Virus record (IMG/VR): IMGVR_UViG_3300036800_000073
Location: 31,584-95,583 of that record
DNA from: a virus
Length of the DNA stretch: 64,000 bases
Direction: 5' to 3' (one strand)
Below are positions 1 through 64,000 of the stretch, piece by piece. Made by a program: the position numbers and the translations under genes. The notes below the pieces were generated by a model that worked only from the letters and a program-made list of their open reading frames with translations, had not been told where the DNA came from and made no database searches. Numbering within the stretch: position 1 is the first letter of the stretch; each line of letters begins with the position of its first letter.

Positions 1-917
1 CGCAGGACTTTTGGATTGTCGGCGTCGGCTTTCTCGATGACCTGTTGGAGATCCGCGCGAAGCTCCTCGACATCCATCGGCGTGAGCATCGCCGCTTTCC
101 TCGTTTGCCCAACCTTGGGAGTTGCTGAGGCATCGAAAGTTGTCTTCTTATAAAAGTGGAAGCGGTCATAGATGCGAAGCCAGGATGGGGACCAGACGTA
201 GCCTTCGCCCTGCGCTAGACCGGGGAGCTGGCCCACAAGGGCGCGATCCGCGCCCGCCTCCTGTACCCACGCCTCAAGAGCCTTGCGCTCATGTGTTCCG
301 TTGACCTGGAGCACGAAGAGGCACTCCACTTGGGATAGAACCTCTTTGTTTATGCTCTGAGGACGCTGGGAAATCATAGTTGCGCCGATACCGTAATTAC
401 GGCCTAGGCGAATGATGTTCTCGAAAGCGCCCAGCATTCGCGCTTCGTCGGTCGCCACGCGCTGCGGCGCGAAGAGCTGCGCCTCTTCGACAAAGAGATG
501 AACGGCCGATTTTTGCGACTTCTTACGATGGAAGAATTCTTCGGCAAAGTCGGCGGCGAATCGCTTGCGCTCGCCTTGCCGGAAGCTGGAGATGTCGAGG
601 ATCACCGACACGGTCCTATCGACCAGGAGCCGCGCGATCTTCGCACCGGCGTCGGGAAGGATGGGAACGTCGCCATGATCGCCGCCAATGATGAACACGT
701 CCTTGCCTCGGCCCTTGCCGTCCTCGGCTACGCGGAGCCCATACCAGTTCCCTACCGGGTCGATCACGATGATTTGGGCGTGGTGATCGAGCATCTGCTC
801 GGCGAGCAGCCCGGCCAGATAGGTCTTTCCGCTACCCTTCCGCCCGATGCAGCCAAATGTTTGCGTCACCGCATCCACGGGCGGCGTGAGGTTTTTTGCG
901 AGCATCAGCTTGTCCAT
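1..917 (-). CDS. HerA/DUF87-like P-loop ATPase (3' end runs off the window; not in the ORF track)
   Basis: Manual translation from ATG 917: MDKLMLAKNL...Walker A GRKGSGKT, IIVIDPVGNW, Walker B HLFVEEAQLFAP, GRNYGIGATMISQRP, which are HerA/FtsK-family motifs. Confidence 0.8.
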   Translation of the reverse strand, partial: MDKLMLAKNLTPPVDAVTQTFGCIGRKGSGKTYLAGLLAEQMLDHHAQIIVIDPVGNWYGLRVAEDGKGRGKDVFIIGGDHGDVPILPDAGAKIARLLVDRTVSVILDISSFRQGERKRFAADFAEEFFHRKKSQKSAVHLFVEEAQLFAPQRVATDEARMLGAFENIIRLGRNYGIGATMISQRPQSINKEVLSQVECLFVLQVNGTHERKALEAWVQEAGADRALVGQLPGLAQGEGYVWSPSWLRIYDRFHFYKKTTFDASATPKVGQTRKAAMLTPMDVEELRADLQQVIEKADADNPKVL

Positions 918-922
918 AATCT

Positions 923-1483
923 TTATTGACCATCCCATCCGCGCACGGCGATCTCCATCGGTCCGCGATGCTCATGAAGCATCTCGCCGGTCGCCAGGAT
1001 TGGTTCGAGGCCGCAGAGTTGACGCTTGGCCTTGCGATCATGCAGCACAACGTTGATCGCCGCCGCTAGATTGAGGCAATGATGCGCTTGGATATGCACG
1101 AAGCGATGGCACAAGCGGCGGTAGACCTGGGGCACGCCTCCATCCTCCGGCCCAAATATATACAGGGCACGGTCTGGATGCGCGAACGTGGTCAGCGGCT
1201 CGGAGTTCTCCAGCAGCTCCACGCATACCGGGATCATGTCGCTGCGGAAGTGATCGAAGGGTCGCTCATGGTGCGACCAGCTTACGTCGCGGTAGCCTTT
1301 CATGCGTTCTTCGCGGGGCAAACGATCGAGAGGGCCCGGATCGACGCGGGCTCCGGTCCAGATCAGCCGGGATATGCCGAAGCAAGAGGCCGCGCGGATC
1401 GCCGCCGCGAGGTTGTGACTGTATTTCGGATTGATAAGGACCAGGCCAGGGCCGGCACTGATCTCAGCCTTGAGATTTTTCAT
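923..1483 (-). CDS. SPOUT (TrmH/SpoU-family) RNA methyltransferase
   Basis: NPKYSHNLAAAIRAASCFG, IFGPEDGGV and CLNLAAAINVVLHD match SpoU motifs 1-3. The start overlaps the upstream stop. Confidence 0.85.
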   Translation of the reverse strand: MKNLKAEISAGPGLVLINPKYSHNLAAAIRAASCFGISRLIWTGARVDPGPLDRLPREERMKGYRDVSWSHHERPFDHFRSDMIPVCVELLENSEPLTTFAHPDRALYIFGPEDGGVPQVYRRLCHRFVHIQAHHCLNLAAAINVVLHDRKAKRQLCGLEPILATGEMLHEHRGPMEIAVRGWDGQ

Positions 1484-1800
1484 GTTTTTACCTGCCATTT
1501 CGGATCGGTGAACCACTCCGATAACAGGAACGCCACCGCCGCCTCTTTGTGTTCGTGCTTCGGCTCAAAACTGCCCATGATGCAGCGGATGTGACGCAGT
1601 GCCTTAACCTTGTCTACACCGTCCTTAGGCGTCAATTCGAGAGAGGTTAGACCGTTAAAGAACCAGTCATTGAACAATTGATTCCAAGGTGACCCCGGAG
1701 TTCCCTTCGGTATCTGCTCCATCGGCGGCATCAGGTGCATAACCTTGGTTGGGAATACGAGGTCGACATCCGATATTTCATGAATTGGAAACACGATCAT
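1480..1800 (-). CDS. hypothetical phage protein
   Basis: Coupled ORF in the operon; SFEPKHEHKEAAVAFLLSEWF looks like a conserved phage-protein segment. Confidence 0.6.
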   Translation of the reverse strand: MIVFPIHEISDVDLVFPTKVMHLMPPMEQIPKGTPGSPWNQLFNDWFFNGLTSLELTPKDGVDKVKALRHIRCIMGSFEPKHEHKEAAVAFLLSEWFTDPKWQVKT

Positions 1801-1982
1801 CCTTTCCCGCCAGCGGTCGTTTCAGAAATTCAACATAGCGCAGCAAGGCGAATTGAACGATCCCATCGAGAGTGTCTATCTCATCGTTGCCGGCCAAATG
1901 CTCGGCAATACAAGTGAGAATCTGAGGGCCGTTGATATGCAGCCGCTCTCGATACGGTTTGAGTGGACGAGACTTCGGTGCT

Positions 1983-2324
1983 TTAGCGATCATGGGCAAC
2001 CTCGAACCTATCCGCGTCGTCACACCCTTTGCCGAACGCTTCTTCTCGCCGCAGTTTAATCTGCAACCGCCCCTCTTCTGCGCTGATGCCGCGCACAGAA
2101 ATGGTGTGAGGAAAGCACAAGCTCGACTGCAATAGACCGCATGACTTGTTGGGGCAACCCGGCCAGCGACAATCAGGCCACGCATCAAACGCCTCTCGCG
2201 TTGGCAATCCATCTGGACCACATTCAACCCACTCATGCTCCGGCTTAATCGTCACATTTCTCATTGCTTCCATCGCTCCACAACGGCAGCGTGTTTCTGG
2301 CCGACCAGCGCGCATGGTCATCAC
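1983..2324 (-). CDS. hypothetical Cys-rich protein
   Basis: ORF co-oriented with the operon; contains CRWPGC..SC..C. Confidence 0.4.
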   Translation of the reverse strand: MMTMRAGRPETRCRCGAMEAMRNVTIKPEHEWVECGPDGLPTREAFDAWPDCRWPGCPNKSCGLLQSSLCFPHTISVRGISAEEGRLQIKLRREEAFGKGCDDADRFEVAHDR

Positions 2325-2487
2325 AGCCTCTCATTCGGATGCCGCATAATGCGAACCATGACCGGTTTGTTGCACACCGGGCAGACGCGCTGCTCTTTAG
2401 CCTCGCGGCGCTCAGGCAAATGGTCGAGGAAGCGTGCGAACACATGGCCGCACAGCGGGCATTCCCTAGTCGTAACCACGGAGTCCA

Positions 2488-2925
2488 TCAGCTTCCTCGC
2501 ACTTTGCGCGGCAATACATCGGCGATGGCCTGTATCTGCTGTGCGGTCAGCCCAAACAGGCTGAGATTGTAAGTATTGTCGAGCCGGGAGAAATCAAACC
2601 CACGCCCGCCGAAGAATCCTCGCGGGCCGAACCGTTTGCGGAGCGCAGCCTCTTCCTTATCAAGCCGCGCTTCGCGAACTGCAGCCTTGGCTTGTTGGCG
2701 AGCAAACGTGGCAATCTCCTTGTCGGTTGCTATGCCGACGATGTGGCTGTATGAATTTCCGATCTCGTAGCCATTCTGCCGGTAGTAACGAGATGTTGGT
2801 TCGCGGGCGAGAAAGATTTGGGTCTTAGTGATCCGCCCGATTTCGGCGTGACGCTTGAGTTGCACGCCTAATCTCTTAAACTCAATCCACACCTTATCGC
2901 CGGGTTTGATCGCCTCGAAGTTCAT
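2488..2925 (-). CDS. hypothetical protein
   Basis: Start overlaps the stop of 2922..3137. Confidence 0.6.
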   Translation of the reverse strand: MNFEAIKPGDKVWIEFKRLGVQLKRHAEIGRITKTQIFLAREPTSRYYRQNGYEIGNSYSHIVGIATDKEIATFARQQAKAAVREARLDKEEAALRKRFGPRGFFGGRGFDFSRLDNTYNLSLFGLTAQQIQAIADVLPRKVRGS

Positions 2926-3137
2926 TTCTTAGCTGCTTTCGTTTTTGCCCAGCGCCGTCTCGCCGCGTCCCCGATGGCTTTGCGGCCTGCCGCGCTGAGA
3001 CGATGGTGTTTCTTTGGTATATCTTGGCTGGAAGCCTGGCCGAGATATGCGCGGAGGCCGGTGGCCACGGTTTGAAGTTGGACGATCTTTCCTTCGACCG
3101 CCGCCAATGCTCCCGCTATCGAGCCGTGCTGTTTCAT
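2922..3137 (-). CDS. small basic putative DNA-binding protein
   Basis: GGAG RBS; C-terminal LSAAGRKAIGDAARRRWAKTK basic helix. Confidence 0.6.
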   Translation of the reverse strand: MKQHGSIAGALAAVEGKIVQLQTVATGLRAYLGQASSQDIPKKHHRLSAAGRKAIGDAARRRWAKTKAAKK

Positions 3138-3149
3138 TCAGTGCTCCTT

Positions 3150-3590
3150 TTAGGATTTGGCTTTGAGGATTGATAATGCCGTGGTATAACGGACGATTCG
3201 CTCGGCGTTCTCCATTGGCAAGGTCTGTGGTCGCATGGGGTCGAGGTTGTCTTGGAGATCGGCGATCTTCACCAGTCTGGCAGCAGCGTTGGTCGCAAGG
3301 CGAGGCAAATAGCTTTGCAGATAACTCTCGTTCTCGCGCCGGGTGAGCGCGTCCACTGCGGCGGCGATGGTGTCGCCGAATTCGGACGCTATATCCTCGA
3401 CGGTGATTGTGCTGTCTTCCACTACATCGTGCAGCAGGGCGATGGCGAATAACTCATCGTTGGCAACGCTCGGCTCACGGGCTATAACGCGCATGGCCAC
3501 GCGCAGGACATGGAGGATGTAGGGACGGCCGGCTTTATCAGTTTGGTCGGCATGAGCGTGGACGGCCATCTCCAATGCTTGTTCGATCAT
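3150..3590 (-). CDS. HD-domain small alarmone hydrolase (SpoT-HD/Mesh1-like)
   Basis: AH..Q.DKAGRPYILH, ALLHDVVED and VKIADLQDN match RelA/SpoT hydrolase motifs. Confidence 0.85.
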   Translation of the reverse strand: MIEQALEMAVHAHADQTDKAGRPYILHVLRVAMRVIAREPSVANDELFAIALLHDVVEDSTITVEDIASEFGDTIAAAVDALTRRENESYLQSYLPRLATNAAARLVKIADLQDNLDPMRPQTLPMENAERIVRYTTALSILKAKS

Positions 3591-4066
3591 GTTGTCTCTC
3601 TTGTGGCTTCGTGCTCCTGCTCCCAGCGTTGGGCGGTGTCGAGGTTTGTTTGTAGAGCATTGAGCAGGCTGGTAGCTTCCGCCTTGGTCATAATGATTGG
3701 GAGTCGCTGCCCGTGAATCGTCTCCCGGAATGTGAGGCAGATGATTGGAGCAGCTTCGCCGCGCTGCTCCGCGCTTACCGTGGCTCTGGCCTGGATGTAC
3801 TGTTCGGTTCGGTTGCTGCGAAACTTAGACCACATTCTCATGCGGTTTCGGCCTCCCCGGTCCGGATAGATGACCTTATAGCGCATGTGGCCGTTGCGCA
3901 CGATCTCGAATTTGCGCCCGTCGCTGAATCCTTTGCGCAGCGAACGATAGATCACCCCGGTCTTGATTCCGAGCTGGCGCGATGCCGCCAGCTTCGAGCC
4001 GGTATTGTCGATAGCGTCGAGGATCGCGGCGAGCATGATGTCACTCAGCAGTGCGGCGGGTTTCAT
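3587..4066 (-). CDS. hypothetical protein with N-terminal Fis-like HTH
   Basis: AIDNTGSKLAASRQLGIKTGVIYRSL resembles an HTH; coupled ORF. Confidence 0.5.
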   Translation of the reverse strand: MKPAALLSDIMLAAILDAIDNTGSKLAASRQLGIKTGVIYRSLRKGFSDGRKFEIVRNGHMRYKVIYPDRGGRNRMRMWSKFRSNRTEQYIQARATVSAEQRGEAAPIICLTFRETIHGQRLPIIMTKAEATSLLNALQTNLDTAQRWEQEHEATRETT

Positions 4067-4274
4067 ATCTCACCTTCTTTGCCAGTTTGCGGACCTCGGC
4101 CTCCGTCAATGTAAACACCGCTTCTACTTTTTGGCCATAGATTCTGATGGAAGAAGGCCGGAACGAAACCGGGGGAGACGGTCGCGATGTGATGGAACCC
4201 CGGCAGTCGCGTGGGCTCAGATCCAAGCACCACGCGATCTCCGGCTTTGAGTTTCAGTCTCTCCATGGGTTTCC

Positions 4275-5210
4275 TCAGCGGCCTTTCTTAGGAGCCTTGG
4301 GAGCCGGAACGAGCTTACGGTAGGCCCGGAGTGAGGAGAGGAGCGACTTTTCTGCCTTGTCGGTTGCATCCTCGGTCCAGACTTCAATCGCCAGTGCCAT
4401 CGTCTCGGCAGCAGCCAGCGCCACGTCGGTTGCCTGTTTCTTGGCGGCGGCAGGACCAGGTTCTTTGGGGCGCTTGACTTCCTTCTTCCCAGCCGCCTTC
4501 GCCTTGGCTGCGGCCTCGCGCAACTTCGTTGGAGCTTCACTGCGGCTTTTGCGGACTTCCTGAATCGCGGTCGCCGGGGAAACCTTGATGCCCTCGATGC
4601 CGTGCTTCACGATTTCCTTGACTTCGAGTGGAGCCTGGTGGAGTTCGACCGCATCCTTCGTGTAGCGTACCGCGGTCTTGAGATTGCGCTGTTCCTCGGG
4701 GCTGCGTGGCGCTGCCGGTTCATCGTCCTCGGCCTCGGTAGGACCAGGACCAGAGGTTGGCGGAGCGAAGCCCAGGTGTGGCGCGATGTGCGCGGCTACC
4801 TTTTCAATCGGCCAGCCAAAAGCCATGAGGCGCTGAGCCACGCCGCCGAGTTCCAGTTGGCTGAGCGGGAGCCCATTGTTCGCGATCAGGCTTTTGGCCA
4901 GTATCGCCTTCTCGTCGCCGGTGTAGCTGATCGCGGGAACGTATACCTTGACGCCTTCGTCCCATAACTGACGGCAAGCGAGGAGGCGGCACTCGCCGTC
5001 GATCAGAAAGAGTTTGTCGCCGTCGTTCTCGACGAAGATAGGCTCGTCGACGCCACGGGATGCGATGGATGTCTTGAGCCAAGCGATGTGTGCTTTGGCC
5101 TCAGGTGTGGTCGTGTCGCGCGGATTGAAGCTGGGTTTGATGGTGATCTTGCGGGGGTCGATTCCATACGCCTCCCACATCTTGCTGCCCTGTTCCCTCA
5201 GTCTCGCCAT
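4275..5210 (-). CDS. ParB/Srx N-terminal domain protein
   Basis: FNPR, SIASRGVDEPIFV, LIDGECRLLA, then a helical/HTH region. Confidence 0.75.
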   Translation of the reverse strand: MARLREQGSKMWEAYGIDPRKITIKPSFNPRDTTTPEAKAHIAWLKTSIASRGVDEPIFVENDGDKLFLIDGECRLLACRQLWDEGVKVYVPAISYTGDEKAILAKSLIANNGLPLSQLELGGVAQRLMAFGWPIEKVAAHIAPHLGFAPPTSGPGPTEAEDDEPAAPRSPEEQRNLKTAVRYTKDAVELHQAPLEVKEIVKHGIEGIKVSPATAIQEVRKSRSEAPTKLREAAAKAKAAGKKEVKRPKEPGPAAAKKQATDVALAAAETMALAIEVWTEDATDKAEKSLLSSLRAYRKLVPAPKAPKKGR

Positions 5211-5234
5211 AATGATTATCTTCCTCTGTATTAA

Positions 5235-5264
5235 ATAATACTACCTCACAATGATGTATGTCAA
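5235..5264 (-). promoter_or_regulatory. sigma70-type promoter for the leftward early operon
   Basis: Minus strand TTGACA-18 bp-TATTAT, upstream of a GAGGA RBS and ATG 5210. Confidence 0.6.
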
Positions 5265-5292
5265 TATCGGTTATTGCATTTTGGTTTAGATC

Positions 5293-5610
5293 GTGATCGA
5301 ATACATCGAATATGGGAATCAAACTAGACAACAGCCGCTTGTCAATCTGGTCCGTGTAGATGTTAGATTTGACGACATGACCCGCGTGTCTATTTGGAGG
5401 ATCGTGGAAGAGGGCGACCCCACCCCGGCGTGGACCGGGCATGTCCCGTATGAATGCCCCAACTGCGGCACGGAATCCCAACTGCCGATCAGTGGCCGGT
5501 TGCTGGCGCAGTTAGGCAGTGGCAGTTTTGTTTTCGGGAGAGGGCAGATGGGGATTCCAAAAACGATTGAATGTCGCTATTGCCGGAAACGGTATGGGAG
5601 AGGCGACTGA
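5293..5610 (+). CDS. zinc-ribbon hypothetical protein
   Basis: CPNC...CRYC; stop overlaps the rep start. Confidence 0.5.
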   Translation: MIEYIEYGNQTRQQPLVNLVRVDVRFDDMTRVSIWRIVEEGDPTPAWTGHVPYECPNCGTESQLPISGRLLAQLGSGSFVFGRGQMGIPKTIECRYCRKRYGRGD

Positions 5611-6881
5611 TGGGATACGGGAAATTCTTTTCCTCGACCTTCACCGGCTCCATGTATGGGGCGAGCACGGATGTGTTCGCGGTGTGGGGATACATCATCG
5701 CCAACACGGTAGACTCCACTGTGGAGCTGAATCCGAAGTCCCTGGCCAACATTTTTTCGGCAACCGAGCAGCGGATGCAGATCGCTATCGATTACCTCTG
5801 CGAACCCGATCCGCGTAGCCGCATCTCCGACAATGAAGGTAGGCGGCTGATCCGTGAAGGCGAATATCAGTATCATGTCGTCACTCATCAGCACTACCGC
5901 GCTATCCGAAACGAGGATGACCGGCGCGAGTACAACCGCCTGAAAATGCAGGAGTCGAGGGCGCGCAGGAGTAAGAAAATAGATGAGATAACGAAAGATA
6001 AAGAGAAATCAGACAAGCCAAAAAAAAAAGCTGATCCTGTCCCGTCAAAGCCTGTTACCGATGATTGTCAATCACAGTCAATGACGGTGATTGACAATCA
6101 ATCACAGTTACCAATGTCAATAGTGTGTGCCCAACCAGAAGCAGAGACAGAAGCATACACAGAAACACACGCACCGACCGGCCGGCCGGAACCGGTGAAA
6201 CCTTATCAGTCAATCACTGTCATTGACGGTCAATCACTGTCAATCACTGTCATTGACGGTCAATCACTGTCAATCACTGTCATTGACATGGTGTTAGAAG
6301 CACTGGCTTCCCTCGATGGAACCCGGCAGGATGCACAACAAATCATGAAAGACTGTCGCGAAGCCAAACGGAAAGGCGGCGGGCAGGAGTTGGAGATAGA
6401 AGAAGTTCTGTACCTGGTGGAGAAATATGTCGCCCATGCCCGTGATCCGAAGCAAGGCATCCAGAAGCCGATGGGGTATGTGATCACCATGGTTCCCCGC
6501 GCCATCGGAGGACGAGGATATCTGTTCGCCAAGGAAGCGAATCGCCGCGCTCAAGAGCAGCGAGACATGCAGGGCGATCAGGAGCGGATCGAAGCCGATT
6601 GGCGGGATCGCAGCCCTATTGCCCAGGTGCTCGCCGATACGATCTGGCATGGCGTGTTGAATGAGTTGCGCAAAATTATAATTCGGCAATCGTTCGAAAC
6701 TTGGATCAAGCCAACCCAAGCCTGCGATGTCCTTGATCAGATCCTCTACATCCGCGTTCCCTCCCCTGAATTCCGGCAAATCGGGGAAATGTTCAGCGAA
6801 CAGATACAGGCCGTGGTCTCCGCTCTGCGTCCGCGCATCGAAAGCGTGCGCTTCGTTGTCACCGCTACGGAGGTCCCATGA
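5610..6881 (+). CDS. phage replication initiator with C-terminal DnaA N-terminal domain (domain I)
   Basis: N-terminal phage-initiator-like region, RREYNRLKMQESRAR linker, internal iterons, and C-terminal W..VL..L...I.RQSFETWIKP...LYIRVPS.EF. Confidence 0.75.
   Translation: MGYGKFFSSTFTGSMYGASTDVFAVWGYIIANTVDSTVELNPKSLANIFSATEQRMQIAIDYLCEPDPRSRISDNEGRRLIREGEYQYHVVTHQHYRAIRNEDDRREYNRLKMQESRARRSKKIDEITKDKEKSDKPKKKADPVPSKPVTDDCQSQSMTVIDNQSQLPMSIVCAQPEAETEAYTETHAPTGRPEPVKPYQSITVIDGQSLSITVIDGQSLSITVIDMVLEALASLDGTRQDAQQIMKDCREAKRKGGGQELEIEEVLYLVEKYVAHARDPKQGIQKPMGYVITMVPRAIGGRGYLFAKEANRRAQEQRDMQGDQERIEADWRDRSPIAQVLADTIWHGVLNELRKIIIRQSFETWIKPTQACDVLDQILYIRVPSPEFRQIGEMFSEQIQAVVSALRPRIESVRFVVTATEVP
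6067..6287. repeat. iteron array / putative replication origin inside the initiator gene
   Basis: 30-bp tandem CAATCACTGTCATTGACGGTCAATCACTGT about 2.6 times (6211-6287), plus an inverted copy GTCAATGACGGTGATTGAC (6077-6095). Confidence 0.75.
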
Positions 6882-7501
6882 AAATCCGGCCAATAATCTT
6901 TACCAATCATGTGCCGGAGATTCCGGCTGGCAGCAAGACGCAAACGCGGCGCGTGATCGTGCCGCAACCGCTCCATTGGAGCGATGTGAAGCGCGAGCCA
7001 TATTCTCGCGATGACCAGCTGGGAATCTGGAGCCCACTGTCGGACAATTCAGAGAATCGTAAGTGCCGATATGGAGTCGTCGGTGACCGCCTGTGGGTCA
7101 AAGAAGCGTATCGCGGGCGGGCCTTCCAAGGCCAACCAATGAGGTATACCTATCGCGCCGACTTCCCTGCCGATAATCCCGCGCAACGCTGGGAGTGGTG
7201 GAATGCCATGTTCATGCCTCGCGAGGCCAGCCGGCTCGTGCTGGAAATTACCGAGCTTCGCGCCCAGCGCCTACAGGAGATCAGCGAAGAGGACGCCCGA
7301 GCAGAAGGTATTGTGGAACCGCAGCCAGCGCACGGTGCCTGGTGCGATCCGGCCAAGGGCCGCGAGGGTCACTGGAGTTATCGCAAGCCGTTCTGTGGAT
7401 TGTGGGACTCGATCAACGCTAAGCGCGCCCCGAAAGGTGCATTCGCTTGGGACAACAATCCGTGGGTTTGGGCTATTACGTTCCGGCTGGTGCTGCAATG
7501 A
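6878..7501 (+). CDS. ASCH/PUA-like phage protein
   Basis: KTQTRR, GDRLWVKE, FMPREASRLVLEIT..R.QRLQEISEEDARAEG, NPWVW. Confidence 0.75.
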   Translation: MKIRPIIFTNHVPEIPAGSKTQTRRVIVPQPLHWSDVKREPYSRDDQLGIWSPLSDNSENRKCRYGVVGDRLWVKEAYRGRAFQGQPMRYTYRADFPADNPAQRWEWWNAMFMPREASRLVLEITELRAQRLQEISEEDARAEGIVEPQPAHGAWCDPAKGREGHWSYRKPFCGLWDSINAKRAPKGAFAWDNNPWVWAITFRLVLQ

Positions 7502-7755
7502 TGACCGCCGCAATGACGACCATCCCCGAGTTATTCCTGTCGCTGTGGGCCATCTATGATCATCCCTCAGACTACCCGGACAAGTACGTGATGCGGCGCT
7601 GGAATTTGTACCGAGGCGATGACACGTCCTATGCCACCGAGGAGATGGCGCTGGCGGATACACTGCATGGAATCCGCTGCAAGGTTCCACCTGGGCTCGC
7701 TTGCCTGCCGCGTTTCGTCGGTGACGATCCATCTATCGTGGAGGTCTGGATATGA
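7498..7755 (+). CDS. hypothetical protein
   Basis: Coupled ORF; WAIYDHPSDYPDKYVMRRW...DDPSIVEVWI. Confidence 0.6.
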   Translation: MMTAAMTTIPELFLSLWAIYDHPSDYPDKYVMRRWNLYRGDDTSYATEEMALADTLHGIRCKVPPGLACLPRFVGDDPSIVEVWI

Positions 7756-8135
7756 CGCCCGGCGAGGTTTGTCTCATCTTCGATACGACGGAGCTTAGTT
7801 CGGATATTGCGCGCATCCTGATTGGGGAGTTGTCACTCCCTATCGTTTCAGCCATTCGATTGAAATGCGGCGATTTTGAGTATGATGAAATCATTTATCT
7901 TGAGGATGAACATGAATGATCTTCCTCTTCCCACCAATTGTGAGTTATGTAAAACCGGCGAGCAGATTGGCGAGACACCGGCGACACACTCTCATGAGGC
8001 GTTGTTTCTCCTTGCCCGTTGCCATGCCAGCGCCGCGACCAAGGCCGTACTTGCTGGCGATGTTCTGACCATCCAATGCGCCCGATGTGGAAAGATCGTC
8101 GTGCGGCTCCGAGTGACCGGTATAGTGCCGAACAA

Positions 8136-8582
8136 ATGAAAATCACCAAAGGCCAACGCGAGGCACTGCGAGGAATGTTCGGAGGCAAGTGCGCCTACTG
8201 CGGCTGCGAGCTGCCAGCAAATGGCTGGCACGCGGATCATGTCAAGCCGGTGCTCTATGGCTCGAAGTGGCGTAAAGCTAGCTATGACGGAACCCGCTAT
8301 ATTCCTTCGGGATTCGTGAACGATGGAACGGTACTGCGGCCGGAGAACGACACCATTGAGAATATGTTTCCCGCCTGCCGAGCGTGCAACATCAACAAGT
8401 CGGGGATGCCCCTGGAGATGTGGCGCGAGTTCTTGACCGAGGGACCCGTATCGTTGGCATCGTACAACGGGCGCTTCAGGCACATGCTGCGATTCGGAAT
8501 CGTGACCGTGAACCCACAGCCGTTCACATTCTGGTTTGAGCGATATAACTGTGAAGCGCAGGATGGTCCGCGCAGTGTCTAG
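8136..8582 (+). CDS. HNH endonuclease
   Basis: FGGKCAYCG...WHADHVKP...NMFPACRACNINK. Confidence 0.85.
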   Translation: MKITKGQREALRGMFGGKCAYCGCELPANGWHADHVKPVLYGSKWRKASYDGTRYIPSGFVNDGTVLRPENDTIENMFPACRACNINKSGMPLEMWREFLTEGPVSLASYNGRFRHMLRFGIVTVNPQPFTFWFERYNCEAQDGPRSV

Positions 8583-8676
8583 CCTGCGGAGTTTGCAAAT
8601 ACCTCATTCTCTTAGAGATCGCAAGTTACCTGCAGAACAGCCGTTGTTCAGATGGAAAAATGTGGAAATGAGTTGC

Positions 8677-8705
8677 TTGCATCCGGACGATTCTATGTAT
8701 AGAGT
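8677..8705 (+). promoter_or_regulatory. sigma70-type promoter
   Basis: TTGCAT-17 bp-TAGAGT in an AT-richer intergenic gap. Confidence 0.45.
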
Positions 8706-8951
8706 AAACACGTCGAACCAATAGACTGAAATCGGCTAACACCATTTCCCGCAAGGGACGAAGTAGGCCGACCAGACCGCGATAGGGTCTCGCCAGAACA
8801 ACAAGCATACTCAGGCTGCGCGTGTCGAGTGGAAATGCTGTGGGAAAGTCTGGCTATAAACTTACCAAAGTCAACTATTTAGATGGTCACGTTGCGCTGT
8901 GGAAATTTAGCGCGACCCAACCGACTTGCAGGAACATCACCGCCTGCGGCG

Positions 8952-9314
8952 ATGATGCTTCCCGCTCCACAAAAGGCCCAGATTCACCAAAGTGGAGCTG
9001 CCGTGCCATTTCAGGTGCAAGTACAACTGCACGACAAAACTGTGTCGCGCTGGATTTCGCAGCAGGATGCAGACGCGCGGGTGGCCAGGGGCGAGGCCGT
9101 GCGCGTGTCGCGCAAAGCCCACCAGCCATTCAAGATCATCCGGCTTTGCAAGCCCGTGGAACCTTCCGATTCTCCCAACAGTCCAGCGTCGATCACCGAG
9201 GGTGAAATGCACATCAATGCGCGAGCGATTGAATGCTCCGAGGTTCATCTCGCGGAAGTCCAGGAAAAAGTGCTTGCGTTCGAGCCTCTGATGCTTGAGG
9301 TCGTGCTGGCGTGA
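8952..9314 (+). CDS. hypothetical protein
   Basis: ORF coupled to 9311; start uncertain. Confidence 0.45.
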   Translation: MMLPAPQKAQIHQSGAAVPFQVQVQLHDKTVSRWISQQDADARVARGEAVRVSRKAHQPFKIIRLCKPVEPSDSPNSPASITEGEMHINARAIECSEVHLAEVQEKVLAFEPLMLEVVLA

Positions 9315-9545
9315 AGACGCGCGATCGGTCCAGCGGACAGTTCGTGACCTGTAAAGGATGCGAGACGACGCTGGCGATTCCCACGGCTATCCTGGGCCGA
9401 CCGATGCAAACCATTCTCTGGCTGGAGCGGCGCAGACGGGAGCACGCGGACTGCGCATCGTTCGCCACAGTGAAAGAGGCTCAAGCGGAGCGACGGTGGA
9501 AAATAGCAGTTCACTTTGCGCAGCGCCGGGCCGCTCGGCCCGGTG

Positions 9546-10007
9546 TCACACTGCCAGCGAAATCTCCAGTTGCTTGCCGAGTGCATTGAGGGCTGCAGCA
9601 AGCGATCCAATCTTCGTGTTGTGGCGAAGATCCAGGAGCCGCGTCACTTCCTGGGGAGTGACGCGCATCCGGCGCGAGAGTTCGGCTTGGCTCATGCGTT
9701 GAGCGGCCATCTCGCCGATCAGCAGCAGCTTAACCGCGAAGTCTGGCGAAACGGCGATCAGGCGGTGTGCCTTACATACGCGCTGGTGATGTTTGCGAGA
9801 TGAACCATGGCCATGGCGAATTTTAGAGGGAACCGGCAGGGCTTTACCGTCGCGCACTAGAAAGTAGAGCGCCGATTCCAGAGCGTCTCGACCGTGGCGC
9901 ATGGCGTCTTCGAAATCGTCTCCCTGAGAGTAGACGCCGGGAAAGTCGGGAAAGCTGACCATAAAGGTGTCGCCGTCCGGTTGTATTGTCGCTACGTAGC
10001 TCAACAT
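9546..10007 (-). CDS. hicB: HicB-family antitoxin with C-terminal HTH
   Basis: YVATIQPDGDTFMVSFPDFPGVYSQGDDFEDAM...LPVPS, then SQAELSRRMRVTPQEVTRLLD. Confidence 0.9.
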   Translation of the reverse strand: MLSYVATIQPDGDTFMVSFPDFPGVYSQGDDFEDAMRHGRDALESALYFLVRDGKALPVPSKIRHGHGSSRKHHQRVCKAHRLIAVSPDFAVKLLLIGEMAAQRMSQAELSRRMRVTPQEVTRLLDLRHNTKIGSLAAALNALGKQLEISLAV

Positions 10008-10014
10008 GGTGTTC

Positions 10015-10200
10015 CTATCTGAGCCTGATCGCCAGGTCGCGTTCGATGGCCTTGAGAAGCCCGATGCCGATGTCCTTGCCGGAGTGCATAGGAAGGATGG
10101 ATTGCCTGCCGTTCAGAAGCACATGGAGATGAGAGCCTTTGCCCCATTCGAATGTGGCTCCCTTCGCCGCCAGCATCCGTCTTAATTCTTTCGCTCTCAT
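10015..10200 (-). CDS. hicA: HicA-family toxin (mRNA interferase)
   Basis: 61 aa; GKGSH catalytic motif, ILPMH..KDIGIGLLKAI; lies upstream of hicB. Confidence 0.9.
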   Translation of the reverse strand: MRAKELRRMLAAKGATFEWGKGSHLHVLLNGRQSILPMHSGKDIGIGLLKAIERDLAIRLR

Positions 10201-10206
10201 GATTAA

Positions 10207-10235
10207 AGTATAAGCAATTTTGCTGATGATTGCAA
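10207..10235 (-). promoter_or_regulatory. hicAB promoter with palindromic operator (probably leaderless mRNA)
   Basis: TTGCAA-17 bp-TATACT, 6 nt before the ATG; AGCAATTTTGCT imperfect palindrome in the spacer. Confidence 0.7.
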
Positions 10236-10370
10236 CATAATTTAACATCTTTGGTTTCAAGTGTTTAATGGCGTTATGCATTGATTATAAAGGCGTTACA
10301 TGGTAGCCGCGATAATCATTATGCCGAATCGCCGCGAAAAGGCTGGGAGGCGAGCCTGTGAGCGTTCACC

Positions 10371-10937
10371 ATGCCAGAACCGGCCAAGCGTCCCGTGGGG
10401 CGACCGAGCAAGAAATTCAATCAGCGACATGCTGAGCACATTCTGGATTGCTGGTCCTGTAGCGCATTCTCGCTGGAGCGTGTGTTGGAGGAATTAAGAC
10501 AAAAAGATGCCCGCTATCCAAGTCTTACCACCGTTTGGAGTTGGAAGCGTCGCTATCCAGAATTTGCGAAGGCTTACGCGCACGCGCGAATAGATCGCGC
10601 CGACTATATGGCGGATGGGGCGCTGGATGAGGCGCTGACCACGCGCAAAGGGATCTTCCGCAAGAGCAGCTTAAAGAGCGGCGTTAAGACCGATGAACTC
10701 CGCGAGGACGACAATGTTGCTCGCTCGCGATTGATTGCCGAAATGAAAATGCGCCGGGCCAGCCAGTTGAACCCGAAGGAATATCGGGAGCGGATGCCGG
10801 ATGCTCACGATGAAGGTCCCAACGAACAACTCGAAGCCCTGCAACGGGCGCTGCTCGACGGGCCGGTTGACACGCCGGAAGATGATCCGGGCAAAGCGAT
10901 CGAACCTGCGCCAGATGAGAAAGAGCCTGGGTCATGA
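10371..10937 (+). CDS. terminase small subunit
   Basis: GRPSK, HTH PSLTTVWSW...PEFAKAYAHAR; immediately upstream of TerL. Confidence 0.8.
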   Translation: MPEPAKRPVGRPSKKFNQRHAEHILDCWSCSAFSLERVLEELRQKDARYPSLTTVWSWKRRYPEFAKAYAHARIDRADYMADGALDEALTTRKGIFRKSSLKSGVKTDELREDDNVARSRLIAEMKMRRASQLNPKEYRERMPDAHDEGPNEQLEALQRALLDGPVDTPEDDPGKAIEPAPDEKEPGS

Positions 10938-12205
10938 GCGCGATCTTCAAACGCTTTGGCCGCAAGGCACAGCAGTTCATCACCAGGCATCCATCGAAAG
11001 ACAAGAAATACACTCTGCTCGAAGGCAGCGTTCGCAGCTCGAAGACGTTCGCGGTCGATGCCAAGCTCATCGCCCATCTATGTCTTTACAAGGTGGAAGG
11101 AAAGCGGGTAATCTGCGGCGCTACCAAGCAAACCGTTTATAAAAACATTCTGCTCGATCTGTTCGGCGTGGTGGGCCGAAAGAACTACACCTACAATGCC
11201 GCCAACGGCGAGCTGTGGCTGTTCGGAACGCAATGGTTCGTGATCGGCGCAAAAGACGAAGCGAGCTACAAGCAAATCCTGGGCATGACCATCGGCATCG
11301 CGATCTGCGATGAATGGACCGAGTTCCCGCGCAGCTTCACCATGCAGCTTTTCCTTCGCATGTCGCCGGAAGGATCGAGGCTGTATGCCACCACCAATCC
11401 CGGGACGCCGCAGCACTATCTTTTTACTGAAGTCATTCACGGCGAGGGATTCAAAAACGACATTGAGGTCATTCACTTCACGCTGGCCGACAATCCCAAT
11501 ATTGTGCCCGATGAAAAACAGCGCATCATCGCTTCGCAGACCGGGGTCTATTATCAGCGGTACATCCTTGGGCTATGGGTCGTTGCCGAGGGCGCTATCT
11601 ACAAGGATGCGTGGAACGACCGGCTGCTGTATAGCGAGCGGTCGAGGCCGGCCGGCTTGTATGGTGCGGGCGGGTTTGTCGATCATGTGATTGGCATCGA
11701 CTATGGGACAACCAATCCATGCGTGTTCCTCGAAGCCATTGATGATGGGGAACGCGCCTGGCTGGACCGCGAATACTTTTGGGATTCGGTCAAGGAAATG
11801 AAGCAAAAGACCGATTCAGAGTATGCCGACGATCTCGAAACATTCATTGCCGGCTCGCGCATCACGGGCCGCACTAATCCGCGGCTCGTGATTGATCCGA
11901 GCGCGGCCAGCTTCAAGTTGGAGTTGATCAAGCGCGGGCTTTGGGTCGTCGATGCCGATAACGATGTGGAGAATGGGATCCGCCGCGTGGCCAGTCTCAT
12001 GGCAATGAGGCGCTTGAGAGTGCACGAGGAATGCACCGAGTTCCGCCGCGAAGTCGGCATCTATGAGTGGGACAAAAAGAAAACGATGCTGGGCAAAGAG
12101 GAGCCGATCAAGGCTAACGATCACACCATGGACGACGTGCGCTATCTGCTCGCCGATCTGTTCCCGGACTGGCGCATGACTTCGGCGGTGGCGCTGGCCG
12201 CATAA
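10934..12205 (+). CDS. terminase large subunit (PBSX-like)
   Basis: EGSVRSSKT Walker A, AICDEW Walker B, TTNP coupling motif, GIDYG and DHTMDDVRY nuclease motifs. Confidence 0.95.
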   Translation: MSAIFKRFGRKAQQFITRHPSKDKKYTLLEGSVRSSKTFAVDAKLIAHLCLYKVEGKRVICGATKQTVYKNILLDLFGVVGRKNYTYNAANGELWLFGTQWFVIGAKDEASYKQILGMTIGIAICDEWTEFPRSFTMQLFLRMSPEGSRLYATTNPGTPQHYLFTEVIHGEGFKNDIEVIHFTLADNPNIVPDEKQRIIASQTGVYYQRYILGLWVVAEGAIYKDAWNDRLLYSERSRPAGLYGAGGFVDHVIGIDYGTTNPCVFLEAIDDGERAWLDREYFWDSVKEMKQKTDSEYADDLETFIAGSRITGRTNPRLVIDPSAASFKLELIKRGLWVVDADNDVENGIRRVASLMAMRRLRVHEECTEFRREVGIYEWDKKKTMLGKEEPIKANDHTMDDVRYLLADLFPDWRMTSAVALAA

Positions 12206-12223
12206 AGAAGAGGCTTTTCTCAA

Positions 12224-12826
12224 ATGGCGCGTTATCGCAACCAGCGGTTCTCAGATTTAGCTGACTTCGATCGCTGGCTAAGAGAGCGCGCGTCGATACG
12301 GATCGCCGCCGTATTCCCTTATCGAAACGAGATCGATGTTGTCTACGAGGTCGAATTCGTCGATCCCGTTGTAAAGTCGTTGGCACTTTTAACCGAGGGA
12401 GTTTCTATTCTCCGGTCGGTGCTGAGTTTCTTAAACAAAACCGACAACCGCATAGTGGGCGGTTCATTCCGCCAGATAGGAAATCCCATGCTCCCGATTC
12501 AGCCAGGCAATTCTCCGCAGTTTCAAGTCACCCCGACCTGGGCGACCCCTCCCGCCGATGGCGTGACCACCAAGCTGGCGCAAGCGTCTGTCACCAGCTC
12601 CGATCCCGTCAACTTTCCTGTCGCCTTGAATGGCGATGATCCGACCGGGCTCACGTTCACCGCTGCGATTCCGGCGACTGCTGTGCCCACGGGCGGAAAT
12701 GAAGCGATCACCGTGACCTGGTCCTATGAGAATGCGGACGGCACCACGGCCACGGTCACCGGCACCGTAACCGAGATTGGCATTGTGGACGATGTGACAG
12801 GCGGCACGTTCGCGCAGACGGTCTAG
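12224..12826 (+). CDS. hypothetical protein with Thr/Gly-rich beta (Ig-like) C-terminus, possibly structural
   Basis: Composition and position between TerL and portal; an internal start near 12488 is possible. Confidence 0.45.
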   Translation: MARYRNQRFSDLADFDRWLRERASIRIAAVFPYRNEIDVVYEVEFVDPVVKSLALLTEGVSILRSVLSFLNKTDNRIVGGSFRQIGNPMLPIQPGNSPQFQVTPTWATPPADGVTTKLAQASVTSSDPVNFPVALNGDDPTGLTFTAAIPATAVPTGGNEAITVTWSYENADGTTATVTGTVTEIGIVDDVTGGTFAQTV

Positions 12827-12950
12827 CGGCTTCCCACCACCAGAGGGTAGCAACCCTGAGTCTGCCGTGCGGGTGAAAGGCCCGCGCAATAATCATTATT
12901 CTTCTGAGGCTTATCTCGACCGGAGCCTGATCACAAAAGAGAGTGAGCCG

Positions 12951-14597
12951 ATGCCGAGACGCCGCGCAGCCAAGACGACGAAAAAACCCGGCGCGGTCAC
13001 AGAGTTTCCCAATGCGAACGAAGGGACGCTTCCGGAGATGGGACCGGTCGTAGGCGATTCCTACTCGAATCCCGCAGCGCGATTGGGTGTGGGCACGCCA
13101 AATCTTGCCGAGGCCGGTTACTATCCGCTCATTCGCCTCACTGAAGATTATCCGCTGATCCTGAGCCTCTATCGCAGCTCCTGGATTATCCGGCGCATCG
13201 TCGAGGCTGTGCCCGATGACATGCTGAAGTCGTTCCCGGCGCTGAATACCGAGATCAAGCCCGATCTCATCAAGCGGTTTGAAAAGATCGTGCGCAAGAC
13301 GGGAACACTCAAGAAAATCCGGCAAGCCGCCAAGTGGGGCCGCTTGTTTGGCGGCGCGGGAGCCGTGATCGTGATCGCCGGGCACCACGATCTAGCGGAG
13401 CCGCTCGACCTGGAGCAGGTGGAGCCCGGCTCATACAAGGGCTTGATCACGCTCGACCGCTGGAGCGGCATCATTCCGGGCCCGACGTTGAACGACGATA
13501 TCGAGGACACGGTAAACTTCGGCCTGCCTGCCAACTACAACTGCATCATGGATGCCGGTAGCACCGAAATCCACCATAGCCGCATTTTGCGCTTCATTGG
13601 ACGCGATCTGCCGCAATGGGAAAAACAAGTGGAATTGTATTGGGGAGAGTCCGAAGTCGAGGTCGTCTTCGACGAACTAAAAAAGCGCGACTACTCTTCT
13701 TGGAACATCGTGTCCCTGCTCACCCGAGCGCAGGTGATGTCGATTGAGGAGCCGCAACTTGCCGCGCTGATGTCGGGCATTACCGGAGGCCCGCAGGCGC
13801 ATCAGAACTTCGTTACCCGCATGGAGGCGATGAGCCAACTGCTCAACAGCCAAGGGCTCATGGTGCTGGGCAAGGATGGCAAGCTAAACCAGAACACCTA
13901 TAGCTTTGGCGGTATCTCCGATGTCTACCACGAATTCATGAAGGACTTGGCCGCGGCGTGCGGGATTCCCTATGAGATTCTATTCGGGCGGGAGTCGGGA
14001 TTGGGATCCAATGGCGAGGGTGGGCTGCAAATCTATTACGACATGCTGGAGCAAAAACGCACCAGCGACATAGACCCGGTGATCGATCAGCTCCTGCCAA
14101 TCATTGCCATGAGCGCGTTCGGCGAAGTGCCCGACGATCTCGATCATCATTGGCAACCCGTTCGCACCATGACAGAAAAGGAACGCGCCGAGTTGGCCAA
14201 GTCTACGGCCGATTCCATTGCCGTGTACTTCAATGCCGACCTGATGACCAAGCGCGAAGCCCGCATGGAAATTCAGCAGTCTTCGGTCGCAACAGGGATC
14301 GGCAGCAACTTGACGGATGAGGCCGTCGCAGCTACACCAGACAAATATGCGAGCGAACTTGGCATGGGCGAAATGCAAGGCGAACAAGGGGAGCAAGGGG
14401 AGCAGCCGGGGGAGAATGACGGCGAGGGAACCCCGGACCAAGATCAGCATCTCGAAGCCGGCCCGCAGCGCCCAAATCTCGGAGCGGGCAAAGTTGAAAA
14501 CCCATTCAGCCGCGAAGAGAGCAAAGACGACAATCCATTCAGCCGCGCGAACATGAAGGAACCGAAGGCGAGGCAACATGAAATGCCTGTTCGCTAA
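12951..14597 (+). CDS. portal protein (DUF1073-like)
   Basis: LYRSSWIIRRIVEAVPDDM, WGRLFGG, IHHSRILRF, GIPYEILFG; position after the terminase. Confidence 0.9.
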   Translation: MPRRRAAKTTKKPGAVTEFPNANEGTLPEMGPVVGDSYSNPAARLGVGTPNLAEAGYYPLIRLTEDYPLILSLYRSSWIIRRIVEAVPDDMLKSFPALNTEIKPDLIKRFEKIVRKTGTLKKIRQAAKWGRLFGGAGAVIVIAGHHDLAEPLDLEQVEPGSYKGLITLDRWSGIIPGPTLNDDIEDTVNFGLPANYNCIMDAGSTEIHHSRILRFIGRDLPQWEKQVELYWGESEVEVVFDELKKRDYSSWNIVSLLTRAQVMSIEEPQLAALMSGITGGPQAHQNFVTRMEAMSQLLNSQGLMVLGKDGKLNQNTYSFGGISDVYHEFMKDLAAACGIPYEILFGRESGLGSNGEGGLQIYYDMLEQKRTSDIDPVIDQLLPIIAMSAFGEVPDDLDHHWQPVRTMTEKERAELAKSTADSIAVYFNADLMTKREARMEIQQSSVATGIGSNLTDEAVAATPDKYASELGMGEMQGEQGEQGEQPGENDGEGTPDQDQHLEAGPQRPNLGAGKVENPFSREESKDDNPFSRANMKEPKARQHEMPVR

Positions 14598-15408
14598 CTC
14601 GCTCGATGTGATGCTGGATGGCTGGAGCGAGAGCGCGCATCCGCGCGTATCTAAAGGCAAAGGTGGCGGTCAGTTTACGTCCAAAGGTGGGAGCGGCTCT
14701 GCTCAAGCTGGTGCGGGATCGACCTCCCCCGCCGCTGCAAAGGCAGTTGCTGCTCCCGCAATTCCGCCAGAGATTCACGCGCATGTTGCCGACTATCAGC
14801 GATTGTTTCCTAAGACGTGGAAGCGGTTCAATGACTCCATGAGTTCGCTGGGGTCTGTCACGGGTCGCGTGAAGGCTGCAGATTCGCTGCAAGACAAGCT
14901 GGAGGGCCGCTACAAAGACAATGGCTGGGGTCTGGAGCACATCACCGACACTATCGGGATGCGCTGCACATCGGAAACGCTCGCAGGCGTATATGAGGGA
15001 GTCGCCGCCGTTCAGAAGCAATTCAAGGTGACTACCAATGAAAAAGGCGAGCCCGATGTAGACGACAAAATGATCAAGCCGCAAGGTTTCTACCGAGCGG
15101 TGCATATCATCGTCGATAGTCTGGACAAAACCGGCGTCAAGCGAGCCGAGATCCAGGTACGGACGATCCGCCAGTCCAACGTCGCCGATTGGGGACACGA
15201 CATCGCGTACAAAGGCAAGTTCGCCAAGCACGCCGAAGTGCGGGCCTATGCCAACGCTGTCGGCGACGCGAATTGGGAGTTGGACAACGGACGCGAAGCA
15301 AAAATGCCGGAGCCGCCCGAGATTCTGAAAAAGCATGGGCTGGAGTTCGATCCGGCGAAGACCTACTATTCGCATTGGCTGGCGAAAGAGAAGCCGGAGT
15401 TTCTGTGA
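14578..15408 (+). CDS. RelA/SpoT-type small alarmone synthetase with N-terminal FANSLD/HPR leader
   Basis: GRVK, DTIGMR, GFYRAVH, EIQVRT and HDIAYK synthetase motifs. Confidence 0.85.
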   Translation: MKCLFANSLDVMLDGWSESAHPRVSKGKGGGQFTSKGGSGSAQAGAGSTSPAAAKAVAAPAIPPEIHAHVADYQRLFPKTWKRFNDSMSSLGSVTGRVKAADSLQDKLEGRYKDNGWGLEHITDTIGMRCTSETLAGVYEGVAAVQKQFKVTTNEKGEPDVDDKMIKPQGFYRAVHIIVDSLDKTGVKRAEIQVRTIRQSNVADWGHDIAYKGKFAKHAEVRAYANAVGDANWELDNGREAKMPEPPEILKKHGLEFDPAKTYYSHWLAKEKPEFL

Positions 15409-15620
15409 TGGCCGACAAGTGGGATCGAAGCAACAAAGCGCCAAAATCGCTATTCCGCGTGATCGGCGAAGACTCGTTCGAGATGCCGCCAGCAAACTAT
15501 TGGGTAGGCGATTATAAGACCTACGAAGAGGCGCGCGCTACTGCTCGGAGCTGCGCCAAGCCCTTGAATCCGATGTGCGTTTACGACGACCTTGGGAAGC
15601 TGAAGTTCTTGATCGCATGA
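15408..15620 (+). CDS. small protein coupled to the SAS (candidate immunity protein)
   Basis: TGATG overlap with the SAS stop; 70 aa. Confidence 0.55.
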   Translation: MADKWDRSNKAPKSLFRVIGEDSFEMPPANYWVGDYKTYEEARATARSCAKPLNPMCVYDDLGKLKFLIA

Positions 15621-15785
15621 CGCCGCATGGTAATTTCATCGATGCTCATCTGGTCGCGAATCTGAAATCCGTGCTGATTTGCCGCCGCTGCCTGGCGCTG
15701 ATCTTTCCTGCCCACGCTCAAGCGCATAACGCATGGCACGAGCGGCTGCGCCGCGCTGTGGATGAGACGGAGATGTTGGAATCCA

Positions 15786-16253
15786 ATGAAGCCGACAGTC
15801 TTTGCCAATAGTCTTGATTACTGGTCGGCTTCGCAATGGGCGCTCGATGCGGGAGTGAATGAGACGCGGACGCTGCACGGGCTCACAATCATTATTGAGA
15901 ATCCGCAGTATTCCATGCGCGAAGGCTGGGGTTGGATGTCCGCGGCTCCGGCAGATTACGGCTATATAGCCGGCACGGTGGGAGCTGATGGCGATGAGGT
16001 TGATTGTTACGTCGGGCCAAACCCGCGCAGCCAAAACGTTTTCATTGTGGATCAAAACCGTCGAGGCGGCGCGGAGTTCGATGAACACAAAGTCATGCTC
16101 AATTATGATTCTGCGGCGGACGCCAAGCGGGATTATCTCGATGGCCATACCGAGGGAGCTGATATCTTTCGTTCCCTCACGCCAGTCTCGCTCCGGATGC
16201 TCAAGCTCTGGTTGCGACGCGGCGATATGACTAAGCCCTATAGCGAGGCGTGA
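15786..16253 (+). CDS. phage inorganic pyrophosphatase (InPase) domain protein with FANSLD leader
   Basis: IEN, YGYIAGTVGADGDEVDCYVG and FDEHKVML motifs. Confidence 0.8.
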   Translation: MKPTVFANSLDYWSASQWALDAGVNETRTLHGLTIIIENPQYSMREGWGWMSAAPADYGYIAGTVGADGDEVDCYVGPNPRSQNVFIVDQNRRGGAEFDEHKVMLNYDSAADAKRDYLDGHTEGADIFRSLTPVSLRMLKLWLRRGDMTKPYSEA

Positions 16254-16255
16254 CC

Positions 16256-17581
16256 ATGCGAGCGATCTTCGCCAACTCCTTGGACGTGATGCTCGATGGT
16301 TTTGAAGAATCGGAACATCCGCGAGCGGGCGAAGGTCCGGAGGGCGGACAGTTTGTCGCCAAGGGCGGCTCGGCTCCGGCTGCAAAACATCGCGTGCATA
16401 ACAAGTATGGCGAAGTGGGAGAGAAGTTCACCGCCACGATGGGCGCGAAACACCTGAAACCGGGCGATGTCTTAGCGGAGAATGAGCAAGGGCGGGCGCT
16501 GAAGGTTCTCAGCCTTGGACCAAAGACCTCCACGGGCGGGCAGTGGTACAACTTCGAAGTCGTTAATGCGGAAGCCGAACAGACCGGAGGCAAAGGATCG
16601 AAGTCGGCCCACCTGGTCGCTGCGCCAGCGGATCGCGAACAGTGGCCGGAGCACATCAAGAAGCTGGTGGTTCCGCCTGCATGGACCGGCGTTAAGATTG
16701 CGCAGAATCCCGATGCCGATTTGCTGGTGATCGGAAAAGACAAAGCCGGTCGCGATCAATATGTCTACTCGGAAAAGTTCTCGAAGTCGCAAGCGGCTTT
16801 GAAGTTCGCCCGCATGGAGGGACTGCGCAAGGATCGGCCACTCATCGAGGGCCAGCTCGCAGAGCTTCGCAAGAGCACTGAGCCAGGCAAACGCGATCAT
16901 GCCGACTGCGCCATCCTGGTTATGAAAATGGGCGTTCGCCCCGGCAGCGATACCGATACGAAGGCGAAAGTCAAAGCCTATGGAGCCACGACGCTTGAAG
17001 GCAAGCATGTCGTAGACGAAGGCGGAGCGGTGTTCTTGCGTTTCGTAGCCAAGAAAGGCATCTCGCTGAATTTGCCGGTCGAGGATAAGGCGCTGGCGGC
17101 GACGCTCACCAAGCGAGCGAAGAAAGCGGGCCCCGATGGGCGCATCTTCGGCGACGTTCGCGATGGCTCATTGCTCGACTTCGTGCATGGCCTGGATCAC
17201 GGCGGCTATAAGACGAAAGACTTTCGCACGGCGCTGGCGAATGACTTGGCGGCTCAAGCGATCAAAGGAGTCGCGAGGCCGGTAGACGCGAAGACATACA
17301 AGAAAGCGGTTCGTGAAGTGGCGCTCAAAGTATCGAGCAGGCTTGGCAATACGCCAACGGTTGCGCTCCAGTCCTACATCCATCCCGCTCTCTTCGCGCC
17401 GTGGCAGGGCGCAATGGCCGTAGTTCAGAAAAAGGGTGAGGCTCCGAAAGCCTCATCAGGTAAACCGGTAGAGAAGCTGTCCAGCAAGTCGCCGACTCCG
17501 GCCGCAGCCGGCCTGAATGCCGCGCAAAAAGCCTGGGCGACACGGCGAGCCGCGCGGGAGGCACAGAATGCCGCAGCCTGA
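16256..17581 (+). CDS. DNA topoisomerase IB with FANSLD/HPR leader
   Basis: PPAW, G.DKAGR.QY.Y, and catalytic pentad R (VRPG), K (AKKG), R (KDFRT), N (LGNT), Y (SYIHP). Confidence 0.9.
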   Translation: MRAIFANSLDVMLDGFEESEHPRAGEGPEGGQFVAKGGSAPAAKHRVHNKYGEVGEKFTATMGAKHLKPGDVLAENEQGRALKVLSLGPKTSTGGQWYNFEVVNAEAEQTGGKGSKSAHLVAAPADREQWPEHIKKLVVPPAWTGVKIAQNPDADLLVIGKDKAGRDQYVYSEKFSKSQAALKFARMEGLRKDRPLIEGQLAELRKSTEPGKRDHADCAILVMKMGVRPGSDTDTKAKVKAYGATTLEGKHVVDEGGAVFLRFVAKKGISLNLPVEDKALAATLTKRAKKAGPDGRIFGDVRDGSLLDFVHGLDHGGYKTKDFRTALANDLAAQAIKGVARPVDAKTYKKAVREVALKVSSRLGNTPTVALQSYIHPALFAPWQGAMAVVQKKGEAPKASSGKPVEKLSSKSPTPAAAGLNAAQKAWATRRAAREAQNAAA

Positions 17582-17741
17582 TTCCCTTCCCGATATTCAC
17601 TTTGGCAGCGCCGAGGCAGCATCGCTTGATTGGCGCAAATACAAGGATGATTCTCCCGATGACGATGAAGAGTTGGAGCACACGCCGCCGAGTATCGTCG
17701 CCATGCTCGGATTCGATCCCCGTGAGGCCGAAGACGGATGA
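17568..17741 (+). CDS. small acidic protein coupled to TopIB
   Basis: GGAGG RBS; 57 aa containing DDSPDDDEELEHTPPSIVAMLGFDP. Confidence 0.6.
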   Translation: MPQPDSLPDIHFGSAEAASLDWRKYKDDSPDDDEELEHTPPSIVAMLGFDPREAEDG

Positions 17742-17754
17742 TCGCGAGGTCCAC

Positions 17755-17952
17755 ATGTCTGTCGAGATTGATGCCAACACCATCACCATCAATGGGAAGC
17801 ATCTGGCGGTGAATGTGTTTTATGCCATCATGGACACCAGCTCAAGGCAACGCACCTTGTGGCAGTTCATCGAAAAGGATGGCGAGATTCAAGCTGTCGC
17901 TTATAGCGAGCGGCAAGTGATCTGGATCGATCATGGAGTCAATGAAGACTGA
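17755..17952 (+). CDS. hypothetical protein
   Basis: GAGG RBS; coupled to MuF. Confidence 0.5.
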   Translation: MSVEIDANTITINGKHLAVNVFYAIMDTSSRQRTLWQFIEKDGEIQAVAYSERQVIWIDHGVNED

Positions 17953-18815
17953 TGGCCGAGCCGTTTCATCCGCTGCGGCGCATCGAGATCGCATATCGCA
18001 AAGCTATCTTCGATGCACTGCGCCAAATGGTCGAGATCAGGATCGAGGACGGGAGCGAAGGCCAGTGGCTCGCGGATCTGATCGGGCTCGCGCACAGTAA
18101 AGAGCTGGCGCAGATCGGCGCAGCTATCGCGGCGCGGATGGTGCGCTGGGTCAATGTCGAGAATGCCAAGAGCTGGCGATATGCATCGCGACAGTCGCAA
18201 CGGTCGCAGATGCTTTACCGGCTACTCCAAGAGGAAATGTCGGGCACGGTCGGAACCCGCGTACAGCAAATCGTCCGCGAGAATGCCACACTGATCTCTT
18301 CGATTCCCTATACGGTCGCCGGAGAGCTGACCAACGAGATCATGGCGGCACAGCAGACCGGCGCAAGGCACGAAGTGATCGCGCGCATGATGCGCAACCG
18401 CTTTCCAATTCTGGCCCGTCATCGCGTGGCGCTGATCGCCCGCACGGAGACAAGTAAGGCAAGCACGGCACTGACGCGGGCCAGGTCGGAGGACCTGGGA
18501 CTAAGTTGGTTCGTGTGGAAGACCTCGCATGATGTCCGCGTGCGGCCCGCGCACGAGCACATGGAAGATGTAGTGTGTTCGTGGAACGATTTGCCGTCGC
18601 CCGAGGCATTGGTTCACATTCGCAGCAAGCTGGGGAAATACGCACCAGGAGACGCTCCAAATTGCCGCTGTTATCCGGCTCCGGTGTTGTCGCTAGAAGA
18701 CTTGTATCGCAATGGAAGTGAACGGCGGAAAGTCTACGCCAACGGAAACATTCAACGCATGACCCGCGCGCAGTTTGCGCGGCTGTCAGGAATCGAAGCG
18801 CGGGTCGCCGCATAG
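17952..18815 (+). CDS. MuF (SPP1 gp7-like) minor head protein, short form
   Basis: IARTET, W..S.D.RVRP.H, PG...NCRC. Confidence 0.9.
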   Translation: MAEPFHPLRRIEIAYRKAIFDALRQMVEIRIEDGSEGQWLADLIGLAHSKELAQIGAAIAARMVRWVNVENAKSWRYASRQSQRSQMLYRLLQEEMSGTVGTRVQQIVRENATLISSIPYTVAGELTNEIMAAQQTGARHEVIARMMRNRFPILARHRVALIARTETSKASTALTRARSEDLGLSWFVWKTSHDVRVRPAHEHMEDVVCSWNDLPSPEALVHIRSKLGKYAPGDAPNCRCYPAPVLSLEDLYRNGSERRKVYANGNIQRMTRAQFARLSGIEARVAA

Positions 18816-18825
18816 GAGATGTCGT

Positions 18826-19671
18826 ATGAAACGTTCGACGATAATCGTTAGTTTCGCAGCTCTGGTCTGCGTTCTTGGAATGTCCGGGTTCGCGTATTTT
18901 GGGGGACAGGCCGGGAGCGTTGCCTCCAATCCAGCACCGACCGCAAACGTGATCGCCAAGTACACCACCGCGCAGCAAGGTGTTCCGATCCTCACTCCGT
19001 CGCTATTGTCCGACAATGGAACCACGCTGTCCTACAACGGCACCCCGGTCGCGGGCGGCACCGCATATGCCAACATCTATAGCGCGGGCGGAGGCACTGC
19101 TCAGGCACAGACCATGACTCCCTCTCCTGCGCTGCCGGCTTTGCTGTCTGGCATCGGCGTGATTTGGGCACCGACCGCGGCCAACACCGCTGCTGCTCCA
19201 ACCTTGGCGATCAGCGGCCTGACGGCGAAGCCCATTACCAAATGCGGGACGGCGGCGCTGGTCGCAAACGACATTGTGACAACTGCGCTGGCTGTCGGTT
19301 ATTACGATGGAACGGAATTCCAACTGTTGAATCCGCAGGCTTCCGGCTGTCCTCGCTCTGCCTATGCCACCACTACGAATTGCACCAGTTCGGCGTCTCC
19401 GGCAGTCTGCGCCGCTGCCGCCGCTGGGTCAGTCGTCGTCGCCGCTGCCGATACTACAATTGTCGTGGATACCACAGCGGTTACGGCTAACAGCCAAATT
19501 ATCGTGCAAGAGGATGCCAGCCTAGGTGCCAGGCTGAGTGTGACCTGTAACGCGACAGCAGCCACCGCGCCGCCCGTTGTAACCGCGCGAACCGCCGCAA
19601 CGAGCTTCACCATCACGACCACCGTGCCCATCGCGAATCCGCGCTGCCTCAGTTATTTCATCGTCAACTAA
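18826..19671 (+). CDS. signal-peptide-bearing fibre-like protein
   Basis: N-terminal MKR plus hydrophobic stretch; Thr/Ala-rich; PTLAISGL.AK.I...YDGTEFQLLNP domain; 6 Cys in the predicted mature part. Confidence 0.65.
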   Translation: MKRSTIIVSFAALVCVLGMSGFAYFGGQAGSVASNPAPTANVIAKYTTAQQGVPILTPSLLSDNGTTLSYNGTPVAGGTAYANIYSAGGGTAQAQTMTPSPALPALLSGIGVIWAPTAANTAAAPTLAISGLTAKPITKCGTAALVANDIVTTALAVGYYDGTEFQLLNPQASGCPRSAYATTTNCTSSASPAVCAAAAAGSVVVAAADTTIVVDTTAVTANSQIIVQEDASLGARLSVTCNATAATAPPVVTARTAATSFTITTTVPIANPRCLSYFIVN

Positions 19672-19797
19672 AATGCGATTCCGCTTTGTGTTCGCCTGGT
19701 ACGACTTTTGGATGGGAGCTTACTTCGATATCGCCAGGCGAAAGCTCTATATTTTGCCGATTCCATGCGTCGGAATCGTAATCGAATGGACAAAGCC

Positions 19798-20172
19798 ATG
19801 CCGCTAACGAATAAGGGCGAATCGATCTTGCATTCGATGGAAGCCAGCTATCCATCCGAAGAGAAAGCCGAACAGGTGTTCTATGCCAGCCGCAATGCTG
19901 GCACGATAACCGGCGTGGATACCGCGCCAGAAGGAGTTACCGCCATGGAAGGTCATCGCATCGACGATCTTGGCAAGTCCACATTACACGCCGCCGACAG
20001 CGAGGGTCTTCGTGTCAAAAACCTGGGCGAGTCGGTTCTTCATGCTGACCAGCATGGTGCGGTCGATGCAGCCTTTCAGAGTCCGGGCGGCAACTCCGGG
20101 GCGCTGATCTCGCCCGCGCCGGGTTTGGGCATGTCAGCTTATCAAAGCCCCAAGGTTCCGGACGGCAACTAG
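19798..20172 (+). CDS. small head-region protein
   Basis: MPLT.KG..I...M...Y....KAEQVFYAS.N.GTITGVD, plus an internal repeat (LGKSTLHAAD/LGESVLHAD). Confidence 0.6.
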   Translation: MPLTNKGESILHSMEASYPSEEKAEQVFYASRNAGTITGVDTAPEGVTAMEGHRIDDLGKSTLHAADSEGLRVKNLGESVLHADQHGAVDAAFQSPGGNSGALISPAPGLGMSAYQSPKVPDGN

Positions 20173-20257
20173 AGACGACTGACTCGCTATGCCGTAGACG
20201 CCGATCGGGGCGGCGGATGACCGCGCTGGTACGCGGCTGCGCGGCGTAACCCAGGAG

Positions 20258-20695
20258 ATGGCGGGGCGAGAGATGACTGCAATTAGACATGAGGATGGAG
20301 ACGAGTGCCCACTTGATCTCGGCAGAAGGTTTGATGAATTACTCAGCGATCTAGCTGAGAAGCATAGGCAAAACCGTAACGACATCCACCAGCTCCGGAA
20401 TGAGCAGCAGAAACTGGCGCTAAAGCACTCAGATTTGGAGGGCATTCTGGCTCCAATCACTGGTAAGGATGGAAAGAAGGGTGTTTTGGACACTCTCATA
20501 GCAGCCGTGGATAGCTTGAGAAACACGGTGGAGTCACTGAACCTGTCGCGAGCCGAACAGGCTGGCATTGACAAGCAGGAGCAGAAGACCACGAAACGTG
20601 ACCGCTTCTTGATTGGTAGCGGGCTGGCGCTGATCGTGGCGCTGATTCCCTTCCTTGTGGTTCTTATCCAGCGACTATTTCCGGCCGGCAAGTAA
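20258..20695 (+). CDS. coiled-coil protein with C-terminal transmembrane helix (holin/XhlA-like?)
   Basis: Heptad region followed by FLIGSGLALIVALIPFLVVLI. Confidence 0.55.
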   Translation: MAGREMTAIRHEDGDECPLDLGRRFDELLSDLAEKHRQNRNDIHQLRNEQQKLALKHSDLEGILAPITGKDGKKGVLDTLIAAVDSLRNTVESLNLSRAEQAGIDKQEQKTTKRDRFLIGSGLALIVALIPFLVVLIQRLFPAGK

Positions 20696-20720
20696 ACCAT
20701 TCCCGAAGGAGACTTGATTT

Positions 20721-21299
20721 ATGGAGCACATCAATCCAGGCACTTCCGCATTCACGTCTCCCGAGATCGCGCCGTATCGCGCGACCGCTGCGGAGCCCTT
20801 TCGCCAAGAACAGGCGCAGGATGCTTTTCATTCCGCCTACGATGGAGCGCCGATCCCGGTCAGCTCTCACATGCCCATCTTTCGTACCGCGGCCATGGTG
20901 GACGACTTCAACGAGTCGATGACGGATGGAACCAGTGAGGGCGCAAAGAAGGCGTGGGAGTCGCGCGAGCGCGGCGCAACCGAACCGGTGACTGTCGCAA
21001 AGGGAACCGCGCCAGCACCGGGAACGAAGATTCGACCTCCGAGCGATACGGAAAGAGCGGAGGCGCGGGCGGAGTTCCCAGAGGCCGCAGCCAAAGCCGA
21101 TACGAAGCTCTCCGCGCACAAGTGGCCTACCGAAGAAGAAGAGACGGCCAAGCACGCGGAGTATCTCGATCCCAAGCCTGATCCAGACGATCCCGATCAG
21201 GAACACGCGGCGGCACACGCTGCATTCCTCAAGAAACAACGCGGCGAGGGACATAAGGAATACGCGGCGCAGGATGCGCTGCATCGCGGCAAAGAATAA
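20721..21299 (+). CDS. head-region hypothetical protein (DGTSEGA..AW motif)
   Basis: AGGAG RBS; shares motifs with the 21336 and 21564 ORFs. Confidence 0.65.
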   Translation: MEHINPGTSAFTSPEIAPYRATAAEPFRQEQAQDAFHSAYDGAPIPVSSHMPIFRTAAMVDDFNESMTDGTSEGAKKAWESRERGATEPVTVAKGTAPAPGTKIRPPSDTERAEARAEFPEAAAKADTKLSAHKWPTEEEETAKHAEYLDPKPDPDDPDQEHAAAHAAFLKKQRGEGHKEYAAQDALHRGKE

Positions 21300-21335
21300 T
21301 CATTATTACCTCAACCTTTGGAGCGGAGCACCCCG

Positions 21336-21560
21336 ATGGTCCCCATCAACGGCGGCGGCTCTGCGTTCGAAGATGGCAGGCCGCATAGCGAACCTCTGGC
21401 AACCGATTCTGTGAGCGAGCGCCTGGGCCTGCGTCGCTCCGTATTGTCCATGCAGGCGGAACTAGCCGCACTATCGCCCGACGATCCCGAATTGGAAAGC
21501 AAGCGCCGAGCGCTGCAACAGGCATACACCGTGCTGGGGTTTGCCGAGATGGGAGAGTAA
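21336..21560 (+). CDS. head-region hypothetical protein
   Basis: GGAG RBS; N-terminus MVPINGGGSAF. Confidence 0.55.
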   Translation: MVPINGGGSAFEDGRPHSEPLATDSVSERLGLRRSVLSMQAELAALSPDDPELESKRRALQQAYTVLGFAEMGE

Positions 21561-21563
21561 ACC

Positions 21564-21833
21564 ATGCCGATCCATGGAGGCAGTTCCGCATATGACTCAT
21601 CCACGATTCCAGGTGGCGAATCGCCGTATTCGATGTCCATTCCGGAGATGCAGCAAGATGGCACCAGTGAAGGTGCGATGAAAGCGTGGGAGCACCGGCA
21701 ACGAGAGGAACGGCCAACCCTCATGGGCGGTAGACCGATATCGCGAGAGCTGGCCGCGCAGCGCGAGATCGAAGAGGCGAACAGCAAGAGTCACCAGGCC
21801 AACGTGGCCCAGAAATGTGCTCGTAGGGTTTAG
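21564..21833 (+). CDS. head-region hypothetical protein (DGTSEGA..AW motif)
   Basis: N-terminus MPIHGGSSAY; contains QDGTSEGAMKAWEHR. Confidence 0.6.
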   Translation: MPIHGGSSAYDSSTIPGGESPYSMSIPEMQQDGTSEGAMKAWEHRQREERPTLMGGRPISRELAAQREIEEANSKSHQANVAQKCARRV

Positions 21834-21866
21834 CGTTAGCGGTTATTAAAAAAAGGTTGGTGAGAT

Positions 21867-23477
21867 ATGCCGAAATACTATTCGCTACTCCTCACCACGC
21901 ATATCTCGAAGACGCCGGAAGGTTATCTCATTTGCCGCGACGTTCCGATTTGCAGGAGCGGTTTTCAGTTATATCGCGGCAAAGAGCTGGTCAGGTTCCC
22001 CGGCTATCAGGCAAGTTGGGGCCTCGATCCGGAAACCATGTACAAGGTCCTCCGGCCGAAAGAAGAGGTCCTGCACCCGGACACGATTGCAAGTTTCAAC
22101 GGCAAAACGGTCGTCAACGAACATCCCGAAAAGGATGTTGTCTATATCGACAACGAAGGTGAACTGAATTGCGGTCACGCCCAGGATATCAAGCGTGGCG
22201 AAGACCTACCGCCTACCGAAGAGTTGCCCGAAGGCGCAGTGACGCTCGCTGCTGACTTGCATATCAAAGATCCGGAGTTGGTCGAAAAGATTTATCCCAA
22301 GGATGATCCGGCCAGCGGCGTACGCGACATCAGTTGCGGGTATTCCCTCAAGCTCAAGCGTTTGGCAGACGGAACGCTTGTCATGTATTGCATTCGCGGC
22401 AATCACATTGCCGTTGTAGAGAAAGGCAGAGCCGGAGAAATGATTGCGATTCAGGATTCGGTTCCCATCGAAACGATGGAAATCCTGGTTGCGATCGGAG
22501 ATGCGGCACCGCCCGAAATCAAGGAAAAGAGGACACCGATCATGAGTATTAGAGAGTTGATTTTCGGGCGCGGAGTCAAAGCAATCATGCCAGATGCCAG
22601 CCCGGATGAAGTGGCTTCCATGATGAAGGAAATGGAAGAGCCGGACAAGCGCGATGGAAAGCCAAAGCCTGCGAAGGACTCCATGGAAAAGCAGGACGAA
22701 CTCGCCGCCGAACACCCTCATCGTGTCGCCGCGCACGCTGCGCTTGACCGCTGTCTGGACGCGCGCGGAGCCGACGATCATATGGGCAAGGATGCATTTG
22801 GGAAGCCTGCCCATCTTGACTCCCTGCAACGGGAATTGGCGAAGTTCATTGAGAAAGAAGAGGGTGCCTCTGCCGCTGCGGAGACCGCGAAGGCGGAGCC
22901 TGCCAAGGCCGAGCCCGAGCCGGAGCCCAAGGCCGAGCCGGAAGTGGATGCCGGACCTGCGCCGGAGATCGAGGAGTTGAAAGAGGAAGAACCTCCCAAG
23001 GAAGAAGAAGTCGAGCCGGAACGCGAGCCCGAAGGCGATGCGGACGCGGACGCGGAGCCAAGCGATCCGGAAGATGAAGAAGAGAAGCCCGCCACCGACG
23101 CCGAAGAGGTCAAGGAGCAAGGCGAGAGCGTGCTCAAGCAGGCCAACGATTCGGTACGTAACTATCTCCGAGCAACCAAGCCTCTGGTCGCCAGTATCGT
23201 TGCCAAGCCCAGGTCGAAGTGGACAGTGCCGGAAGCGACCATGGTGGACAGCTACAACAAAGCCGTCCGCAATGTCAACGAGGCTGGCCCTGCATACCGC
23301 GTGTTGGCCAAGCCGAAGGTCCCTTCCAGGATTCCACCACTGGCTAAGGATGCCGAGGCAGCGGCGGCTGCAAACAAGCTCGAAGAGGACAAGATCGCAG
23401 CATTCTACGAAGGCGTGCCGTGGGCGAAGGGCAAAGCAGTTCACGACGCCTATCTCAAAACGAAGGGAAGTAAATAA
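21867..23477 (+). CDS. DUF2213-like prohead protease/scaffold
   Basis: TPEGYLIC.DVPI.RSG.Q.Y, EHP, ISCGY, NHIAVVEKGRAG; acidic scaffold-like C-terminus. Confidence 0.9.
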   Translation: MPKYYSLLLTTHISKTPEGYLICRDVPICRSGFQLYRGKELVRFPGYQASWGLDPETMYKVLRPKEEVLHPDTIASFNGKTVVNEHPEKDVVYIDNEGELNCGHAQDIKRGEDLPPTEELPEGAVTLAADLHIKDPELVEKIYPKDDPASGVRDISCGYSLKLKRLADGTLVMYCIRGNHIAVVEKGRAGEMIAIQDSVPIETMEILVAIGDAAPPEIKEKRTPIMSIRELIFGRGVKAIMPDASPDEVASMMKEMEEPDKRDGKPKPAKDSMEKQDELAAEHPHRVAAHAALDRCLDARGADDHMGKDAFGKPAHLDSLQRELAKFIEKEEGASAAAETAKAEPAKAEPEPEPKAEPEVDAGPAPEIEELKEEEPPKEEEVEPEREPEGDADADAEPSDPEDEEEKPATDAEEVKEQGESVLKQANDSVRNYLRATKPLVASIVAKPRSKWTVPEATMVDSYNKAVRNVNEAGPAYRVLAKPKVPSRIPPLAKDAEAAAAANKLEEDKIAAFYEGVPWAKGKAVHDAYLKTKGSK

Positions 23478-23479
23478 CC

Positions 23480-24040
23480 ATGCCCGCAACAGTTATCCCC
23501 GTAAAGGGGCTCTACCTTGGCTTCGTAGGGAACGTCAGTAACGAGGGCTATTCCCTTCGTAAGCCGCGCCTGGTCCAAGCCGCCGATCCGAATCCTATCG
23601 CATTCGGCGAAACTTTGGTCCTGAACACCAACAACACCTACTCCAGCGTCAAGAGCTTCGTGGCCGGCGCTGGCATCGTCACAGCGGCTCTGGCCATGGG
23701 CATCGCAACCTCGAATGTGAATATCAATCCGACCTATGCCTCTGGCGGTTCCGGAAATGTGGCGACGGTCGGCGGCCAATTCGTTCAGGGTGCGATCTGT
23801 GACGCGCTGGTGCAAGGGACGCTCAACGTCTATTGCGCCAATGGCACGCCGACTGCTGGCGGCGCGGTATATTGCCGCGTGGCACTGAATGGTGCCATCC
23901 CCAATGGCGTCGTCGGCGGTCTGGAAGCCGTAGCCGATGGCGGCAATACGGTCCTGCTCACCAACTTCAAGTGGAGCACGGGCTATCTCGAAACCGATGG
24001 AAGCAGCCAGCTCACCATCCTCACCAGGACCATCGCCTAA
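23480..24040 (+). CDS. capsid decoration/cement protein
   Basis: Sits between scaffold and MCP; GTPTAGGAVYCRV. Confidence 0.75.
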   Translation: MPATVIPVKGLYLGFVGNVSNEGYSLRKPRLVQAADPNPIAFGETLVLNTNNTYSSVKSFVAGAGIVTAALAMGIATSNVNINPTYASGGSGNVATVGGQFVQGAICDALVQGTLNVYCANGTPTAGGAVYCRVALNGAIPNGVVGGLEAVADGGNTVLLTNFKWSTGYLETDGSSQLTILTRTIA

Positions 24041-24069
24041 TCGCAGGCAATCAGTGGCCGCACTTCCCT

Positions 24070-24100
24070 GAAAGGGCTCCTTCGGGAGCCTTTTCTATTT
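24070..24100 (+). terminator. hairpin with C(UUCG)G loop and U-rich tail
   Basis: AAAGGGCTCC-TTCG-GGAGCCTTTT followed by CTATTT. Confidence 0.6.
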
Positions 24101-24134
24101 GGAACCCGCAGCTACACAAAGGAGAAACAAAGCA

Positions 24135-25160
24135 ATGACTCCCAAAGAGTATCAGCAGTCTCTTGCTGCCCTGCGAAGTGGTCAAGTGCTGTCGGATGCC
24201 GCGCAAGCGGCCACCGGCCAGACATTCTTGATGGCAGAGTTGAGCAAGCTCGATCCGGTGGTGCGTTTGCCATTGGAGAACTTCACCTATCTGCGGGATA
24301 TTCCGCTCGACAAGGGCGGCGGCTGGGTGATGAATCACATCGCACACAACGTTGACTTCCGCGGCCCACGCGATGCCGGGGCCGGATCGCAGACCAACGA
24401 TTCGCGCGTGATCGAATACAACGTCAACCAGGATACCTGGCCGGTGTACCCCTACCAGGTGCGTGTCCGCATTCCCATCGTGGAATCGCTGCGGATGGCA
24501 CAGGTAGGGCGTTCGCCGCAGGATCTGCTCGACAAGGGCGTGCGTGTCGATTATTCAAAGACGCTCGACACTCGTACTTATCAAGGCTTCCAAGGCGGCG
24601 TCAATGGTGGAACGAGCTATTATGGCCTGATCGGAAATCCGGCCGTCACCAATACCGCGCTGCCGGCGACGGGCACGGGCGGAACCCTGACGTGGAGCAC
24701 CAAGACCGCTGTGGCGATCTTGGGCGACTTCAATTTCATGGCTCTCACCATCTGGAATGCATCGGGAAATGCGCCGGGCGCGATGCCCACGCGATTCCTG
24801 GTGCCGCCCACGCAATGGGTCCTGCTCACGCAGCCCATGGCTGTGGTGGGCGGGCCTTCCGGATATGCGTCGATCCTTGACTACATCCAGAAGAATTATC
24901 TCGGCGCGGCCTTCGGCATCGTGCCGGAGATTTATCCGCTTCCGGAGTGGCTCGAAGGCGCGGGGCCCGGTCCGACACAGCTCATCATGGCCTACAAGTA
25001 CGACAAGGACTGCCTGTCGCTGGGCATTCCGCAGGAGATCACGCGTTTTGGCGCTCCGCCATCCATCGTGTCGGGCTGTTTCGAGTTCCTCTATTTGGCC
25101 AACATTGGAGTCGTCAAGGTCAACCGGCCTCAGACGGTCGGCGGCTTCTACGGCTGCTGA
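24135..25160 (+). CDS. major capsid protein (DUF2184-like)
   Basis: Strong RBS (AAAGGAG); FL..EL..LDP, YGLIGNP, SILDYIQKN; position in the head module. Confidence 0.85.
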   Translation: MTPKEYQQSLAALRSGQVLSDAAQAATGQTFLMAELSKLDPVVRLPLENFTYLRDIPLDKGGGWVMNHIAHNVDFRGPRDAGAGSQTNDSRVIEYNVNQDTWPVYPYQVRVRIPIVESLRMAQVGRSPQDLLDKGVRVDYSKTLDTRTYQGFQGGVNGGTSYYGLIGNPAVTNTALPATGTGGTLTWSTKTAVAILGDFNFMALTIWNASGNAPGAMPTRFLVPPTQWVLLTQPMAVVGGPSGYASILDYIQKNYLGAAFGIVPEIYPLPEWLEGAGPGPTQLIMAYKYDKDCLSLGIPQEITRFGAPPSIVSGCFEFLYLANIGVVKVNRPQTVGGFYGC

Positions 25161-25222
25161 ACGCTGAACATAACCCGGCTACGCATACCAGATGGGCCGG
25201 ACTCCGGCCCATCGAAAGGAAA

Positions 25223-25462
25223 ATGTCCATGCACATTTTGTCTCACCGCAATATCAATCTGCATTCCGCCTCGACCGATGGCGGCTTGATCCATATCGCC
25301 CAAGGAACGTCGAAAAGCGTGCCCGACGATGTGGCTGATCATCCCGGCTTCGCCATGCTGCTCAAGGCCGGTCATATCGTCAAGATCGCGCCTGCGGAAC
25401 CCGCAGCAGAATCCGACGCGGACAAGACGCCGAAAAGGCCCACAGGGAAAGAGAGCAAATAG
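25223..25462 (+). CDS. small post-capsid protein
   Basis: AAGGA RBS; VPDDVADHP.F. Confidence 0.55.
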   Translation: MSMHILSHRNINLHSASTDGGLIHIAQGTSKSVPDDVADHPGFAMLLKAGHIVKIAPAEPAAESDADKTPKRPTGKESK

Positions 25463-25465
25463 ATC

Positions 25466-26197
25466 ATGTGGCCAGACATCAACGGCTTCTATGCGATGCT
25501 GTATGGAGCCGGAGGGATTGACCTCAGCGCATTGACCTGCTGGCAATTCGGTAATGCCACAGGTGTAGTATTTTCTGGCAATCCCCCTTATACCGCAACG
25601 GACTTCTTAGGCTTCTATCCGAAATTCTTCGGGCCTCCGACTTCGGTATCTGGTCTTACCATCACACAAGGATCGGCGGTGGTCAGCGGCTTCGCCAGCA
25701 TCACCGGCCTAGCCGTGGGACAGCTTGTGGTGAATCCGAATTCGATTCCCAAGGACTCCCTCATCCTGTCGATTGACAGCGCGCACAACGCTGTGACGCT
25801 GACCAATGAGGCGACCAATGATGGCACCATCCTGACTATCTACGAAGCGCCGCCGATGCCGCTCGTGGTGCTTCTCTGGTATGTGTATCTGGCTCAGGCG
25901 AACATCAGCTCGCGGTGGTTCGTGAATGTCTGGCCTATGGCCATTGCCTATTTCATCGCGCATTTCTGCACGCTCTGGATGCGTTCGGAAACAGGGCCGA
26001 ATACAACACCTTCGCAGATCGTTACATCAGGACTAGAGAAAGGAATGCTGGTCGGAAAATCTGCCGGCGACGTAAGCGCCAGCGTTCAATTTCTTGAAGG
26101 CTATGACGAGTGGGGAAGCCTCAGGGAGACGTCATATGGTCAGCAGCTAGCCACTCTAGCGCGGTCGATCAATTGTGGCCCCATTTGGGTCAGATGA
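25466..26197 (+). CDS. head-tail adaptor (DUF4054-like) with inserted beta domain
   Basis: F...YP.F, YFIAHFCTL, KSAGDVSAS, TSYGQQ. Confidence 0.75.
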   Translation: MWPDINGFYAMLYGAGGIDLSALTCWQFGNATGVVFSGNPPYTATDFLGFYPKFFGPPTSVSGLTITQGSAVVSGFASITGLAVGQLVVNPNSIPKDSLILSIDSAHNAVTLTNEATNDGTILTIYEAPPMPLVVLLWYVYLAQANISSRWFVNVWPMAIAYFIAHFCTLWMRSETGPNTTPSQIVTSGLEKGMLVGKSAGDVSASVQFLEGYDEWGSLRETSYGQQLATLARSINCGPIWVR

Positions 26198-26212
26198 GTG
26201 AAAGAATGAACC

Positions 26213-26934
26213 ATGATCGGCCTCATTTATCGCATTCTATTGCCAGCCACCGGCAAATCGTATATCGGCCAAACGCAACGAGAAGTGCAAATTAGATTTG
26301 AAGAGCATTGCCGCGATGGTAGATGCCCGATCAATCGAGCGTTGAAGAAATATGGGCGCGATGCGGCAACAGTGACGATTTTAGACACGGCGGAGTCCGT
26401 CGATGAACTGAATGCAAAAGAGATGTTATGGATCGGCCACTTCGATTCAGTGAAGCCCCACGGCTATAACTTGACCGCTGGTGGGGAAGGAAACAAAAAG
26501 GCTTCCGATGAGACTAGAAGAAAGATGTCGGATGCGGCAAAGATTAGAAACGCCCGCCCGGAAATAAAGGCGCAACAATCTAAAGCGATGAGCGCGCGCA
26601 TGGAAGGAAATCAGTTGCGTCGTGGTATGACCCTGACCGAGCAACACAGAATGGCCATATCTAAATGGGCTAGAGCGCGTCCTCCTTGTCTCTTGAGGCT
26701 AAGCAGAGAATCTCAAGAGCAAGACGAGGAAAGGCGCGGCCAGATTTGGCGGCGTTGAACAAGTCGCGCACCGGAATCGCGCTGACTCCTGAACACCGAA
26801 GCAAGCTATTACGCAAAGGTACATTCGAAAGTGAGTCGGATGATGGTGAGCGCAGAGTGGATGATCGGCGTCGAAAGCACGATAAGTGGGAGTCGCCACA
26901 TGGTCGATTGGGCATTGTTTTCGAACCAAGCTGA
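26213..26934 (+). pseudogene. GIY-YIG homing endonuclease with NUMOD3-like repeats, frameshifted near 26686
   Basis: GLIY...KSYIGQT, GYNLT.GGEG, SDETRRKMS; NUMOD3-like repeats continue in the -1 frame (SLEAKQRISRARRGK, LTPEHRSKL). Confidence 0.75.
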
Positions 26935-27040
26935 GGCCACTGCTCAGGCTCAGGCGGCGAGTGGGCCAAATAATAATTATGTTGTCGAACCGGTAACCGT
27001 GATAACTTACACTCCGCTGGAGAATAGCTGATGGGACGGG

Positions 27041-27484
27041 ATGATGCATTCCGATCTGAGGCAGCAAGCGCCATGGCCATCTGCGTTAGAAGGTCTGGTC
27101 AAGCGGCTGCGCTACAAAGATGGCTGGTGCTTCACGCTGGACACCATCGACCGTGGACAAGGCAGCGTGGGCGTGACCTTGGTGATCAACATCCGCGTGC
27201 CCGATAGTTATGAGAGCGGGCATAAGATCTGCGTGAACCACTATATGATCGTGCCCGCCGCCGCTTACGATCAGCGATCATGGACGCGCTGGCTGATTGA
27301 CCAGATACTGCTCGTCGAACAGCATGAAGCCTGCGAGTTCTTTTTGATCGGCGACGAACGGCCCTTTGCGCCAAATCATGGCCCAGGCCGTGATCCTTAT
27401 ACCATCATGGATCAGGGATTGCAGGTGGATGCGGAAACTACATTTCGCGGCGAACTATTCGGAAAAAGCGCCGTCAAGGATTGA
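27041..27484 (+). CDS. hypothetical phage protein
   Basis: Clean ORF; EQHEACEFF...RPFAPNH. Confidence 0.6.
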   Translation: MMHSDLRQQAPWPSALEGLVKRLRYKDGWCFTLDTIDRGQGSVGVTLVINIRVPDSYESGHKICVNHYMIVPAAAYDQRSWTRWLIDQILLVEQHEACEFFLIGDERPFAPNHGPGRDPYTIMDQGLQVDAETTFRGELFGKSAVKD

Positions 27485-27561
27485 GATGCGTCATCGATTC
27501 GATGAGGACGAACCCGATCCACGCTGGAATCAGCGCGACATCGCAGCGTGGCTGTTGAAGC

Positions 27562-28431
27562 ATGGGAGCACCGATGGGATTCACGGCCAGCTTCGAACGG
27601 ATAAGCCAAAGCCAGATTCTCAAGCAACGGCTCAACATGCTGGCCGCGAAAGCAGTGTATGTGGGGATTCCAGCATCGTCGGCCAATGATCGCAGCAAGA
27701 AGCTGCTGTCGATGGCCGGAACGTTGACCGGCAAGAGCACGACCAGCCGCAAACGGAAAGGCATTCTCGAACGCGCTGCAGACCGCAAGATCACCAATGC
27801 TGAGTTGCTCTTTATTTTCAGCAAAGGATCGCCGATCCGCAATCAGCCACCGCGCCCGGTTCTGGAGCCTGCCATCGAAGCCGATGGCAACCGCCAGGCT
27901 ATCGCGGCGGAGCTGGCGGCGGCGACCAAAGCTACGATGGATGGGGAGACGGGAGAAGCTACCCGGAGGCTCAAGCGGGCCGGTGTTGTGGGTGCGAATG
28001 CGGCGCGCGGATGGTTTACCGATGTCCGCAACGGTTGGGCGCAGAATGCTCCCTCCACCATTCGCGCAAAGCTGGAGAAGATGCGTAGCGGCAAGAAACA
28101 AAATCAGGCGTTCGCCATCCTCGACGCGGCGCAGACCGGCGCGAGGATGCCGCAGGTGGGACAGAATCCGCTTCTCGATTCGATCAATACGCCGGGCGTC
28201 GATACGGGCGCAATGCGAGCGGCCATTACCTGGGTCCTAAAAAATGACACCACCACAACAAACAGTGAACCCGCTCCTAAAAAAACCACCGGCCCGAGCA
28301 ATACCGGGGGAATGGACACCGGGGCCGCGCCTACTGCCCAAGCGGGGGCTAACGAGATTCTTGGAGAGGCTGTCGAGGGCATTGAAGCGGCTGGCGAGGG
28401 TTTAGCCGAAGGCGGCGCAATGTTGCTCTAA
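27562..28431 (+). CDS. neck/virion morphogenesis protein
   Basis: VYVGIP, P.RPVLEP, W..NAPSTI, DTG.MR.AITW. Confidence 0.75.
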   Translation: MGAPMGFTASFERISQSQILKQRLNMLAAKAVYVGIPASSANDRSKKLLSMAGTLTGKSTTSRKRKGILERAADRKITNAELLFIFSKGSPIRNQPPRPVLEPAIEADGNRQAIAAELAAATKATMDGETGEATRRLKRAGVVGANAARGWFTDVRNGWAQNAPSTIRAKLEKMRSGKKQNQAFAILDAAQTGARMPQVGQNPLLDSINTPGVDTGAMRAAITWVLKNDTTTTNSEPAPKKTTGPSNTGGMDTGAAPTAQAGANEILGEAVEGIEAAGEGLAEGGAMLL

Positions 28432-28446
28432 CCGGGGAGTCTGCGG

Positions 28447-29022
28447 ATGAAGCGAACTGCGCCGATCCGCCGCACTCCTCTCCGTCGCTACACGCCGATT
28501 CGCAAGCGCAGACCGGGCACGCGTCGCGGCCAGCCAACGGCCGCAGACAAAAAGATACTGCGCGATGTTATCTATCAACTCTCCGGTGGATGCTGCGAAC
28601 TTCGACTGCACAAGAATTGCAGCGGGGCTCGCCTATTGCCTTCCGAGGGCAGCATCTTCGAACGCTGGCACCTGGTTCACATGAGGGGCAAGCGGCGCTT
28701 TGGATGGCCCATCGAAGGCGAGCAGAGGATGAGGGGCGGCTGCTATTGGTGCCATATTGTAGCCATGCATCAGCAGGCATTGAAGCCGGAGGCATTGGGA
28801 ATGACCGTCGAAACACTACATGCACCGCATGGCACGTCGTTAGTTCCTGGAGCGCCGCGCAAGCCCCATCGGTGGCGCTTCTATCCTTCGCGTAGCGACG
28901 GAGGCATGGAACCGACTGATCCAATCTCCGTCTGCGAAGTGTGCGGCCATGAGTATCAAGGTGAGCATGAGTATCAAGGTGAGGATGACGATACGACATG
29001 CCCACCATCCGCGAGGTCGTGA
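28447..29022 (+). CDS. HNH/NinG-like zinc-binding protein
   Basis: Basic N-terminus, CE......C, H..H, CYWCH. Confidence 0.5.
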   Translation: MKRTAPIRRTPLRRYTPIRKRRPGTRRGQPTAADKKILRDVIYQLSGGCCELRLHKNCSGARLLPSEGSIFERWHLVHMRGKRRFGWPIEGEQRMRGGCYWCHIVAMHQQALKPEALGMTVETLHAPHGTSLVPGAPRKPHRWRFYPSRSDGGMEPTDPISVCEVCGHEYQGEHEYQGEDDDTTCPPSARS

Positions 29023-29025
29023 TTC

Positions 29026-29397
29026 ATGTCCGAGATCGATCTGTCCGAAGTAGTCAATGATTCCACGCTCGCCGAAGAGTACACCATTCAACGCTTGACC
29101 GGCAGCTTTCAGTTTGGCGGCTTTGTACCCACGACCACCAGCATTTCCGGCTATGGCGTCGTCTCCGTGGCTACTGAAGAAGACTTGCAGATGGTTCCTG
29201 AAGGCGACCGCGTAACGGGGTCGATGGTCTTCCACTCCGAGCAGCGCATTTATGAAACGCAACTCGACGCCAACGGATCGCAAAAGATCAGCGACCAGAT
29301 CATCTGGAACTACCAGCTTTACCGCATTCTTCACGTCGGGCCATATCCGAACCGCAATTACTGGAAAGCTATCGGCGCGCGGATGTCTGGACGTTAA
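29026..29397 (+). CDS. head closure (stopper) protein
   Basis: DLQMVPEGDR; position in the neck module. Confidence 0.7.
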   Translation: MSEIDLSEVVNDSTLAEEYTIQRLTGSFQFGGFVPTTTSISGYGVVSVATEEDLQMVPEGDRVTGSMVFHSEQRIYETQLDANGSQKISDQIIWNYQLYRILHVGPYPNRNYWKAIGARMSGR

Positions 29398-29453
29398 AAC
29401 TTTGAGCGCGGGCTGACCTTGACGGGCCGGCCCGATTTTTTCCGGGGGTAGGC

Positions 29454-30266
29454 ATGACGACTACTACCTATCCGGACGGATCCCAGCTCACTTCGACGGC
29501 GCTCACCGATGATCAGATACAGACGGCGCTCCAACATGCGACGTGCCAGATGCTGGGCATTCTGGATCAGCCGTGGAACGTAAGCTTCACGCTCACCAAT
29601 GGGATCGCAGACGCTGGAGTGTCAAGCCTGCTCAATCTTTATCCCGGCCAGGTCGTCGCCTGTGCGGGAGTTCCGGCAGGAACGATCCTGACTGGATTTG
29701 GCGTCGGCAATAGAGTGATCCTGAGTGCGGCGGCAACCGAGAGCGGCACATTCGCAGGCAATGTCACCGATCCTGCAGCACCAGCCAAGGTCCGCATCGG
29801 CTGGCAGAAGCAAGGCCAGCCGGGATGGGGAATCGACGACGATACGTGCATCATTCGCTGCACGACAGTCGATTCCGATTTCGGAAGGATGCGCGACATA
29901 ACGCGCACGGCGGGCGCGACAACCATCACCGAAACCGATGTCTTCACCAGAGCGTGGCGCACGTTCTGGACGTTCTATGGGCCGAACAGCCTGAACCGAG
30001 CGCGAGCGGCGCGATCCGCGCTGGCCAAGATACCGTTCATCGATGATCTGCTGGCCCAAAACAATCTTTATGTAGACCCCTCGATCAGCGAGCCCCTTCG
30101 CGTACCCGAAGAGTTCCAAGGGGAATGGTGGGAGCGCGTCGATTTGTTCGCGTTGTTCAACGAAGAGATCACCGAAACCTTCGTCGTCAACGCTGTCGCA
30201 TCGGTCGAAATCATCGGCTCGACCGAAGCCGGGCCATTTACCGATTTCACCGTATCACTTCCTTGA
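29454..30266 (+). CDS. tail terminator/completion protein with inserted beta domain
   Basis: VRIGWQ, FYGPNS, WWERVDL; precedes the sheath. Confidence 0.7.
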   Translation: MTTTTYPDGSQLTSTALTDDQIQTALQHATCQMLGILDQPWNVSFTLTNGIADAGVSSLLNLYPGQVVACAGVPAGTILTGFGVGNRVILSAAATESGTFAGNVTDPAAPAKVRIGWQKQGQPGWGIDDDTCIIRCTTVDSDFGRMRDITRTAGATTITETDVFTRAWRTFWTFYGPNSLNRARAARSALAKIPFIDDLLAQNNLYVDPSISEPLRVPEEFQGEWWERVDLFALFNEEITETFVVNAVASVEIIGSTEAGPFTDFTVSLP

Positions 30267-30278
30267 AGGAGTCAGCTT

Positions 30279-31931
30279 ATGGCCACCAATCCGCAGCCGT
30301 TGTCGATTATCGCCGATGTAACTATCGTTGTGGACTCTCCTGCGGTGAACGGGCCTCCGTTCAACCAGGGACTCTTTATCGGCACCAGCAGCGCCATCCC
30401 GAGCTATGGCGTCAATCCTCGCGTTCGGAAGTATCTGGCGGCAACGTATGTCACCGCCATGCTCGCGGACGGCTATACGCTGACCTCGCCCGAATTCATC
30501 TGTATGCAGATCTATTTCTCGCAGTCTCCGCAGCCGCAGGCGGGCTGGGCGGGACGACAGGATCTGACAGCCATCCAGTCAGCGGTGCCAAGCGGCCGCA
30601 CCGTGATCGACGGCGCGATGTCGTCGGTCACCGATCCCACGTTTCTGGATTCGGTCACTGCCGACTTCCAAGATGGCGATGTGGGAGCCCAGGTCATCGT
30701 TGTAGGCGCGGGCGTGGCGGGCGTGGATCTGGTCACCACCATTGCCTCCGTCACCAGCACTACCGAGGCCATACTAACGGTTGGAGCCTCAACGACGGTA
30801 GCGGGCGCGGTAGCGGAGATCGGAGCCTACGGCAAGAATTACAAAGTGGGCGATCAGGTCGGCGTCACGCAAGGCGGCGCATCGTTCGGTGTGCTGACTG
30901 TGGCCACCATCGGGCCGGATGGCCAAGTGCTCACGCTCAACACGGCCTTTGGCAAGCAGGGGACCGGCTATGCGATAGCCAGCGGCGTGGCTACGACAGG
31001 CGGGAGCGGAACCGGCCTAGACATCAACATCACCGCCATCGGCGAAACTCCGCTTCAAGCGGCGATTGCCTGCCGCGCGGCCTCACCGTCCTGGTATGCC
31101 TTCATGTGCACCAGCGAAACAACCTCGGATGTCGAGGCGATCTCCGCCTGGGTGCTTTCGCAGATCGGCACCTACTATCTTGCGACGACGCAGGATGTGG
31201 CATCGCTCAATGGCACCACGCCGAGTCTTCTGAGCGTTCTGTTCGGCGCGAGCAGCAAGCGGACCTGGGTCCAGTGGGCGAGCACGCAAAGCGGACTCTA
31301 TCCCAACCAGATTTACTTTACTGCCGCGGTGATGGGATGCGCTATGGCGGCGAACACGCAACTTGCCGGCTCCGCTTACAGCATGAAGTTCTCGGCGGGC
31401 GTCCCTCTCGCCGGTGTCTATGTGGAGCCACTGACCGCCGCGCAGATCGCGAACATCGAAGGCCCGGACACGGATACCGGACCCAACGGGAACCTGTTCA
31501 TCAACTATGCCAATTCCTTCAATGTGCTCGAACAAGGGACGAGTTGTGCATCCGGCCAATTCTTCGACGAGATCCTGAATCTCGACATTCTGGCTTCGAA
31601 CATTCAGTACAACATCCTGAATGTGCTTTCAACGCTGCCCAAGGTTCCGCAGACGGAGCCAGGCCAAGCCCAGCTTGAGCAGGCCGTGAAAGCCGCCCTT
31701 GCTCTATCGGCCTCGACCGGCTTTGTTGCGCCTGGCATCTGGCAGGGCCGAACCGTGCTGGGACTGACGCCTGGTACGCCACTGCCGCAAGGCTACCTGG
31801 TGCAGTCTCCGAAATACTCCACGCAAAGCTCCGCTGACCGGCAGCTACGCAAGGCGATGCCGATCTATGTGTGCCTGATCGAGGCCGGGGCCGTGCACTT
31901 TGTCGTGATCAGCGTATTGGTTCAGCGGTAA
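30279..31931 (+). CDS. tail sheath protein (DUF3383-like)
   Basis: SPEF.....YFSQSPQP, G.FFDEI..LD, KVPQTE.G, GAVHFV. Confidence 0.9.
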   Translation: MATNPQPLSIIADVTIVVDSPAVNGPPFNQGLFIGTSSAIPSYGVNPRVRKYLAATYVTAMLADGYTLTSPEFICMQIYFSQSPQPQAGWAGRQDLTAIQSAVPSGRTVIDGAMSSVTDPTFLDSVTADFQDGDVGAQVIVVGAGVAGVDLVTTIASVTSTTEAILTVGASTTVAGAVAEIGAYGKNYKVGDQVGVTQGGASFGVLTVATIGPDGQVLTLNTAFGKQGTGYAIASGVATTGGSGTGLDINITAIGETPLQAAIACRAASPSWYAFMCTSETTSDVEAISAWVLSQIGTYYLATTQDVASLNGTTPSLLSVLFGASSKRTWVQWASTQSGLYPNQIYFTAAVMGCAMAANTQLAGSAYSMKFSAGVPLAGVYVEPLTAAQIANIEGPDTDTGPNGNLFINYANSFNVLEQGTSCASGQFFDEILNLDILASNIQYNILNVLSTLPKVPQTEPGQAQLEQAVKAALALSASTGFVAPGIWQGRTVLGLTPGTPLPQGYLVQSPKYSTQSSADRQLRKAMPIYVCLIEAGAVHFVVISVLVQR

Positions 31932-32004
31932 ACAACGACGTTTTTCACGGGTCGGCCTTATTTAGGCTTGCGCCACAACAAGCGCGATCAGGAAAGGGCG
32001 AATC

Positions 32005-32445
32005 ATGAGTACCTACGCATTCAAGAATATCGTCGGCAGCTTCACGCACCCGGATGTGGGGCTCTATGCTTTCGCGGGACAGATCGGCGTCAAGCAAATG
32101 ACGATTACCAATTCAGTGGAACGCGGCATGATCGATGTCGCTTCCGATGGCGCAATCATGGTCAGCTATGTGGCCGGGGCAAATGGCACCATTGACATCG
32201 AAATGCAGCAGCAAAGTAGCCTGCACGAGTTCTTGACAACGTGGGCGAATACCGTCTTCACGCTGGCCGACAACGGGGATGCCTCGAACTTCGCAGCGGC
32301 GGCAATCCTGATTAAAGACTTGCTGACCGGACAATCGAAGAGCCTTACCGGCGTCTTCCCGGTCAAGATTCCGGATGTGCCATACGGTCACGCTGGCGCC
32401 ACCCTGACCTGGAGAATGCTGGCCGCAGAAGTTGTGAGCCAGTAA
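32005..32445 (+). CDS. tail tube protein (DUF3277-like)
   Basis: STYAF, ASDG, Q.S..H..L; follows the sheath. Confidence 0.8.
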   Translation: MSTYAFKNIVGSFTHPDVGLYAFAGQIGVKQMTITNSVERGMIDVASDGAIMVSYVAGANGTIDIEMQQQSSLHEFLTTWANTVFTLADNGDASNFAAAAILIKDLLTGQSKSLTGVFPVKIPDVPYGHAGATLTWRMLAAEVVSQ

Positions 32446-32447
32446 GC

Positions 32448-32630
32448 ATGGCTTCGCAGATCCCCAATCTGACACTCGGCGATTGCTCCTGCGAAGGGGA
32501 GCATGAGTGTTTCCATTGCGATCAGAAGTTACCGGACTGGACGCCGGTCTATCTCGAAGGAGACGTTGTGATCGCACATTGCCCGGAGTGTGGCGGGCTC
32601 ACGCCCATGCCGCTTGTCGAAACTAACTAA
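32448..32630 (+). CDS. small zinc-finger protein
   Basis: CFHC...CPEC. Confidence 0.5.
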   Translation: MASQIPNLTLGDCSCEGEHECFHCDQKLPDWTPVYLEGDVVIAHCPECGGLTPMPLVETN

Positions 32631-32642
32631 CCGGAGGTCCAC

Positions 32643-33011
32643 ATGCCAAAAGCGAAACTGCAACCAGTCAATCTCGGGTCGATTGCGCGGGGCGCGGCCA
32701 TGGAATTGTTCGAGCTGGAGATTGCGCGAATCGCCGCCAACATCAACGATCGATCCACTTCCGCCACCGCGACGCGAGAGATCGTGCTGCGCTTCAAATT
32801 CAAGCCTGATCTGGACCGGCACATTGTCGAAGTAGACACATCGTCGAGCAGCAAGATCGCGCCCATCGCCAATCATGCCAGCCGCGCTTATCTGGGCCGG
32901 GATGAGGCCGGCAAGGTCTATGTGTTCGACCAGGACCCGCGCCAGGAAATGCTATTTGAACCGCCAGCCGAAGAGGACAACAACGTAGTCGCCTTCAACC
33001 AAACCGCCTAA
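32643..33011 (+). CDS. conserved phage protein (YfdP-like), partner of the downstream gene
   Basis: GGAGG RBS; GA..E.F..E...I..NI.D..T.....R.I.L. Confidence 0.55.
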   Translation: MPKAKLQPVNLGSIARGAAMELFELEIARIAANINDRSTSATATREIVLRFKFKPDLDRHIVEVDTSSSSKIAPIANHASRAYLGRDEAGKVYVFDQDPRQEMLFEPPAEEDNNVVAFNQTA

Positions 33012-33031
33012 CAACCGATGGAGGTCGGAAA

Positions 33032-33865
33032 ATGATTAAAGAAGCTATCCAGGAAATCGCTCAACTCGCGGAGCGAGCGTCGTCCTTTGACATGCTCATT
33101 GAAAGCGACAGCATCTACAATGGAAAATCTGTTTCCTATGTATACAAGGTTGACCCCACCTTGCATGGCCGCAGGATTGGCGAGGTCATATCTCCGTTCC
33201 GTCCCGCAACGCTCCAAGTCAATACGCTGACCGGGTTCTTGGATGCGATCCAGGCAGGTATAGCCACACCGCCGCTCTCCGATGAGCCCGCAACGCCCAA
33301 GACATTCTCGGGCAGTTCGGCCCAGACCGTGCCCGACGGATTCTTGGTACACGTCGAGAATTATCTGACGGTAACGCTGAAAAGTACGATCTGCGATCAG
33401 TATGGAGTACGCGATGTGCTGCTCCAGGCAAAGCATATACCCATCGACGCGTTCCGCTTCGACGATTACTATGCCGATCCGGCTAAGTTCATCATCGCGC
33501 TCCAGGTGTCGTTCCTTCCCACCGAGGAGCTACTGAACCTGATCAAGATCGCCAGCAACTTGAAGGCCGGCAAGTCGATTCATGTTCAGGACGATGGATT
33601 CTCCCAAGCCATCACAGTCAAGGTAGGCGAAGTGAGTTCGGCGGAAATCAAGATTCCGCCGCGCATCAAGCTGATCCCGATACGCACCTTTTCCGAGGCC
33701 GCGCCAGTGCAAAGCGAGTTTCTGATTCGCTTCCGGCAGACCGCGGAGGAAACGCCATCCATCGCGCTGTTCAACGTTGACGGAAACAAGTGGCAAGGCG
33801 AGACGATGCGCTCGATCAAGAAGTATTTGGGCGAGCATCTAAAGAACGTGCCAATCCTGGCCTAG
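33032..33865 (+). CDS. conserved phage protein (YfdQ/DUF2303-like)
   Basis: TLTGFLD, FIIALQ..F, DDG.SQ...VK.G, L.P.RTF.E...Q.S.F..R. Confidence 0.55.
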   Translation: MIKEAIQEIAQLAERASSFDMLIESDSIYNGKSVSYVYKVDPTLHGRRIGEVISPFRPATLQVNTLTGFLDAIQAGIATPPLSDEPATPKTFSGSSAQTVPDGFLVHVENYLTVTLKSTICDQYGVRDVLLQAKHIPIDAFRFDDYYADPAKFIIALQVSFLPTEELLNLIKIASNLKAGKSIHVQDDGFSQAITVKVGEVSSAEIKIPPRIKLIPIRTFSEAAPVQSEFLIRFRQTAEETPSIALFNVDGNKWQGETMRSIKKYLGEHLKNVPILA

Positions 33866-33891
33866 AACATTACTCATTGTCCGGGGCCGGT

Positions 33892-34320
33892 ATGGAACAA
33901 CGCATTCCCCACAAAGATGTAACTATCGGCGCTCACGTTTTCCGGCTGCGGAAGATGGATGCGCGAACCGGGACCTGGCTCTACTCTCTGCTGACCGCCA
34001 AGGCCAGTCCGAGCGGTGAGCCAGTCACCCTCCAGCAACTCATCAATGCTTTCCACCTGTGCACGAAGGATGAGTTCACCCTGATTCAGAGCGAGGCGCT
34101 GAAACGCATCTCGGTCATCGAGGATCGCGAGGGCAAAGAGTTCGAGCTGGTCATTCTGTCACCCACGGGCAGCGGCGCGTTCTCCTTCGATTTCCTCAAT
34201 GAAGAGGTCACTACCGTCTTTCAGCTCACGGACCTGCAAGTGGTCTTCAATGTCACCCCTTTTTTTCAAGACAGCGCCTCGACTTCGGAGCCGCCGAACC
34301 TCCAGGCTGGGATCCGGTAG
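33892..34320 (+). CDS. tail assembly chaperone (G-like)
   Basis: Precedes the tape measure gene; ends near a slippery T-run. Confidence 0.7.
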   Translation: MEQRIPHKDVTIGAHVFRLRKMDARTGTWLYSLLTAKASPSGEPVTLQQLINAFHLCTKDEFTLIQSEALKRISVIEDREGKEFELVILSPTGSGAFSFDFLNEEVTTVFQLTDLQVVFNVTPFFQDSASTSEPPNLQAGIR

Positions 34321-34499
34321 AGTATCCGTCGCTTCATCCCATGCTCATGCGCCCGGTCGCCGCTGGCCTGTGGCGTCTCCATGAAACCTTCGATGGCACC
34401 TATATCGTGGACGACCTTCTCGACATCTGCGAAGTGTTAGACGTGCAAACCGAGAATCGCGCACGCAATCAGAAGTGGATCGAGGATCACCATGGATAA
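34260..34499 (+). CDS. -1 frameshift extension of the tail chaperone (GT-like)
   Basis: T TTT TTT at 34260-34266; the -1 frame reads ...MRPVAAGLWRLHETFDGTYIVDDLLDICEVLDVQTEN... to TAA 34499. Confidence 0.75.
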   Translation, partial: FFSRQRLDFGAAEPPGWDPVEYPSLHPMLMRPVAAGLWRLHETFDGTYIVDDLLDICEVLDVQTENRARNQKWIEDHHG

Positions 34500-36210
34500 C
34501 GTCCTTGAATCCTACCTGGTAAAACTCGGCACGACAGTCGATACCGGGTCGTTCAACAAGTTCAATGCCATTCTGAAACAGGCCGACAATTCTGTGGTGG
34601 CGATGACCACCGGCGTGGTGAGAGAGTTCGCCAAGGTAGACGCGGCGATCATAGGCAGCTTTGCCGCCGTGGGCACCGGCGTCATGGCGCTGGCCGATAA
34701 GACCGCGATGGCCGATCAGAAATATCGGCTGTTCGGCCTGCGGATGCTCATGGGCAAGGATCAGGCCCGCGCCATGCAAATGGCGCTAGACAGCCTGGGA
34801 GCGACCATGGATGAGGTCGCTTACGATCCGGAGTTGAATAAGCGATTCCAGGATTTGATGGAGCGCAACATCGCGCTCGGCAAATCGCTGGGACCGCTGT
34901 TCGACAAAGATATGATAGGCATTCGCAGCCTGCGCACCGAGTTCAAGCAATTCGGGACGGAATTGGAATTTCTTTCCATGGGAGCGGTTGGCAAGCTCTA
35001 TGAAAAGCTGGGCTATGGATCGGGCGATCTGCTGGCAGATCTGCGCAAGCTGAATGATACGTTTGTGGACCAGTTGCCGATGTGGGCAGACAAAGCATCG
35101 TCGTCCCTAGTGCCGGTCTGGAAAGATTTCCTGGTGGTCATGGGCGATGTCAAGACCAATGCAGAATCGGTCAGCATAGCTTTCACAAACATGGTGGGCA
35201 TACTGTCGGGTGACCAATCGATTCAGGGTGCGACCTTCGATATCGACAAGCTAGCCACGGCGCTGTTGCATGTGGCCGATGCCGCGACCAAGGTAGTCAC
35301 TACCACGGCGGGAGTCGTCAATGAAGGGGCGAAAGACGCGACCGCCATGTCCTACTTCCTGTCGTATCAGTGGAAGGCGCAACAGGCGCGATTTGCGCGT
35401 TCGCGCGCGCGGGATGCGCAAGATCCAGAGTCCGCGCAAATGTTGCAAAGCCACGCCGACGCACTCCAGGCCGACGCCGATGCCGATTGGAACAAATACA
35501 TAGGCACAGCGCAAACGACTGCCGGATACAACGCGAAGTGGGGCGGCGACCAGGCTGGCGTGAACGCGGCCACCGCGCCGGTTCTGGGATTGAACCCATT
35601 AAAGGGAATCGCCATCCCAGCCAGCGTGCTTGCGGCGGCGGATCAGTGGCAGAGCACCCATGCTGGGGGCCGGAGCTTCACCGGATTGAGCAAGACGCTC
35701 GATCCTACTGCCCTCTCGAAGTGGATCAACGACGCTGCTGCGGCAAGCGGGATCGAGCCGAATATGCTGGCCGCGATCATGCTGCGGGAGTCGAGCGGCA
35801 ATCCAAATGCCGTGAATCTGGACACGGGCGCTGCCGGCCTGGGACAATTCATGTCCGGTACGGCCGCACAATATGGGCTGAAAGATCGCACCAATCCGCA
35901 AGATAGTTTAATGGCGATGGGCCGCTATCTCAGCGATCTCCTAAAAGCCAACGGCGGCGATTGGAACGCGACCCTCAAGAGTTATGGAGGATTCACTACC
36001 AAAGATCCGAGCGGATACATCGGGGACATCGGGCAGATTTACAGTAGGTTGGGCGGCGGCGGGATCACGATTCAAAATCAGACCATCGTGGTGCCTCCGG
36101 GAACCTCCGAGGCCGGGGCATCGGCGATTGTGTCGGATGCACTGCGCAACGTGTTGGCGACTCGTGATAAGCGCTTGATGGCGCAGACAGCGGGAGGAGC
36201 GTATCCCTGA
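34492..36210 (+). CDS. tape measure protein with C-terminal lytic transglycosylase (SLT)
   Basis: SYLVKLG N-terminus; helical body; RESSGNPNAV..GAAGLGQFM..TA..YG. Confidence 0.85.
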   Translation: MDNVLESYLVKLGTTVDTGSFNKFNAILKQADNSVVAMTTGVVREFAKVDAAIIGSFAAVGTGVMALADKTAMADQKYRLFGLRMLMGKDQARAMQMALDSLGATMDEVAYDPELNKRFQDLMERNIALGKSLGPLFDKDMIGIRSLRTEFKQFGTELEFLSMGAVGKLYEKLGYGSGDLLADLRKLNDTFVDQLPMWADKASSSLVPVWKDFLVVMGDVKTNAESVSIAFTNMVGILSGDQSIQGATFDIDKLATALLHVADAATKVVTTTAGVVNEGAKDATAMSYFLSYQWKAQQARFARSRARDAQDPESAQMLQSHADALQADADADWNKYIGTAQTTAGYNAKWGGDQAGVNAATAPVLGLNPLKGIAIPASVLAAADQWQSTHAGGRSFTGLSKTLDPTALSKWINDAAAASGIEPNMLAAIMLRESSGNPNAVNLDTGAAGLGQFMSGTAAQYGLKDRTNPQDSLMAMGRYLSDLLKANGGDWNATLKSYGGFTTKDPSGYIGDIGQIYSRLGGGGITIQNQTIVVPPGTSEAGASAIVSDALRNVLATRDKRLMAQTAGGAYP

Positions 36211-37025
36211 TGGCGACCGGCATCCTACTTCCCCAACTGACAAATCTGGCGTTCTCCGCCTCCTCGAAAATAATTATTGCGAACGATACACCCGATCTTG
36301 CTGTTCCAGTAACATCGATGGGGCCGTGGGCTCCGCCGCAATGGTCGAAGCCGGCGCTGACCATTCTCACCGTGCCGGGGTCGGTCAATCCATCCACCTA
36401 CGTTCCTGGTACGCCAGTGGCGACGGCGGGGTCGAGCGCCAGAAACTATGTGTTCGATGCGGTGATCCGTGCCAGTCATCGCCGCACGGTCAGGAAAACG
36501 CAGCATCCGGTCATCAGCGGCGCGAATATCTCCGATCACGCTTACAACGAGCCGGCCAAACTTACGCTTGAAATCGGCATGAGCGATGCCATGGCTTCTT
36601 TCGCGTCGAGCGGAGCCTGGGTCGGCTGGTCAACCAAAAGCGTGTCGGCATGGCAAATACTCAAGGGACTGCAAACCAGCCGTGCCTTGGTCATGGTGCA
36701 AACGCGGCTCGACACCTATGACAACATGCTCATCGAGGATTGTTTTACGCTGGACGAGAACAAAACGCTTCATGGGCTGCGGGCCACCATCATCTTCGGC
36801 GAAATCATTACTGCCGGCGTTCTGTCCGTGCCCGCCTCCAGCGCCAGATCGCAAACCAGCGGCAATACTTCCACCGGAACAGTGCAAGGATTTCCTCCTG
36901 ATCCATCGCAACTCGCGCAGTATGCCCTCCCATCCGCGTCCTATCCGGATATTGGTACGTCGGATGTTCCCGGTGCGGGAAACGTCAGCAGTAACAACTT
37001 CGGCCAAGTTCCCTTTATTCCGTGA
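36210..37025 (+). CDS. baseplate/tail tube initiator protein
   Basis: HPV.SGANISDHAY.EP, V.T.L..Y.NMLI. Confidence 0.75.
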   Translation: MATGILLPQLTNLAFSASSKIIIANDTPDLAVPVTSMGPWAPPQWSKPALTILTVPGSVNPSTYVPGTPVATAGSSARNYVFDAVIRASHRRTVRKTQHPVISGANISDHAYNEPAKLTLEIGMSDAMASFASSGAWVGWSTKSVSAWQILKGLQTSRALVMVQTRLDTYDNMLIEDCFTLDENKTLHGLRATIIFGEIITAGVLSVPASSARSQTSGNTSTGTVQGFPPDPSQLAQYALPSASYPDIGTSDVPGAGNVSSNNFGQVPFIP

Positions 37026-37037
37026 AGCGAGGCCGAT

Positions 37038-37472
37038 ATGAGTCTGCAAGTCATTCCGCTTTCAATCGCACCCAATCAGAACCTGACCGCAGCTCTGGTT
37101 GTAGACGGGATTGCGCTTTCACTTAATCTGAGTATCGGCTACAACTCGATGGCCGGATATTGGATGATGCGGATCGCGGATGCCAATAACAATTTGCTGC
37201 TCGATTCCGTGCCCATGGTGACCGGATCGTGGCCTGCCGCCAATCTGCTGGAGCAGTTCCGCTATCTCAATATCGGGAGCGCCTATGTGGTCAACGTGTC
37301 CAACATCAGCCCCATTGGGGGCGGCGGATCGGGCACAGGATATGGGCAAGGGGGCTACGGGATCGGCGGTTACGGCGGCGGAGCGGTCGGCTTGAGCGGA
37401 ATAGATTATCCCAACGATACCAACCTGGGCAGCGCCTTCGCCTTATGGTGGGGCGATACGCCAGCCGTGTGA
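37038..37472 (+). CDS. baseplate protein
   Basis: YN....YW.M.I.D...P.VTG...NLL.QF.YL.IG; Gly-rich insert. Confidence 0.7.
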   Translation: MSLQVIPLSIAPNQNLTAALVVDGIALSLNLSIGYNSMAGYWMMRIADANNNLLLDSVPMVTGSWPAANLLEQFRYLNIGSAYVVNVSNISPIGGGGSGTGYGQGGYGIGGYGGGAVGLSGIDYPNDTNLGSAFALWWGDTPAV

Positions 37473-37493
37473 AGATTGCGTCGCTCCGCAGGC

Positions 37494-37730
37494 TCACCGG
37501 TGTCGGATGGAATCGGGGGCAATCTGGAGTATGTCGCCAAGAGCGGCTTTGATCTTATCGAACAGCGCAGGATCACACCGGGGAATTGCGATATAGGCCA
37601 TCTGACTGTCGAACATCGCTTCGATCATGTCGGTGAGAAGCTGGCGGGCGCTGATATCCGTCTGTTGAGCCAAGTGTTTAACCGCTTCCGCGGTAACTGG
37701 CTTCAAGGACAGGGTGATGTTGAAGCCCAT
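37494..37730 (-). CDS. antisense small protein, possibly ribbon-helix-helix
   Basis: GAGGAG RBS; fills the gap between baseplate genes; ITLSL-helix-helix pattern. Confidence 0.5.
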   Translation of the reverse strand: MGFNITLSLKPVTAEAVKHLAQQTDISARQLLTDMIEAMFDSQMAYIAIPRCDPALFDKIKAALGDILQIAPDSIRHR

Positions 37731-37767
37731 GGGGAAGTCTCCTCGTATCCAGTGTAAAGGAGTTCCG

Positions 37768-38826
37768 ATGCCGATTAGTAGCCGGTCCACGACGCCCTAC
37801 TTCGGCAGGAGCTATTCGCTTGAACTTACGCCCGCAGGCGGACCGGCAGCAGGCGAAACAATAATTATTACCAGCGACCAGTTCGAACCCAATGCGCTGC
37901 GCATCAGCTTCGATGTATCCCAGGTTGCGTTCGAAGCGTTCTGGACTGCGGAGATCGTGATCTACAACTGCGACGGAAGCTTTACCACCAGCAGCGGACA
38001 GTTGGTCAATCTATATGAAGCGGTGATCCAGGAGGGCGATACGGTCACGCTGCGAGCGGGCTATCAGGCCGATGGCGAACCGCGCGTAATCTGGACGGGC
38101 CCGGTGTTCTATACCGTGCACGACCGCTTAGATGTAACGGATCAGCGGCTTACCATTCACAGTATTGTGAATCGCCTTACGACCACTAACAACTTCGTCA
38201 ATACCATCGCTTCGGCGCTCAGCACTCAGTACGAGCAAGCATTGCAGATCGCGAAGGAATCGCAAACACCGTTCCAGATCAATGCGCCGCAGCTCCAAAA
38301 GCTAACGGCCAAGAGCCCGTGCGAAACAATCTTCTTCGGTAATCCTCATCACTATTTGAAGGCGCTGGCCGATCAAAACGATCTACTGTCGTGGTTCGAT
38401 TCGAAGGGCTGGAATACAGATGACGCGCTGCAACAGCCCATCGGAGATTTGGTTGCCACCTATGGGCCGGCCACTCCGTTGGACTCCTCTCCCACGAACC
38501 TGCCGGATGGCACTACCCTGAGTCTCATTGGTCAGCCGCAGCAAGTGCAGTTCGGCGTGGACTTTCGCGTGCTGCTCGATAACCGCGTTCAGATCAACCC
38601 GCCACTGCCGCGCGTGGGAGTACAAAGACAAGCAATCCGCCAAGCTGCTATCGCTTATCCGCTCGGCGCGTTTCCTCCGCTTCCCCTGCGAGACAGCTAT
38701 GTGGTGGTGGGTGTCCGGTTCATTGGCGATACCAGAGGCAACGCCTGGTATCTGGACATTACCGGGCGGACGCCGATTCTGTCAGCCGCGACCATGATCG
38801 GGATCGGGCAGAGCCAACAGAACTAA
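37768..38826 (+). CDS. baseplate hub protein
   Basis: YFGR, AEI.IYN, V.L.AGY, GDTRG..WY. Confidence 0.8.
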   Translation: MPISSRSTTPYFGRSYSLELTPAGGPAAGETIIITSDQFEPNALRISFDVSQVAFEAFWTAEIVIYNCDGSFTTSSGQLVNLYEAVIQEGDTVTLRAGYQADGEPRVIWTGPVFYTVHDRLDVTDQRLTIHSIVNRLTTTNNFVNTIASALSTQYEQALQIAKESQTPFQINAPQLQKLTAKSPCETIFFGNPHHYLKALADQNDLLSWFDSKGWNTDDALQQPIGDLVATYGPATPLDSSPTNLPDGTTLSLIGQPQQVQFGVDFRVLLDNRVQINPPLPRVGVQRQAIRQAAIAYPLGAFPPLPLRDSYVVVGVRFIGDTRGNAWYLDITGRTPILSAATMIGIGQSQQN

Positions 38827-38838
38827 AAAGGATGCCCA

Positions 38839-39513
38839 ATGCTCTCAGTTCAGGAACGGCTTGCAATCCCAACGGAATCAATCAACGGAGCGGCATGGCA
38901 GTGGGCCTGTATGCTGCGAAGTGCCATTCCGGGCAAGGTACTGGCGTTCGATCCGGTGAAACAAACCTGCACGGTGCAAGTCATGATTCAGGAGATCGTA
39001 TTCACTTCGCCGCCAGCGCAGCCGGGCTCTCCCTTGACGGGCACACAAAACATTCCGACTCCGGTAAGCATCAAGCCATTGCTGAATGTCCCGATCTGCA
39101 TGATGCGCGTACCAGGATGGTCGATCACGCTGCCCATTGTCGAGGAAACGGAATGCTTGCTAATCTTTATCGACACCGCCAAGGATGGATGGTGGACAAC
39201 CGGCAATCTTCAACCACCTGCAGCGCGTCGCCGTCATAGCCTGTCGGACGCCTTCGCGTTGTTCGGTCCCTGGTCGCAGCCGAATGTGCTGCCCAACTAT
39301 TCCACCAGCTCGATGCAGATTCGCTCGGACGATCAGAGCGTGATGATCGATCTTGCGCCAGGCGTCGCCACCATTACAGCTCCCACCGTCGCAGTGAATG
39401 CTGCCGATGTAAACATCACGGCGTCCGCGGATGTAAACATCACTGCTGCGGGTGTGGTCAACGTGACCGGATCGGACGTTACCATCATACCGCTCGACGG
39501 CGGGACTTTCTAA
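38839..39513 (+). CDS. baseplate spike (Gp138-like)
   Basis: IPGKV..FD...QT..VQ, ECL..F.D, RRH.LSD. Confidence 0.85.
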   Translation: MLSVQERLAIPTESINGAAWQWACMLRSAIPGKVLAFDPVKQTCTVQVMIQEIVFTSPPAQPGSPLTGTQNIPTPVSIKPLLNVPICMMRVPGWSITLPIVEETECLLIFIDTAKDGWWTTGNLQPPAARRRHSLSDAFALFGPWSQPNVLPNYSTSSMQIRSDDQSVMIDLAPGVATITAPTVAVNAADVNITASADVNITAAGVVNVTGSDVTIIPLDGGTF

Positions 39514-40805
39514 TGCCGTCCCCTTATGTTCTCTACAAAGGCACATCTGCGACGCTAGCTACCTTGCCTTCCACCGGCAAAGCGGGACTGTTGTTATTCA
39601 CCACAGACACGCTCCAAGTCTATGTTGACAGCGGGAGCGGCATTGGAATAGGACCCGGAATCGGAACCGCGTGGATTCCGGTCAGCGGAGGCGGCGGTGG
39701 CGGTGGCGTAACGCAGTTGGTGGCGGGCACAAACATCACGCTATCGCCAGCGGGCGGGACCGGGACAGTAACCGTCGCGTCTATAGGAGGCGGCGGTTCT
39801 ATTACGGATGTCGTGGCGGGAACCGGGTTGAATGGAGGAGGCTCCAGCGGTTCAGTCACGCTGAATCTCGATGTTCCCGTATCGGTTGACGATGGAGGCA
39901 CGGGCACAGGAACCCCGGCACTCGTAGCGGGAACCGGCATTTCGATCAGCGGCTCGTGGCCCGATCAAACCATTGCGGCGACCGGCATCCTTCCAGCCAA
40001 TACACCAGGCATCGCTAACAAATGGTTGTGGAGCTACGATCCCACGACGGGATTATTCACGCAGACGCAGCCGGCCTTCTCGAATGTAAGCGGTGTAGCG
40101 ACTCCGGCGCAGATCGGCACAGGCACGCCAGCGGGAGGCGACTATGTAGACGGTGGCACCGGGGCATGGACGCCATTGCCGATAGCCACGCCCAGCGTGC
40201 GCGGGCTCGTAAGTCCGGATGGAACAATCATTACGGATACGGCCGGAGCAATTACCGTCGCCAAGGCTTCTGCTGTGGCCTTCGGCGTGGTCGAAGTGGA
40301 CGGCACGACCATCGCGTCGATGTCGGGCGTGATCAGCGCGATACTGCCTTCTGGCGCTGCGAACCAGGTGCTGGCGACGCCCAACGGCTCCAGCGGTATT
40401 GCAGCAAACCGGTATCTGGTGATTGCGGATCTTCCGGCCAGCGTGCAAATGGCTCCGATCGGCGTAACGCTATTCGCGGTCGATATGAACAATCCTCAGT
40501 TCGTCGAAATCTACTTCAACGGAACCATCGCAAGCTGGACGCTCATTGGAGACGCTCCAGGCTCGGCCAGCGTGGACGTTTGGTTTGAGGCGGGAAGTGC
40601 GCCGCCTGCGGCTCCTCCGGTGCCCACTGTGGCAAACAAGATCAGCGCATCGGCTCCTATCTCTGTATCGTCCGCGCAGTCAGCGGCTGGCGGCACATCT
40701 ACGTGGACGACAAACCTCACGCAGTGGGGAATGCTGGCGTTCAATCTTACCGCCATGTCGGGCATGACCAAGGCATTCATACAAATTCAGGGAACGAGGA
40801 ATTAG
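39513..40805 (+). CDS. tail fibre-like protein
   Basis: Gly/Thr-rich; repeated VAGTGL/AGTNI segments. Confidence 0.65.
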   Translation: MPSPYVLYKGTSATLATLPSTGKAGLLLFTTDTLQVYVDSGSGIGIGPGIGTAWIPVSGGGGGGGVTQLVAGTNITLSPAGGTGTVTVASIGGGGSITDVVAGTGLNGGGSSGSVTLNLDVPVSVDDGGTGTGTPALVAGTGISISGSWPDQTIAATGILPANTPGIANKWLWSYDPTTGLFTQTQPAFSNVSGVATPAQIGTGTPAGGDYVDGGTGAWTPLPIATPSVRGLVSPDGTIITDTAGAITVAKASAVAFGVVEVDGTTIASMSGVISAILPSGAANQVLATPNGSSGIAANRYLVIADLPASVQMAPIGVTLFAVDMNNPQFVEIYFNGTIASWTLIGDAPGSASVDVWFEAGSAPPAAPPVPTVANKISASAPISVSSAQSAAGGTSTWTTNLTQWGMLAFNLTAMSGMTKAFIQIQGTRN

Positions 40806-40807
40806 TA

Positions 40808-41809
40808 ATGGCGATTTTTGGAGCGTGTTGCGAGGACGTGGACTGGCCGATATTTGGCACTGCTTCTGTGGACACAACCGCAGGGCATTTTCGCGCGGGC
40901 ATCTCACGGTGCGGCTTTTCTGTACCTAGCGTTGCTGCCTTCGTAAAGAGCTTGCCATTCGCTGCGGGCGCGGTTACAAGTATGCAGTTAAGCGCACAAA
41001 TATATAACGGAGCTAATATTCCAAATACCTCTTCGCAATTCCTCGCCTTTGGATTGTCTGGAACAAATAAATGCCTCGGAATTGGAAACGACGCTTCCAA
41101 TGGAAGCAAGTTGTGCATTTACAAATACGATGGAACGACCCGTACGCAACTAGCAGCGGAGGGCGGAGCCTCTTTTTCGACCCTCGGGATTCAGCGTCTC
41201 GATATGCAGGTGACAAATTATGGGGCATCTGCTACCGTCAACGTCTACATTAATGGCGTGTCAATCATCAGTTTTACGGGAGACGTGACCGTCTCCGGCA
41301 TGACCAATTTCGATTCTGTGTTCCTACCAACCCACACAACCTTCGCGTCGGGAGTTCTTATTTATTCGGAAGTCTTCTACTGCGACAGCAGTTCGCTCGC
41401 CATCGTCGCTCTTCAAGACCTTGCACTGACCGGACCTGGCACGACAACGGGCTGGACAAACAACACTTACACCAACATCAATGGCACAACCCTCTCAGAC
41501 CTGAATCCGACCTCAAACAACGCCACGGCGTCCCAGCAATACACGGTGACCACTCCGACGCCCGTTGTCTACGGAGTTGCGGCGGTACAGATCAGCGCTC
41601 GCATGGCTAAGTCCACCGGCTCAACGCCTACGCAAGTCAAACTCGGCTACGGCAGTGGAGGAACGGGTTATTTCGGCACTGGAGCAGCCAAGACGGTTAC
41701 GACCGGCTACCAGACTTACATCCAGGTGGACACCGTGAACCCGATCACCGGATTGGCATTTACGCAGAGCGATATCGCAAGCCTGCAATTTGACCTGACG
41801 GCGGCCTAA
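40808..41809 (+). CDS. tail-associated beta-sandwich (lectin-like) protein
   Basis: Thr/Gly/Ser-rich; coupled within the fibre cluster. Confidence 0.55.
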   Translation: MAIFGACCEDVDWPIFGTASVDTTAGHFRAGISRCGFSVPSVAAFVKSLPFAAGAVTSMQLSAQIYNGANIPNTSSQFLAFGLSGTNKCLGIGNDASNGSKLCIYKYDGTTRTQLAAEGGASFSTLGIQRLDMQVTNYGASATVNVYINGVSIISFTGDVTVSGMTNFDSVFLPTHTTFASGVLIYSEVFYCDSSSLAIVALQDLALTGPGTTTGWTNNTYTNINGTTLSDLNPTSNNATASQQYTVTTPTPVVYGVAAVQISARMAKSTGSTPTQVKLGYGSGGTGYFGTGAAKTVTTGYQTYIQVDTVNPITGLAFTQSDIASLQFDLTAA

Positions 41810-41812
41810 ATC

Positions 41813-42988
41813 ATGGCGACCTATCGCACATCGGCGGCGGGCGGCAACACCGTTTCAGGAACCAGCCCGACTGTGACCATTACGCCCGCGGTTGGCGATC
41901 TACTCATCGTCTTTTGTCAGGCAACCGGAAACACGAATGCCACACCAACCTGCTCTGATGCGAATACGGGCGGCTCTTACACCTTGATCGCCACAGCGGC
42001 GAGCAATTCGTCGCTAAACACGATGTCGGTATTCGTCCGCACGGCGACCGTTCCCAACACCACGTCAACCACGGTTACGGTAGCCTGCGGGGCACACGTC
42101 GCCGCCGAAGTGGTTGTTTACGCCTTGAGCGGAGCGACGGTCTACGGCTCGGGTGCAATTCAGCAGTTCATCACGCAGGCTAACCAGGCGGGGGCAACCG
42201 TTCCGGCTCCAACGTTCGCCAACCTGCCCAACCCGTACAACCTGATCCTGAGCGCGGTTGCAAACATTACCAACCCCGCTGGCGTAGCGGTCTCGGCGGG
42301 AAATTCTCCGACATGGACCCGCGATCAGAATGTAGGACAGACGGCCTGCGGGCTTTCGACAGAGCACACCAATAACAATCTCTCAACTAAGGCTGTGACA
42401 TGGGGCGGCACTTCCGCTTCCGCCTTTGCCTCGATGGCGATAGAGGTTGTGTCACCGCCTACGACCGCAGGCGTAAACGTTTCAAAGCTGGTGGGATATG
42501 GATTTGTGACCCCGTCAGCCGGTGTGGACGTTTCGAAGCTGGTCGGCTACGCCTTCGTGACTCCACCGCTCGGCGTCAATGTGTCGAAGCTGGTCGGCTA
42601 CGCCTTCGTGACTCCACCGCTCGGCGTCAATGTGTCAAAGCTGGTCGGCTACGCCTTCCTGACCGCAAATAACACCAATCCCCCGGTCTGGCCGGTGTTT
42701 ACGGTTCCGATTGGCTATGTGGGCAATCCGTACTCGATAGGGTGGGATTTAACGCCCGCTGCGGCTCCGACGACCTACACGCTGGTGGGCGGGGGCGCGT
42801 TTCCGGTTCCCGGCCTGACGCTAAACAGCGTCACGCTGGATCAGGGCAGCATCACCGGAACGCCGACAACCGTGGGAGTTTATTCATTCACCATTCGCGC
42901 CACAAACACCTACGGCTTCGCAGACCAACCGTTCACGATCACGATTACGGTTGGGGCTGGAGCAGGTTCTTCTACCTACGCAGGATAG
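41813..42988 (+). CDS. tail-associated protein with 17-aa repeats and C-terminal Ig-like domain
   Basis: PGLTL....G.ITGTPT..G.YSFTIRATN.YG Ig-like motif. Confidence 0.7.
   Translation: MATYRTSAAGGNTVSGTSPTVTITPAVGDLLIVFCQATGNTNATPTCSDANTGGSYTLIATAASNSSLNTMSVFVRTATVPNTTSTTVTVACGAHVAAEVVVYALSGATVYGSGAIQQFITQANQAGATVPAPTFANLPNPYNLILSAVANITNPAGVAVSAGNSPTWTRDQNVGQTACGLSTEHTNNNLSTKAVTWGGTSASAFASMAIEVVSPPTTAGVNVSKLVGYGFVTPSAGVDVSKLVGYAFVTPPLGVNVSKLVGYAFVTPPLGVNVSKLVGYAFLTANNTNPPVWPVFTVPIGYVGNPYSIGWDLTPAAAPTTYTLVGGGAFPVPGLTLNSVTLDQGSITGTPTTVGVYSFTIRATNTYGFADQPFTITITVGAGAGSSTYAG
42470..42660 (+). repeat. 51-bp coding tandem repeat, about 4 copies (GVNVSKLVGYAFVTPPL)
   Basis: Directly visible in DNA and protein. 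Confidence 0.9.
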
Positions 42989-42996
42989 GGGAAATC

Positions 42997-43395
42997 ATGG
43001 CAACCGCTGTAATGGCAGCAACCATATCTGTCCGGGCGCTCGATCCAATCACTTGGGAGCCGCTGCAAGGAAACGGACAAAGCTGTTTCATTTATAACCT
43101 CGCGGCCGTCGCTCAGATTCTGGCGCAGCGCTTAAAACTATTCGAGGGTGAATGGTGGGAAGACCTGGGCGACGGTCTGCCGCTGTTCCAGTCCATCCTT
43201 GGAGCCGCTGGAGGACAGCGCAATCTCCAGGTCGTGATCGAGCTGATCTCGCAGCGGATCACGCAAACGGTCTTCGTAACCGGCATCAGCTCGCTGACTG
43301 CCGCCTATAAGGGAAGAAAACTAACATTTGCCTGTACGGTCGAAACGCAATTCGGAAGCGTTTCTCTGGGCATACCATCCTCAGCCGCACTTTAG
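42997..43395 (+). CDS. baseplate wedge / sheath initiator
   Basis: RLKLFEGEWWEDL.DGLP..Q.ILG, V.TQFG. Confidence 0.8.
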   Translation: MATAVMAATISVRALDPITWEPLQGNGQSCFIYNLAAVAQILAQRLKLFEGEWWEDLGDGLPLFQSILGAAGGQRNLQVVIELISQRITQTVFVTGISSLTAAYKGRKLTFACTVETQFGSVSLGIPSSAAL

Positions 43396-43406
43396 AGGGA
43401 ACAATC

Positions 43407-44855
43407 ATGGCATATGCAGCGCCAGTAGTCACCGCAGCCGGATTGTCGGTCCCCTCGTATGCCGATATCCGCGGCTCTCTGACGGCCAGCTATCAAACCA
43501 TCTTCGGCCAGACTACCTACCTGGGAAATGATGCGGCGGACTATCAGTGGATCTCCGCTGTCGCTCTGAAGCTGAGCGATAATTGCAGCCTTTGCCAGTT
43601 GGATTACAATAACCGGGCTCCGCTCACCGCGATTGGAGCGGCGCTCGATTCCCTGGTCAAGCTCAATGGGCTCGCTCGCAAAACAGCATCGTTCTCCAGC
43701 GTGATCCTTACCTTGACCGGCACCGCTTTTGCGACGATCACGAATGGCATCGTGGCCGACGCGAACGGTATTTACTGGCTGCTGCCCTCGACAGTGACCA
43801 TCGGCGTAGCCGGTACGGTCAGCGTGAGCGCGATCTGCCAGCAAGCGGGCCCGGTCAGCGCGAATGCATACACAATCACTACGCCGGTAGGCGGCTTCAC
43901 CGGGGGATGGACTTCAGTCACTAATCCCAGCGCGGCGGTGGTCGGGACGCCCATCGAAACGGACTCGCAACTTCGCGCCCGGCAATCGCTTTCCGTGGCG
44001 TTGCCATCGCTCACGCGGCTTGCAGGGACGATTGCCGGGATTGCGGCGGTGCCTGGAGTTAGTTTGTACAACGTGGTCGAGAACCAAACCAATGTCACCG
44101 ACAGCTATGGCAATACCGGCCACTCGATCACCGCCGTCGTCCAGGGCGGGACCGATCTCGCCGTGGCCACTGCCATCTATGACAATCGCGGAATCGGCCC
44201 CAATACCCAGGCTGCTACGGTCCCGACGATGACCATTGTGCCGGTCACCGATGAAACCTCGGGGAACATCACAGATATTGGTTTCGTCCGTCCGGTCGGG
44301 GTGCCGATCTTTGTAGGCATCAGCATTCACGGCCTCACCGGGGTAGCGCCTACGAGTGCGGTCACCGCCAGCATTATTACGGCGCTTGTTGCCTATCTCA
44401 ACAACTTGCAGATCGGCGAAGAGGTTACGCAAAGTGCGCTCTATGGAGCTGCTCTTTCCGTGATACCAAATCTCGCGCAGCCCATTTTCTCCATTCGCGG
44501 TTTGACGTTGGGAACCGCCGCATCCGCGCTGTTTACCGCAACGCCGGGTGCCTCCATTGGTACGGGATACATTGTCGGAGATGTCTTGGTCCCCACTGAG
44601 GCCGGAGGTTCCGGTGGATCGTTCAGTGTTACCAGCGTGGACGGCAGTGGCGGAATCACCGGACTCAGCGCCCAGCCGGTCGCCGTGGGAACGGGATATC
44701 ACGTAGCAAACAATCTGCCCACTACTGGAGGCACAGGCCTGGGAGCCCAAATGAACATTACCGCCGTGGCTCCTATTACCACCACCGATATCGCCTTGCT
44801 GTTTTACCAACTCGCGTCGGCGACTACGGCAACCGTCGCACTGGCGGTGATCTGA
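43407..44855 (+). CDS. baseplate J-like protein
   Basis: G..LD.L..L.GL.RK, VTNP.AA..G...ETD.QLR.R, HSI..VV.GG. Confidence 0.9.
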   Translation: MAYAAPVVTAAGLSVPSYADIRGSLTASYQTIFGQTTYLGNDAADYQWISAVALKLSDNCSLCQLDYNNRAPLTAIGAALDSLVKLNGLARKTASFSSVILTLTGTAFATITNGIVADANGIYWLLPSTVTIGVAGTVSVSAICQQAGPVSANAYTITTPVGGFTGGWTSVTNPSAAVVGTPIETDSQLRARQSLSVALPSLTRLAGTIAGIAAVPGVSLYNVVENQTNVTDSYGNTGHSITAVVQGGTDLAVATAIYDNRGIGPNTQAATVPTMTIVPVTDETSGNITDIGFVRPVGVPIFVGISIHGLTGVAPTSAVTASIITALVAYLNNLQIGEEVTQSALYGAALSVIPNLAQPIFSIRGLTLGTAASALFTATPGASIGTGYIVGDVLVPTEAGGSGGSFSVTSVDGSGGITGLSAQPVAVGTGYHVANNLPTTGGTGLGAQMNITAVAPITTTDIALLFYQLASATTATVALAVI

Positions 44856-45473
44856 ATGTCTTCGATTCAATATCTTCCCGTTGGCTACTATGCGGGACTG
44901 CTGACATCAGAATACAAACCGGCCGTGAAAATGAATGCCTGGCTAACGGCTGTGCTTAACATCGCTACCGACATTTCTACCTGTCTCGCCAGCATGTCCG
45001 CGGCCTTCGATCTGGATTATGCGCTGGGAGTGCAGCTAGATATGCTGGGGCAGATCGTCGGAGTGGCACGCACGCTGCCTTTTCAGCCGAGCGGCGGCGT
45101 GAGTCCGGTTCTTGATGATCTGACCTACCGTCTGCTGCTCAAAGCGACCATCGCCAGCGATGCGTGGGATGGGAAGATTGGGAGTCTTTACCCCATTTGG
45201 GGATCGCTGTTTACGGGTGGGCGAATCGCCATTATTGACAACCAAAATATGACTGCCACCGTTGCGCTGAGCGGATCATTCTCCTCGATCACTCAGGACA
45301 TGATCGCCGGGTATGCAACCAACGGGGCAAGCTCCGGGCCGATCATCAACGGGCTGATTATTCCGAAGCCGCAGGCGGTCCAATACAACTACTCCTTCAA
45401 CGACTTGCCTGTCTTCGGCTTCGACCGCGAGGATGCGTTCATTGCCGGATTGGGCACAGGAAAGTGGAGCTAA
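44856..45473 (+). CDS. baseplate wedge protein (DUF2612-like)
   Basis: FDLD.A.G.QLD.LG.IVG..R, DD..YR.LLKA.I, DNQNMT. Confidence 0.85.
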   Translation: MSSIQYLPVGYYAGLLTSEYKPAVKMNAWLTAVLNIATDISTCLASMSAAFDLDYALGVQLDMLGQIVGVARTLPFQPSGGVSPVLDDLTYRLLLKATIASDAWDGKIGSLYPIWGSLFTGGRIAIIDNQNMTATVALSGSFSSITQDMIAGYATNGASSGPIINGLIIPKPQAVQYNYSFNDLPVFGFDREDAFIAGLGTGKWS

Positions 45474-45474
45474 T

Positions 45475-46467
45475 ATGGGCAGCAGCAATATTCTTCCTTG
45501 GGATCAGAGTCAGACAAATATGGACGACGATCCGACGTATCTTGCCGATACGCAGCGCGTGGATGGCGGCATTGATGGAGTGGAGTTTCCGTCAAAGACG
45601 TTCAACAAATTAGCTCTTCAAACCAGCGGAGTCTCATTTGCGGTCGGTCAGTTCCTGGCCTCCAAGGGATTCACCATTACCGATTCCGATCTGTGGGGAA
45701 TCGTAGCGGCCCTGCAATCATTATTCGCGAATGTGCCGGGACGCACTCAACTCCTGTCGGTCACCTATTCGCCGCTGGTGACTCTCAACGTGGGAGTCGC
45801 ACTCGGCTTCGAGCTTACCCTTGCCGGCAATGTCGCGCTCACCATCACCGGGCTGAATGCCGGAGACACCGTCCTGCTGTTTTTTATCCAGAACAGCGCA
45901 GGAAGTCATACCATTACCTGGCCGAGTAACACCAGCGGGTTCGGACAACCGGACCCGAATCCAAATACTTTATGTGTAATGGTGGGGAAGGTGTCCGCCG
46001 ATCTCATTCTCCGCTCGTCGGCTCCTGCGATGACCGCGACCGGAATCAACAACACGGCGATTGGTCAGGATGCGGCTGCGCCGGGAACCTTTACCAATGT
46101 AGTCGTGTCCGGATCGCTGACGGCTCCGACTCCCGCTTCCTCCGACAACAGTACAGAGGCGGCGACTACGGCGTGGTGCAAGTTCGGGTTTGCCGTATCG
46201 ATCGGAGTGAACGGATACCTGAAACTACCGACCTGGCTGGGCGGCCTGCTCCTCGAATGGGGCACAGCGAATTCAGCTTCGTCGTCGCAGTCGATCACGT
46301 TTCCCCGAGCGTTCGGCAACGTATTCAGCGTGGTATGCACGCCGCTGAACTATGGGCCCAATGCTGGTCGCGCGTCTCCTTATCTCAACGGCCTCACCAC
46401 TACCGGCTTTACGCAAACCTCTGCCGGATCGACCAACTCGATCTTCTGGTTTGCTGTCGGTAACTGA
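45475..46467 (+). CDS. tail fibre protein
   Basis: APT....DNST..ATTAW, NGY.KLP...GL..EWG...FP..F C-terminal fibre domain. Confidence 0.8.
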   Translation: MGSSNILPWDQSQTNMDDDPTYLADTQRVDGGIDGVEFPSKTFNKLALQTSGVSFAVGQFLASKGFTITDSDLWGIVAALQSLFANVPGRTQLLSVTYSPLVTLNVGVALGFELTLAGNVALTITGLNAGDTVLLFFIQNSAGSHTITWPSNTSGFGQPDPNPNTLCVMVGKVSADLILRSSAPAMTATGINNTAIGQDAAAPGTFTNVVVSGSLTAPTPASSDNSTEAATTAWCKFGFAVSIGVNGYLKLPTWLGGLLLEWGTANSASSSQSITFPRAFGNVFSVVCTPLNYGPNAGRASPYLNGLTTTGFTQTSAGSTNSIFWFAVGN

Positions 46468-46504
46468 AGTTCTTCGCACGGCAACCGATCATTCAGGACC
46501 AATC

Positions 46505-47875
46505 ATGCGCAAACTGATTATTCTCGCCGGCCTCATGCTGGCGGCGGCGCTGTGCGCTCAGACAGTCACGCCGAACATCGCGTTGCAGCTTCCGGCCAAT
46601 GGTTCGCAGAATTGGAACCTGCCTCTCAATTACAACTTCACGCTGCTGGACCTGTATCTCGGCAATGCCCGGCCTCTTCCCCTCGGCATGACTGCGCCGC
46701 TATGGAACGCGACGACCGGGATCCAATTGAATGGCAGCTACGGCCTCACTGGACAGTGCGTGGTATCCACCGGGACTGGATCGGTCTGGCAGTCGTGCGG
46801 ATCGGGCGGGGCACCGGCACAGCTAATTGAGCCTGGCTTTATTCCACCGGCTGGCGGCCAATATGTCTTGCTCAAGCCTACGATCTGCGCGGCCACTCCC
46901 GAGTTGGCCAACACTACCGGAACCGGATACTGCGCAAGCGATAACAGCGGTGGAGGAATAGCCTGCGCCCGCTCCGGACCCCTCAGCGAATGCTTTTATC
47001 GTCTGGCCTTCAGCGGCTTCACGCTGCCAAGCTATGTCTTACAGTCGAATATCACCGCGGTCTATGCCGTCGCCAGTACAAGTTCGAGTGGCAATGAGCA
47101 CTATGCTTTAGTGGGTTTGGATTGCGGCCCCGGCCCCCACTATGTGACTCCTCAGGGTGGGTCCGGTCTGAATAGCTGGTCGCTCCAGCAAGTATCGATG
47201 CTGTGGGGATCGGTGCCGGCGATCAGCAGCGTAAGTTGCGTGACATCGGGGGGAGCGACAATTGGCGGAGGGCTTGGATCAAGCGAAGTGGCCGCAGTTG
47301 GATTGTATGTGTTTTACACCGGAGCAGCGCCGCCAGCCGATACCAATGCGCAGACTGCGTGGCCTCTTACTTACACGACCCCGTATCTGTCCATCAGTTT
47401 CCCCTACGATGTGGCGACGGACCCAATCAACACCAATGCCTACGTCGCTACCGTACCGGCCTATCTGAACCTGGCTAATACGACCGCCGCCACCGGGCCT
47501 CCTGTTGATACGACGGTGAGCCTGGTCGTTTCCAACCCAAGCACCAGCACCACGCCCACGCTCGCGGTCAATGGCCAAGCCGCCGCGACCATTGTGGGGC
47601 CGACAGGGAACCCATTGGTATCGGGCGACATATCGTCGACTTATCCAGCCAGACTGCTCTGGGACGGCACCAATTACGAACTGCAAAACCCGCAAGTCTC
47701 TGGCGGCATCGCCACGGGGATCTCCGCCTATACAGTGGCGACGTTGCCGGCAAGTCCACAAGCGCATACGATTTATCCAGTACGCGATGGTGTAACGTCT
47801 ACCGATTGCAGCACCGGGGGCGGCACCAGCCATGTCATGTGCTATTTCGATGGCTCAACCTGGGCGGCATTTTAA
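46505..47875 (+). CDS. signal-peptide-bearing tail-fibre-like protein
   Basis: MRKLIILAGLMLAAALCA|Q, then TPNIALQLP..G..NW..PLN.NF..LD; 10 Cys in the predicted mature part. Confidence 0.7.
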   Translation: MRKLIILAGLMLAAALCAQTVTPNIALQLPANGSQNWNLPLNYNFTLLDLYLGNARPLPLGMTAPLWNATTGIQLNGSYGLTGQCVVSTGTGSVWQSCGSGGAPAQLIEPGFIPPAGGQYVLLKPTICAATPELANTTGTGYCASDNSGGGIACARSGPLSECFYRLAFSGFTLPSYVLQSNITAVYAVASTSSSGNEHYALVGLDCGPGPHYVTPQGGSGLNSWSLQQVSMLWGSVPAISSVSCVTSGGATIGGGLGSSEVAAVGLYVFYTGAAPPADTNAQTAWPLTYTTPYLSISFPYDVATDPINTNAYVATVPAYLNLANTTAATGPPVDTTVSLVVSNPSTSTTPTLAVNGQAAATIVGPTGNPLVSGDISSTYPARLLWDGTNYELQNPQVSGGIATGISAYTVATLPASPQAHTIYPVRDGVTSTDCSTGGGTSHVMCYFDGSTWAAF

Positions 47876-48130
47876 GATAATAATTATTGAAGGAGAGCAG
47901 GGAAGGGCAGGGAAGAGATGGACCGTAGAAACTTTTTGAAAAGAGTCACCGGCGTTTGCGGAGAGCGCCGTGGTGCTGCACTGTGGCCTGTACTCGATGT
48001 ACTCGATAAACACGCACCATGGGAGCCCGTACTGGATAAACAAGACTGCGACGCAGATCCTTGAAGATGTCGGAAAGGCTGGAAGTAAAATGAAAGGGAG
48101 TTACATACTTAACTCCCTTAATGGGAAACC

Positions 48131-48448
48131 TCACGGTTTCTCTCCTCTTTCTTTCCAGATCGAGCTTCCTTCGCCGGTCTGAATCTTATCCCAAAGGAAC
48201 TGGAGTTCGGATGTTGACCAAGTATTCAAAAGTCGCCGATGGTTATGAACGGAGATGCTGCCGCCCATTTGCTGTCTCCACTGGACGATCTGGTCGATTA
48301 GGCGTTGCTTTGGGCTGGTCCGATCTGTTATCCCTTGGCGCTTTTGCTTCGGCTTATAGCTCAGAATCACGTCTGTTATCTGATTTAGAACAGCCGGAGC
48401 CTCGTTCGATACGTGGTTTTCCCAGAAGGCTAGATTTCGCTTTTTCAT
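48131..48448 (-). CDS. IS passenger gene (hypothetical)
   Basis: ATGA-coupled to the transposase end; inside the TIRs. Confidence 0.55.
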   Translation of the reverse strand: MKKRNLAFWENHVSNEAPAVLNQITDVILSYKPKQKRQGITDRTSPKQRLIDQIVQWRQQMGGSISVHNHRRLLNTWSTSELQFLWDKIQTGEGSSIWKERGEKP

Positions 48449-49362
48449 GCCGTCAACCTCGCGTAGGTCAGCCGTGTTCCATCAACAGCCTTAATGAACG
48501 AGTCCAACCTATCCAGCGTGTGACGCGCGACGTTGCCAGCATTGAGGCGAAAAGTAACTTCGTTCACATAGCGCCCGGTATGTTTGGCACTGATGTGGTG
48601 CCAAGTTCCGTAAACGCCGCGTTTCAGGAGCGCCCAGACGGATTCGATGCTGTTCGTGTGGACTCAACCGCGCTTATACTCGCCAGCGCCGTGGTTTACA
48701 GTCGCGTGATAGAAGAACAGACCATCCATGCCCTGATAACCGCTAGCCTCATCCGTCATAAGCTGAGAACCGACTTCAACCTGTTCAATGATGGCACCTT
48801 GCAGCGTCTCTTTGCTCGTGTTGTCGATGGGAAATGCCATGACCGGACCGCCACGTTGCTTAATGCCCATTACCGCCGTCTTTCCCACCGCGCCACGCCC
48901 CATGCGCAGTTTGTCACACTCATGTTTGTTGGCTTCCTTGCCGCCAATGAAGCACTCGTCCACTTCGATCAGTCCAGAGAACTTGTCCATCTTCCCGGCG
49001 CACGCCTCACGGAGCCGTTGCAGCATAAACCAAGCTGTCTTTTGGGTAACGCCGATCTCCTTTGCAAGCTGCATCGAACTGATTCCCTTTCGCGCAGTAA
49101 CGACAATGTACATGGCATAAATCCACTTGTGCAGCGGAACGTGCGACCGCTCAAAGATTGTCGCTGTACGAACCGTAAAGTCTACCTTGCACTGATTGCA
49201 GCGATAGAAACCGTCTTTGCGGGTTGTGATCCTCTTACGGGTCATGCAAGACGGGCAAGTTGCCCCATCTGGCCAGAGGCGAGATTCCAGATACAGACGC
49301 GCGGTTTCTGCGTCTGGAATCATCGCAAACAATTGAAAGGTGCTGATGGTCGATCTGCTCAT
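48445..49362 (-). pseudogene. IS1595 transposase interrupted by in-frame TGA at 48664-48666
   Basis: Zn ribbon CPSC/CNQC, EVDE, TDE; the frame continues after the TGA as VHTNSIESVWALLKRG...YVNE..FR.N. Confidence 0.9.
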
Positions 49363-49620
49363 TTAGCGCCCCTCCGCCAGCAATGCACGAGCCGCTGCGC
49401 CAGCTTCTCCGATACCGTCCTTAATCCGATTTGCGAACTCGCGGTAATCTGCCAGTTTGCTGAAGACAGCATCCGCACGCTTGAAATCCTCTCGCGTCCA
49501 CCCTTCATAGTCGCCTTCACCGTGACCGTCTTCATTCATCTCGGCAAGCTCTCCGTTTGCTTCGGCGATATTGCACATGGTGCAAATGAGTTCCTTTTCT
49601 TTCTTGGTAAGTCTGGCCAT
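49363..49620 (-). CDS. IS passenger gene (hypothetical)
   Basis: GGAGG RBS; inside the TIRs, abutting the transposase start. Confidence 0.55.
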   Translation of the reverse strand: MARLTKKEKELICTMCNIAEANGELAEMNEDGHGEGDYEGWTREDFKRADAVFSKLADYREFANRIKDGIGEAGAAARALLAEGR

Positions 49621-49686
49621 TTGCTTATCCTCCATGTATCTAATAATACTTCATTCCCTCGTGGGAGTAAAGTATATAAATCCCAA

Positions 49687-49923
49687 ATGAAAGTACAAGC
49701 GCGCGGATTCGTGACCAAGAAATCTTGGGGGGATTACGGGCCGCTATTGACGCGGTACGTTGTATCTATCGTTCACGAGGTGTCGCCAGAAGGAGTCAAA
49801 GCATCCATTTCGGGAGAGGTTCCTTTGATTGTCGATCAAGGATCAGATGTGGACAAGGCTCTCAGCGATGCTCTAACAGACGGAGTTTTGGTCAATGTTG
49901 TAGTGGAAATCGGAGAGAAGTAA
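49687..49923 (+). CDS. hypothetical protein whose start codon lies in the IS target site
   Basis: ATG within the duplicated AAATGAAA. Confidence 0.5.
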   Translation: MKVQARGFVTKKSWGDYGPLLTRYVVSIVHEVSPEGVKASISGEVPLIVDQGSDVDKALSDALTDGVLVNVVVEIGEK

Positions 49924-50131
49924 GGAAATTTAATGACGACGATCTGCAAACACTGCAACGTGGAGGGCGTCCAAGTTGCGACATGTGAAAGTTATCGCGC
50001 TCCCGAGCAGGCCACAGCGGGGAATTAAGCACGTAATTCCTTTTTAATGACCGCGCTCGATACTGCGGCGTGGAGCCCGTCGTCGCGCTTTAGTTAACAG
50101 AATGTTTCTTATCAGACATGGGAAAAGAGGA

Positions 50132-50755
50132 ATGACTATGATCTTTGGCATCAGCAAATCCACCATTGAAGGATTGCTGGCAGCTCTGCTCGCGCTGGCG
50201 GGACCGGCTACGGCACTGCTTATCGCCCTGCAAGCAATCAATCCACACCCGAATTACACCCTTTCGATTATAGGGATTGTGTTGACCTTCCTATTCGCAG
50301 TGCTTCGTGCGTGGGCGGGGTTGATTCAGAACGATGCGACCGCACCCGTCTCCAGCACCGCCAACAAATCCAGTATCCCGCCAGTGGTAGGGTTGCTCCT
50401 GCTCTTTGCGCTGATACCGGTCCTGATGGGCTGCAAGACGCAGCAACCGCCGCCAGCGTGGGCCGCGACTGCTCCAGCGCTGACTCTGCCCGGCGAGCTG
50501 ATAGCGGGGGCGAACTTCGCCGTGGTGGGCTATGAGAAAGACGCAGCCGCTGGCGTGGCCTATACGAAGGATGCCGCGTTGAAGGCGGTGATCTCGGATA
50601 TCCAGAAGGCGCTGGTGGTCGCGCAGCCCGCGTTCAATACGTGGGAAGCTGCGGCGAAGACCAATCCATCCGCTCTTGAGCCAGCCGATCTATCGGCTGC
50701 GCTGCTCACCATCCAGGCCGATATCGGCAAGCTCCCCGCTCAACTTCAAAAATGA
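50132..50755 (+). CDS. holin-like membrane protein with internal lipoprotein signal (LMGC)
   Basis: Two hydrophobic helices, then VVGLLLLFALIPVLMGC; upstream of the endolysin candidate. Confidence 0.55.
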   Translation: MTMIFGISKSTIEGLLAALLALAGPATALLIALQAINPHPNYTLSIIGIVLTFLFAVLRAWAGLIQNDATAPVSSTANKSSIPPVVGLLLLFALIPVLMGCKTQQPPPAWAATAPALTLPGELIAGANFAVVGYEKDAAAGVAYTKDAALKAVISDIQKALVVAQPAFNTWEAAAKTNPSALEPADLSAALLTIQADIGKLPAQLQK

Positions 50756-50807
50756 CGGGCCGACAAACCAGATAAGCTGACTCGCAGCTACCAAAAGGAA
50801 AAAAGCA

Positions 50808-51149
50808 ATGCTCACCATCATTCTCACCGTTCTGTCCGGCCTCGGATCGTATTTGGCCCCTTTCATCGGGTCCAACTTTGGCGCACTGATTAACGCCACA
50901 GTCGCCGTCATCGCCAAACTCGCCGCCACCTTTGCATCGGGCGGCTCCATCTCAGCGGAGGCATCTGCTGTCATCGCCGCGCTCCAGCAAGAGGCCAAGG
51001 CGGTGGCTTCCGATACCAGCGCCAGTCCAGCGCAAGCCGCCGCAGCGCAGGGAATCCTTGCCCTGTGCGGTTACTTCCTTGCCGGCGTCGAAGCGGCGCA
51101 GAACGGCCAAGATCCGTCTTCGCTGCCGGTGCCGCCTCCGGTCGTATAA
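50808..51149 (+). CDS. hydrophobic Ala-rich protein (lysis-associated?)
   Basis: AAGGA RBS; hydrophobic/amphipathic helices. Confidence 0.5.
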   Translation: MLTIILTVLSGLGSYLAPFIGSNFGALINATVAVIAKLAATFASGGSISAEASAVIAALQQEAKAVASDTSASPAQAAAAQGILALCGYFLAGVEAAQNGQDPSSLPVPPPVV

Positions 51150-51182
51150 CGCCAGCGCAATTCAACCGATACACAGGTGTCC

Positions 51183-51587
51183 ATGAAATTTATTGAGGCT
51201 ATCGCGTGGCATGAGGGCTTCTACGTCAAGGGATCGCGGGCGCAGAGAAACAATAACCCCGGCAATATCGAATGGGGCCCGTTCGCACGGGCTCACGGTG
51301 CGACCTCCATCGAGATCCCGCATGGCAAGGAAAAGCCCCGCTTCGCTTACTTCCCCGTGGGATGCGGCTTCTCGGCCATGAGCGCGCTGCTGTGCGGTGA
51401 GTATCTGGGGCTCACGATTGGAGAAGCTATCACGAAGTGGGCACCGCCAAGCGAAAATGACACGGCGGAGTACATCAACGACGTATGTGCGAAGACCGGT
51501 CTACCTTCTACGACCGTACTTACGGCCGCTTTAATCAACATGCAACCTGATAGTGAAGGGCTTTCCCATGGCAACGATACAGAATGA
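51183..51587 (+). CDS. lysozyme-like endolysin candidate
   Basis: EG....S...RNNNPGNI, F..F, I.KWAPPSENDT..Y. Confidence 0.7.
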   Translation: MKFIEAIAWHEGFYVKGSRAQRNNNPGNIEWGPFARAHGATSIEIPHGKEKPRFAYFPVGCGFSAMSALLCGEYLGLTIGEAITKWAPPSENDTAEYINDVCAKTGLPSTTVLTAALINMQPDSEGLSHGNDTE

Positions 51588-52275
51588 ATCGGTACTCACA
51601 AACCTCGAAAGAGAAACTACGTGGAGCGAAAAGGCTGGACCAGAATATAACAATCCCCCATCGACGACCTTTTGGACCAAGCTGCTCAAGAACGGTATTC
51701 GCGAGTTCGGTCATGTCGCCCCGGCAGGCGGCGGCTGGCTCTCCGGGTTGAATGACCTTGCCATCCCTGCGGGCTTCGTAAGGGGCAATGTAATCCATAA
51801 GGCACGGATGCTGTTCGATGCGTCGATTATGGACTGGACGACCGGAAGCCGCATTGTGTGCGAATTCGACAATCGCGTAGCGGATGGCAAGGGCAACAAC
51901 TTCAATTTCTCAAACCAGATCAATTTGTCGAACGGGTCGTTCTGGCAGGTTGACCCGCAGACTGGCAAGTGGACGAATTCGGTCCAGATCGCTCCCTTGG
52001 CTCCGCTGACCTGGTATGACCTGGAGTTTACAAACTTCCTCGATTTGGCGGCGCTCAAGCTGTCGTTCCTATCGCTGAAAGTCAGACCAGACGGCGATGG
52101 CAACGGAGTCACCTATGTGGCCCCGGCTGTATTGGGCAAGCTGACGCCAATGAAGGATGCCGCGGGCCACGCGTGGGCGCGGGGAGCAAACCTGCAAGTC
52201 CAGCAATGCCGTCAAACGGCGGGCGTGGCGCTCTTATACGCCTACGATATCGGCATGGTGTGGCAGGCTCAATAA
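51568..52275 (+). CDS. hypothetical beta-rich protein
   Basis: Clean ORF, last of the rightward block. Confidence 0.5.
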   Translation: MATIQNESVLTNLERETTWSEKAGPEYNNPPSTTFWTKLLKNGIREFGHVAPAGGGWLSGLNDLAIPAGFVRGNVIHKARMLFDASIMDWTTGSRIVCEFDNRVADGKGNNFNFSNQINLSNGSFWQVDPQTGKWTNSVQIAPLAPLTWYDLEFTNFLDLAALKLSFLSLKVRPDGDGNGVTYVAPAVLGKLTPMKDAAGHAWARGANLQVQQCRQTAGVALLYAYDIGMVWQAQ

Positions 52276-52953
52276 TTATTCTTTGGGAGAGGCGAGCTGG
52301 TAGGTGCCTCGACCGATTCGTACAATCTCTCCCTTGGCTCTTAGGTAAGATAGCGCTGGTGGGAGACTGGTTCGCGCCGATGCTTGCTTCTCGGGAGAAG
52401 CGGCATCGGCTATTTCTTTTGCTGTAAAGGACTGGCCGGGATGGGAATGGAAGACCTTGCGTGCATCCGCATAAGTGAACGTCGCTCCGTTGGAATAGGC
52501 GACGCGAGATGTGTGTTTCGCGGTCGATGGCTTGAGCCACTGTGGAGCGATCTTGCTGCTGTTGTCCACCACCAACTGACATGCGGCCAAGGTGTCGTCG
52601 ATCTGCTGCAGAGCCGCCAGATCGAGGGCTCGCTGCGCGTTCACGCCATCCAGTTCGGCGGTCAACGCGTTAGCGCGCGCCTGGGAGTTTTCGAGCGAAC
52701 AGGAGAGCAGTGTACGTGAGCTTCGCAATGAGTCCACGATGGAGGCTACGTGCTGGCTAAATGGTCCGCTGGACGGCCAGGTTTTAGAGTCGCGGCTTTC
52801 CGGGGCCGGTGTGGGCGACTTAATCTCGGCGCGGATCGTCGGAAGCGGAGGAGCCTCCTCAGGCGCGGAGTTGTGAGGCTGAAAGGCAGAGGATACGGCA
52901 ACAAAGCGGTCAATATCGACTTTCGTCTGACCGTTGGATGTTGAGACTGGCAT
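52276..52953 (-). CDS. hypothetical protein with coiled coil and C-terminal winged HTH
   Basis: FTAKEIAD...ALSYL..KGEIVRIGRGTY. Confidence 0.55.
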   Translation of the reverse strand: MPVSTSNGQTKVDIDRFVAVSSAFQPHNSAPEEAPPLPTIRAEIKSPTPAPESRDSKTWPSSGPFSQHVASIVDSLRSSRTLLSCSLENSQARANALTAELDGVNAQRALDLAALQQIDDTLAACQLVVDNSSKIAPQWLKPSTAKHTSRVAYSNGATFTYADARKVFHSHPGQSFTAKEIADAASPEKQASARTSLPPALSYLRAKGEIVRIGRGTYQLASPKE

Positions 52954-52967
52954 GGTTCTGTTCTCCT

Positions 52968-55418
52968 TTAATCGGCGTGTTTCCGGTTGGGATGCTCTCT
53001 CATGCGCAGCGCATCTTCAAGGGCATCGCGCAGTTTAGGAGCAGGCGCGGTTTCGATGTTGAGTTTTATCCACTCGGCTATCGTGGCCGGCCCGGTGAGA
53101 TCCTGGGCTACCAGGGTAAAAGTCTGCTGGCCTCTTGTTCTGGCCTTTTCAAAACAGGCTGTATCGTCGTCTTCGCTTATTGCTGACATATTCTCTCCTG
53201 TGGATGGACTTCGTTGCGGCGGCATCTCCGCCGATGGTTTCTGGCAACATGAGCCACTAAAGCGGATCGATCCCAATGTCCAATGCGGCGTTGAGCCATG
53301 CAGAGATCTTATCTGAGGAATCCAAGGTGTTTACTACTTCGCGCAGAAAATCTAGCTTCGCGCTCGGCCCAAGCCAGCACGGAGCATTGATCCATTGCGC
53401 GAGATATTGGCGCAGCAGTGCAATATCGGAACCGGTAAGTGGCGCGCCGCTGTGCCGGCGATCGAGATAGGCTTTGACGGCGAGCGCTAGCATTCCGGTC
53501 TGCTCGTACTTCCAATAGAATGGCTCGTGAGGCATCTTGCTACTTCTTCTCTTTTCGTTCCATGAAATCCAGCGCCTGGGCTTGCTGCGCCGCCAATTTG
53601 CGGCCCACCTGAATTCCCCAATAGAAGTATTTCAAGGGTGAAAGGAAAGCAACCAGGTTAGCAAAGATAATATCTTTGTCGATCACCCGCCCATGCATGG
53701 CGTCGCCAACCGCTCGACTTCCTAGAGTCGTAAGCAACAATCCTTGAAGCAGATCGCTATTCACCGATGGTCGATGACGATAGCCTCCACGATCTCTCGG
53801 AAATCGTCTCCTACCAGCAGGCCGAAGTTGCGCGCGGTGAACTCCTCACTGTTTTTAATTTCCGCTGTGAGAAGGCTCGCTATTTGTGAGTCGTGCGGCA
53901 TGTTATTCTCCCCTTGGCATGAAGCTGAATTGTTTTACGGAGACTCCCATTAAATCGCTTGGGATGGATGTCTCCTTGTCGATCCAACGGCTGATCAGGC
54001 GAATGCTGCGCGGGTCTTGTGCATAGATGCAGCCGACCATCTGCCGTCCGATCCAGATTTCTACCATGGTCCGGCCCGTGACATCATGTTTGCCCAGCCT
54101 GAAATCGACCTTTTCTTCTTCAGTCATTGGACTCCATCGCTGTTGTTGTTATCCGGATCAGATCTTTTTCGACAAGCCATTCGAGCGTCTTCTCCGGATC
54201 GTCGTTCGGTGGATAGAAACATACGATGGGATCGGTCACTTCGTCGGTAAACTTGGCAGTGCCTAACATCATTGTCTGGCGAAGGCCGTCGCGCAGCCTC
54301 TCCATCTCCGCCTGCTGATCGGTTGTTTCGCCAGGTGCTTCGATACAATGAAGGCTCGCCAAAAGGCTTCGCCCGCCGTGGACGATAATCGAGAAGCCAA
54401 GCGATCATCCAGCACCATCAGGCATAGCAGCTTTTCTTTCGGCAAAGTGAACCCTACATTCATAATCATTACTCCTTATATCTGCACACATACGGCCGGA
54501 TTGTCGAGAGTGCCGCCGACTTCTAAAAAGAGGCACGATTCCCTGCCGCGCAGCCGCGCTTTCTCGCCTCGCGTCTGGCTCTCGGTCACCGCGGCCTTAA
54601 CCTTTTCCAGCGTCTCCGCCGAGCGCCACATCAGCGCCCGAATCAGGGCGTCCGGTAGCTGATCCTTCACATCTTTCTCCACCAGGTCGGCGATCTCTTT
54701 GGCCAGGTCCGCCTTGAGCTGCTTGATGTCTTCGTCGGGAGCTTTGGAGATAACCATCTCGATCCATATCTCGTAGCCGCGCCAGACCAGGAACGGTACG
54801 GCTGGATCGTCTTTGAGAGCGGCGAGCAACTTGGGATAAAAGTCGCGGATTTGCTTGATGGGAGCCGACAGGATGGGAGTAAGGCACTCATCGACTGCGG
54901 CCTCGTAGCGGTCGGCTTCGTCTTTGTCGTGCGCGGTCGCAAGACCGACGATCACCGTGCGCCAATGTTGAACTACTGCATCCACATTCATAAGGCTCCG
55001 TTTGGTATGCCCCATGTAGCCAAGCTCCAGCCCATAGTAAATGAGGCTTCCCAGAGTATCGAGCGTCTTCGCCGCCTTCCCGATGATCAGGTAGAACCCC
55101 ATCGGGATGTGATACGAATTCAGGATCGTCGTTCGAATGCCTTCCTTCGCTTCGTCCTCACAGAACTTTGCCAGCCGCTCCATTGCCGTTTCCGGATTTG
55201 CCGATTCGCTCATAAGTAGTCTTGCGCCTCCGCAGGGCGAGTATAGCGAGCACGCAGGGCCGAATCGCGCCGTTCGGTTTGCGTGCCCGGACAATAGGCT
55301 CCGCGTTGATGGAGTAAGCGCGGGCCAGCGCGTTGATGCCACCCGCCAATGCGATAGCGTTCTCCAACTCTATCCGCACCTGATCCTCGCTCAGAATCTC
55401 ATGATCGCGCTTAGGCAT
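52968..55418 (-). other. cluster of small leftward hypothetical genes (e.g. 52968-53189, 53257-53535, 53903-54127, 54476-55213, HTH-like 55158-55418)
   Basis: Tightly packed co-oriented ORFs with RBSs; some apparent frame breaks. Confidence 0.5.
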
Positions 55419-56685
55419 TGATATCGTAAGCCTCGACTTGCGGAATGCTGATGACGCCGCCCATGTTGCTCACATGCCCGGAAATGGCTTTCTCGTCCAA
55501 TACCCAATACTCGTCCGGTATCTCGCCGGGATTGCGCAGCGCCGTCCTGCGGATCGGTGTGAGTGCGGCCACATCGGGATTATGGAAGTGCCGGCCCGGA
55601 ATCCTCCAGCGCCAAAGCGGAGGCTTTCTGCGCAGCCCGGTAACCTTCAAGTCGGGCTTGGCGACCACTGCCGGAGGAATGTAAATCGGCCCAACCTCGA
55701 CCGGCGCTGCGGCGATCCGCGCAGCGTCAGCGAGGTCGCTATTGGCCCGCGCGATATCCATCGTCGCCTCAGCAACGATTGAGGCGGCTACAGAGGCTCC
55801 CCCTGCCCCGAACAGGCTATCGGTTGAGGTTTCCATGCTAGGGGCCTCCTGCGCCGCTGTGAGGGCCGTTTGAGCTTCCCGCAGACGCTGTTGTGCGGCC
55901 TCCTCTAACTCGCGGGATTCCTTGGCCTGCTCTTGGCGGCGCGTTTCGGCGGCTTCCTCGGCCTGCCGTCTGGCGCGAACTTCGTTTTCGCGGCGCTGGC
56001 GAATTTCTTCCTCGCGTATACGGGCATCCTCGGCTCGCCTGAAGGCTTGCAGGGCCGCTTCCAACCGCTTCTCGGCTTCGTCGTATTTTGCCAGGACTTC
56101 ATTGCGCCAGGCGTCATAGATCCGTTTCAGGTCCACCATGGGGCGGGCGATGGTGTCGAGAGCTTTGTTGACGGCAATGCGTTCCGTGCGGATCACCACT
56201 AGCGCGGACCCGAGTGCCTTGTATGCATCGGCGCTGCTCACGAGCAGCGAATGCGGTACAGATGCGGCGATGGCAGAGGCCCGCTCTTTCACCACCTGGT
56301 TGAATGGCTTTTGCCCTTCCGCAACTTCGGGAGCCAGAATTTCCGGCATGACCACCAGCGGTAACTCCGGCAATTCGGCCAAGGCGCGGATTGGCTCCGG
56401 CACCAGGTTGTCAGATGGCTTCGGATCGGAATCTACTGCCTCAAAATAGCGGAAGGGATGGCGCTCCGGCTTCTCAATGATTGCGTGATAGAGCCAGGAG
56501 CCTTTGCTGCTCGCTTCTTCGCCATCTTCGAACGTCTCTGGCGCGATGCGGCCGTAAATGATAATGGAGCCGGAAGGGTGCTTCTTCGAAGGCGGATACT
56601 TGACCCACAGCTCGCACTTCGGCGCATCGTAGTACCAGGATTGGAACCGGCTGCTTTCGACCGGGATCATTTCAGGCGTGGCCAT
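55411..56685 (-). CDS. KTSC-domain + coiled-coil protein
   Basis: PVESS...YD....L.V.Y....Y..I....F.....A.SKG.W (KTSC), followed by a long charged helix. Confidence 0.65.
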   Translation of the reverse strand: MATPEMIPVESSRFQSWYYDAPKCELWVKYPPSKKHPSGSIIIYGRIAPETFEDGEEASSKGSWLYHAIIEKPERHPFRYFEAVDSDPKPSDNLVPEPIRALAELPELPLVVMPEILAPEVAEGQKPFNQVVKERASAIAASVPHSLLVSSADAYKALGSALVVIRTERIAVNKALDTIARPMVDLKRIYDAWRNEVLAKYDEAEKRLEAALQAFRRAEDARIREEEIRQRRENEVRARRQAEEAAETRRQEQAKESRELEEAAQQRLREAQTALTAAQEAPSMETSTDSLFGAGGASVAASIVAEATMDIARANSDLADAARIAAAPVEVGPIYIPPAVVAKPDLKVTGLRRKPPLWRWRIPGRHFHNPDVAALTPIRRTALRNPGEIPDEYWVLDEKAISGHVSNMGGVISIPQVEAYDINA

Positions 56686-57310
56686 TACTCCCCCTCATGT
56701 TGTTGTTCTGTTTCCAGGCTTCCAAGGCGACGATGCTCATGAAGGTATCGCCGTCCGATTCTTCTGTGTACCAATGCAACCGATGCCGACCATCCGGAAA
56801 GAGCTGGCAACTGCACCGTTCCGTATTTCCGATATGCAGCTTGCGAAACTCCATCATGGTATAGGCGGCGGTCTGCACCGCCCAGGCCGGCATTTTCATA
56901 GCGCAGAATTTAAGATCGAGCACCAAGTCGCGCGTTCGCTTCACGCGCATAACCCGGTCAGGCGTTCCGCCAATGGTAAGGCCCATGATCTCGGTCATAA
57001 GGCGGCGCTCGATCTGGATCAGTTCATACCCGGACTGACGGCGGAAGTTGATCCATGCCTCAGCGTATCCGATAGCGTGCTCCGGCAGCACCAGCATATC
57101 GTCGTTGCCGTCGCGGTCGTAGCGTTCCGTCCAGGCGTGCAGCGCGGAGCCAAGCTGTCGCTTCCGTTCGAGCACATCCGGATTTACCATCGAATAGTCG
57201 ATTAAGCCATACTTCTTGAGCAGCCCGGTTACGCTTGGATGACTGCGGCCTTGGACGATGTACTTATGGCCGTCCTCCTCGAAGTTGAATGCGTCGATGG
57301 ACTCGATCAC
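56672..57310 (-). CDS. PD-(D/E)XK exonuclease
   Basis: H.Y...PSVT, G.ALH, E, GTPD, DLK, Q.AAY. Confidence 0.8.
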   Translation of the reverse strand: MIESIDAFNFEEDGHKYIVQGRSHPSVTGLLKKYGLIDYSMVNPDVLERKRQLGSALHAWTERYDRDGNDDMLVLPEHAIGYAEAWINFRRQSGYELIQIERRLMTEIMGLTIGGTPDRVMRVKRTRDLVLDLKFCAMKMPAWAVQTAAYTMMEFRKLHIGNTERCSCQLFPDGRHRLHWYTEESDGDTFMSIVALEAWKQNNNMRGSNGHA

Positions 57311-57750
57311 GGTTCGCGCCTTTCCAATGCTGCCGTTGAGCGTATCTTGCGAGCGGTGATGGCAATGATGAGTTCGATGTTGCCCAAGTCCGCAAACTCA
57401 GGTGCGATTTCGGCGAGCAGAAGCGCGATGATGGTGCGGATCTTCGTTGCATTCCAAAAGGTGTCTGGATTAAGCGGATATAGTTGTTTCAAGCCCTTGG
57501 CATGAAACACCAGCCTGTCTCCGGCGTCGGTGATCCGTACTTCGAGCCCTTGGCGCAGGGCGCGGGTCGCGTCGTCTCTGGCCGCTTCGCGGGTCAGCCA
57601 GAGATGGGATTCGCCGAGATTGGCTGGCATCGGCTTGCGGGCGAAATACCTTCCGCCGCGATGGTACCCGCCGCGGTCGAAGACGTACAAGCGCCATGGC
57701 CCGTCGCCGGGTGGCGCGTATTGCATGGTACGGAGGATGTGAGTGCCCAT
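57307..57750 (-). CDS. hypothetical protein
   Basis: Coupled ORF. Confidence 0.5.
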   Translation of the reverse strand: MGTHILRTMQYAPPGDGPWRLYVFDRGGYHRGGRYFARKPMPANLGESHLWLTREAARDDATRALRQGLEVRITDAGDRLVFHAKGLKQLYPLNPDTFWNATKIRTIIALLLAEIAPEFADLGNIELIIAITARKIRSTAALERREP

Positions 57751-57757
57751 GGTTGTT

Positions 57758-58090
57758 TTACCTGTCCTGGTTCATACATGGGATGGAGTCGAGCAGGATC
57801 GTCTCCCACTGGTGGTTTTTCAGCCAAGGCAGTTCCGAGTTGATGGCCAGGTTGACGGCTGAAAGCACGGCATCGGTTCCAACATGGTTGGGGCAGTACA
57901 ACTCCACCACCACCACGGCATCGCCAAACACCCGGCATGGTCCTGCGTCGATCCAGTTGCGATTGGTGCTGCCTTCGGGCTGTGCTGCCCGCAGCAATAT
58001 GGCGGCTCTCACGCCGATGTAATCGAGCGGGCCATGCGGCGCTTCCTGCGCCGCATGGAGCAGGCGGACCATGAGGATATGAGCGTTCAT
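57758..58090 (-). CDS. hypothetical protein
   Basis: Coupled ORF. Confidence 0.5.
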   Translation of the reverse strand: MNAHILMVRLLHAAQEAPHGPLDYIGVRAAILLRAAQPEGSTNRNWIDAGPCRVFGDAVVVVELYCPNHVGTDAVLSAVNLAINSELPWLKNHQWETILLDSIPCMNQDR

Positions 58091-59169
58091 TGGCTTTTGT
58101 TCTGCTCGTCAACCAACCGGTTGAGATCGGCGCGGATTTGAGCCTCGCTGAATTTCGACATCTTGGCCAGATATTCCTCCTGTTGTTTGGGTGCCCATCC
58201 GAGCGCATTGAAGGCCGCGGCGTGGGTATTCGGAGCCTCTGCGGAGGTTTTGGCTGCGGGAGTTTTGGCCCACTCCATGGCCGTCTTCCGATCTGCTATA
58301 GCAATGTCGAGGGAGCTTTCGACCTTGAGCACATCCTTGAGGTAGGCGCGGGCATCTTTGGTCGGGTGATTCAGCTTGCTCGTGTTGTGCCACTCGGCGG
58401 CGAATGTCGCGGCTTCCTGTTTGAGCACGGCAGCTTCGTCGGGAGTCTGAGTTTGAGAATGATTATTATTACCATTTCCGGTCCCTGCCGGAGCCGGAGC
58501 CGGAGCCGAGCCGGTGGTGCCTTGTTCGATCGGAGAAGCCGAGAACGTGCCTTCCACCTGGGGATAGTCCTGCAACTCCTCGACAGATTTCATGCCGCGC
58601 AGCGCGTCGGCGAACTTGTCGCGCAGGCCGAAGGCGCGAGCCCGCATTTGCAACATGCGCTTGGGATAGCAGTGCCATGGAGACGGGTTCCGCATCTCTC
58701 CGCCTTCTCTTGAGTTAATTTTATCGCGGGTATCCCACAACCCAGCCAGCTTTGCATCGGCTACCGAAAAGCGGGATTCGTGCGGCTCCTGATTGCGCCG
58801 CTTGATCTGGAACACGGCGGTTAGCTTCTCGCCTTCGCCTTCCCAAAACTCCTTGTGCCCCTCGTAGGCGGGATGGGATTGCACCACCGCAAGTTGATCG
58901 TCGCCAAAGATGCCGGGGCGGCCATTGATGACGGCGATGGCGATCACCGATTGCAGCACGGAGAGGCCGAGCGCCTGCCCGTACTTCGCGGCCACGAAGA
59001 TGTCAGCCGGTTTGTTCATGTAGTTTTTTGGCACCAGTTGCGAACTGGCAATCCATTCGCAGAGCTTTATGGACTCGGCCAGATTGTCGGGCAAGAAAAA
59101 CGTGGTTTTATCCGGAACTGCGAGCGATTCCTCGCCGCGTCCGGTAATCGCTAATGCTTGGCTGCTCAT
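58087..59169 (-). CDS. RecT-like single-strand annealing protein
   Basis: S.LVPK.Y..KP.D, G..LGL, IAVINGRP, W..YPKRML..RAR.F.LRD.F.D.L.G....EE. Confidence 0.85.
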   Translation of the reverse strand: MSSQALAITGRGEESLAVPDKTTFFLPDNLAESIKLCEWIASSQLVPKNYMNKPADIFVAAKYGQALGLSVLQSVIAIAVINGRPGIFGDDQLAVVQSHPAYEGHKEFWEGEGEKLTAVFQIKRRNQEPHESRFSVADAKLAGLWDTRDKINSREGGEMRNPSPWHCYPKRMLQMRARAFGLRDKFADALRGMKSVEELQDYPQVEGTFSASPIEQGTTGSAPAPAPAGTGNGNNNHSQTQTPDEAAVLKQEAATFAAEWHNTSKLNHPTKDARAYLKDVLKVESSLDIAIADRKTAMEWAKTPAAKTSAEAPNTHAAAFNALGWAPKQQEEYLAKMSKFSEAQIRADLNRLVDEQNKSQ

Positions 59170-59288
59170 GGATTCCTCCCAATAGATGCAGCCATCATAC
59201 TTTAAGCAGTTGCGAAAACGCAATGGGCTCCGGAAAGTTAGTTACTGGCTTGGCGCAGACGGTTTGACTGGCATATACTGGCCTTCCG

Positions 59289-59936
59289 ATGGCTGATTGC
59301 ATTCTCAAGACCGAGCCGCTTCCCCGAAAGATGCAGCATCTTCCCATAGATGATCGCGGGTATGTTATTCCATGGTTCGTCGAGTACGTCGATGGCAAGC
59401 CGGAATTCCGTTGCGCCAACCAGGGCAAGTTTGCGGCGGCGCTCAGCAAAAAGCTGTGCTGGGTCTGCGGCACTGCACTCGGAACTAACTTCGCGTTCGT
59501 GGCCGGCCCGATGTGCGGAATCAATAAGGTATCGTCGGAGCCGCCGTCGCATCTGGAATGTGCGCGATGGTCGGCACGGAACTGTCCGTTTCTCGCCAAC
59601 CCGCAGATGGTGCGGCGCGAAGATGAAACCTACAACCGGGCGAGCCTGAAACAGATGTCGGCCGGCGAAGCGATCTCGCGCAATCCTGGCGTGGTGATGA
59701 TATGGATCACGCGCGAATTCGAGATTTTCAGGGCTAACAATCGCGGGGTGCTGATGTTGATGGGAAGGCCCAATGCGGTCGAATGGTATGCATGGGGAAA
59801 ATCTGCGACTCGCGCCCAGGTGCTTGAATCAATCGAAGATGGATTCCCTTCCCTGCTCGCATCAGCGTATGAGCAGCCGGGGGCTCCCGCAGAGCTGCGC
59901 AGAGCCAGACAGCGTTTCGAGAAATGGCTACCGTGA
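59289..59936 (+). CDS. hypothetical zinc-binding protein
   Basis: CWVCG, GPMC, EPPSH.EC, CPFL. Confidence 0.6.
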   Translation: MADCILKTEPLPRKMQHLPIDDRGYVIPWFVEYVDGKPEFRCANQGKFAAALSKKLCWVCGTALGTNFAFVAGPMCGINKVSSEPPSHLECARWSARNCPFLANPQMVRREDETYNRASLKQMSAGEAISRNPGVVMIWITREFEIFRANNRGVLMLMGRPNAVEWYAWGKSATRAQVLESIEDGFPSLLASAYEQPGAPAELRRARQRFEKWLP

Positions 59937-60433
59937 CCGAAGTCTTCTCCAGACCGTGCCGCTGGTGCGATGAAGGATTCGTACCGGTTCCGTCGTCAGT
60001 CAACGAGATAGCCTGGGTCCACCCGAATACGCCTGTCGGTCGCGCGATTTGCAGCAACCGCACTGACATTGTTGAGAATCTCACAGCCGGTATCTTCGGT
60101 GGTGGTGGTTTCACCGACGCGAGTTCCGAGGCCAATCCGACTAACGTCTATGGCGACCCCGCCAAGCCGGATGTGGTCCACCTTGATCTGAGCGTCCAAG
60201 AGTATGAGGACCTGGTGCTGATGCTGGGACTGGCGGCGGGCGTGGCCAATAGGGGATGTAAGGAATTTTTTTATCGGTGTCTGCGCATAGCCAATAAAGT
60301 AAACGAGCACAATCCGAACTGGACGCCTTATGAAGTCCCGGCGCTTACAAAAGGGAAGTCGCAGTTTAAGCCAGCGAAGCCAAACAACATCACTCGGCCC
60401 CAAGGTGTAAAGCCGCCGCCGCGCAGCAAGTAA
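59924..60433 (+). CDS. hypothetical protein
   Basis: Coupled ORF. Confidence 0.45.
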   Translation: MATVTEVFSRPCRWCDEGFVPVPSSVNEIAWVHPNTPVGRAICSNRTDIVENLTAGIFGGGGFTDASSEANPTNVYGDPAKPDVVHLDLSVQEYEDLVLMLGLAAGVANRGCKEFFYRCLRIANKVNEHNPNWTPYEVPALTKGKSQFKPAKPNNITRPQGVKPPPRSK

Positions 60434-60460
60434 CAAATTGCACTTGGGTTAGGAGGTCCG

Positions 60461-60836
60461 ATGGCAAGAGTTCTGGTGGTTGACGATGAGGCGCGAGCCA
60501 AGGTACAAAGCGTGATCGCTTATGCCCATGAACATATCTATAATCCGAGTCTTCACCAGCAAGCGCCGGGCGAGAATCCCGGTCATGTAGCCGCGCTGAA
60601 CAGCTTTCGCTGCGTCTTTAGCTTCACCGTAGATCGCAATGGCGATCTCTATCGCCATCTCTCCGTATCGGTCCCATCGAAGGATTATGCCAACCCGGTT
60701 GCGATCTCGGAGATCGCGGGGCTGTTCGGATTCAGCGGGAGCCGAAGATGGTGTCGCGGCGAGGCTGGCCACAGGCGCCTGGAAGATGAATGTCAACAAG
60801 CAGGAGCACTGTATCGTGCTCGCAGAGGGAATGTAA
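60461..60836 (+). pseudogene. hypothetical gene with apparent frameshift near 60740
   Basis: AGGAGG RBS; RHLSVS motif; a plausible C-terminus (…NKQEHCIVLAEGM) lies in another frame. Confidence 0.4.
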
Positions 60837-61071
60837 ATGGCCGGATCGTACAAGCATGTCGCGCGAAGGGCCGGATGGGCCGGATGACCATCGTATTGCG
60901 TCTTACGCGCTCCCAGCAGATGGCCCTTGTGGACATCCTGATTGCCTATTGCCGACTAAAGGATGAGCCACAGGAGTTCGTCGATGTGGTAAAGGATTGC
61001 ACCACAACGACCGGAGAACTGCTCGCGCTGGTCGCCGATTTGCGCGAAGTCGAGCTGGAACCGAGGCCACG

Positions 61072-61782
61072 ATGAAATCCGGACCCCACGATCTGGCTCG
61101 ATACATGGAAGGATCACCCGCGCAAAAAGCGGCAATTACGCGACGGCAGCGGCAGCAGATCAGGAATGAGTTGCAAAAGACGCAGCCGCAAGAGCCGATA
61201 GCCGAAGTGATGCCGCCAGATGGCAAGACATTCACGACGATTGGAGATCTGAGTCCAGATCCGCGCAACGCCCGCAAGCACGGGGAGCGCAATATCTCCA
61301 CGCTGGAAAAGAGTCTGGAGCAATTCGGCGCAGCGCGGTCCATCGTGGTGGATGAGAACGGCCGCATCCTGGCGGGCAATGGCGTGGTCGAAGCCGCTGC
61401 CAATATCGGCATGGAGCGGGTCAAGATGGTGGAAGCGGATGGCAACGAGATTGTAGCGGTAGTACGGCGCGGGCTCACCGAGGAGCAGAAGCTGGGCCTG
61501 GCTGTGAGCGACAATCGCACCGCAGAGTTGGCCGAATGGGATACGGAGGTTCTGGCGCAGATCGGCGCAGAGATCAACCTGTCCGATTTCTTCACTGAGG
61601 AGGAGATGGGGTCGCTGCTGGCCGACACAGAGCATTTGCGCGAAGTGGAAAAGGAATTAAAGCCGAAGCAATTTATCCGGGTCCTGGTATCGGTGCCCAT
61701 CGACCGCGCGGGCGAGGCGAAGGAACTCCTCGATCAGCTCGCGGCGGTGCCGGAGATCGAGATCGACTACTCTGCAAATTGA
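61072..61782 (+). CDS. ParB N-terminal-like domain protein
   Basis: L.PDPRNARKH, SL.QFG..RSIVVD, ILAGNG, DNRTAELAEWD. Confidence 0.8.
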   Translation: MKSGPHDLARYMEGSPAQKAAITRRQRQQIRNELQKTQPQEPIAEVMPPDGKTFTTIGDLSPDPRNARKHGERNISTLEKSLEQFGAARSIVVDENGRILAGNGVVEAAANIGMERVKMVEADGNEIVAVVRRGLTEEQKLGLAVSDNRTAELAEWDTEVLAQIGAEINLSDFFTEEEMGSLLADTEHLREVEKELKPKQFIRVLVSVPIDRAGEAKELLDQLAAVPEIEIDYSAN

Positions 61783-61798
61783 TTGGAGACAGACCAAA

Positions 61799-62764
61799 GT
61801 GCCTCGTCGACAATATAAATCGGAACGGCGCAAGCACGTCTGCAATGTGTGTCAAAGCTGCGGCGAGTGGGGTAGCGGATGGCAATCCTACGGGTCCGCT
61901 CTCATCGAAGATGAGGGCCTGCCGGTGCTCAAGACCTGTTCGGAGAAGTGCCGAGCGAAGATCGACGATCCAGCTGGCTGGCTCCTGCGCTTATGGATCA
62001 AGATGAACATACGCCCTAGCACAAAGGTGCTCAAGACATTCCGCCGCTTTCCCAAAGAGATTCAAGAGCTTGGCGCACGGGGGAGAGTGTGAGCCGCAAT
62101 AATGATTATCCGTGGATCGTGATCGGCGACAATGCGACGAATCCGGGCCTGTGCCTGCGCTGCGGACGGCGGCTAAATGTGCTTCTTCCTCAATCCCTAA
62201 GCGTATGGATTGCGGCGTTCGAAGCATTCCTCAACATTCACAAGCATTGCCAAGAGAGTGAACATCAGGTGAAATGAATGGCATGGCCTTTTATAATCTG
62301 AAATGGGTGCATCGTTCGAGCGGAGCGGCCCAGGTATTCGCGGCGCGCGGCATGGATGGTCACGATGACTAAGACCTATTCCTTTCGCGATGTCGTCGTC
62401 GGAGTAATGCCAGAAGGATCACTATCGTTGGGTGTGGAAGGCGAGGCGATCACCGTCGAATTAACCTATCGAGATCCCGCTGGTAAACTGTGGCGTGTGA
62501 TTGGGCAGGCTCGCCGAGTGGAGGTTACAGATGACAGCAAAGAGTGAACGACCAGACCGGACCCTCGAAGAAAAATTGATGGACGCGCAGGAGGCACTGA
62601 GCCTCGCCAAAGGCAAGCTCGTCGAATCGCTCCGGCAAAAGCAGACGGCGAAGCTATGGGCCGCAGAATGGCGCACACGCATCGACCAACTGGAATCTCT
62701 CATTGTGACCATCAAAGCACAAATTGGGAACCGCGATGTGCAGTCGTCAGACCAGGTGCTATGA
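61799..62764 (+). other. cluster of small hypothetical genes (61799-62092, 62089-62277, 62356-62547, 62531-62764)
   Basis: Coupled small ORFs, two with CxxC motifs. Confidence 0.45.
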
Positions 62765-63309
62765 CGACCGGACCCAAGACCGATAATTCGTTTTTGCGCG
62801 ACAAGGTGCAGCTCCGCATTAACAACCTCCCTGCCGGCGATGTTCGCGTGCTCGACTGCTATTCGGGCAAGGGTTTGATTTGGGCGGCGGTGGAAAGGAT
62901 TTCAGGCCGCAAGATCCATGCCTTGCCCATCGACCACCGTTCCGACAAAGACGACTTCCATCTGCCTGGCGATAATCTGGAATATCTGGAGACACTAGAC
63001 CTGGGCAAGTTCGAGTGCGTGGATTTGGATGCTTATGGTGTGCCGTTTGAACAGATTGAGGTCTTATTTCGGAGGCACTATCGCGGCGTTGTCTTTGTCA
63101 CCGTGATCCAGAGTGTGATGGGGCAAATGCCTCACGGATTACTGGAGAGCGTGGGCTTTATGCAGAAGCAGATCGAGAAGTGTCCGACGTTATTCGGAAA
63201 GCGGGGATGGGAATATTTTACCCAATATTTAGTGGTGCGAGGCGTTAGAAAGATTAGGCATAGGTCAAGCAAAAGAAAGCATTATCTAGCGTTCACTATG
63301 CCTGAATGA
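62761..63309 (+). CDS. SAM-dependent methyltransferase-like protein
   Basis: VLDCYSGKG motif I, GDN, DLDAYG.P. Confidence 0.65.
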   Translation: MTTGPKTDNSFLRDKVQLRINNLPAGDVRVLDCYSGKGLIWAAVERISGRKIHALPIDHRSDKDDFHLPGDNLEYLETLDLGKFECVDLDAYGVPFEQIEVLFRRHYRGVVFVTVIQSVMGQMPHGLLESVGFMQKQIEKCPTLFGKRGWEYFTQYLVVRGVRKIRHRSSKRKHYLAFTMPE

Positions 63310-64000
63310 TAGATCATGACCGAGCACTCGCAGTTCCTGAAGTGCGTGTCTCTCCCAATACTTCTTCTGATCGAAAGTAAATGAATCCCATATCCCTCTT
63401 GTAATTTGTAGATATTCGAGGATGGTAGGAAGACGGCGCTCTCGCTTGGCTGCTTTGCTGGCGGTCATCTTCGCCACTGACAACGCAGTAGCTTCCGGAG
63501 ATAGAGGCGTATACGTACGAGGACGTTGGTTATGGACCTGCTCGACCTTTGTTGCCCAGCGGCAATTGCTAGGCTCATAATTGCCGTTATTATCATCGCG
63601 TTCGATGCTGTGCTGAAGTGTAGGTTTGCGTCCCATGTCAGAAAGAAAAGTTGCGTAGCTACGAAGCCACTTGTCGCACACCATTATTCCACGACCGCCG
63701 TAGTTGTGGAAATTGGATGCACTGGGTCGCAGCAGCGTTTCCTCATGGCGAGCCAGCAGTTGTATTCAGGAGTTCGCGTACGATTAACCGTTTCGCCATG
63801 AGTCCTCGATAGTTGAGACTGGAGATCCCGTTGCCAGCAGCCACAACTCAAAGCTCCTCTTGAAAGTAGATTCGAGCGAAGCACGGTTCTGCATTCTCCG
63901 CAATCACAAATGGCATGAACCCTAGCCATCATATTGCCAGTGGGCGATAATAGACCGGGAGCCTCAGCCACAATCAATAAACGACCAAAGCGCCGTCCAA
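63286..64000 (-). pseudogene. HNH homing endonuclease, frameshifted near 63712 (5' end off the window)
   Basis: GRRFGRL, CDCG, SCGC, EY..W..M..RC; other frame gives YGGRGI.VC..W, SIER.DNNGNYEPSNCRWAT. Confidence 0.8.

Follow-up and report, generated by a model that had tools for sequence, protein, structure and literature searches.

The locus lies in an uncultured phage of ~96 kb (full record 95,583 bp), and the 64,000-nucleotide stretch of that record analysed here is referred to as the window. Between the portal gene and a gene for a MuF-type head morphogenesis protein we identified three enzymes of unrelated families: a RelA/SpoT-like small alarmone-synthetase homologue (RSH), an inorganic pyrophosphatase (InPase) and a type IB topoisomerase (TopoIB). 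All three begin with the peptide M-x3-FANSLD (the pre-tag), and in RSH and TopoIB this is followed by a second element, the HPR junction tag (Table 1). The portal ORF opens with a GTG at 12867, but the starts of its homologues, which in IMG/VR are 61-65% identical, match the ATG at 12951; its final 20 nucleotides overlap the start of RSH, the first cargo gene. For InPase, the start at 15786 (MKPTVF...) is favoured over an upstream ATG at 15762 because its orthologues begin there. The 70-aa gene behind RSH has a 47% identical homologue in the closest relative, a 104 kb genome (G001) whose portal is 72% identical in alignment; there it follows a zeta-toxin gene. It is absent from the other related loci and found no match in Pfam or PHROG, and neither the 74-aa acidic ORF nor the 65-aa ORF before MuF matches a Pfam family. 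MuF orthologues are present in related loci. Further downstream, a DUF2213 protein is a candidate processing enzyme and internal scaffold, and a gp53-like protein and the major capsid protein close the head module (23480..25160, plus strand). The early region of the same phage codes for an HD_4 hydrolase.

Table 1. Genes and leader elements from the portal to the major capsid protein (positions in the window)
Feature	Position	Strand	Evidence
Portal (Phage_portal_3 / DUF1073)	12951..14597	+	Pfam PF06381, E 1e-88
RSH leader, 38 aa: pre-tag M-x3-FANSLD (14578-14607), then HPR junction tag ending GGQF..KGG	14578..14691	+	
RSH, 276 aa, first cargo cassette after portal	14578..15408	+	PF04607, E 2.7e-14, residues 96-213
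Small gene, 70 aa, conserved backbone gene; ATG overlaps RSH stop codon	15408..15620	+	
InPase leader, 13 aa, MKPTVFANSLDYW, pre-tag without HPR half	15786..15824	+	
InPase, polyvalent-protein type, 155 aa	15786..16253	+	PF18823, E 8e-33
TopoIB leader, 38 aa: pre-tag M-x3-FANSLD (16256-16285), then HPR junction tag	16256..16369	+	
TopoIB, 441 aa, KAW-x-TRR motif at C-terminus	16256..17581	+	PF01028 + PF21338
Small acidic ORF, 74 aa, overlaps TopoIB 3' end	17517..17741	+	tblastn, 65% identity over 49 aa in G001
Small ORF, 65 aa, directly before MuF	17755..17952	+	tblastn, 48% identity over 58 aa in G001
MuF / SPP1 gp7-like head morphogenesis protein, short, unfused, 287 aa	17952..18815	+	PF04233, E 2.8e-14
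DUF2213 protein, long charged tail	21867..23477	+	PF09979, E 1.9e-34; phrog_12864 and phrog_530 'head maturation protease'
XM1-gp53-like minor capsid protein	23480-24040	+	PF23982 and PF09950 (for this and the major capsid protein together)
Major capsid protein	24099-25160	+	PF23982 and PF09950 (for this and the gp53-like protein together)

RSH scores 53.8 bits against PF04607 (cut-off 27) and is a predicted small alarmone synthetase, with weak matches to the RelQ, RelP and YwaC structures and a family of four members among 5.8 billion proteins. Its AlphaFold2 model is poor overall, and residues 1-67 have a pLDDT below 50. InPase is modelled with a core above 90 and an unstructured N-terminus (residues 1-13, pLDDT below 50); it shares 42% identity with the C-terminal end of the Pbunavirus portal, and its PHROG matches sit inside minor head, virion and DarB-like giant proteins. 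TopoIB matches PF01028 (48.1 bits) and PF21338 (29.7 bits), both above the cut-offs, and is a predicted type IB enzyme. Among its 423 homologues are proteins in which it is fused to portal, MuF, DUF2213, zeta toxin, ADP-ribosyltransferase (ART) or NUDIX domains, and in two proteins (P0013 and P0054) it is joined to DUF2213 via the HPR tag. None of 50,697 GenBank phage records contains a TopoIB homologue, and the members of the clade are all uncultured. As the original prediction held, the cargo is split into standalone genes with one catalytic domain each in Pfam, rather than the two or more effector domains per polypeptide of polyvalent proteins, and MuF is a separate protein carrying PF04233 alone. 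Two domains of the known phage-type repertoire, PF04607 and PF18823, are thus encoded between portal and MuF as solo modules.

Six-frame translation of the window yields exactly three copies of the peptide FANSLD, against ~0.002 expected by chance for one given hexapeptide over 128,000 codon positions. When the complete 95,583-bp record was scanned in ORF spans of 70 aa or more, a relaxed pattern, [FILV][AG]N[SGA][LV][DE], recovered the same three and no others. All three copies lie at residues 5-11 of plus-strand ORFs between portal and MuF, in agreement with the earlier claim of one N-terminal peptide on three unrelated enzymes. The RSH and TopoIB leaders are identical at 23 of their first 36 residues, whereas only 11 of the 36 codons are identical and most synonymous sites differ (pS 0.77, which is saturation, against pN 0.30); the conservation is therefore at the protein level, as had been proposed. 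The longer section ending in GGQF..KGG is likewise found where it was described, in RSH and TopoIB, and is missing from InPase. On these sequence comparisons the leader is a real, selected and modular element, and we regard it as a putative cargo leader.

The pre-tag is retained in every homologue found: in all four members of the RSH family, in the five closest TopoIB proteins and in InPase orthologues from phages with 61-65% portal identity. It varies as IANGLE(D/N)W and FANALD. An RSH orthologue with 55% identity carries the IANGLE type, and the RSH and TopoIB leaders of the window match each other at 12 of 15 residues; the pre-tag tracks the phage and not the enzyme. In G001, five tagged genes lie between portal and MuF, encoding an ART (PF03496), a 306-aa protein with no assigned family, a zeta toxin (PF06414), InPase and TopoIB, and across the two phages the pre-tag is found on six families (RSH, InPase, TopoIB, ART, zeta-toxin kinase and one unknown protein). 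Two pre-tag types occur within the G001 genome, its InPase tag begins at residue 13 rather than 5, and a relic tag with no start codon lies just upstream of its second cassette. Lineages with a single cargo gene (L005-L008) keep the pre-tag, and tagged genes are located between portal and MuF in every phage examined. A second lineage has a different common N-terminus, MF(S/E)LPPV, on an 895-aa ART-containing protein and on the InPase of the same phage. Portal relatives at a greater distance, in genomes of Acidobacteria, Chloroflexota and Clostridia, lack the cargo array, and the pre-tag was found only in a small clade of uncultured phages. Varied enzymes behind the tag, all between portal and MuF, are what had been proposed earlier as support, but FANSLD itself did not extend beyond this clade.

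The second part of the leader has the form (F/W)-(D/E)-E-S-x-HPR...G-x-F-x-x-KGG. Defined more loosely as aromatic-acidic-x-x-HPR (or KR)...G-x-(F/W), 30-45 residues before a catalytic domain, it is present in RSH and TopoIB and lacking in InPase. A leader profile matched 132 proteins among 1.84 billion. Five of these align from position 1, all at the N-terminus; the remaining 127 are polyvalent proteins of 600-4660 aa with 2-14 internal HPR tags per protein. Their internal junctions align only from about position 10, whereas the FANSL(D/E) part is confined to true N-termini. Nine polyvalent examples were scanned against Pfam, and their architectures include MuF, InPase, ParB-like, ART and DUF2213-TopoIB. 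In portal-TopoIB fusions the tag sits at the junction, ~35-43 residues before the TopoIB motif WPxHI. By its distribution, the HPR half is a widespread junction tag of polyvalent cargo modules that is not specific to this phage, and we found no paper describing it. The HPR tag and the pre-tag are separable elements, and in covalent fusions the former cannot be the capsid recruiter because it is present in those fusions too. Of the earlier idea that FANSLD may be a modular packaging address, the modularity is supported by a tag that recurs on six families and in homologues, but the HPR...GGQF half does not belong to an address particular to FANSLD. The cleavage site proposed to follow FANSLD (LD|G/A) is not conserved either, since the residue following the pre-tag may be V, Y, G, D, N or Q.

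The leader appears to be new as a variant of both capsid-targeting and polyvalent cargo systems. RelA/SpoT and InPase are listed as phage-type domains of polyvalent proteins (Iyer, Burroughs, Anand, de Souza, Aravind 2017, PMC5512222), and the locus shares with these the repertoire of RelA/SpoT, InPase and ART (with zeta toxin and TopoIB added in homologues), a setting among head and packaging genes, and the HPR-type tag that precedes modules in the 127 polyvalent matches. Here, in contrast, the domains are single and separately encoded, MuF and portal are unfused, and there is an extra pre-tag unseen at internal junctions; that paper mentions neither the HPR tag nor any leader. N-terminal capsid-targeting peptides are established in T4, where that of internal protein IPIII suffices to target foreign proteins, and in P1 DarB, with critical residues at ~6-10 (PMC9024508). 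This is the position of FANSLD, and a common N-terminal peptide of ~10 residues on unrelated proteins is what M-x3-FANSLD provides on the three enzymes, although by analogy and with no sequence similarity. The head protease also differs in family (DUF2213 here), the P1 Dar proteins have no consensus N-terminus, unlike these enzymes, and packaging and cleavage have been demonstrated in T4 and P1 whereas here they are putative. In MuF polymorphic toxins of temperate phages the toxin forms a C-terminal extension of MuF itself (Jamet et al. 2017, PMC5576092); toxin-type enzymes again lie in the packaging module beside portal and terminase, but the MuF of the window is toxin-free. In Pbunavirus the order of the head module is the same (portal, MuF, small ORFs, DUF2213 protease, gp53-like protein, major capsid protein), but further cargo genes are absent and InPase is joined covalently to the portal C-terminus in a 765-aa fusion (phage 14-1 ORF17, E217 gp19). 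Its junction aligns with the InPase leader of the window from Met-1, with M-E-P-S-V-F-S-S-S instead of FANSLD. In the E217 virion the ordered part of the portal spans only residues 97-528 of 765, and its C-terminal barrel is directed towards the head interior (PMC10329688).

Carriage in the head is plausible because TopoIB and InPase modules are elsewhere fused covalently to portal, MuF or the DUF2213 protease, and together with the gene position this suggests that the peptide probably marks the enzymes as head-carried cargo. The three genes would be stand-alone forms of modules that other phages combine within polyvalent head proteins or attach covalently to portal, MuF or DUF2213 protease. 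Each bears a leader of ~40 residues, which the only confident model, that of InPase, shows as unstructured (residues 1-13). The HPR half and the Gly/Ser-rich stretch would most likely form a flexible tether, a site where the head protease frees the module, or both. The pre-tag (M-x3-FANSLD, or its variant IANGLE(D/N)W) would stand in for the missing covalent link and dock the free enzyme at some portal-proximal part of the procapsid; the enzyme would in this way be shut inside the head and exit together with the DNA. We assign this reading as a whole, in which docking, processing, packaging and injection are all inferred, a probability of roughly 0.55. Against docking, the covalent portal-InPase fusions of 14-1 and PA1, which need no docking, contain a sequence related to the pre-tag; this suits a processing site or an evolutionary relic at least as well as an address. 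The two pre-tag types of G001, the later start of its InPase tag and the lack of a cargo array in the distant portal relatives also speak against this reading. Portal-linked TopoIB and InPase could also act at the portal in packaging or ejection and not as injected effectors.

On a rival reading, the whole leader, FANSLD included, would be a junction or processing element retained from fused ancestors (portal-InPase, portal-TopoIB and polyvalent proteins), either a target of the DUF2213 protease or a mere linker, so that the pre-tag is no address and the free proteins reach the head otherwise or never. The InPase leader aligns with the internal Pbunavirus junction, Met included, Pantoea phage PA1 has a similar KPSV junction, the HPR half is located at covalent junctions, and DUF2213, annotated as a head maturation protease, is itself fused to tagged modules. 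However, the offset of ~10 positions at internal junctions leaves FANSL(D/E) at true N-termini only, a protease site five residues into a free protein has no obvious purpose, and the pre-tag goes with the phage and not with the enzyme. We consider this explanation rather unlikely.

Alternatively, the enzymes may be unpackaged and act late in the producing cell, the leader serving for auto-inhibition of toxic enzymes, for oligomerisation or as a binding site for some factor of phage or host, such as the 70-aa protein. RSH, zeta toxin and ART are of toxin type and may have to be kept in check, the small gene is translationally coupled to RSH, and there is the HD_4 hydrolase of the early region. 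Such a role is very unlikely given the strict portal-MuF position in every phage examined and the covalent fusion of the same modules to three different internal head proteins; moreover, the 70-aa protein adjoins unrelated enzymes in the two phages and is missing from lineages in which the pre-tag persists. It is also conceivable, though highly improbable, that the conserved 5' ends are homology blocks through which cargo genes swap cassettes or undergo gene conversion, in the manner of polymorphic toxin loci, and encode a peptide of little function. The slot right after the portal does vary (RSH in the window; ART, the unknown protein and zeta toxin in G001), the start-less relic tag precedes a cassette, and leaders within a genome are more similar than those of orthologues. 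Yet with so few identical codons the window offers no long identical DNA for homologous recombination, and it is clearly the peptide that is under selection; in the single-cargo lineages neutral drift of the peptide is not observed.

Returning to cargo loading by docking, we hold only tentatively, with the odds somewhat against it, a broader version in which the leader is a two-part, exchangeable N-terminal address: a docking peptide particular to the clade (FANSLD/IANGLE, or MF(S/E)LPPV in the sister lineage) would replace fusion, the universal HPR tag would govern tethering or release, and any enzyme bearing the leader would be loaded and delivered. If true, a natural, programmable system for loading proteins would exist beyond T4 and P1, and it would account for the splitting and re-fusing of polyvalent proteins.

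To our knowledge, experimentally defined head-loading signals for proteins are restricted to T4 and P1. The locus provides a consensus leader shared by at least six enzyme families, together with natural variants and with both fused and free forms of the modules concerned. How injected enzymes are selected for packaging and how they are released is a long-standing question that now becomes directly testable. In addition, it connects these uncultured phages, whose hosts may be Acidobacteria, with a tractable model: the question of processing could be addressed at the portal-InPase junction of Pseudomonas Pbunaviruses.

We found FANSLD three times in a six-frame translation of the window, at residues 5-11 of a RelA/SpoT-like synthetase homologue (RSH), an inorganic pyrophosphatase (InPase) and a type IB DNA topoisomerase (TopoIB), which confirms that three enzymes begin with a shared peptide. 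Their genes belong to the head module listed below, in a 95,583-bp record that CheckV rates as complete. A relaxed pattern found no further copies of this N-terminal pre-tag across the whole genome when ORF spans of 70 aa or more were scanned.

Head module of the window, with neighbouring features mentioned in the text
Feature	Position	Strand	Context
Sf6-type small terminase, large terminase, 200-aa ORF, portal (PF06381), in this order		+	start of head module
RSH	14578-15408	+	after portal
70-aa ORF	15408-15620	+	between RSH and InPase; ATG overlaps RSH stop codon
InPase	15786-16253	+	
TopoIB	16256-17581	+	
Small acidic ORF	17517-17741	+	between TopoIB and MuF
Small ORF	17755-17952	+	between TopoIB and MuF
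Short MuF	17952-18815	+	
Protein with signal-peptide-like N-terminus	18775-19671		directly after MuF
Several small ORFs with similar opening peptide	19798-21833		upstream of DUF2213 protease
Small proteins, then DUF2213 protein (PHROGs: head maturation protease), XM1-gp53-like minor capsid protein, major capsid protein		+	beyond MuF
HD_4/HD-domain protein, 146 aa	3150-3590	-	oppositely transcribed early region

The original prediction placed conservation of the peptide at the protein level, and this holds. The RSH and TopoIB leaders have the same residue at 23 of their first 36 positions, with only 11 identical codons (pS 0.77, pN 0.30); synonymous sites are saturated and residues are kept, therefore selection acts on the peptide and not on the DNA. 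Dual coding with the portal gene was rejected as the cause of conservation because portal reaches into the first cassette alone, and the leaders of TopoIB and InPase share their DNA with no other gene. The overlap between the portal stop and the first cassette is 20 nt long and in the +1 frame, both in the window and in the closest related phage genome, G001. Upstream, the frame of the first cargo gene stays open for 7 codons in the window (14557-14597) and for 24 in G001 (locus L023, 2318-2409), and a portal-cargo frameshift fusion product is conceivable.

An alignment of eleven leaders, drawn from this and related phages, reveals a two-part architecture. The pre-tag, at the extreme N-terminus, consists of Met, three or four residues and (F/I)-(A/G)-N-(S/G/A)-L-(D/E), in many cases with an aromatic residue behind it. 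The second part, or HPR half, opens with hydrophobic-x-(L/V)-D, an aromatic residue, (D/E)-E-S and x-HPR (sometimes KR), and continues with a turn that contains glycine and ends in G-x-(F/W); KGG and a linker rich in Gly, Ser and Ala follow. Both parts are present in RSH and TopoIB. InPase has the pre-tag and only the start of the HPR half, followed directly by the InPase domain, and the InPase Pfam model begins downstream of the pre-tag. In an AF2 model based on ten orthologues, InPase residues 1-13 have pLDDT below 50 and no secondary structure, and the core exceeds 90; the RSH model, from four sequences, is poor (mean pLDDT 55.9). The leaders do not support the cleavage site that had been proposed between LD and a following G or A: the pre-tag is followed by V, Y, G, D, N or Q, and the LD recurring just ahead of the aromatic residue is simply part of the junction tag.

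The HPR half is the junction tag that phage cargo modules carry in general. A leader profile searched against 1.84 billion representative proteins (E up to 0.001) gave 132 matches. Only five align from profile position 1, in each case at the N-terminus of the matching protein; they are the three IANGLEDW-tagged proteins of G001 described below, an RSH orthologue and a 315-aa protein. The remaining 127, of 96-4660 residues and nearly all longer than 400, match only from about position 10 on, usually repeatedly and internally. Among the first 60 proteins, a pattern count gave as many as 14 copies of the motif in one protein, each ahead of a new segment. Pfam scans of nine examples identified MuF with a weak ParB-like match, InPase with MuF, DUF2213 with TopoIB, and InPase with ADP-ribosyltransferase (ART); of the other five, two had DUF6496 only, two matched no family, and the last was the RSH orthologue. 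The HPR half, common to the 127 other proteins, is not part of a FANSLD-specific address; the pre-tag matches only at true N-termini. The HPR motif is not mentioned in the paper on polyvalent proteins (Iyer et al. 2017, PMC5512222), and text searches of the literature returned nothing relevant. The MLGFDP motif of the window's acidic ORF is also found just before an HPR tag in P0054, a DUF2213-fusion polyvalent protein.

Homologues of TopoIB and InPase are found fused to head proteins. TopoIB has 423 homologues; the 120 listed include nine portal fusions and three MuF fusions, with others joined to zeta toxin, ART or NUDIX, and the leader profile search yielded two DUF2213-TopoIB fusions in addition. 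In the portal-TopoIB fusions the HPR tag lies at the junction, about 35 residues upstream of the TopoIB motif WPxHI. A strict pattern detects the tag in 50 of 107 TopoIB homologues (median 43 residues upstream), within the first 45 residues in 26 and deeper in 24. Among GenBank phages, neither TopoIB (tblastn) nor the whole module (blastn) has a match. InPase is present in 457 GenBank phages, with Pseudomonas Pbunaviruses as the best matches. In phage 14-1 it forms the C-terminus of a 765-aa 'minor head protein', ORF17. Downstream of ORF17 come MuF, small ORFs, the head maturation protease, a virion protein and the major head protein, an order that the window shares. Met-1 of the window InPase aligns with an internal Met of ORF17 (M-K-P-T-V-F-A-N-S versus M-E-P-S-V-F-S-S-S), and Pantoea phage PA1 has a similar junction (K-P-S-V). 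Cryo-EM of Pbunavirus E217 identifies the 765-aa protein as the portal, gp19, of which only residues 97-528 are modelled, with a C-terminal barrel that projects into the head (PMC10329688). The InPase part would therefore be disordered inside the capsid, unless it is cleaved off.

The pre-tag is modular and confined to one clade, which consists of uncultured phages. G001 (104 kb, terminal repeats), the closest of 20 portal relatives in IMG/VR, carries five tagged genes in the interval from portal to MuF: an ART, a 306-aa protein without family match and a zeta-toxin-type kinase, all with IANGLEDW, and InPase and TopoIB, both with FANSLD. In phages with 61-65% portal identity, InPase is the sole gene in this slot and begins with FANALD or FANSLE. 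The leader is kept in RSH homologues, in all four members of a family that has only four in a collection of 5.8 billion proteins. An RSH orthologue at 55% identity carries the IANGLE form, and the window's RSH and TopoIB leaders agree in 12 positions of 15, so it is the phage, rather than the enzyme, that determines the leader. FANSL(D/E) is present on the five nearest TopoIB homologues and absent from the other ~115 among the matches listed (120 of 423). DNA scans of IMG/VR covered two patterns, the FANS one with TCN codons for the serine: M-x3-FANS(TCN)L(D/E) gave 42 matches, real only in G001 and the L008 contig, and IANGLE(D/N)W was real only in G001, with four chance matches in other frames. 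Word-index searching lacks the sensitivity for so short a tag; with the 45-aa TopoIB leader it returned only six candidates, two of them significant.

A sister lineage (L014 5781-8468 and 11031-11492; L016, L011, L012, L021) uses another N-terminus, MF(S/E)LPPV, which an 895-aa ART-containing protein (GTG start, strong Shine-Dalgarno sequence upstream) has in common with the InPase encoded by that phage. In the InPase alignment, the Phe of one leader type falls in line with the Phe of the other. The 895-aa protein has a GGPG-x-F..YDGGPKPY element where the HPR tag would be.

The slot directly after portal varies, holding RSH in the window and the ART, 306-aa protein and zeta-toxin genes in G001. 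The backbone conserved between these phages consists of the 70-aa gene, InPase, TopoIB and the two small ORFs. The only homologue of the 70-aa gene (47% identity) is the G001 gene next after zeta toxin; the 70-aa gene has no family match and resembles a backbone component of the cargo array more than an antitoxin specific to RSH. Immediately upstream of the second tagged cassette in G001 (L023, ~3780-3830) is a relic leader, ..AIFSNSLDVMLDEE, followed by two stops and lacking a start codon, which looks like a cassette-insertion scar.

Several other features of the region were observed. The protein with a signal-peptide-like N-terminus has counterparts in L005 (13131-13544) and L008 (12939-13451) and is unusual within a head module. 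The small ORFs upstream of the DUF2213 protease share the opening I-(N/H)-(P/G)-G-x-S-A-(F/Y), and related small proteins occupy this position in L005, L007, L008 and L014. The early-region HD_4 protein is of the SpoT/Mesh1-like hydrolase type, a possible counterpart of the alarmone synthetase in the head module. A further motif, KAW-x-(T/S/H)-R-(R/E/Q), ends TopoIB (17528-17545), occurs in two small head-module proteins (20949-20966, 21681-21698) and is found in G001 cargo proteins. A head tag it is not, since a WGR and ATP-dependent DNA ligase of the early region (L089, G000:C1:19882-21255, minus strand, outside the window) has the motif at its end too; it may be a DNA- or partner-binding tail.

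A first search of prokaryote genomes gave no match to the portal. With the portal alignment as query, relatives sharing 38-51% identity were identified in Acidobacteria, Limnocylindrales and Clostridia, none of them with a cargo array. The acidobacterial relatives are L077 (Acidobacteria bacterium AB60, VANK01000006.1), L075, L076 and L080, one of them on a 361-kb contig. Together with the 57% G+C of the window they suggest an acidobacterial host for the wider group, and the relatives in all three taxa hint at its host range.

We favour the interpretation that the tagged leader is a cargo leader for the head (probability about 0.55), and infer that the tagged enzymes would be packaged, docked and released. 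Since covalent fusions also contain the HPR half, this half cannot be what brings a module to the capsid; it would more plausibly provide a tether and release site, with the DUF2213 protease as the obvious candidate enzyme. The pre-tag is found only at true N-termini, is unstructured, is common to the unrelated enzymes of one phage and is unlike between orthologues from different phages, which points to a role other than that of the HPR half. The main rival explanation, to which we give a low probability, makes the pre-tag itself part of an inherited junction or processing site; the resemblance of the InPase pre-tag to the Pbunavirus portal-InPase junction suggests this. A comparison of portal C-termini and MuF N-termini, covering too few lineages, gave no clean correlation between head protein type and pre-tag type.

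A specific docking role for the pre-tag is proposed with less confidence than the cargo leader itself. FANSLD, at residues 5-11, is positioned like the critical residues (~6-10) of the P1 DarB signal (PMC9024508). The simplest reading is that the pre-tag would substitute for the covalent link, with free modules docking to a portal-proximal component of the procapsid, by the same logic as the capsid targeting sequence of T4 and the DarB signal of P1.

Follow-up and report, generated by a model that had tools for sequence, protein, structure and literature searches.

A predicted alarmone synthetase with a conserved small partner gene in the head module of an uncultured phage that also encodes an Aph1-like hydrolase

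The DNA analyzed here, referred to as the window, is a 64,000-nucleotide stretch (positions 31,584 to 95,583) of IMG/VR virus record IMGVR_UViG_3300036800_000073, which totals 95,583 bp and represents an uncultured phage of 96 kb. The head module of this phage reads TerS-TerL-portal-SAS-orfA-orfB-InPase-TopoIB-x-MuF, where SAS denotes a predicted alarmone synthetase, InPase an inorganic pyrophosphatase, and TopoIB a topoisomerase (Table 1). Gene starts within the module overlap or are coupled, in a chain running through to TopoIB: the final 20 nt of the portal gene overlap the start of SAS, the ATG of orfA overlaps the SAS stop by one base (TGATG), the start of orfB overlaps the orfA stop (ATGA), and the 3′ end of orfB overlaps the start of InPase. 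No convincing internal promoter or terminator was seen. Across the whole virus record, there is a single RelA_SpoT gene and a single HD_4 gene, and a tyrosine integrase was not found in the genome. Searches of GenBank phages with the DNA of positions 12800 to 17600 returned no similarity match. A preliminary description of this DNA had named the SAS, the 70-aa ORF at its stop, and an HD hydrolase gene; all three lie where Table 1 places them, and the head-module location proposed for SAS was borne out by its position between the portal and MuF genes. That inventory of three genes was sound as far as it went, although the second coupled small ORF, orfB, had been missed.

Table 1. Positions of genes and features in the window, with domain matches and remarks
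Feature	Position	Strand	Remarks
TerS	10371–10937		Upstream of portal
TerL	10934–12205		Upstream of portal
Portal protein (context)	12867–14597	+	PF06381 Phage_portal_3, E 1e-88
SAS	14578–15408	+	276 aa; PF04607 RelA_SpoT
orfA	15408–15620	+	70 aa; candidate cognate immunity protein/inhibitor
orfB	15617–15811	+	64 aa; CxxC...HxxxH motif
InPase, polyvalent-type inorganic pyrophosphatase	15789–16253	+	PF18823, E 8e-33; begins with FANSLD
Topoisomerase IB (context, third tagged enzyme)	16250–17581	+	PF01028 and PF21338; FANSLD + HPR/GGQF leader
MuF-like head protein (context)	17952–18815	+	PF04233, E 2.8e-14; separate gene without toxin domain
HD hydrolase, Aph1 family	3150–3590	−	146 aa; in long leftward operon
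Sigma-70-like promoter	5235–5264	−	TTGACA-18-TATTAT, 11/12; 83-bp divergent intergenic region

The SAS product matched the RelA_SpoT family PF04607 with an E value of 2.7e-14 (53.8 bits against a cut-off of 27). All five synthetase motifs were found, as had been claimed from the first inspection of the sequence: R97-x-K99...S103...K107 (motif 1), D124-x-x-G127-x-R129 with the Mg-binding Asp (motif 2, syn2), Y172-R173-x-x-H176 (motif 3), E191-I-Q193-x-R195-T196 with the catalytic Glu (motif 4, syn4), and H207...Y211-K212 (motif 5). These residues occupy invariant or near-invariant columns in a 69-sequence alignment of the family, and SAS is very probably catalytically active. The catalytic domain spans approximately residues 60 to 276 and is preceded by a disordered leader (residues 1 to about 55); in the AF2 model (pLDDT 86.5), residues 1 to 18 and 24 to 39 score below 50. 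When the model was compared with known structures by Foldseek, the top matches were RelP and RelQ, with E values of about 1e-9 and a TM score (target) of up to 0.74. A search of the PDB with the family profile likewise recovered RelP and RelQ (1e-30 to 1e-26), followed by CapRel (3e-16), FaRel2 (7e-15), and Tas1 (0.064). By these sequence and model comparisons, SAS resembles the (p)ppGpp-type synthetases RelP and RelQ and not the phage (p)ppApp toxin Apk2. Assignment to Apk2 itself was rejected, as the protein has no MuF fusion, no Apk-type motifs, and no BLASTP similarity to Apk2, with Tas1 reaching only E 0.064; membership in a curated NCBIfam SAS family was also rejected, with scores far under the cut-offs.

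According to the published syn2/syn3/syn4 signatures, SAS belongs to the RSH/guanosine type and not to the Apk type, reading G-M-R, A-V-H, and V-R where the Apk2 of a Mannheimia phage has RYT, GIN, and YH. Motif swaps in Apk2 left its specificity unchanged (PMC12226406), and for this reason the SAS sequence cannot settle the product; should a synthetase with canonical motifs turn out to make (p)ppApp, motif-based prediction of products would need revising. A different chemistry was also considered, in which SAS pyrophosphorylates tRNA 3′-CCA ends in the manner of FaRel2, CapRel, and PhRel2 and makes no free alarmone. The fold and motifs are common to the tRNA-modifying toxSAS enzymes, and the family profile does recover CapRel and FaRel2. 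SAH-type hydrolases are, moreover, said to be able to reverse tRNA modification as well, reportedly from work by Kurata et al. in 2021. Nevertheless, we regard this chemistry as unlikely: RelP and RelQ, which make nucleotides, lead both the sequence and the structure comparisons, the signature of the HD hydrolase described below points to an adenosine nucleotide, and the near-neutral catalytic domain (pI 7.5, K+R = D+E = 32) is not strongly basic, as a tRNA-binding enzyme would be expected to be, although this last point is weak evidence.

The small ORF that follows SAS proved to be a real gene, coupled to the synthetase, preceded by a ribosome-binding site (GGAG, 8 nt upstream of the ATG), and conserved in homologues. 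Homologues of orfA lie directly 3′ of the RelA_SpoT sequence in contigs L003, L007, L008, and L011/L012, that is, in every relative with readable DNA, which amounts to four further lineages besides the window. In one of these lineages the RelA_SpoT domain lies within a polyvalent protein of at least 1989 aa, and the pairing persists where SAS identity drops to about 27%. In a set of 5.8 billion proteins, orfA is represented by twelve clusters. We infer that entries P0002 (SAS) and P0155 (orfA) lie on the same contig, both reporting a longest contig of 3915 bp. The AF2 model of orfA (pLDDT 87) has a beta-beta-alpha-beta-beta fold, and the protein has no leader. No family was found for it in Pfam, PHROG, PADLOC, or NCBIfam, Foldseek gave no significant match in the PDB or BFVD, and its neighbors in the ESM Atlas are unnamed phage proteins. 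VIA-align matches to T4 Dmd (Z 5.8), the CapRel C-terminal domain (Z 4.5), and AcrIF9 all fall below the level of a meaningful fold match and are given no weight here; Tis1 was not seen among the structural matches, which is weak evidence. Identity with IapK was rejected, as hhalign against the Mannheimia IapK gave a probability of 0.1%. On these comparisons, orfA constitutes a new small-protein family that tracks this SAS clade across deep divergence. Such conservation downstream of the synthetase is what one would look for in a cognate immunity or antitoxin protein, and we put the odds that orfA directly inhibits SAS somewhat above even. The family thus provides candidate inhibitors of RelP/RelQ-like enzymes. 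The second small ORF is less widely conserved: an orfB homologue occupies the same place in L003 (positions 2420 to 2734, BLASTP E 8e-7) and is absent from L007, L008, and L011.

The preliminary description had recognized SAS as an intact enzyme and had overlooked that its leader is common to two neighboring enzymes. This leader carries the motifs FANSLD and ES-HPR-x5-G-GGQF-x2-KGG, and an alignment of leaders showed that parts of it recur on InPase (FANSLD) and on TopoIB (FANSLD and HPR/GGQF). Translated in all six frames, the genome contains FANSLD exactly three times, solely on SAS, InPase, and TopoIB. Motifs of the HPR-G-x-F type also head many SAS relatives, and in long relatives they are found between domains.

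A total of 269 SAS relatives were found, and statistics on length and fusion were drawn from the best 153 of these. More than half of that subset (81 of 153) exceed 300 aa, and in most long relatives among the matches listed the SAS domain is C-terminal. Its fusion partners in the scanned relatives are InPase, an ADP-ribosyltransferase-like domain (DRAT), 2H phosphoesterase, and methyltransferase; fusion of InPase to SAS was seen in 7 of the 153 representatives, and fusion of orfA or HD to SAS in none of them. Some relatives are polyvalent proteins that also carry Zeta-toxin, ddrB-ParB nuclease, and helicase modules, and they adjoin MuF or head-protease genes. Both L003 and L011 preserve the gene order SAS-orfA-InPase, and InPase is likely to be a functional companion of SAS; the locus thereby adds a recurrent SAS-InPase coupling. 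A tblastn search of phages with SAS gave just two weak matches, of about 27% identity, and single-protein and A2 scans of viral and genome contigs gave none.

The window thus places effector domains of the polyvalent repertoire (RelA_SpoT, InPase, and TopoIB) between the portal and MuF genes, yet as separate ORFs with their own starts, where a polyvalent protein would join at least two domains in one polypeptide. Iyer et al. (2017) predicted virion packaging for RelA/SpoT and InPase modules of this kind (PMC5512222). A capsid-loaded, injected SAS fits the data, because its relatives are C-terminal modules of polyvalent proteins and the protein itself bears a disordered N-terminal tag. On this evidence we consider SAS a reasonably probable capsid cargo. 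With the cargo role as a prediction, the locus adds a second, non-Apk synthetase clade to the cargo of phage heads.

Two other readings place the action of SAS in the cell that makes it. According to one, SAS is made late and acts unpackaged in the producing cell, for instance in host shutdown or on nucleotide pools together with InPase, and orfA (with orfB) serves as a subunit that regulates or activates it and does not inhibit it. The placement and coupling of SAS in the late operon would suit this, the repeated SAS-InPase fusions suggest a joint nucleotide-metabolic activity, and orfA has no recognizable antitoxin fold. A metabolic role, however, hardly explains a disordered tag on three unrelated enzymes. 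The relatives, too, are fused into polyvalent proteins that contain Zeta-toxin, ParB-nuclease, and helicase modules and are encoded beside MuF or head-protease genes. In addition, a small gene that immediately follows a C-terminal toxin-like domain and always stays separate from it corresponds to the way immunity genes are classically arranged (PMC10083569). We therefore hold this reading to be improbable.

The other such reading treats SAS-orfA as a toxSAS toxin-antitoxin or abortive-infection moron that would serve superinfection exclusion inside a carrier cell and would not be virion cargo. It draws on the conserved overlap of two cistrons, the second a small ORF, which recalls toxSAS TA systems (PMC7229694), on the profile similarity to CapRel and FaRel2, and on a weak PADLOC match to the candidate defense protein PDC-S33 (E 1e-7). 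Set against these are the location of SAS inside a late head operon, where it starts within the portal gene and lacks a dedicated promoter, and the leader common to SAS, InPase, and TopoIB. The relatives form the C-terminal parts of polyvalent proteins associated with the head, SAS is nearer to RelP and RelQ than to CapRel or FaRel2, and the genome yielded no tyrosine integrase. We consider this reading very unlikely.

The third gene of interest encodes an HD protein that matched PF13328 HD_4 (8.6e-11) and PF01966 (6e-6). Its best PDB match was 7SMG, annotated '(p)ppApp hydrolase', over the full length (residues 1 to 143, E 9.5e-21), followed by PaSAH (8e-13) and by Rel, SpoT, and MESH1 (1e-11 or weaker); it also matched phrog_990 (E 5.7e-47). 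The specificity signature of Aph1 consists of D24/R96/D116/R119/K133/Y134 (PMC10083569). In an HMMER alignment, the corresponding residues of the HD protein are D18/R97/D116/R119/R133/Y134, of which five of six are identical, K133 being replaced by R133. The closest phage homologues are the Aph1 proteins of Mannheimia, Pasteurella, and pneumococcal Apk2 phages, at 42 to 44% identity, and in Apk2 phages Aph1 has been proven to confer immunity enzymatically (PMC10083569). The gene had been described from the sequence as a SpoT-type HD hydrolase; an alarmone-hydrolase HD gene is indeed present, whereas the generic SpoT assignment gave way to an Aph1-like, (p)ppApp-type one. We judge, with good probability, that the protein is a (p)ppApp hydrolase. 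A near-consensus promoter (11/12) heads the leftward operon that holds the gene. Promoter-like sites in the region total no more than expected by chance, so the evidence from this promoter lies in its strength and placement; with a sigma-70-like site of this quality upstream of the operon, early expression of HD fits.

Whether HD belongs with SAS is a separate matter. The motifs of SAS are of the RSH/guanosine type and the signature of HD is of the adenosine type, and HD may for that reason not match the SAS product; we regard action of HD on that product as possible but doubtful. Close to an even chance was given to the alternative that HD is independent of SAS, being a stand-alone early anti-defense or housekeeping enzyme that destroys host-made alarmones while orfA alone handles SAS. 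Similar HD genes occur in 298 GenBank phage records, many of them large virulent myoviruses, and rV5-like phages KB57, GAP31, and SSE121 carry related genes (36 to 39% identity). In five complete phages of different groups, the Aph1-like HD gene lies among early or replication genes, and a PF04607 scan of these phages found no canonical SAS. As PF04607 also misses the true Apk2 of a positive-control phage, this absence holds for canonical SAS only, which lessens its weight for the independent role. Stand-alone phage SAHs neutralize all tested toxSAS, and counter-defense was proposed for them by Jimmy et al. (PMC7229694); a synthetase is also not adjacent to most Aph1 homologues (PMC10083569). 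An independent HD could target, for example, (p)ppApp or tRNA pyrophosphate originating from toxSAS abortive-infection systems of the host or from competing toxins. Co-occurrence of SAS and HD in related phages, which had been put forward as a check, was not upheld: no HD gene lies near SAS in any relative, and none was found in the four partial records of the SAS clade (16 to 59% complete). Conversely, HD finds its nearest phage homologues in the Aph1 immunity genes that Apk2 phages carry, and the genome encodes exactly one synthetase and one hydrolase, both of which speak for a connection.

Taking up the observed enzyme folds and motifs, gene order and coupling, SAS-orfA pairing, SAS-InPase fusions, and Aph1 signature, we favor, with a probability of roughly 0.4, an explanation in which a leader-tagged, injected SAS is blocked by orfA and its pulse is ended by the Aph1-type HD hydrolase. 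SAS would be a late-expressed effector of the phage polyvalent kind, split here into free-standing SAS, InPase, and TopoIB genes. Its disordered N-terminal leader would mark it for capsid loading, and it would enter the new host together with the DNA. There, SAS would use ATP to 3′-pyrophosphorylate a purine nucleotide, and the resulting (p)ppApp and/or (p)ppGpp would briefly arrest host metabolism. In the producing cell, orfA, translationally coupled to SAS and free of the leader, would bind and block the enzyme in the manner of a cognate immunity protein. HD would be transcribed by host RNA polymerase from the strong sigma-70-like promoter of its separate operon and would remove the adenosine alarmone, thereby ending the pulse and providing a second, enzymatic layer of protection. 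The timed switch suggested in the preliminary description, in which injected SAS acts at entry, the early hydrolase clears its product, and the small ORF protects the producing cell, has partial support and is plausible. A more specific form appears unlikely as a whole: that the RelP/RelQ-like SAS is a MuF-independent, tag-addressed cargo that makes (p)ppApp and is loaded by its leader, that orfA represents a new inhibitor family silencing it late, that Aph1 in a sigma-70-driven early operon ends the pulse, that InPase processes the product or a by-product, and that SAS-orfA-InPase forms a conserved three-part effector unit.

The role of head-borne RSH toxins of phages during infection is an open question in the papers on Apk2 and MuF. 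Here, the synthetase, its presumed binding partner, and a presumed product hydrolase are encoded in differently placed genes, and the arrangement therefore suggests a temporal logic that can be tested. A phage toxin with two immunities is an already published design; the locus varies that design and is not a new kind of system.

The published design is the Apk2-IapK-Aph1 module of MuF polymorphic toxins (Ahmad et al. 2023, PMC10083569; Paulet et al. 2025, PMC12226406), for example gp04-gp06 of Mannheimia phage vB_MhS_1152AP2. As in those modules, the window synthetase lies in the head module just after the portal gene, an RSH-fold 3′-pyrophosphokinase (by prediction in the window) is directly followed by a gene of ~70 aa, and the same phage carries an Aph1-family HD protein, whose 42 to 44% identity compares with a range of 43 to 57% within the family itself. 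Unlike Apk2, the window synthetase is not fused to MuF and has a leader of ~55 disordered residues instead; it carries D-x-x-G-x-R, Y-R-x-x-H, and E-I-Q-V-R-T in place of RYT, G-x-N, and YH, and is without BLASTP similarity to Apk2. Its partner orfA is unrelated to IapK, its hydrolase gene, on the opposite strand and at a distance of 11 kb, belongs to an operon with a different promoter, and the genome differs from those of Apk2 phages in that no integrase was found.

The locus also resembles the phage polyvalent proteins of Iyer, Burroughs, Anand, de Souza, and Aravind (2017, PMC5512222) in its repertoire of RelA/SpoT and InPase (with Zeta kinase and ddrB-ParB in relatives), in its head-gene context with predicted virion delivery, and in that the sequence relatives of SAS are themselves polyvalent. 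It differs in that each module in the window is encoded by a gene of its own and bears an N-terminal leader, and the consulted passages of that paper describe neither a small gene after RelA/SpoT nor a link to Aph1. Compared with the three-gene FaRel toxSAS, which combines a SAH with a small antitoxin (Jimmy et al. 2020, PMC7229694), the window likewise holds a SAS, a small partner, and a hydrolase of the product-degrading type, and SAS and the small gene overlap as a bicistronic pair as in toxSAS. In contrast to toxSAS, however, SAS sits in a late structural operon and is not autonomous, the hydrolase gene lies elsewhere, the partner belongs to a new family, and the synthetase is nearer to RelP and RelQ than to the solved toxSAS structures. 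Lastly, the HD protein is a single-domain enzyme encoded in an early or auxiliary region, like the stand-alone phage SAHs PbcSpo of Salmonella phage PVP-SE1 and PaSpo of SSU5 (PMC7229694); unlike those, it carries the Aph1 (p)ppApp signature and comes from a phage that also encodes a synthetase.

The 95,583-bp IMG/VR virus record (G000), of which the window makes up bases 31584-95583, has linear ends and a CheckV completeness of 100%, and no tyrosine integrase was detectable in it. It carries one RelA_SpoT gene, encoding the small alarmone synthetase (SAS), and one HD_4 gene, encoding the predicted alarmone hydrolase (HD gene). From portal to topoisomerase IB (TopoIB), gene starts overlap or abut throughout; promoter- and terminator-like sites at 12-18 kb were not commoner than in shuffled sequence. 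Outside the window, in segments L005 and L006 of the record, Ku (G000 12762-13940, L005, -) and an ATP-dependent DNA ligase with WGR and ligase domains (19882-21189, L006:1882-3189, -) form a phage end-joining pair, on an arm that also holds a C5 DNA methylase, a GT87 glycosyltransferase and a radical SAM gene. A phage-encoded Ro60/TROVE and vWA protein lies at G000 26145-27587 (L006:8145-9587, +).

Features of the window considered here (window coordinates)
Feature	Position	Strand	Remark
SpoU-family 2'-O-methyltransferase	923-1516	-	same leftward operon as HD gene
HD gene	3150-3590	-	matches HD_4 and HD
TerS	10371-10937	+	
TerL	10934-12205	+	
Unknown ORF	12224-12826	+	
Portal	12867-14597	+	directly before SAS
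SAS	14578-15408	+	276 aa, PF04607
FANSLD site (SAS)	14590-14607		
orfA	15408-15620	+	70 aa, directly after SAS
orfB	15617-15811	+	64 aa, between orfA and InPase
InPase (inorganic pyrophosphatase)	15789-16253	+	PF18823
FANSLD site (InPase)	15801-15818		
TopoIB	16250-17581	+	
FANSLD site (TopoIB)	16268-16285		
Unknown ORF	17602-17952	+	
MuF	17952-18815	+	
DUF2213 protein	21867-23477	+	further downstream of MuF

As the preliminary description stated, the SAS (PF04607, E = 2.7e-14) retains all five synthetase motifs (R-x-K...S...K; D-x-x-G-x-R; Y-R-x-x-H; E-I-Q-x-R-T; H...Y-K), which occupy invariant or near-invariant columns in a family alignment of 69 sequences. In its AF2 model (pLDDT 86.5) the N-terminus (1 to ~55) is disordered, whereas the catalytic domain is confident; Foldseek placed RelP and RelQ at the top and CapRel lower, with Tas1 absent from the matches. 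Searched against PDB sequences, the family profile ranked RelP/RelQ (1e-30 to 1e-26) ahead of long RSH (~1e-23), CapRel (3e-16), FaRel2 (7e-15) and Tas1 (0.064). Since only 1 of the 269 relatives found by phmmer among 1.84 billion cluster representatives exceeded 50% identity, the clade is rare. We conclude that the SAS is intact and belongs to a rare RelP/RelQ-like clade.

Among the best 153 of these 269 relatives, 81 are longer than 300 aa, 7 carry InPase in the same chain and none contains an HD or orfA domain; in most long relatives listed, the SAS domain forms the C-terminal end. Fusion partners in the scanned relatives were InPase, a DRAT-like ADP-ribosyltransferase domain, a 2H phosphoesterase and methyltransferases. 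These fused forms are polyvalent proteins of the phage type described by Iyer et al. 2017 (PMC5512222), who count RelA/SpoT and InPase among the modules confined to phages and predict their packaging and injection. The window SAS is probably capsid-borne.

The 70-aa orfA overlaps the SAS stop as proposed, starting on its last base (TGATG) behind a GGAG. Homologues lie directly 3' of the RelA_SpoT domain in related contigs L003, L007, L008 and L011/L012. The order in L003 is portal, an HNH-like ORF (assigned by eye from the sequence), SAS, orfA (43% identical), orfB and InPase. L007 and L008 share Zeta-like, SAS and orfA, preceded by MuF(intein) and followed further on by a prohead protease in L008 only; in both contigs the SAS is only ~27% identical and the hhalign probability is 87.7% (E = 3e-6). 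The L008 MuF gene (L008:4902-6770) is apparently intein-interrupted (Hint and intein-splicing domain matches). The polyvalent protein of L011/L012 is at least 1989 aa long and carries a helicase C-terminal domain, ddrB-ParB, Zeta and, last, RelA_SpoT; after it come a 144-aa protein with an orfA-like N-terminus and then another polyvalent protein, which combines InPase with SAM lyase.

A profile search with orfA returned 12 clusters among 5.8 billion proteins; one of these, P0155, is 59% identical and reports, like the SAS relative P0002, a 3915-bp contig. The AF2 model (pLDDT 87) is beta-beta-alpha-beta-beta and had no significant structural neighbor, the top match, T4 antitoxin Dmd (Z 5.8), being too weak for use. 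By these comparisons, orfA is a conserved, newly recognized small partner of the SAS clade. Because it is a small gene right after a C-terminal toxin-like domain, kept through deep divergence and never fused, its placement has the classical immunity layout, from which we infer an immunity role.

To the genes listed previously we add orfB, which shares bases with both neighbors, at the stop of orfA (ATGA) and at the start of InPase, and is translationally coupled between them. Its CxxC...HxxxH motif is possibly zinc-binding. One related metagenome contig has a homologue at the equivalent place (L003:2420-2734, BLASTP E = 8e-7); three other relatives examined lacked one. InPase is a recurrent companion of the SAS.

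The six-frame translation of the genome contains FANSLD exactly three times, once each at the N-terminus of SAS, InPase and TopoIB. SAS and TopoIB also share ES-x-HPR...G-GGQF-x2-KGG; InPase lacks this HPR/GGQF part. Motifs of the form HPR-x(3-8)-G-x-F are N-terminal in many solo SAS relatives and interdomain in long ones, and the SAS relative P0114 joins a TopoIB homologue and two HPR-type tags in one protein. The leader is absent from orfA; the L008 and L007 homologues start SFADSL or SFEQSL, loosely similar to FANSLD. A KGKGGGQF element is also present on a 399-aa P-loop protein of contig L004 (Zeta-toxin-like by eye), and HPR/GGQF-type tags occur on Zeta-toxin-like kinases at L004:38-1237, L007:6192-8027, L008:7650-9473 and L011:7-5976. 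In several relatives such a kinase directly precedes the SAS or forms an upstream part of the same protein, which suggests a recurring Zeta-SAS effector pairing.

The HD gene had been called SpoT-type; its HD assignment stood, but it is rather of the type of Aph1, a (p)ppApp hydrolase family. Among solved structures, Aph1 (7SMG) matched best over the full length (E = 9.5e-21), eight orders of magnitude ahead of the next. Of the Aph1 specificity residues D24, R96, D116, R119, K133 and Y134 (PMC10083569), five are identical and K133 is replaced by Arg; joint mutation of D24 and R119 lets Aph1 hydrolyze ppGpp (PMC10083569). The nearest phage homologues are Aph1 of Pasteurella, Mannheimia and pneumococcal Apk2 phages (42-44% identity, reported as inside the 43-57% range among those phages' Aph1 genes). 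Judged from sequence, an Aph1-type hydrolase is thus predicted. It is fourth in a leftward operon of ParB-like, 67-aa and 159-aa ORFs, HD, ProQ-C-like, SpoU methylase, HerA-like ATPase and other genes. The operon starts just after TTGACA-18-TATTAT in an 83-bp divergent gap, a consensus match that would fit early reading by host RNA polymerase. The hydrolase is under control separate from the SAS, and that control is probably early.

The tie between SAS and HD gene is the weakest link of the proposed timed switch. The expected co-occurrence did not appear: no relative had an HD gene near its SAS, and four partial related records (16-59% complete) had none anywhere. A similar HD gene is present in 298 phage records of GenBank, many virulent myoviruses among them, and in five complete phages of different groups it lies among early or replication genes. 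No canonical RelA_SpoT domain (PF04607) was found in these five; because PF04607 also misses the true Apk2 of a control phage, this excludes a canonical SAS only. Stand-alone phage SAHs have been proposed as counter-defense (PMC7229694), and Aph1 homologues are mostly not adjacent to a synthetase (PMC10083569). In Pseudomonas phage phiPsa397 (L013, NC_073683.1 16090-19506), the order DNA ligase, hypothetical gene, Aph1-like HD, Nudix, hypothetical gene, RNA ligase is suggestive of a counter-defense cluster concerned with nucleotide signals or RNA repair. The window SAS has RSH-type motifs whereas the hydrolase signature is adenosine-type, a chemical mismatch that needs explaining and is not decisive.

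A switch in which injected SAS pulses at entry, the early HD enzyme removes the product and orfA protects the producing cell late is a reasonable hypothesis; comparative data favor its SAS-orfA half but not its SAS-HD half. A published phage system, Apk2-IapK-Aph1 (PMC10083569, PMC12226406), runs portal, MuF::Apk2 (553 aa), IapK (72 aa) and Aph1 in Mannheimia phage vB_MhS_1152AP2. Identity of SAS with Apk2 and of orfA with IapK was rejected because Apk2 has RYT, G-I-N and YH where the SAS has RSH-type G-M-R, A-V-H and V-R, BLASTP detected no similarity between the two synthetases, and hhalign found orfA and IapK unrelated (probability 0.1%). In its design the set of three window proteins is parallel to Apk2-IapK-Aph1 and to FaRel-type systems; it differs in that two of the three come from other families and that the hydrolase gene is not linked to the others.

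Follow-up and report, generated by a model that had tools for sequence, protein, structure and literature searches.

A fibre-type protein with a conserved, predicted export signal, encoded by the last tail-module gene of a contractile-tailed phage

The locus and its gene neighbourhood

The stretch of DNA analysed here, referred to as the window, covers 64,000 nucleotides (bases 31584-95583 of the 95.6-kb IMG/VR contig IMGVR_UViG_3300036800_000073), and all positions below are counted from its first letter. It encodes a prohead protease, a major head protein, a tail sheath, an SLT-bearing tape measure, a baseplate hub, a baseplate J/wedge protein, and a DUF2612 protein. Since tail sheath, head, and baseplate genes are all present, the window belongs to a contractile-tailed phage (myovirus). 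ORF 46505-47875 on the plus strand, which was judged to be a real gene, encodes a protein of 456 amino acids designated P0001. An earlier note on this DNA had described it as the last gene of the tail module, and the gene order agrees with this description: the ORF comes after the hub, wedge/J, DUF2612, and short fibre genes. The main features around it are as follows.

37714-38826, baseplate hub
43407-45473 (+), lineage-defining genes for the baseplate wedge/J protein (43407-44855) and the DUF2612 protein (44856-45473)
45475-46467 (+), signal-less short tail fibre with a Gp53-like C-terminal knob (Gp53-like_C); the ORF is 45433-46467 and the probable start M15
48664-49362 (-), remnant of an IS1595-family transposase, an insertion that separates the target gene from the lysis region
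50102-52275 (+), putative lysis region with a holin-like membrane ORF, a small hydrophobic ORF, and a lysozyme-like ORF, assigned from the ORF map and relatives

The stop codon of the short fibre gene and the ATG of P0001 are 37 nt apart. A scan for promoters and terminators around the target gene, based on the sigma-70-type consensus only, gave nothing above shuffled expectation. Terminal inverted repeats of the IS1595 remnant were looked for and not found. A Pfam scan of the lysis-region ORFs 50102-50755 and 51553-52275 gave no match; in relatives of this phage, the signal-peptide genes are followed directly by lysis genes. Neither DsbA nor signal peptidase S26 was found in the phage genome. 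P0001 itself has no match in Pfam or PHROGs, where no muralytic or spanin-like domain was found in it either, and ten of its relatives have none in Pfam.

Translation start, N-terminus, and cysteines of P0001

The beginning of the gene and of its product contains the following elements, in which a slash marks the predicted cut.

46495-46498 (+), AGGA, Shine-Dalgarno-like, with a spacer of 6 nt to the ATG at 46505
46505-46558 (+), predicted Sec-type (SPase I) signal peptide, residues 1-18, cut at LCA/Q, with features kept in homologues
46559-46819 (+), mature N-terminal module (N-module), residues 19-105, with the motif TPNIALQLP..G..NW..PLN.NF..LD and Cys85/Cys98

None of the other in-frame starts, namely, ATG 46535, TTG 46583, and ATG 46688, is preceded by a comparable Shine-Dalgarno-like site. 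The N-terminus of P0001 consists of an n-region with R2 and K3, an uninterrupted h-region of 13 residues (L4-L16) with Kyte-Doolittle 11-mer means of up to 2.8, and a predicted cleavage site with A18 at -1 and Q19 at +1. Position -3 is occupied by Leu16, which is tolerated but not typical; homologues have ARA/Q, SKA/Q, LSA/Q, ISA/Q, and similar sites. The signal peptide that the earlier note had read here (MRK, hydrophobic stretch, LCA/Q) is thus confirmed in its features, it lacks both a lipobox and the twin arginine of a Tat signal, and its layout is shared by homologues.

Two other readings of this segment were discarded. A lipoprotein was ruled out because there is no lipobox (the sequence is A-A-L-C with Leu at -1, and this Cys is not conserved in homologues). 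Nor is the hydrophobic stretch likely to be due to chance, as a crude filter passes just 5 of the 115 phage ORFs at their N-terminus, and as its layout recurs at the start of about 30 homologues and of the syntenic genes of 27 viral contigs. Two of these five resemble classical signals, and both of them contain the fibre bead motif.

The motif TPNIALQLPANGSQNWNLPLNYNFTLLDL spans residues 22-50 of P0001. The invariant residues of the N-module are T22, P23, N24, P30, W37, F45, and D49, and the module is regarded as a candidate for anchoring or trimerisation. The mature protein contains 10 Cys, for which a spacing in local pairs had been claimed earlier; five such pairs were indeed located (85/98, 128/143, 154/163, 207/245, and 435/446).

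Homologues and the conservation of export features

Relatives of P0001 were collected with phmmer, run exhaustively against 1.84 billion representatives, which returned 305 proteins at E ≤ 0.001. A word-indexed protein search found just one relative, and a PDB sequence search found no match. The tblastn comparison of the whole protein and of residues 19-110 with 50,697 deposited phage genomes gave nothing beyond one match at E 0.2. The phmmer matches correspond to separate modules: the N-terminus (1-120), a central part (about 108-420), a repeated unit (about 320-410) present in up to seven copies per protein, and the C-terminal Cys-loop (400-455).

About 30 homologues align from residue 1. 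They share M-[KR]-K, a hydrophobic core, x-A/Q or x-G/Q, and TPN[IL]GL 2-7 residues later. The earlier note had proposed that conservation of the signal among homologues be checked, and a signal-peptide-like start was found in 112 of the 150 matches listed out of the 305. Q stands at the predicted +1 position in 105 of these 112 signal-bearing proteins, under a scoring rule that favours such sites, and the mature Cys count is even in 100 of them (binomial p 2e-18). Many of the remaining 38 resemble N-terminal truncations. The truly signal-less homologues resemble classical tail fibres and match the repeated unit only; the Cys content of these fibre-like proteins is 0.2-0.9%, as against about 1.9% in the signal-bearing ones.

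Signal features that are kept without conservation of sequence, together with paired Cys, are what is expected of exported, disulfide-bonded proteins. A start downstream of the hydrophobic stretch, which according to the earlier note would speak against the export idea, is contradicted by this conservation. On comparative evidence from sequences, the suggested export and disulfide-assisted folding of P0001 appear well supported.

Domain architecture and fold

Beyond the N-module, three domains are distinguished in P0001.

46832-47329 (+), CBM-like jelly-roll beta-sandwich, residues 110-275, with three Cys pairs and pLDDT mostly 80-97
47393-47707 (+), tail-fibre shaft "bead" domain, residues 297-401, with up to seven repeats in homologues, including signal-less classical fibres
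47717-47872 (+), C-terminal Cys-loop minidomain, residues 405-456, YTVATLP...DG.S.TDC..GGG....C...G..W, pLDDT 41-53

The AF2 model, built on a 60-row alignment, has a mean pLDDT of 77, with high values at residues 110-300 and 310-400 and low values in the N-module and at the C-terminus (last 55 residues). The jelly roll (residues 110-275) resembles CBMs, the C-domain of CBA120 TSP4, and the Kp7 fibre gp52 with VIA-align Z of 6-8, which lies within the common-fold range. CBM matches for the jelly roll were also returned by Foldseek, and Pfam gave no CBM match in P0001. The modelled CBM-like fold suggests glycan binding.

Residues 297-401 align with residues 241-340 of 9b45_2 at a VIA-align Z of 9.2 (rmsd 2.8 over 97 residues, 20% identity). 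PDB 9b45 chain 2 is gp47, the tail fibre of Pa193. Three trimeric "beads" make up its first 340 residues (PMC11456595), and the part that P0001 matches is bead III. The Cys-loop minidomain is mobile, as it is found directly after the signal peptide in other proteins. In BFVD, there were 78 matches at E ≤ 0.001, and the named ones among the top 50 are mostly tail-fibre, collagen-repeat, or minor-tail proteins; the ESM Atlas gave weak leads only, mainly to viral tail-fibre-type clusters. The bead match and the fold similarities together indicate that P0001 is made of real fibre parts and is probably a trimer. A complex prediction with three copies of short fibre residues 100-344 and three of the mature N-module (residues 19-100) scored 0.00, which speaks neither for nor against binding.

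Elsewhere in the window, a second signal-like ORF (18826-19671) has a hydrophobic N-terminus and six Cys in its mature part; over 30 residues, it matches the bead region of P0001 with 50% identity.

The same slot in related viral contigs

A scan of IMG/VR with the N-module yielded 45 contigs, and the slot is conserved in 44 of them: tape measure, hub, J, DUF2612, and short fibre genes are followed by the N-module gene. The target gene is consequently a fixed member of the tail module and not a sporadic moron.

The N-module occurs in two forms. In 27 contigs, among them all the close relatives of the window, a signal peptide precedes the module and the proteins reach 1564 amino acids. In 16 contigs, the module begins 3-8 residues after Met (MASETTTPNIGLQIP...) without a signal, and the proteins have 126-195 amino acids. 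As the motif lies 2-7 residues after the cut in the first form and 3-8 residues after Met in the second, the module of the processed pre-protein would be just as far from the N-terminus as that of the signal-less fibres. Three signal-less proteins match PHROG tail-fibre families with their C-terminal parts (E 7e-8, 7e-6, and 8e-13). The earlier note had spoken of a fibre-type motif after the signal. Its position was correct, but deposited phage genomes contain no detectable match, and the motif owes its fibre-type status instead to these signal-less sister proteins of the same slot.

In the baseplate-J tree, the window falls inside a 16-row clade (100/100) all of whose members carry the signal, and over the whole tree, a minimum of three changes between the signal-bearing and the signal-less state is needed. 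Even where the N-module protein belongs to the signal-less clade, the one to three large ORFs that follow it are all signal-bearing. Indeed, wherever the contigs contain the complete region, every large ORF between the short fibre and the lysis genes carries a signal. In seven contigs (L011, L019, L020, L041, L043, L048, and L049), the signal-less fibre is reduced to a stub of 188-193 amino acids and all large distal proteins bear signals. The signal-bearing proteins of this slot in sister phages include enzymes: L041 has a GH10 protein containing CHB_HEX_C, and L049 has a beta-helix protein.

Probable host and distribution of the N-module

The host of the phage is probably a member of the Acidobacteriota. 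A genome scan with the DUF2612 alignment matched a Bryobacteraceae chromosome, an Acidobacteriaceae MAG, and a MAG labelled Actinomycetota, and the two MAGs have one to three tandem signal-bearing genes in the slot. No signal-bearing slot gene was found in the Bacillota and Pseudomonadota relatives from the same scan. Within the genomes that it matched, the N-module is confined to prophage.

A first scan of genome contigs with the N-module gave no match. Among 401 sampled genomes of the host phylum, the module was present in two, once in a prophage and once as a standalone chromosomal gene with no tail genes nearby. The N-module is therefore essentially phage-borne.

A second lineage with a different N-module

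Many relatives of the central domain carry another module, GAVQxHCYLGG..SSNY..GIIP, directly after the signal. A scan with this module identified 39 further viral contigs, whose structural genes have no similarity to those of the window. Their gene is located behind head/structural genes and ahead of the endolysin. By eye, a signal is present in nearly all of them, L087 being a signal-less variant that starts at the motif, and the Cys count is even in 19 of the 21 complete ORFs that could be scored by pattern.

P0003 has a different N-module and yet shares 44% identity with P0001 over residues 91-410. This comparison and that with the second lineage indicate that the N-modules are bound to lineages and the distal domains are exchangeable. 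This combination is the pattern known for the virion-anchoring domains of fibres and spikes.

Comparison with known systems

The closest structural counterpart of P0001 is Pa193 gp47 (PDB 9b45 chain 2). Both are encoded at the end of the baseplate/tail module, both have the bead fold, and both combine a conserved N-module with exchangeable distal parts. P0001 differs from this and other classical fibres in having a conserved Sec-type signal and five Cys pairs. Pa193 gp47 is not reported to carry a signal peptide, and no other characterised tailed-phage fibre is known to do so. It is generally assumed in phage biology that the virion proteins of tailed phages, fibres included, are cytoplasmic.

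Phage proteins with signal peptides are familiar in other roles. T5 Llp, the Cor proteins of phi80, N15, and T1 type, and lambda Lom carry a signal peptide, and their genes lie beside those for fibres or receptor-binding proteins; they exert their action in the cell envelope during infection or lysogeny. These are small lipoproteins or outer-membrane proteins of sporadic occurrence that have no fibre modules, whereas P0001 is a fixed, multi-domain protein of 456 amino acids with relatives of up to 1564. The Sec- and SAR-type endolysins and the spanins of tailed phages are also late proteins with N-terminal signals that act in the periplasm. Exported lysis proteins are likewise encoded beside the slot of P0001, which differs from them by its combined fibre and CBM architecture. 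Another relevant case is pIII of Ff phages, a receptor-binding protein that has a cleavable Sec signal and acquires disulfides in the periplasm before it joins the virion. Inoviruses, however, assemble at the membrane and are extruded through it, whereas the phage described here is contractile-tailed, with capsid, sheath, and lysis cassette. As its virions are made in the cytoplasm, virion and exported P0001 would, unlike in Ff, be produced in different compartments.

The nearest cultured baseplate J protein (44% identity) belongs to the Burkholderia phage Magia (NC_070954), which shares with the window the order of J, DUF2612-like, fibre, variable slot, and lysis genes. The slot of Magia contains an O-acetyltransferase and an outer-membrane lipid esterase, not fibre-like proteins, and the annotation of its fibre, which was compared instead of the sequence, mentions no signal.

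A literature search on tail fibres with signal peptides, secreted receptor-binding proteins, and Acidobacteriota phages found no precedent. The absence of signal peptides has been used as support for the phage origin of DGR target proteins (PMC6199706), and 5% of prophage CAZymes have been reported to carry signal peptides (PMC13507307).

Proposed route of P0001 and alternative explanations

It is highly probable (roughly 0.9), judging from the sequences compared, that P0001 is exported by Sec, cleaved before Gln19, and disulfide-bonded. The protein would be made late in infection as a Sec pre-protein and taken across the inner membrane by its 18-residue signal. Signal peptidase I would cut after LCA, so that Gln19 would become the new N-terminus, likely in cyclised form, and the TPNIALQLP module would be left at the extreme end of the chain. 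Five local disulfides would then form in the periplasm. The mature protein, probably trimeric, would consist of four parts: the N-module, the CBM-like glycan-binding jelly roll, the shaft bead, and the Cys-loop tip. It would wait in the periplasm and would meet the virion, built in the cytoplasm, once holin, endolysin, and spanin open the envelope. Holin lesions may bring the cytoplasmic particles into contact with the protein, concentrated in the periplasm, while the outer membrane is still in place. Docking would take place via the N-module, and P0001 would serve as an accessory glycan-binding fibre.

This docking on virions at lysis is the favoured explanation for the role of P0001, and it is proposed tentatively, at just under an even chance. 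It is favoured because the N-module is lineage-specific and is held at the extreme mature N-terminus while the distal domains are swapped, because signal-less proteins with the N-module in the same slot look like fibres, because shaft beads make sense only with one end anchored, and because some sister phages, with their stubs of 188-193 amino acids, would otherwise be without any large receptor-binding protein. On the other hand, the assembly of virions in the cytoplasm confines attachment to the brief period of lysis. Docking is also disfavoured because a complete signal-less short fibre with a knob is encoded directly upstream, because no precedent for exported fibres was found in the papers searched, because the Magia slot holds envelope-acting morons and some slot proteins of sister phages are secreted-type enzymes, and because one standalone chromosomal copy lies outside any prophage.

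Alternatively, P0001 may be exported and never become part of the virion, a reading to which substantial weight is given, though well short of an even chance. As a free glycan-binding protein in the periplasm or outside the cell, it could mask receptors or compete for them (superinfection exclusion or shielding of progeny from debris, like T5 Llp and Cor), or it could loosen exopolysaccharide for the escape of progeny, like its GH10 and beta-helix neighbours in sister phages. The signal peptide and the even Cys counts fit a free protein equally well, and the CBM-like fold suggests the glycan binding that it would need. Such a role also agrees with the placing of signal-bearing GH10+CHB_HEX_C and beta-helix proteins in the slot of sister phages, with the slot being a moron site in Magia, with the completeness of the upstream signal-less fibre, with the standalone chromosomal copy, and with the share of about 5% of prophage CAZymes that have signal peptides (PMC13507307). 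However, it is not evident why a free protein should need a lineage-specific module at its extreme mature N-terminus or trimeric shaft beads in up to seven repeats. Its gene would not be expected to be as constant in the tail module as it is (44 of 45 contigs) or, in this phage, to follow 37 nt behind the fibre gene, where the sigma-70-type scan found no promoter-like site. Some sister phages would also be left without a large receptor-binding protein.

The other explanations concern the fate of the hydrophobic N-terminus itself. If it stayed uncleaved, it could hold the fibre at the inner membrane, or the protein could be displayed on the surface of the producing cell, in either case as a bound adhesin. 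The shaft-like architecture, which suggests anchoring at one end, and Leu at -3, which is not the commonest choice at a cleavage site, would suit this reading, but it is considered improbable: the 13-residue h-region is too short for a stable transmembrane helix, x-A/Q or x-G/Q is correctly placed in 105 of 112 homologues, and an outer-membrane translocator or sorting domain was looked for in P0001 and not found. Even less is to be said for two starts, in which ATG 46505 would give an exported form and ATG 46535 (M11) a cytoplasmic virion form. M11 does lie in frame within the h-region, and an internal Met also occurs in the signals of P0012, P0016, and P0020; yet no Shine-Dalgarno-like site precedes 46535, and the feature is not conserved, being absent from P0019, P0025, and P0026. 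An ordinary cytoplasmic fibre, arising from a start at TTG 46583 or ATG 46688 or from a hydrophobic stretch that Sec ignores, would agree with the cytoplasmic nature of all characterised tailed-phage fibres and with the existence of signal-less versions of the N-module. It is nevertheless very improbable, given that a start at 46583 or later deletes the invariant T22-P23-N24, that signal-peptide features are kept upstream in homologues, and that even Cys counts argue for oxidative folding.

Significance

Returning to the preferred reading, in which the exported protein docks at lysis, a broader proposal may be formulated with some reserve, as it is judged less than evenly probable. Several lineages of soil phages may build their virions in two compartments, with capsid, tail, and baseplate assembled in the cytoplasm. 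Their long receptor-binding fibres and spikes would be exported by Sec, would acquire disulfides during folding in the periplasm, and would be added via lineage-specific N-modules only at the holin breach of the inner membrane.

In one phage lineage, the tail module has as a fixed part a fibre-type protein whose predicted export signal is conserved, and the design recurs in an unrelated lineage. The proteins concerned, uncharacterised, modular, and Cys-paired, number in the hundreds and come from soil metagenomes. If these proteins join the virion at lysis, tailed phages would have a further, new way of assembly. If the two-compartment reading is true, standard pipelines, which count a signal peptide against a virion protein, would overlook the receptor-binding proteins in such phages. 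As free agents, the proteins would instead make up a large and unrecognised class of glycan-binding or glycan-degrading proteins secreted by phages, whose hosts are probably Acidobacteriota, which are abundant in soils. Either outcome bears on host-range prediction, on the annotation of soil viruses, and on the search for stable glycan-binding modules. The findings suggest that part of the host-recognition gear of these phages matures outside the cytoplasm.

Signal-bearing proteins in the target's slot

The gene position between the short tail fibre and the lysis genes, where the signal-bearing fibre-type protein P0001 (the target) sits, is occupied in two sister phages, L041 and L049, by signal-bearing enzymes. 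In three further related contigs, small proteins of 192-232 aa lie between a 190-aa fibre stub on one side and a large signal-bearing protein on the other, and combine a hydrophobic N-terminus with a fibre-collar-like motif, 'NSL[VI]DNTPIG'.

L041 12630-17192: signal-bearing GH10 protein, 1520 aa, with CHB_HEX_C and Fn3-associated domains, in the slot
L049 13838-16567: signal-bearing right-handed beta-helix protein, 909 aa, in the slot
L011 9399-9977, L019 4364-4942, L048 4183-4881: small proteins

Signal-like starts elsewhere in the phage and in a bacterial chromosome

By a crude filter, a hydrophobic signal-like start is found in only 5 of the 115 phage ORFs, and classical-looking signals among these five are restricted to the target and one ORF of the head module. 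The latter carries six mature Cys, and a stretch of 30 residues in it matches the target's shaft-bead region at 50% identity.

18826-19671, +: ORF with signal-like N-terminus (MKRSTIIVSFAALVCVLGMSG...), 3' of the MuF-like gene

The combination of signal peptide and N-module also occurs in a standalone chromosomal gene, with no tail genes within about 8 kb. The genome shares its phylum with the Acidobacteriaceae MAG G003, whose prophage carries signal-bearing genes in the slot. The standalone gene may have been domesticated, or it may be what is left of a prophage.

L059 6298-7839, -: signal peptide and N-module (MKRILWFLLLSTMAAQTTPNLHLNLP...)

Other genes around the tail and lysis modules

Between the hub and the gp25-like wedge gene the window has three ORFs that lack counterparts in related contigs, whose gap at this place is about 750 nt; these ORFs may be specific to the lineage and encode accessory proteins of the baseplate or serve in host recognition. 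Separating the target gene from the lysis region is an inserted transposase with a zinc ribbon and an incomplete DDE domain (positions 2-109 of 153). Terminal inverted repeats were looked for and none were found, and therefore it is probably a remnant.

39513-42988, +: three ORFs of 430, 368 and 391 aa
48664-49362, -: IS1595-family transposase
52276-52953, -: ORF with AbiEi_4 antitoxin-type domain, directly past the lysis region

Signal variation between lineages

Of the 112 signal-bearing homologues of P0001, 105 have Gln directly after the predicted signal-peptidase site. This pattern resembles the 'Q-rule' of Bacteroidetes, which comes with pyroglutamate N-termini. The hosts appear to be Acidobacteriota, with the caveat for this reading that GC is only 45-50% in some contigs of the second lineage, 39 viral contigs with unrelated structural genes and another N-module. 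In that lineage, one variant of the second N-module type is signal-less, which shows that signal gain or loss happens there as well.

L087 8001-8342: second N-module type, variant without signal (MSIGAITNYSVLGASQAEVSGL...)
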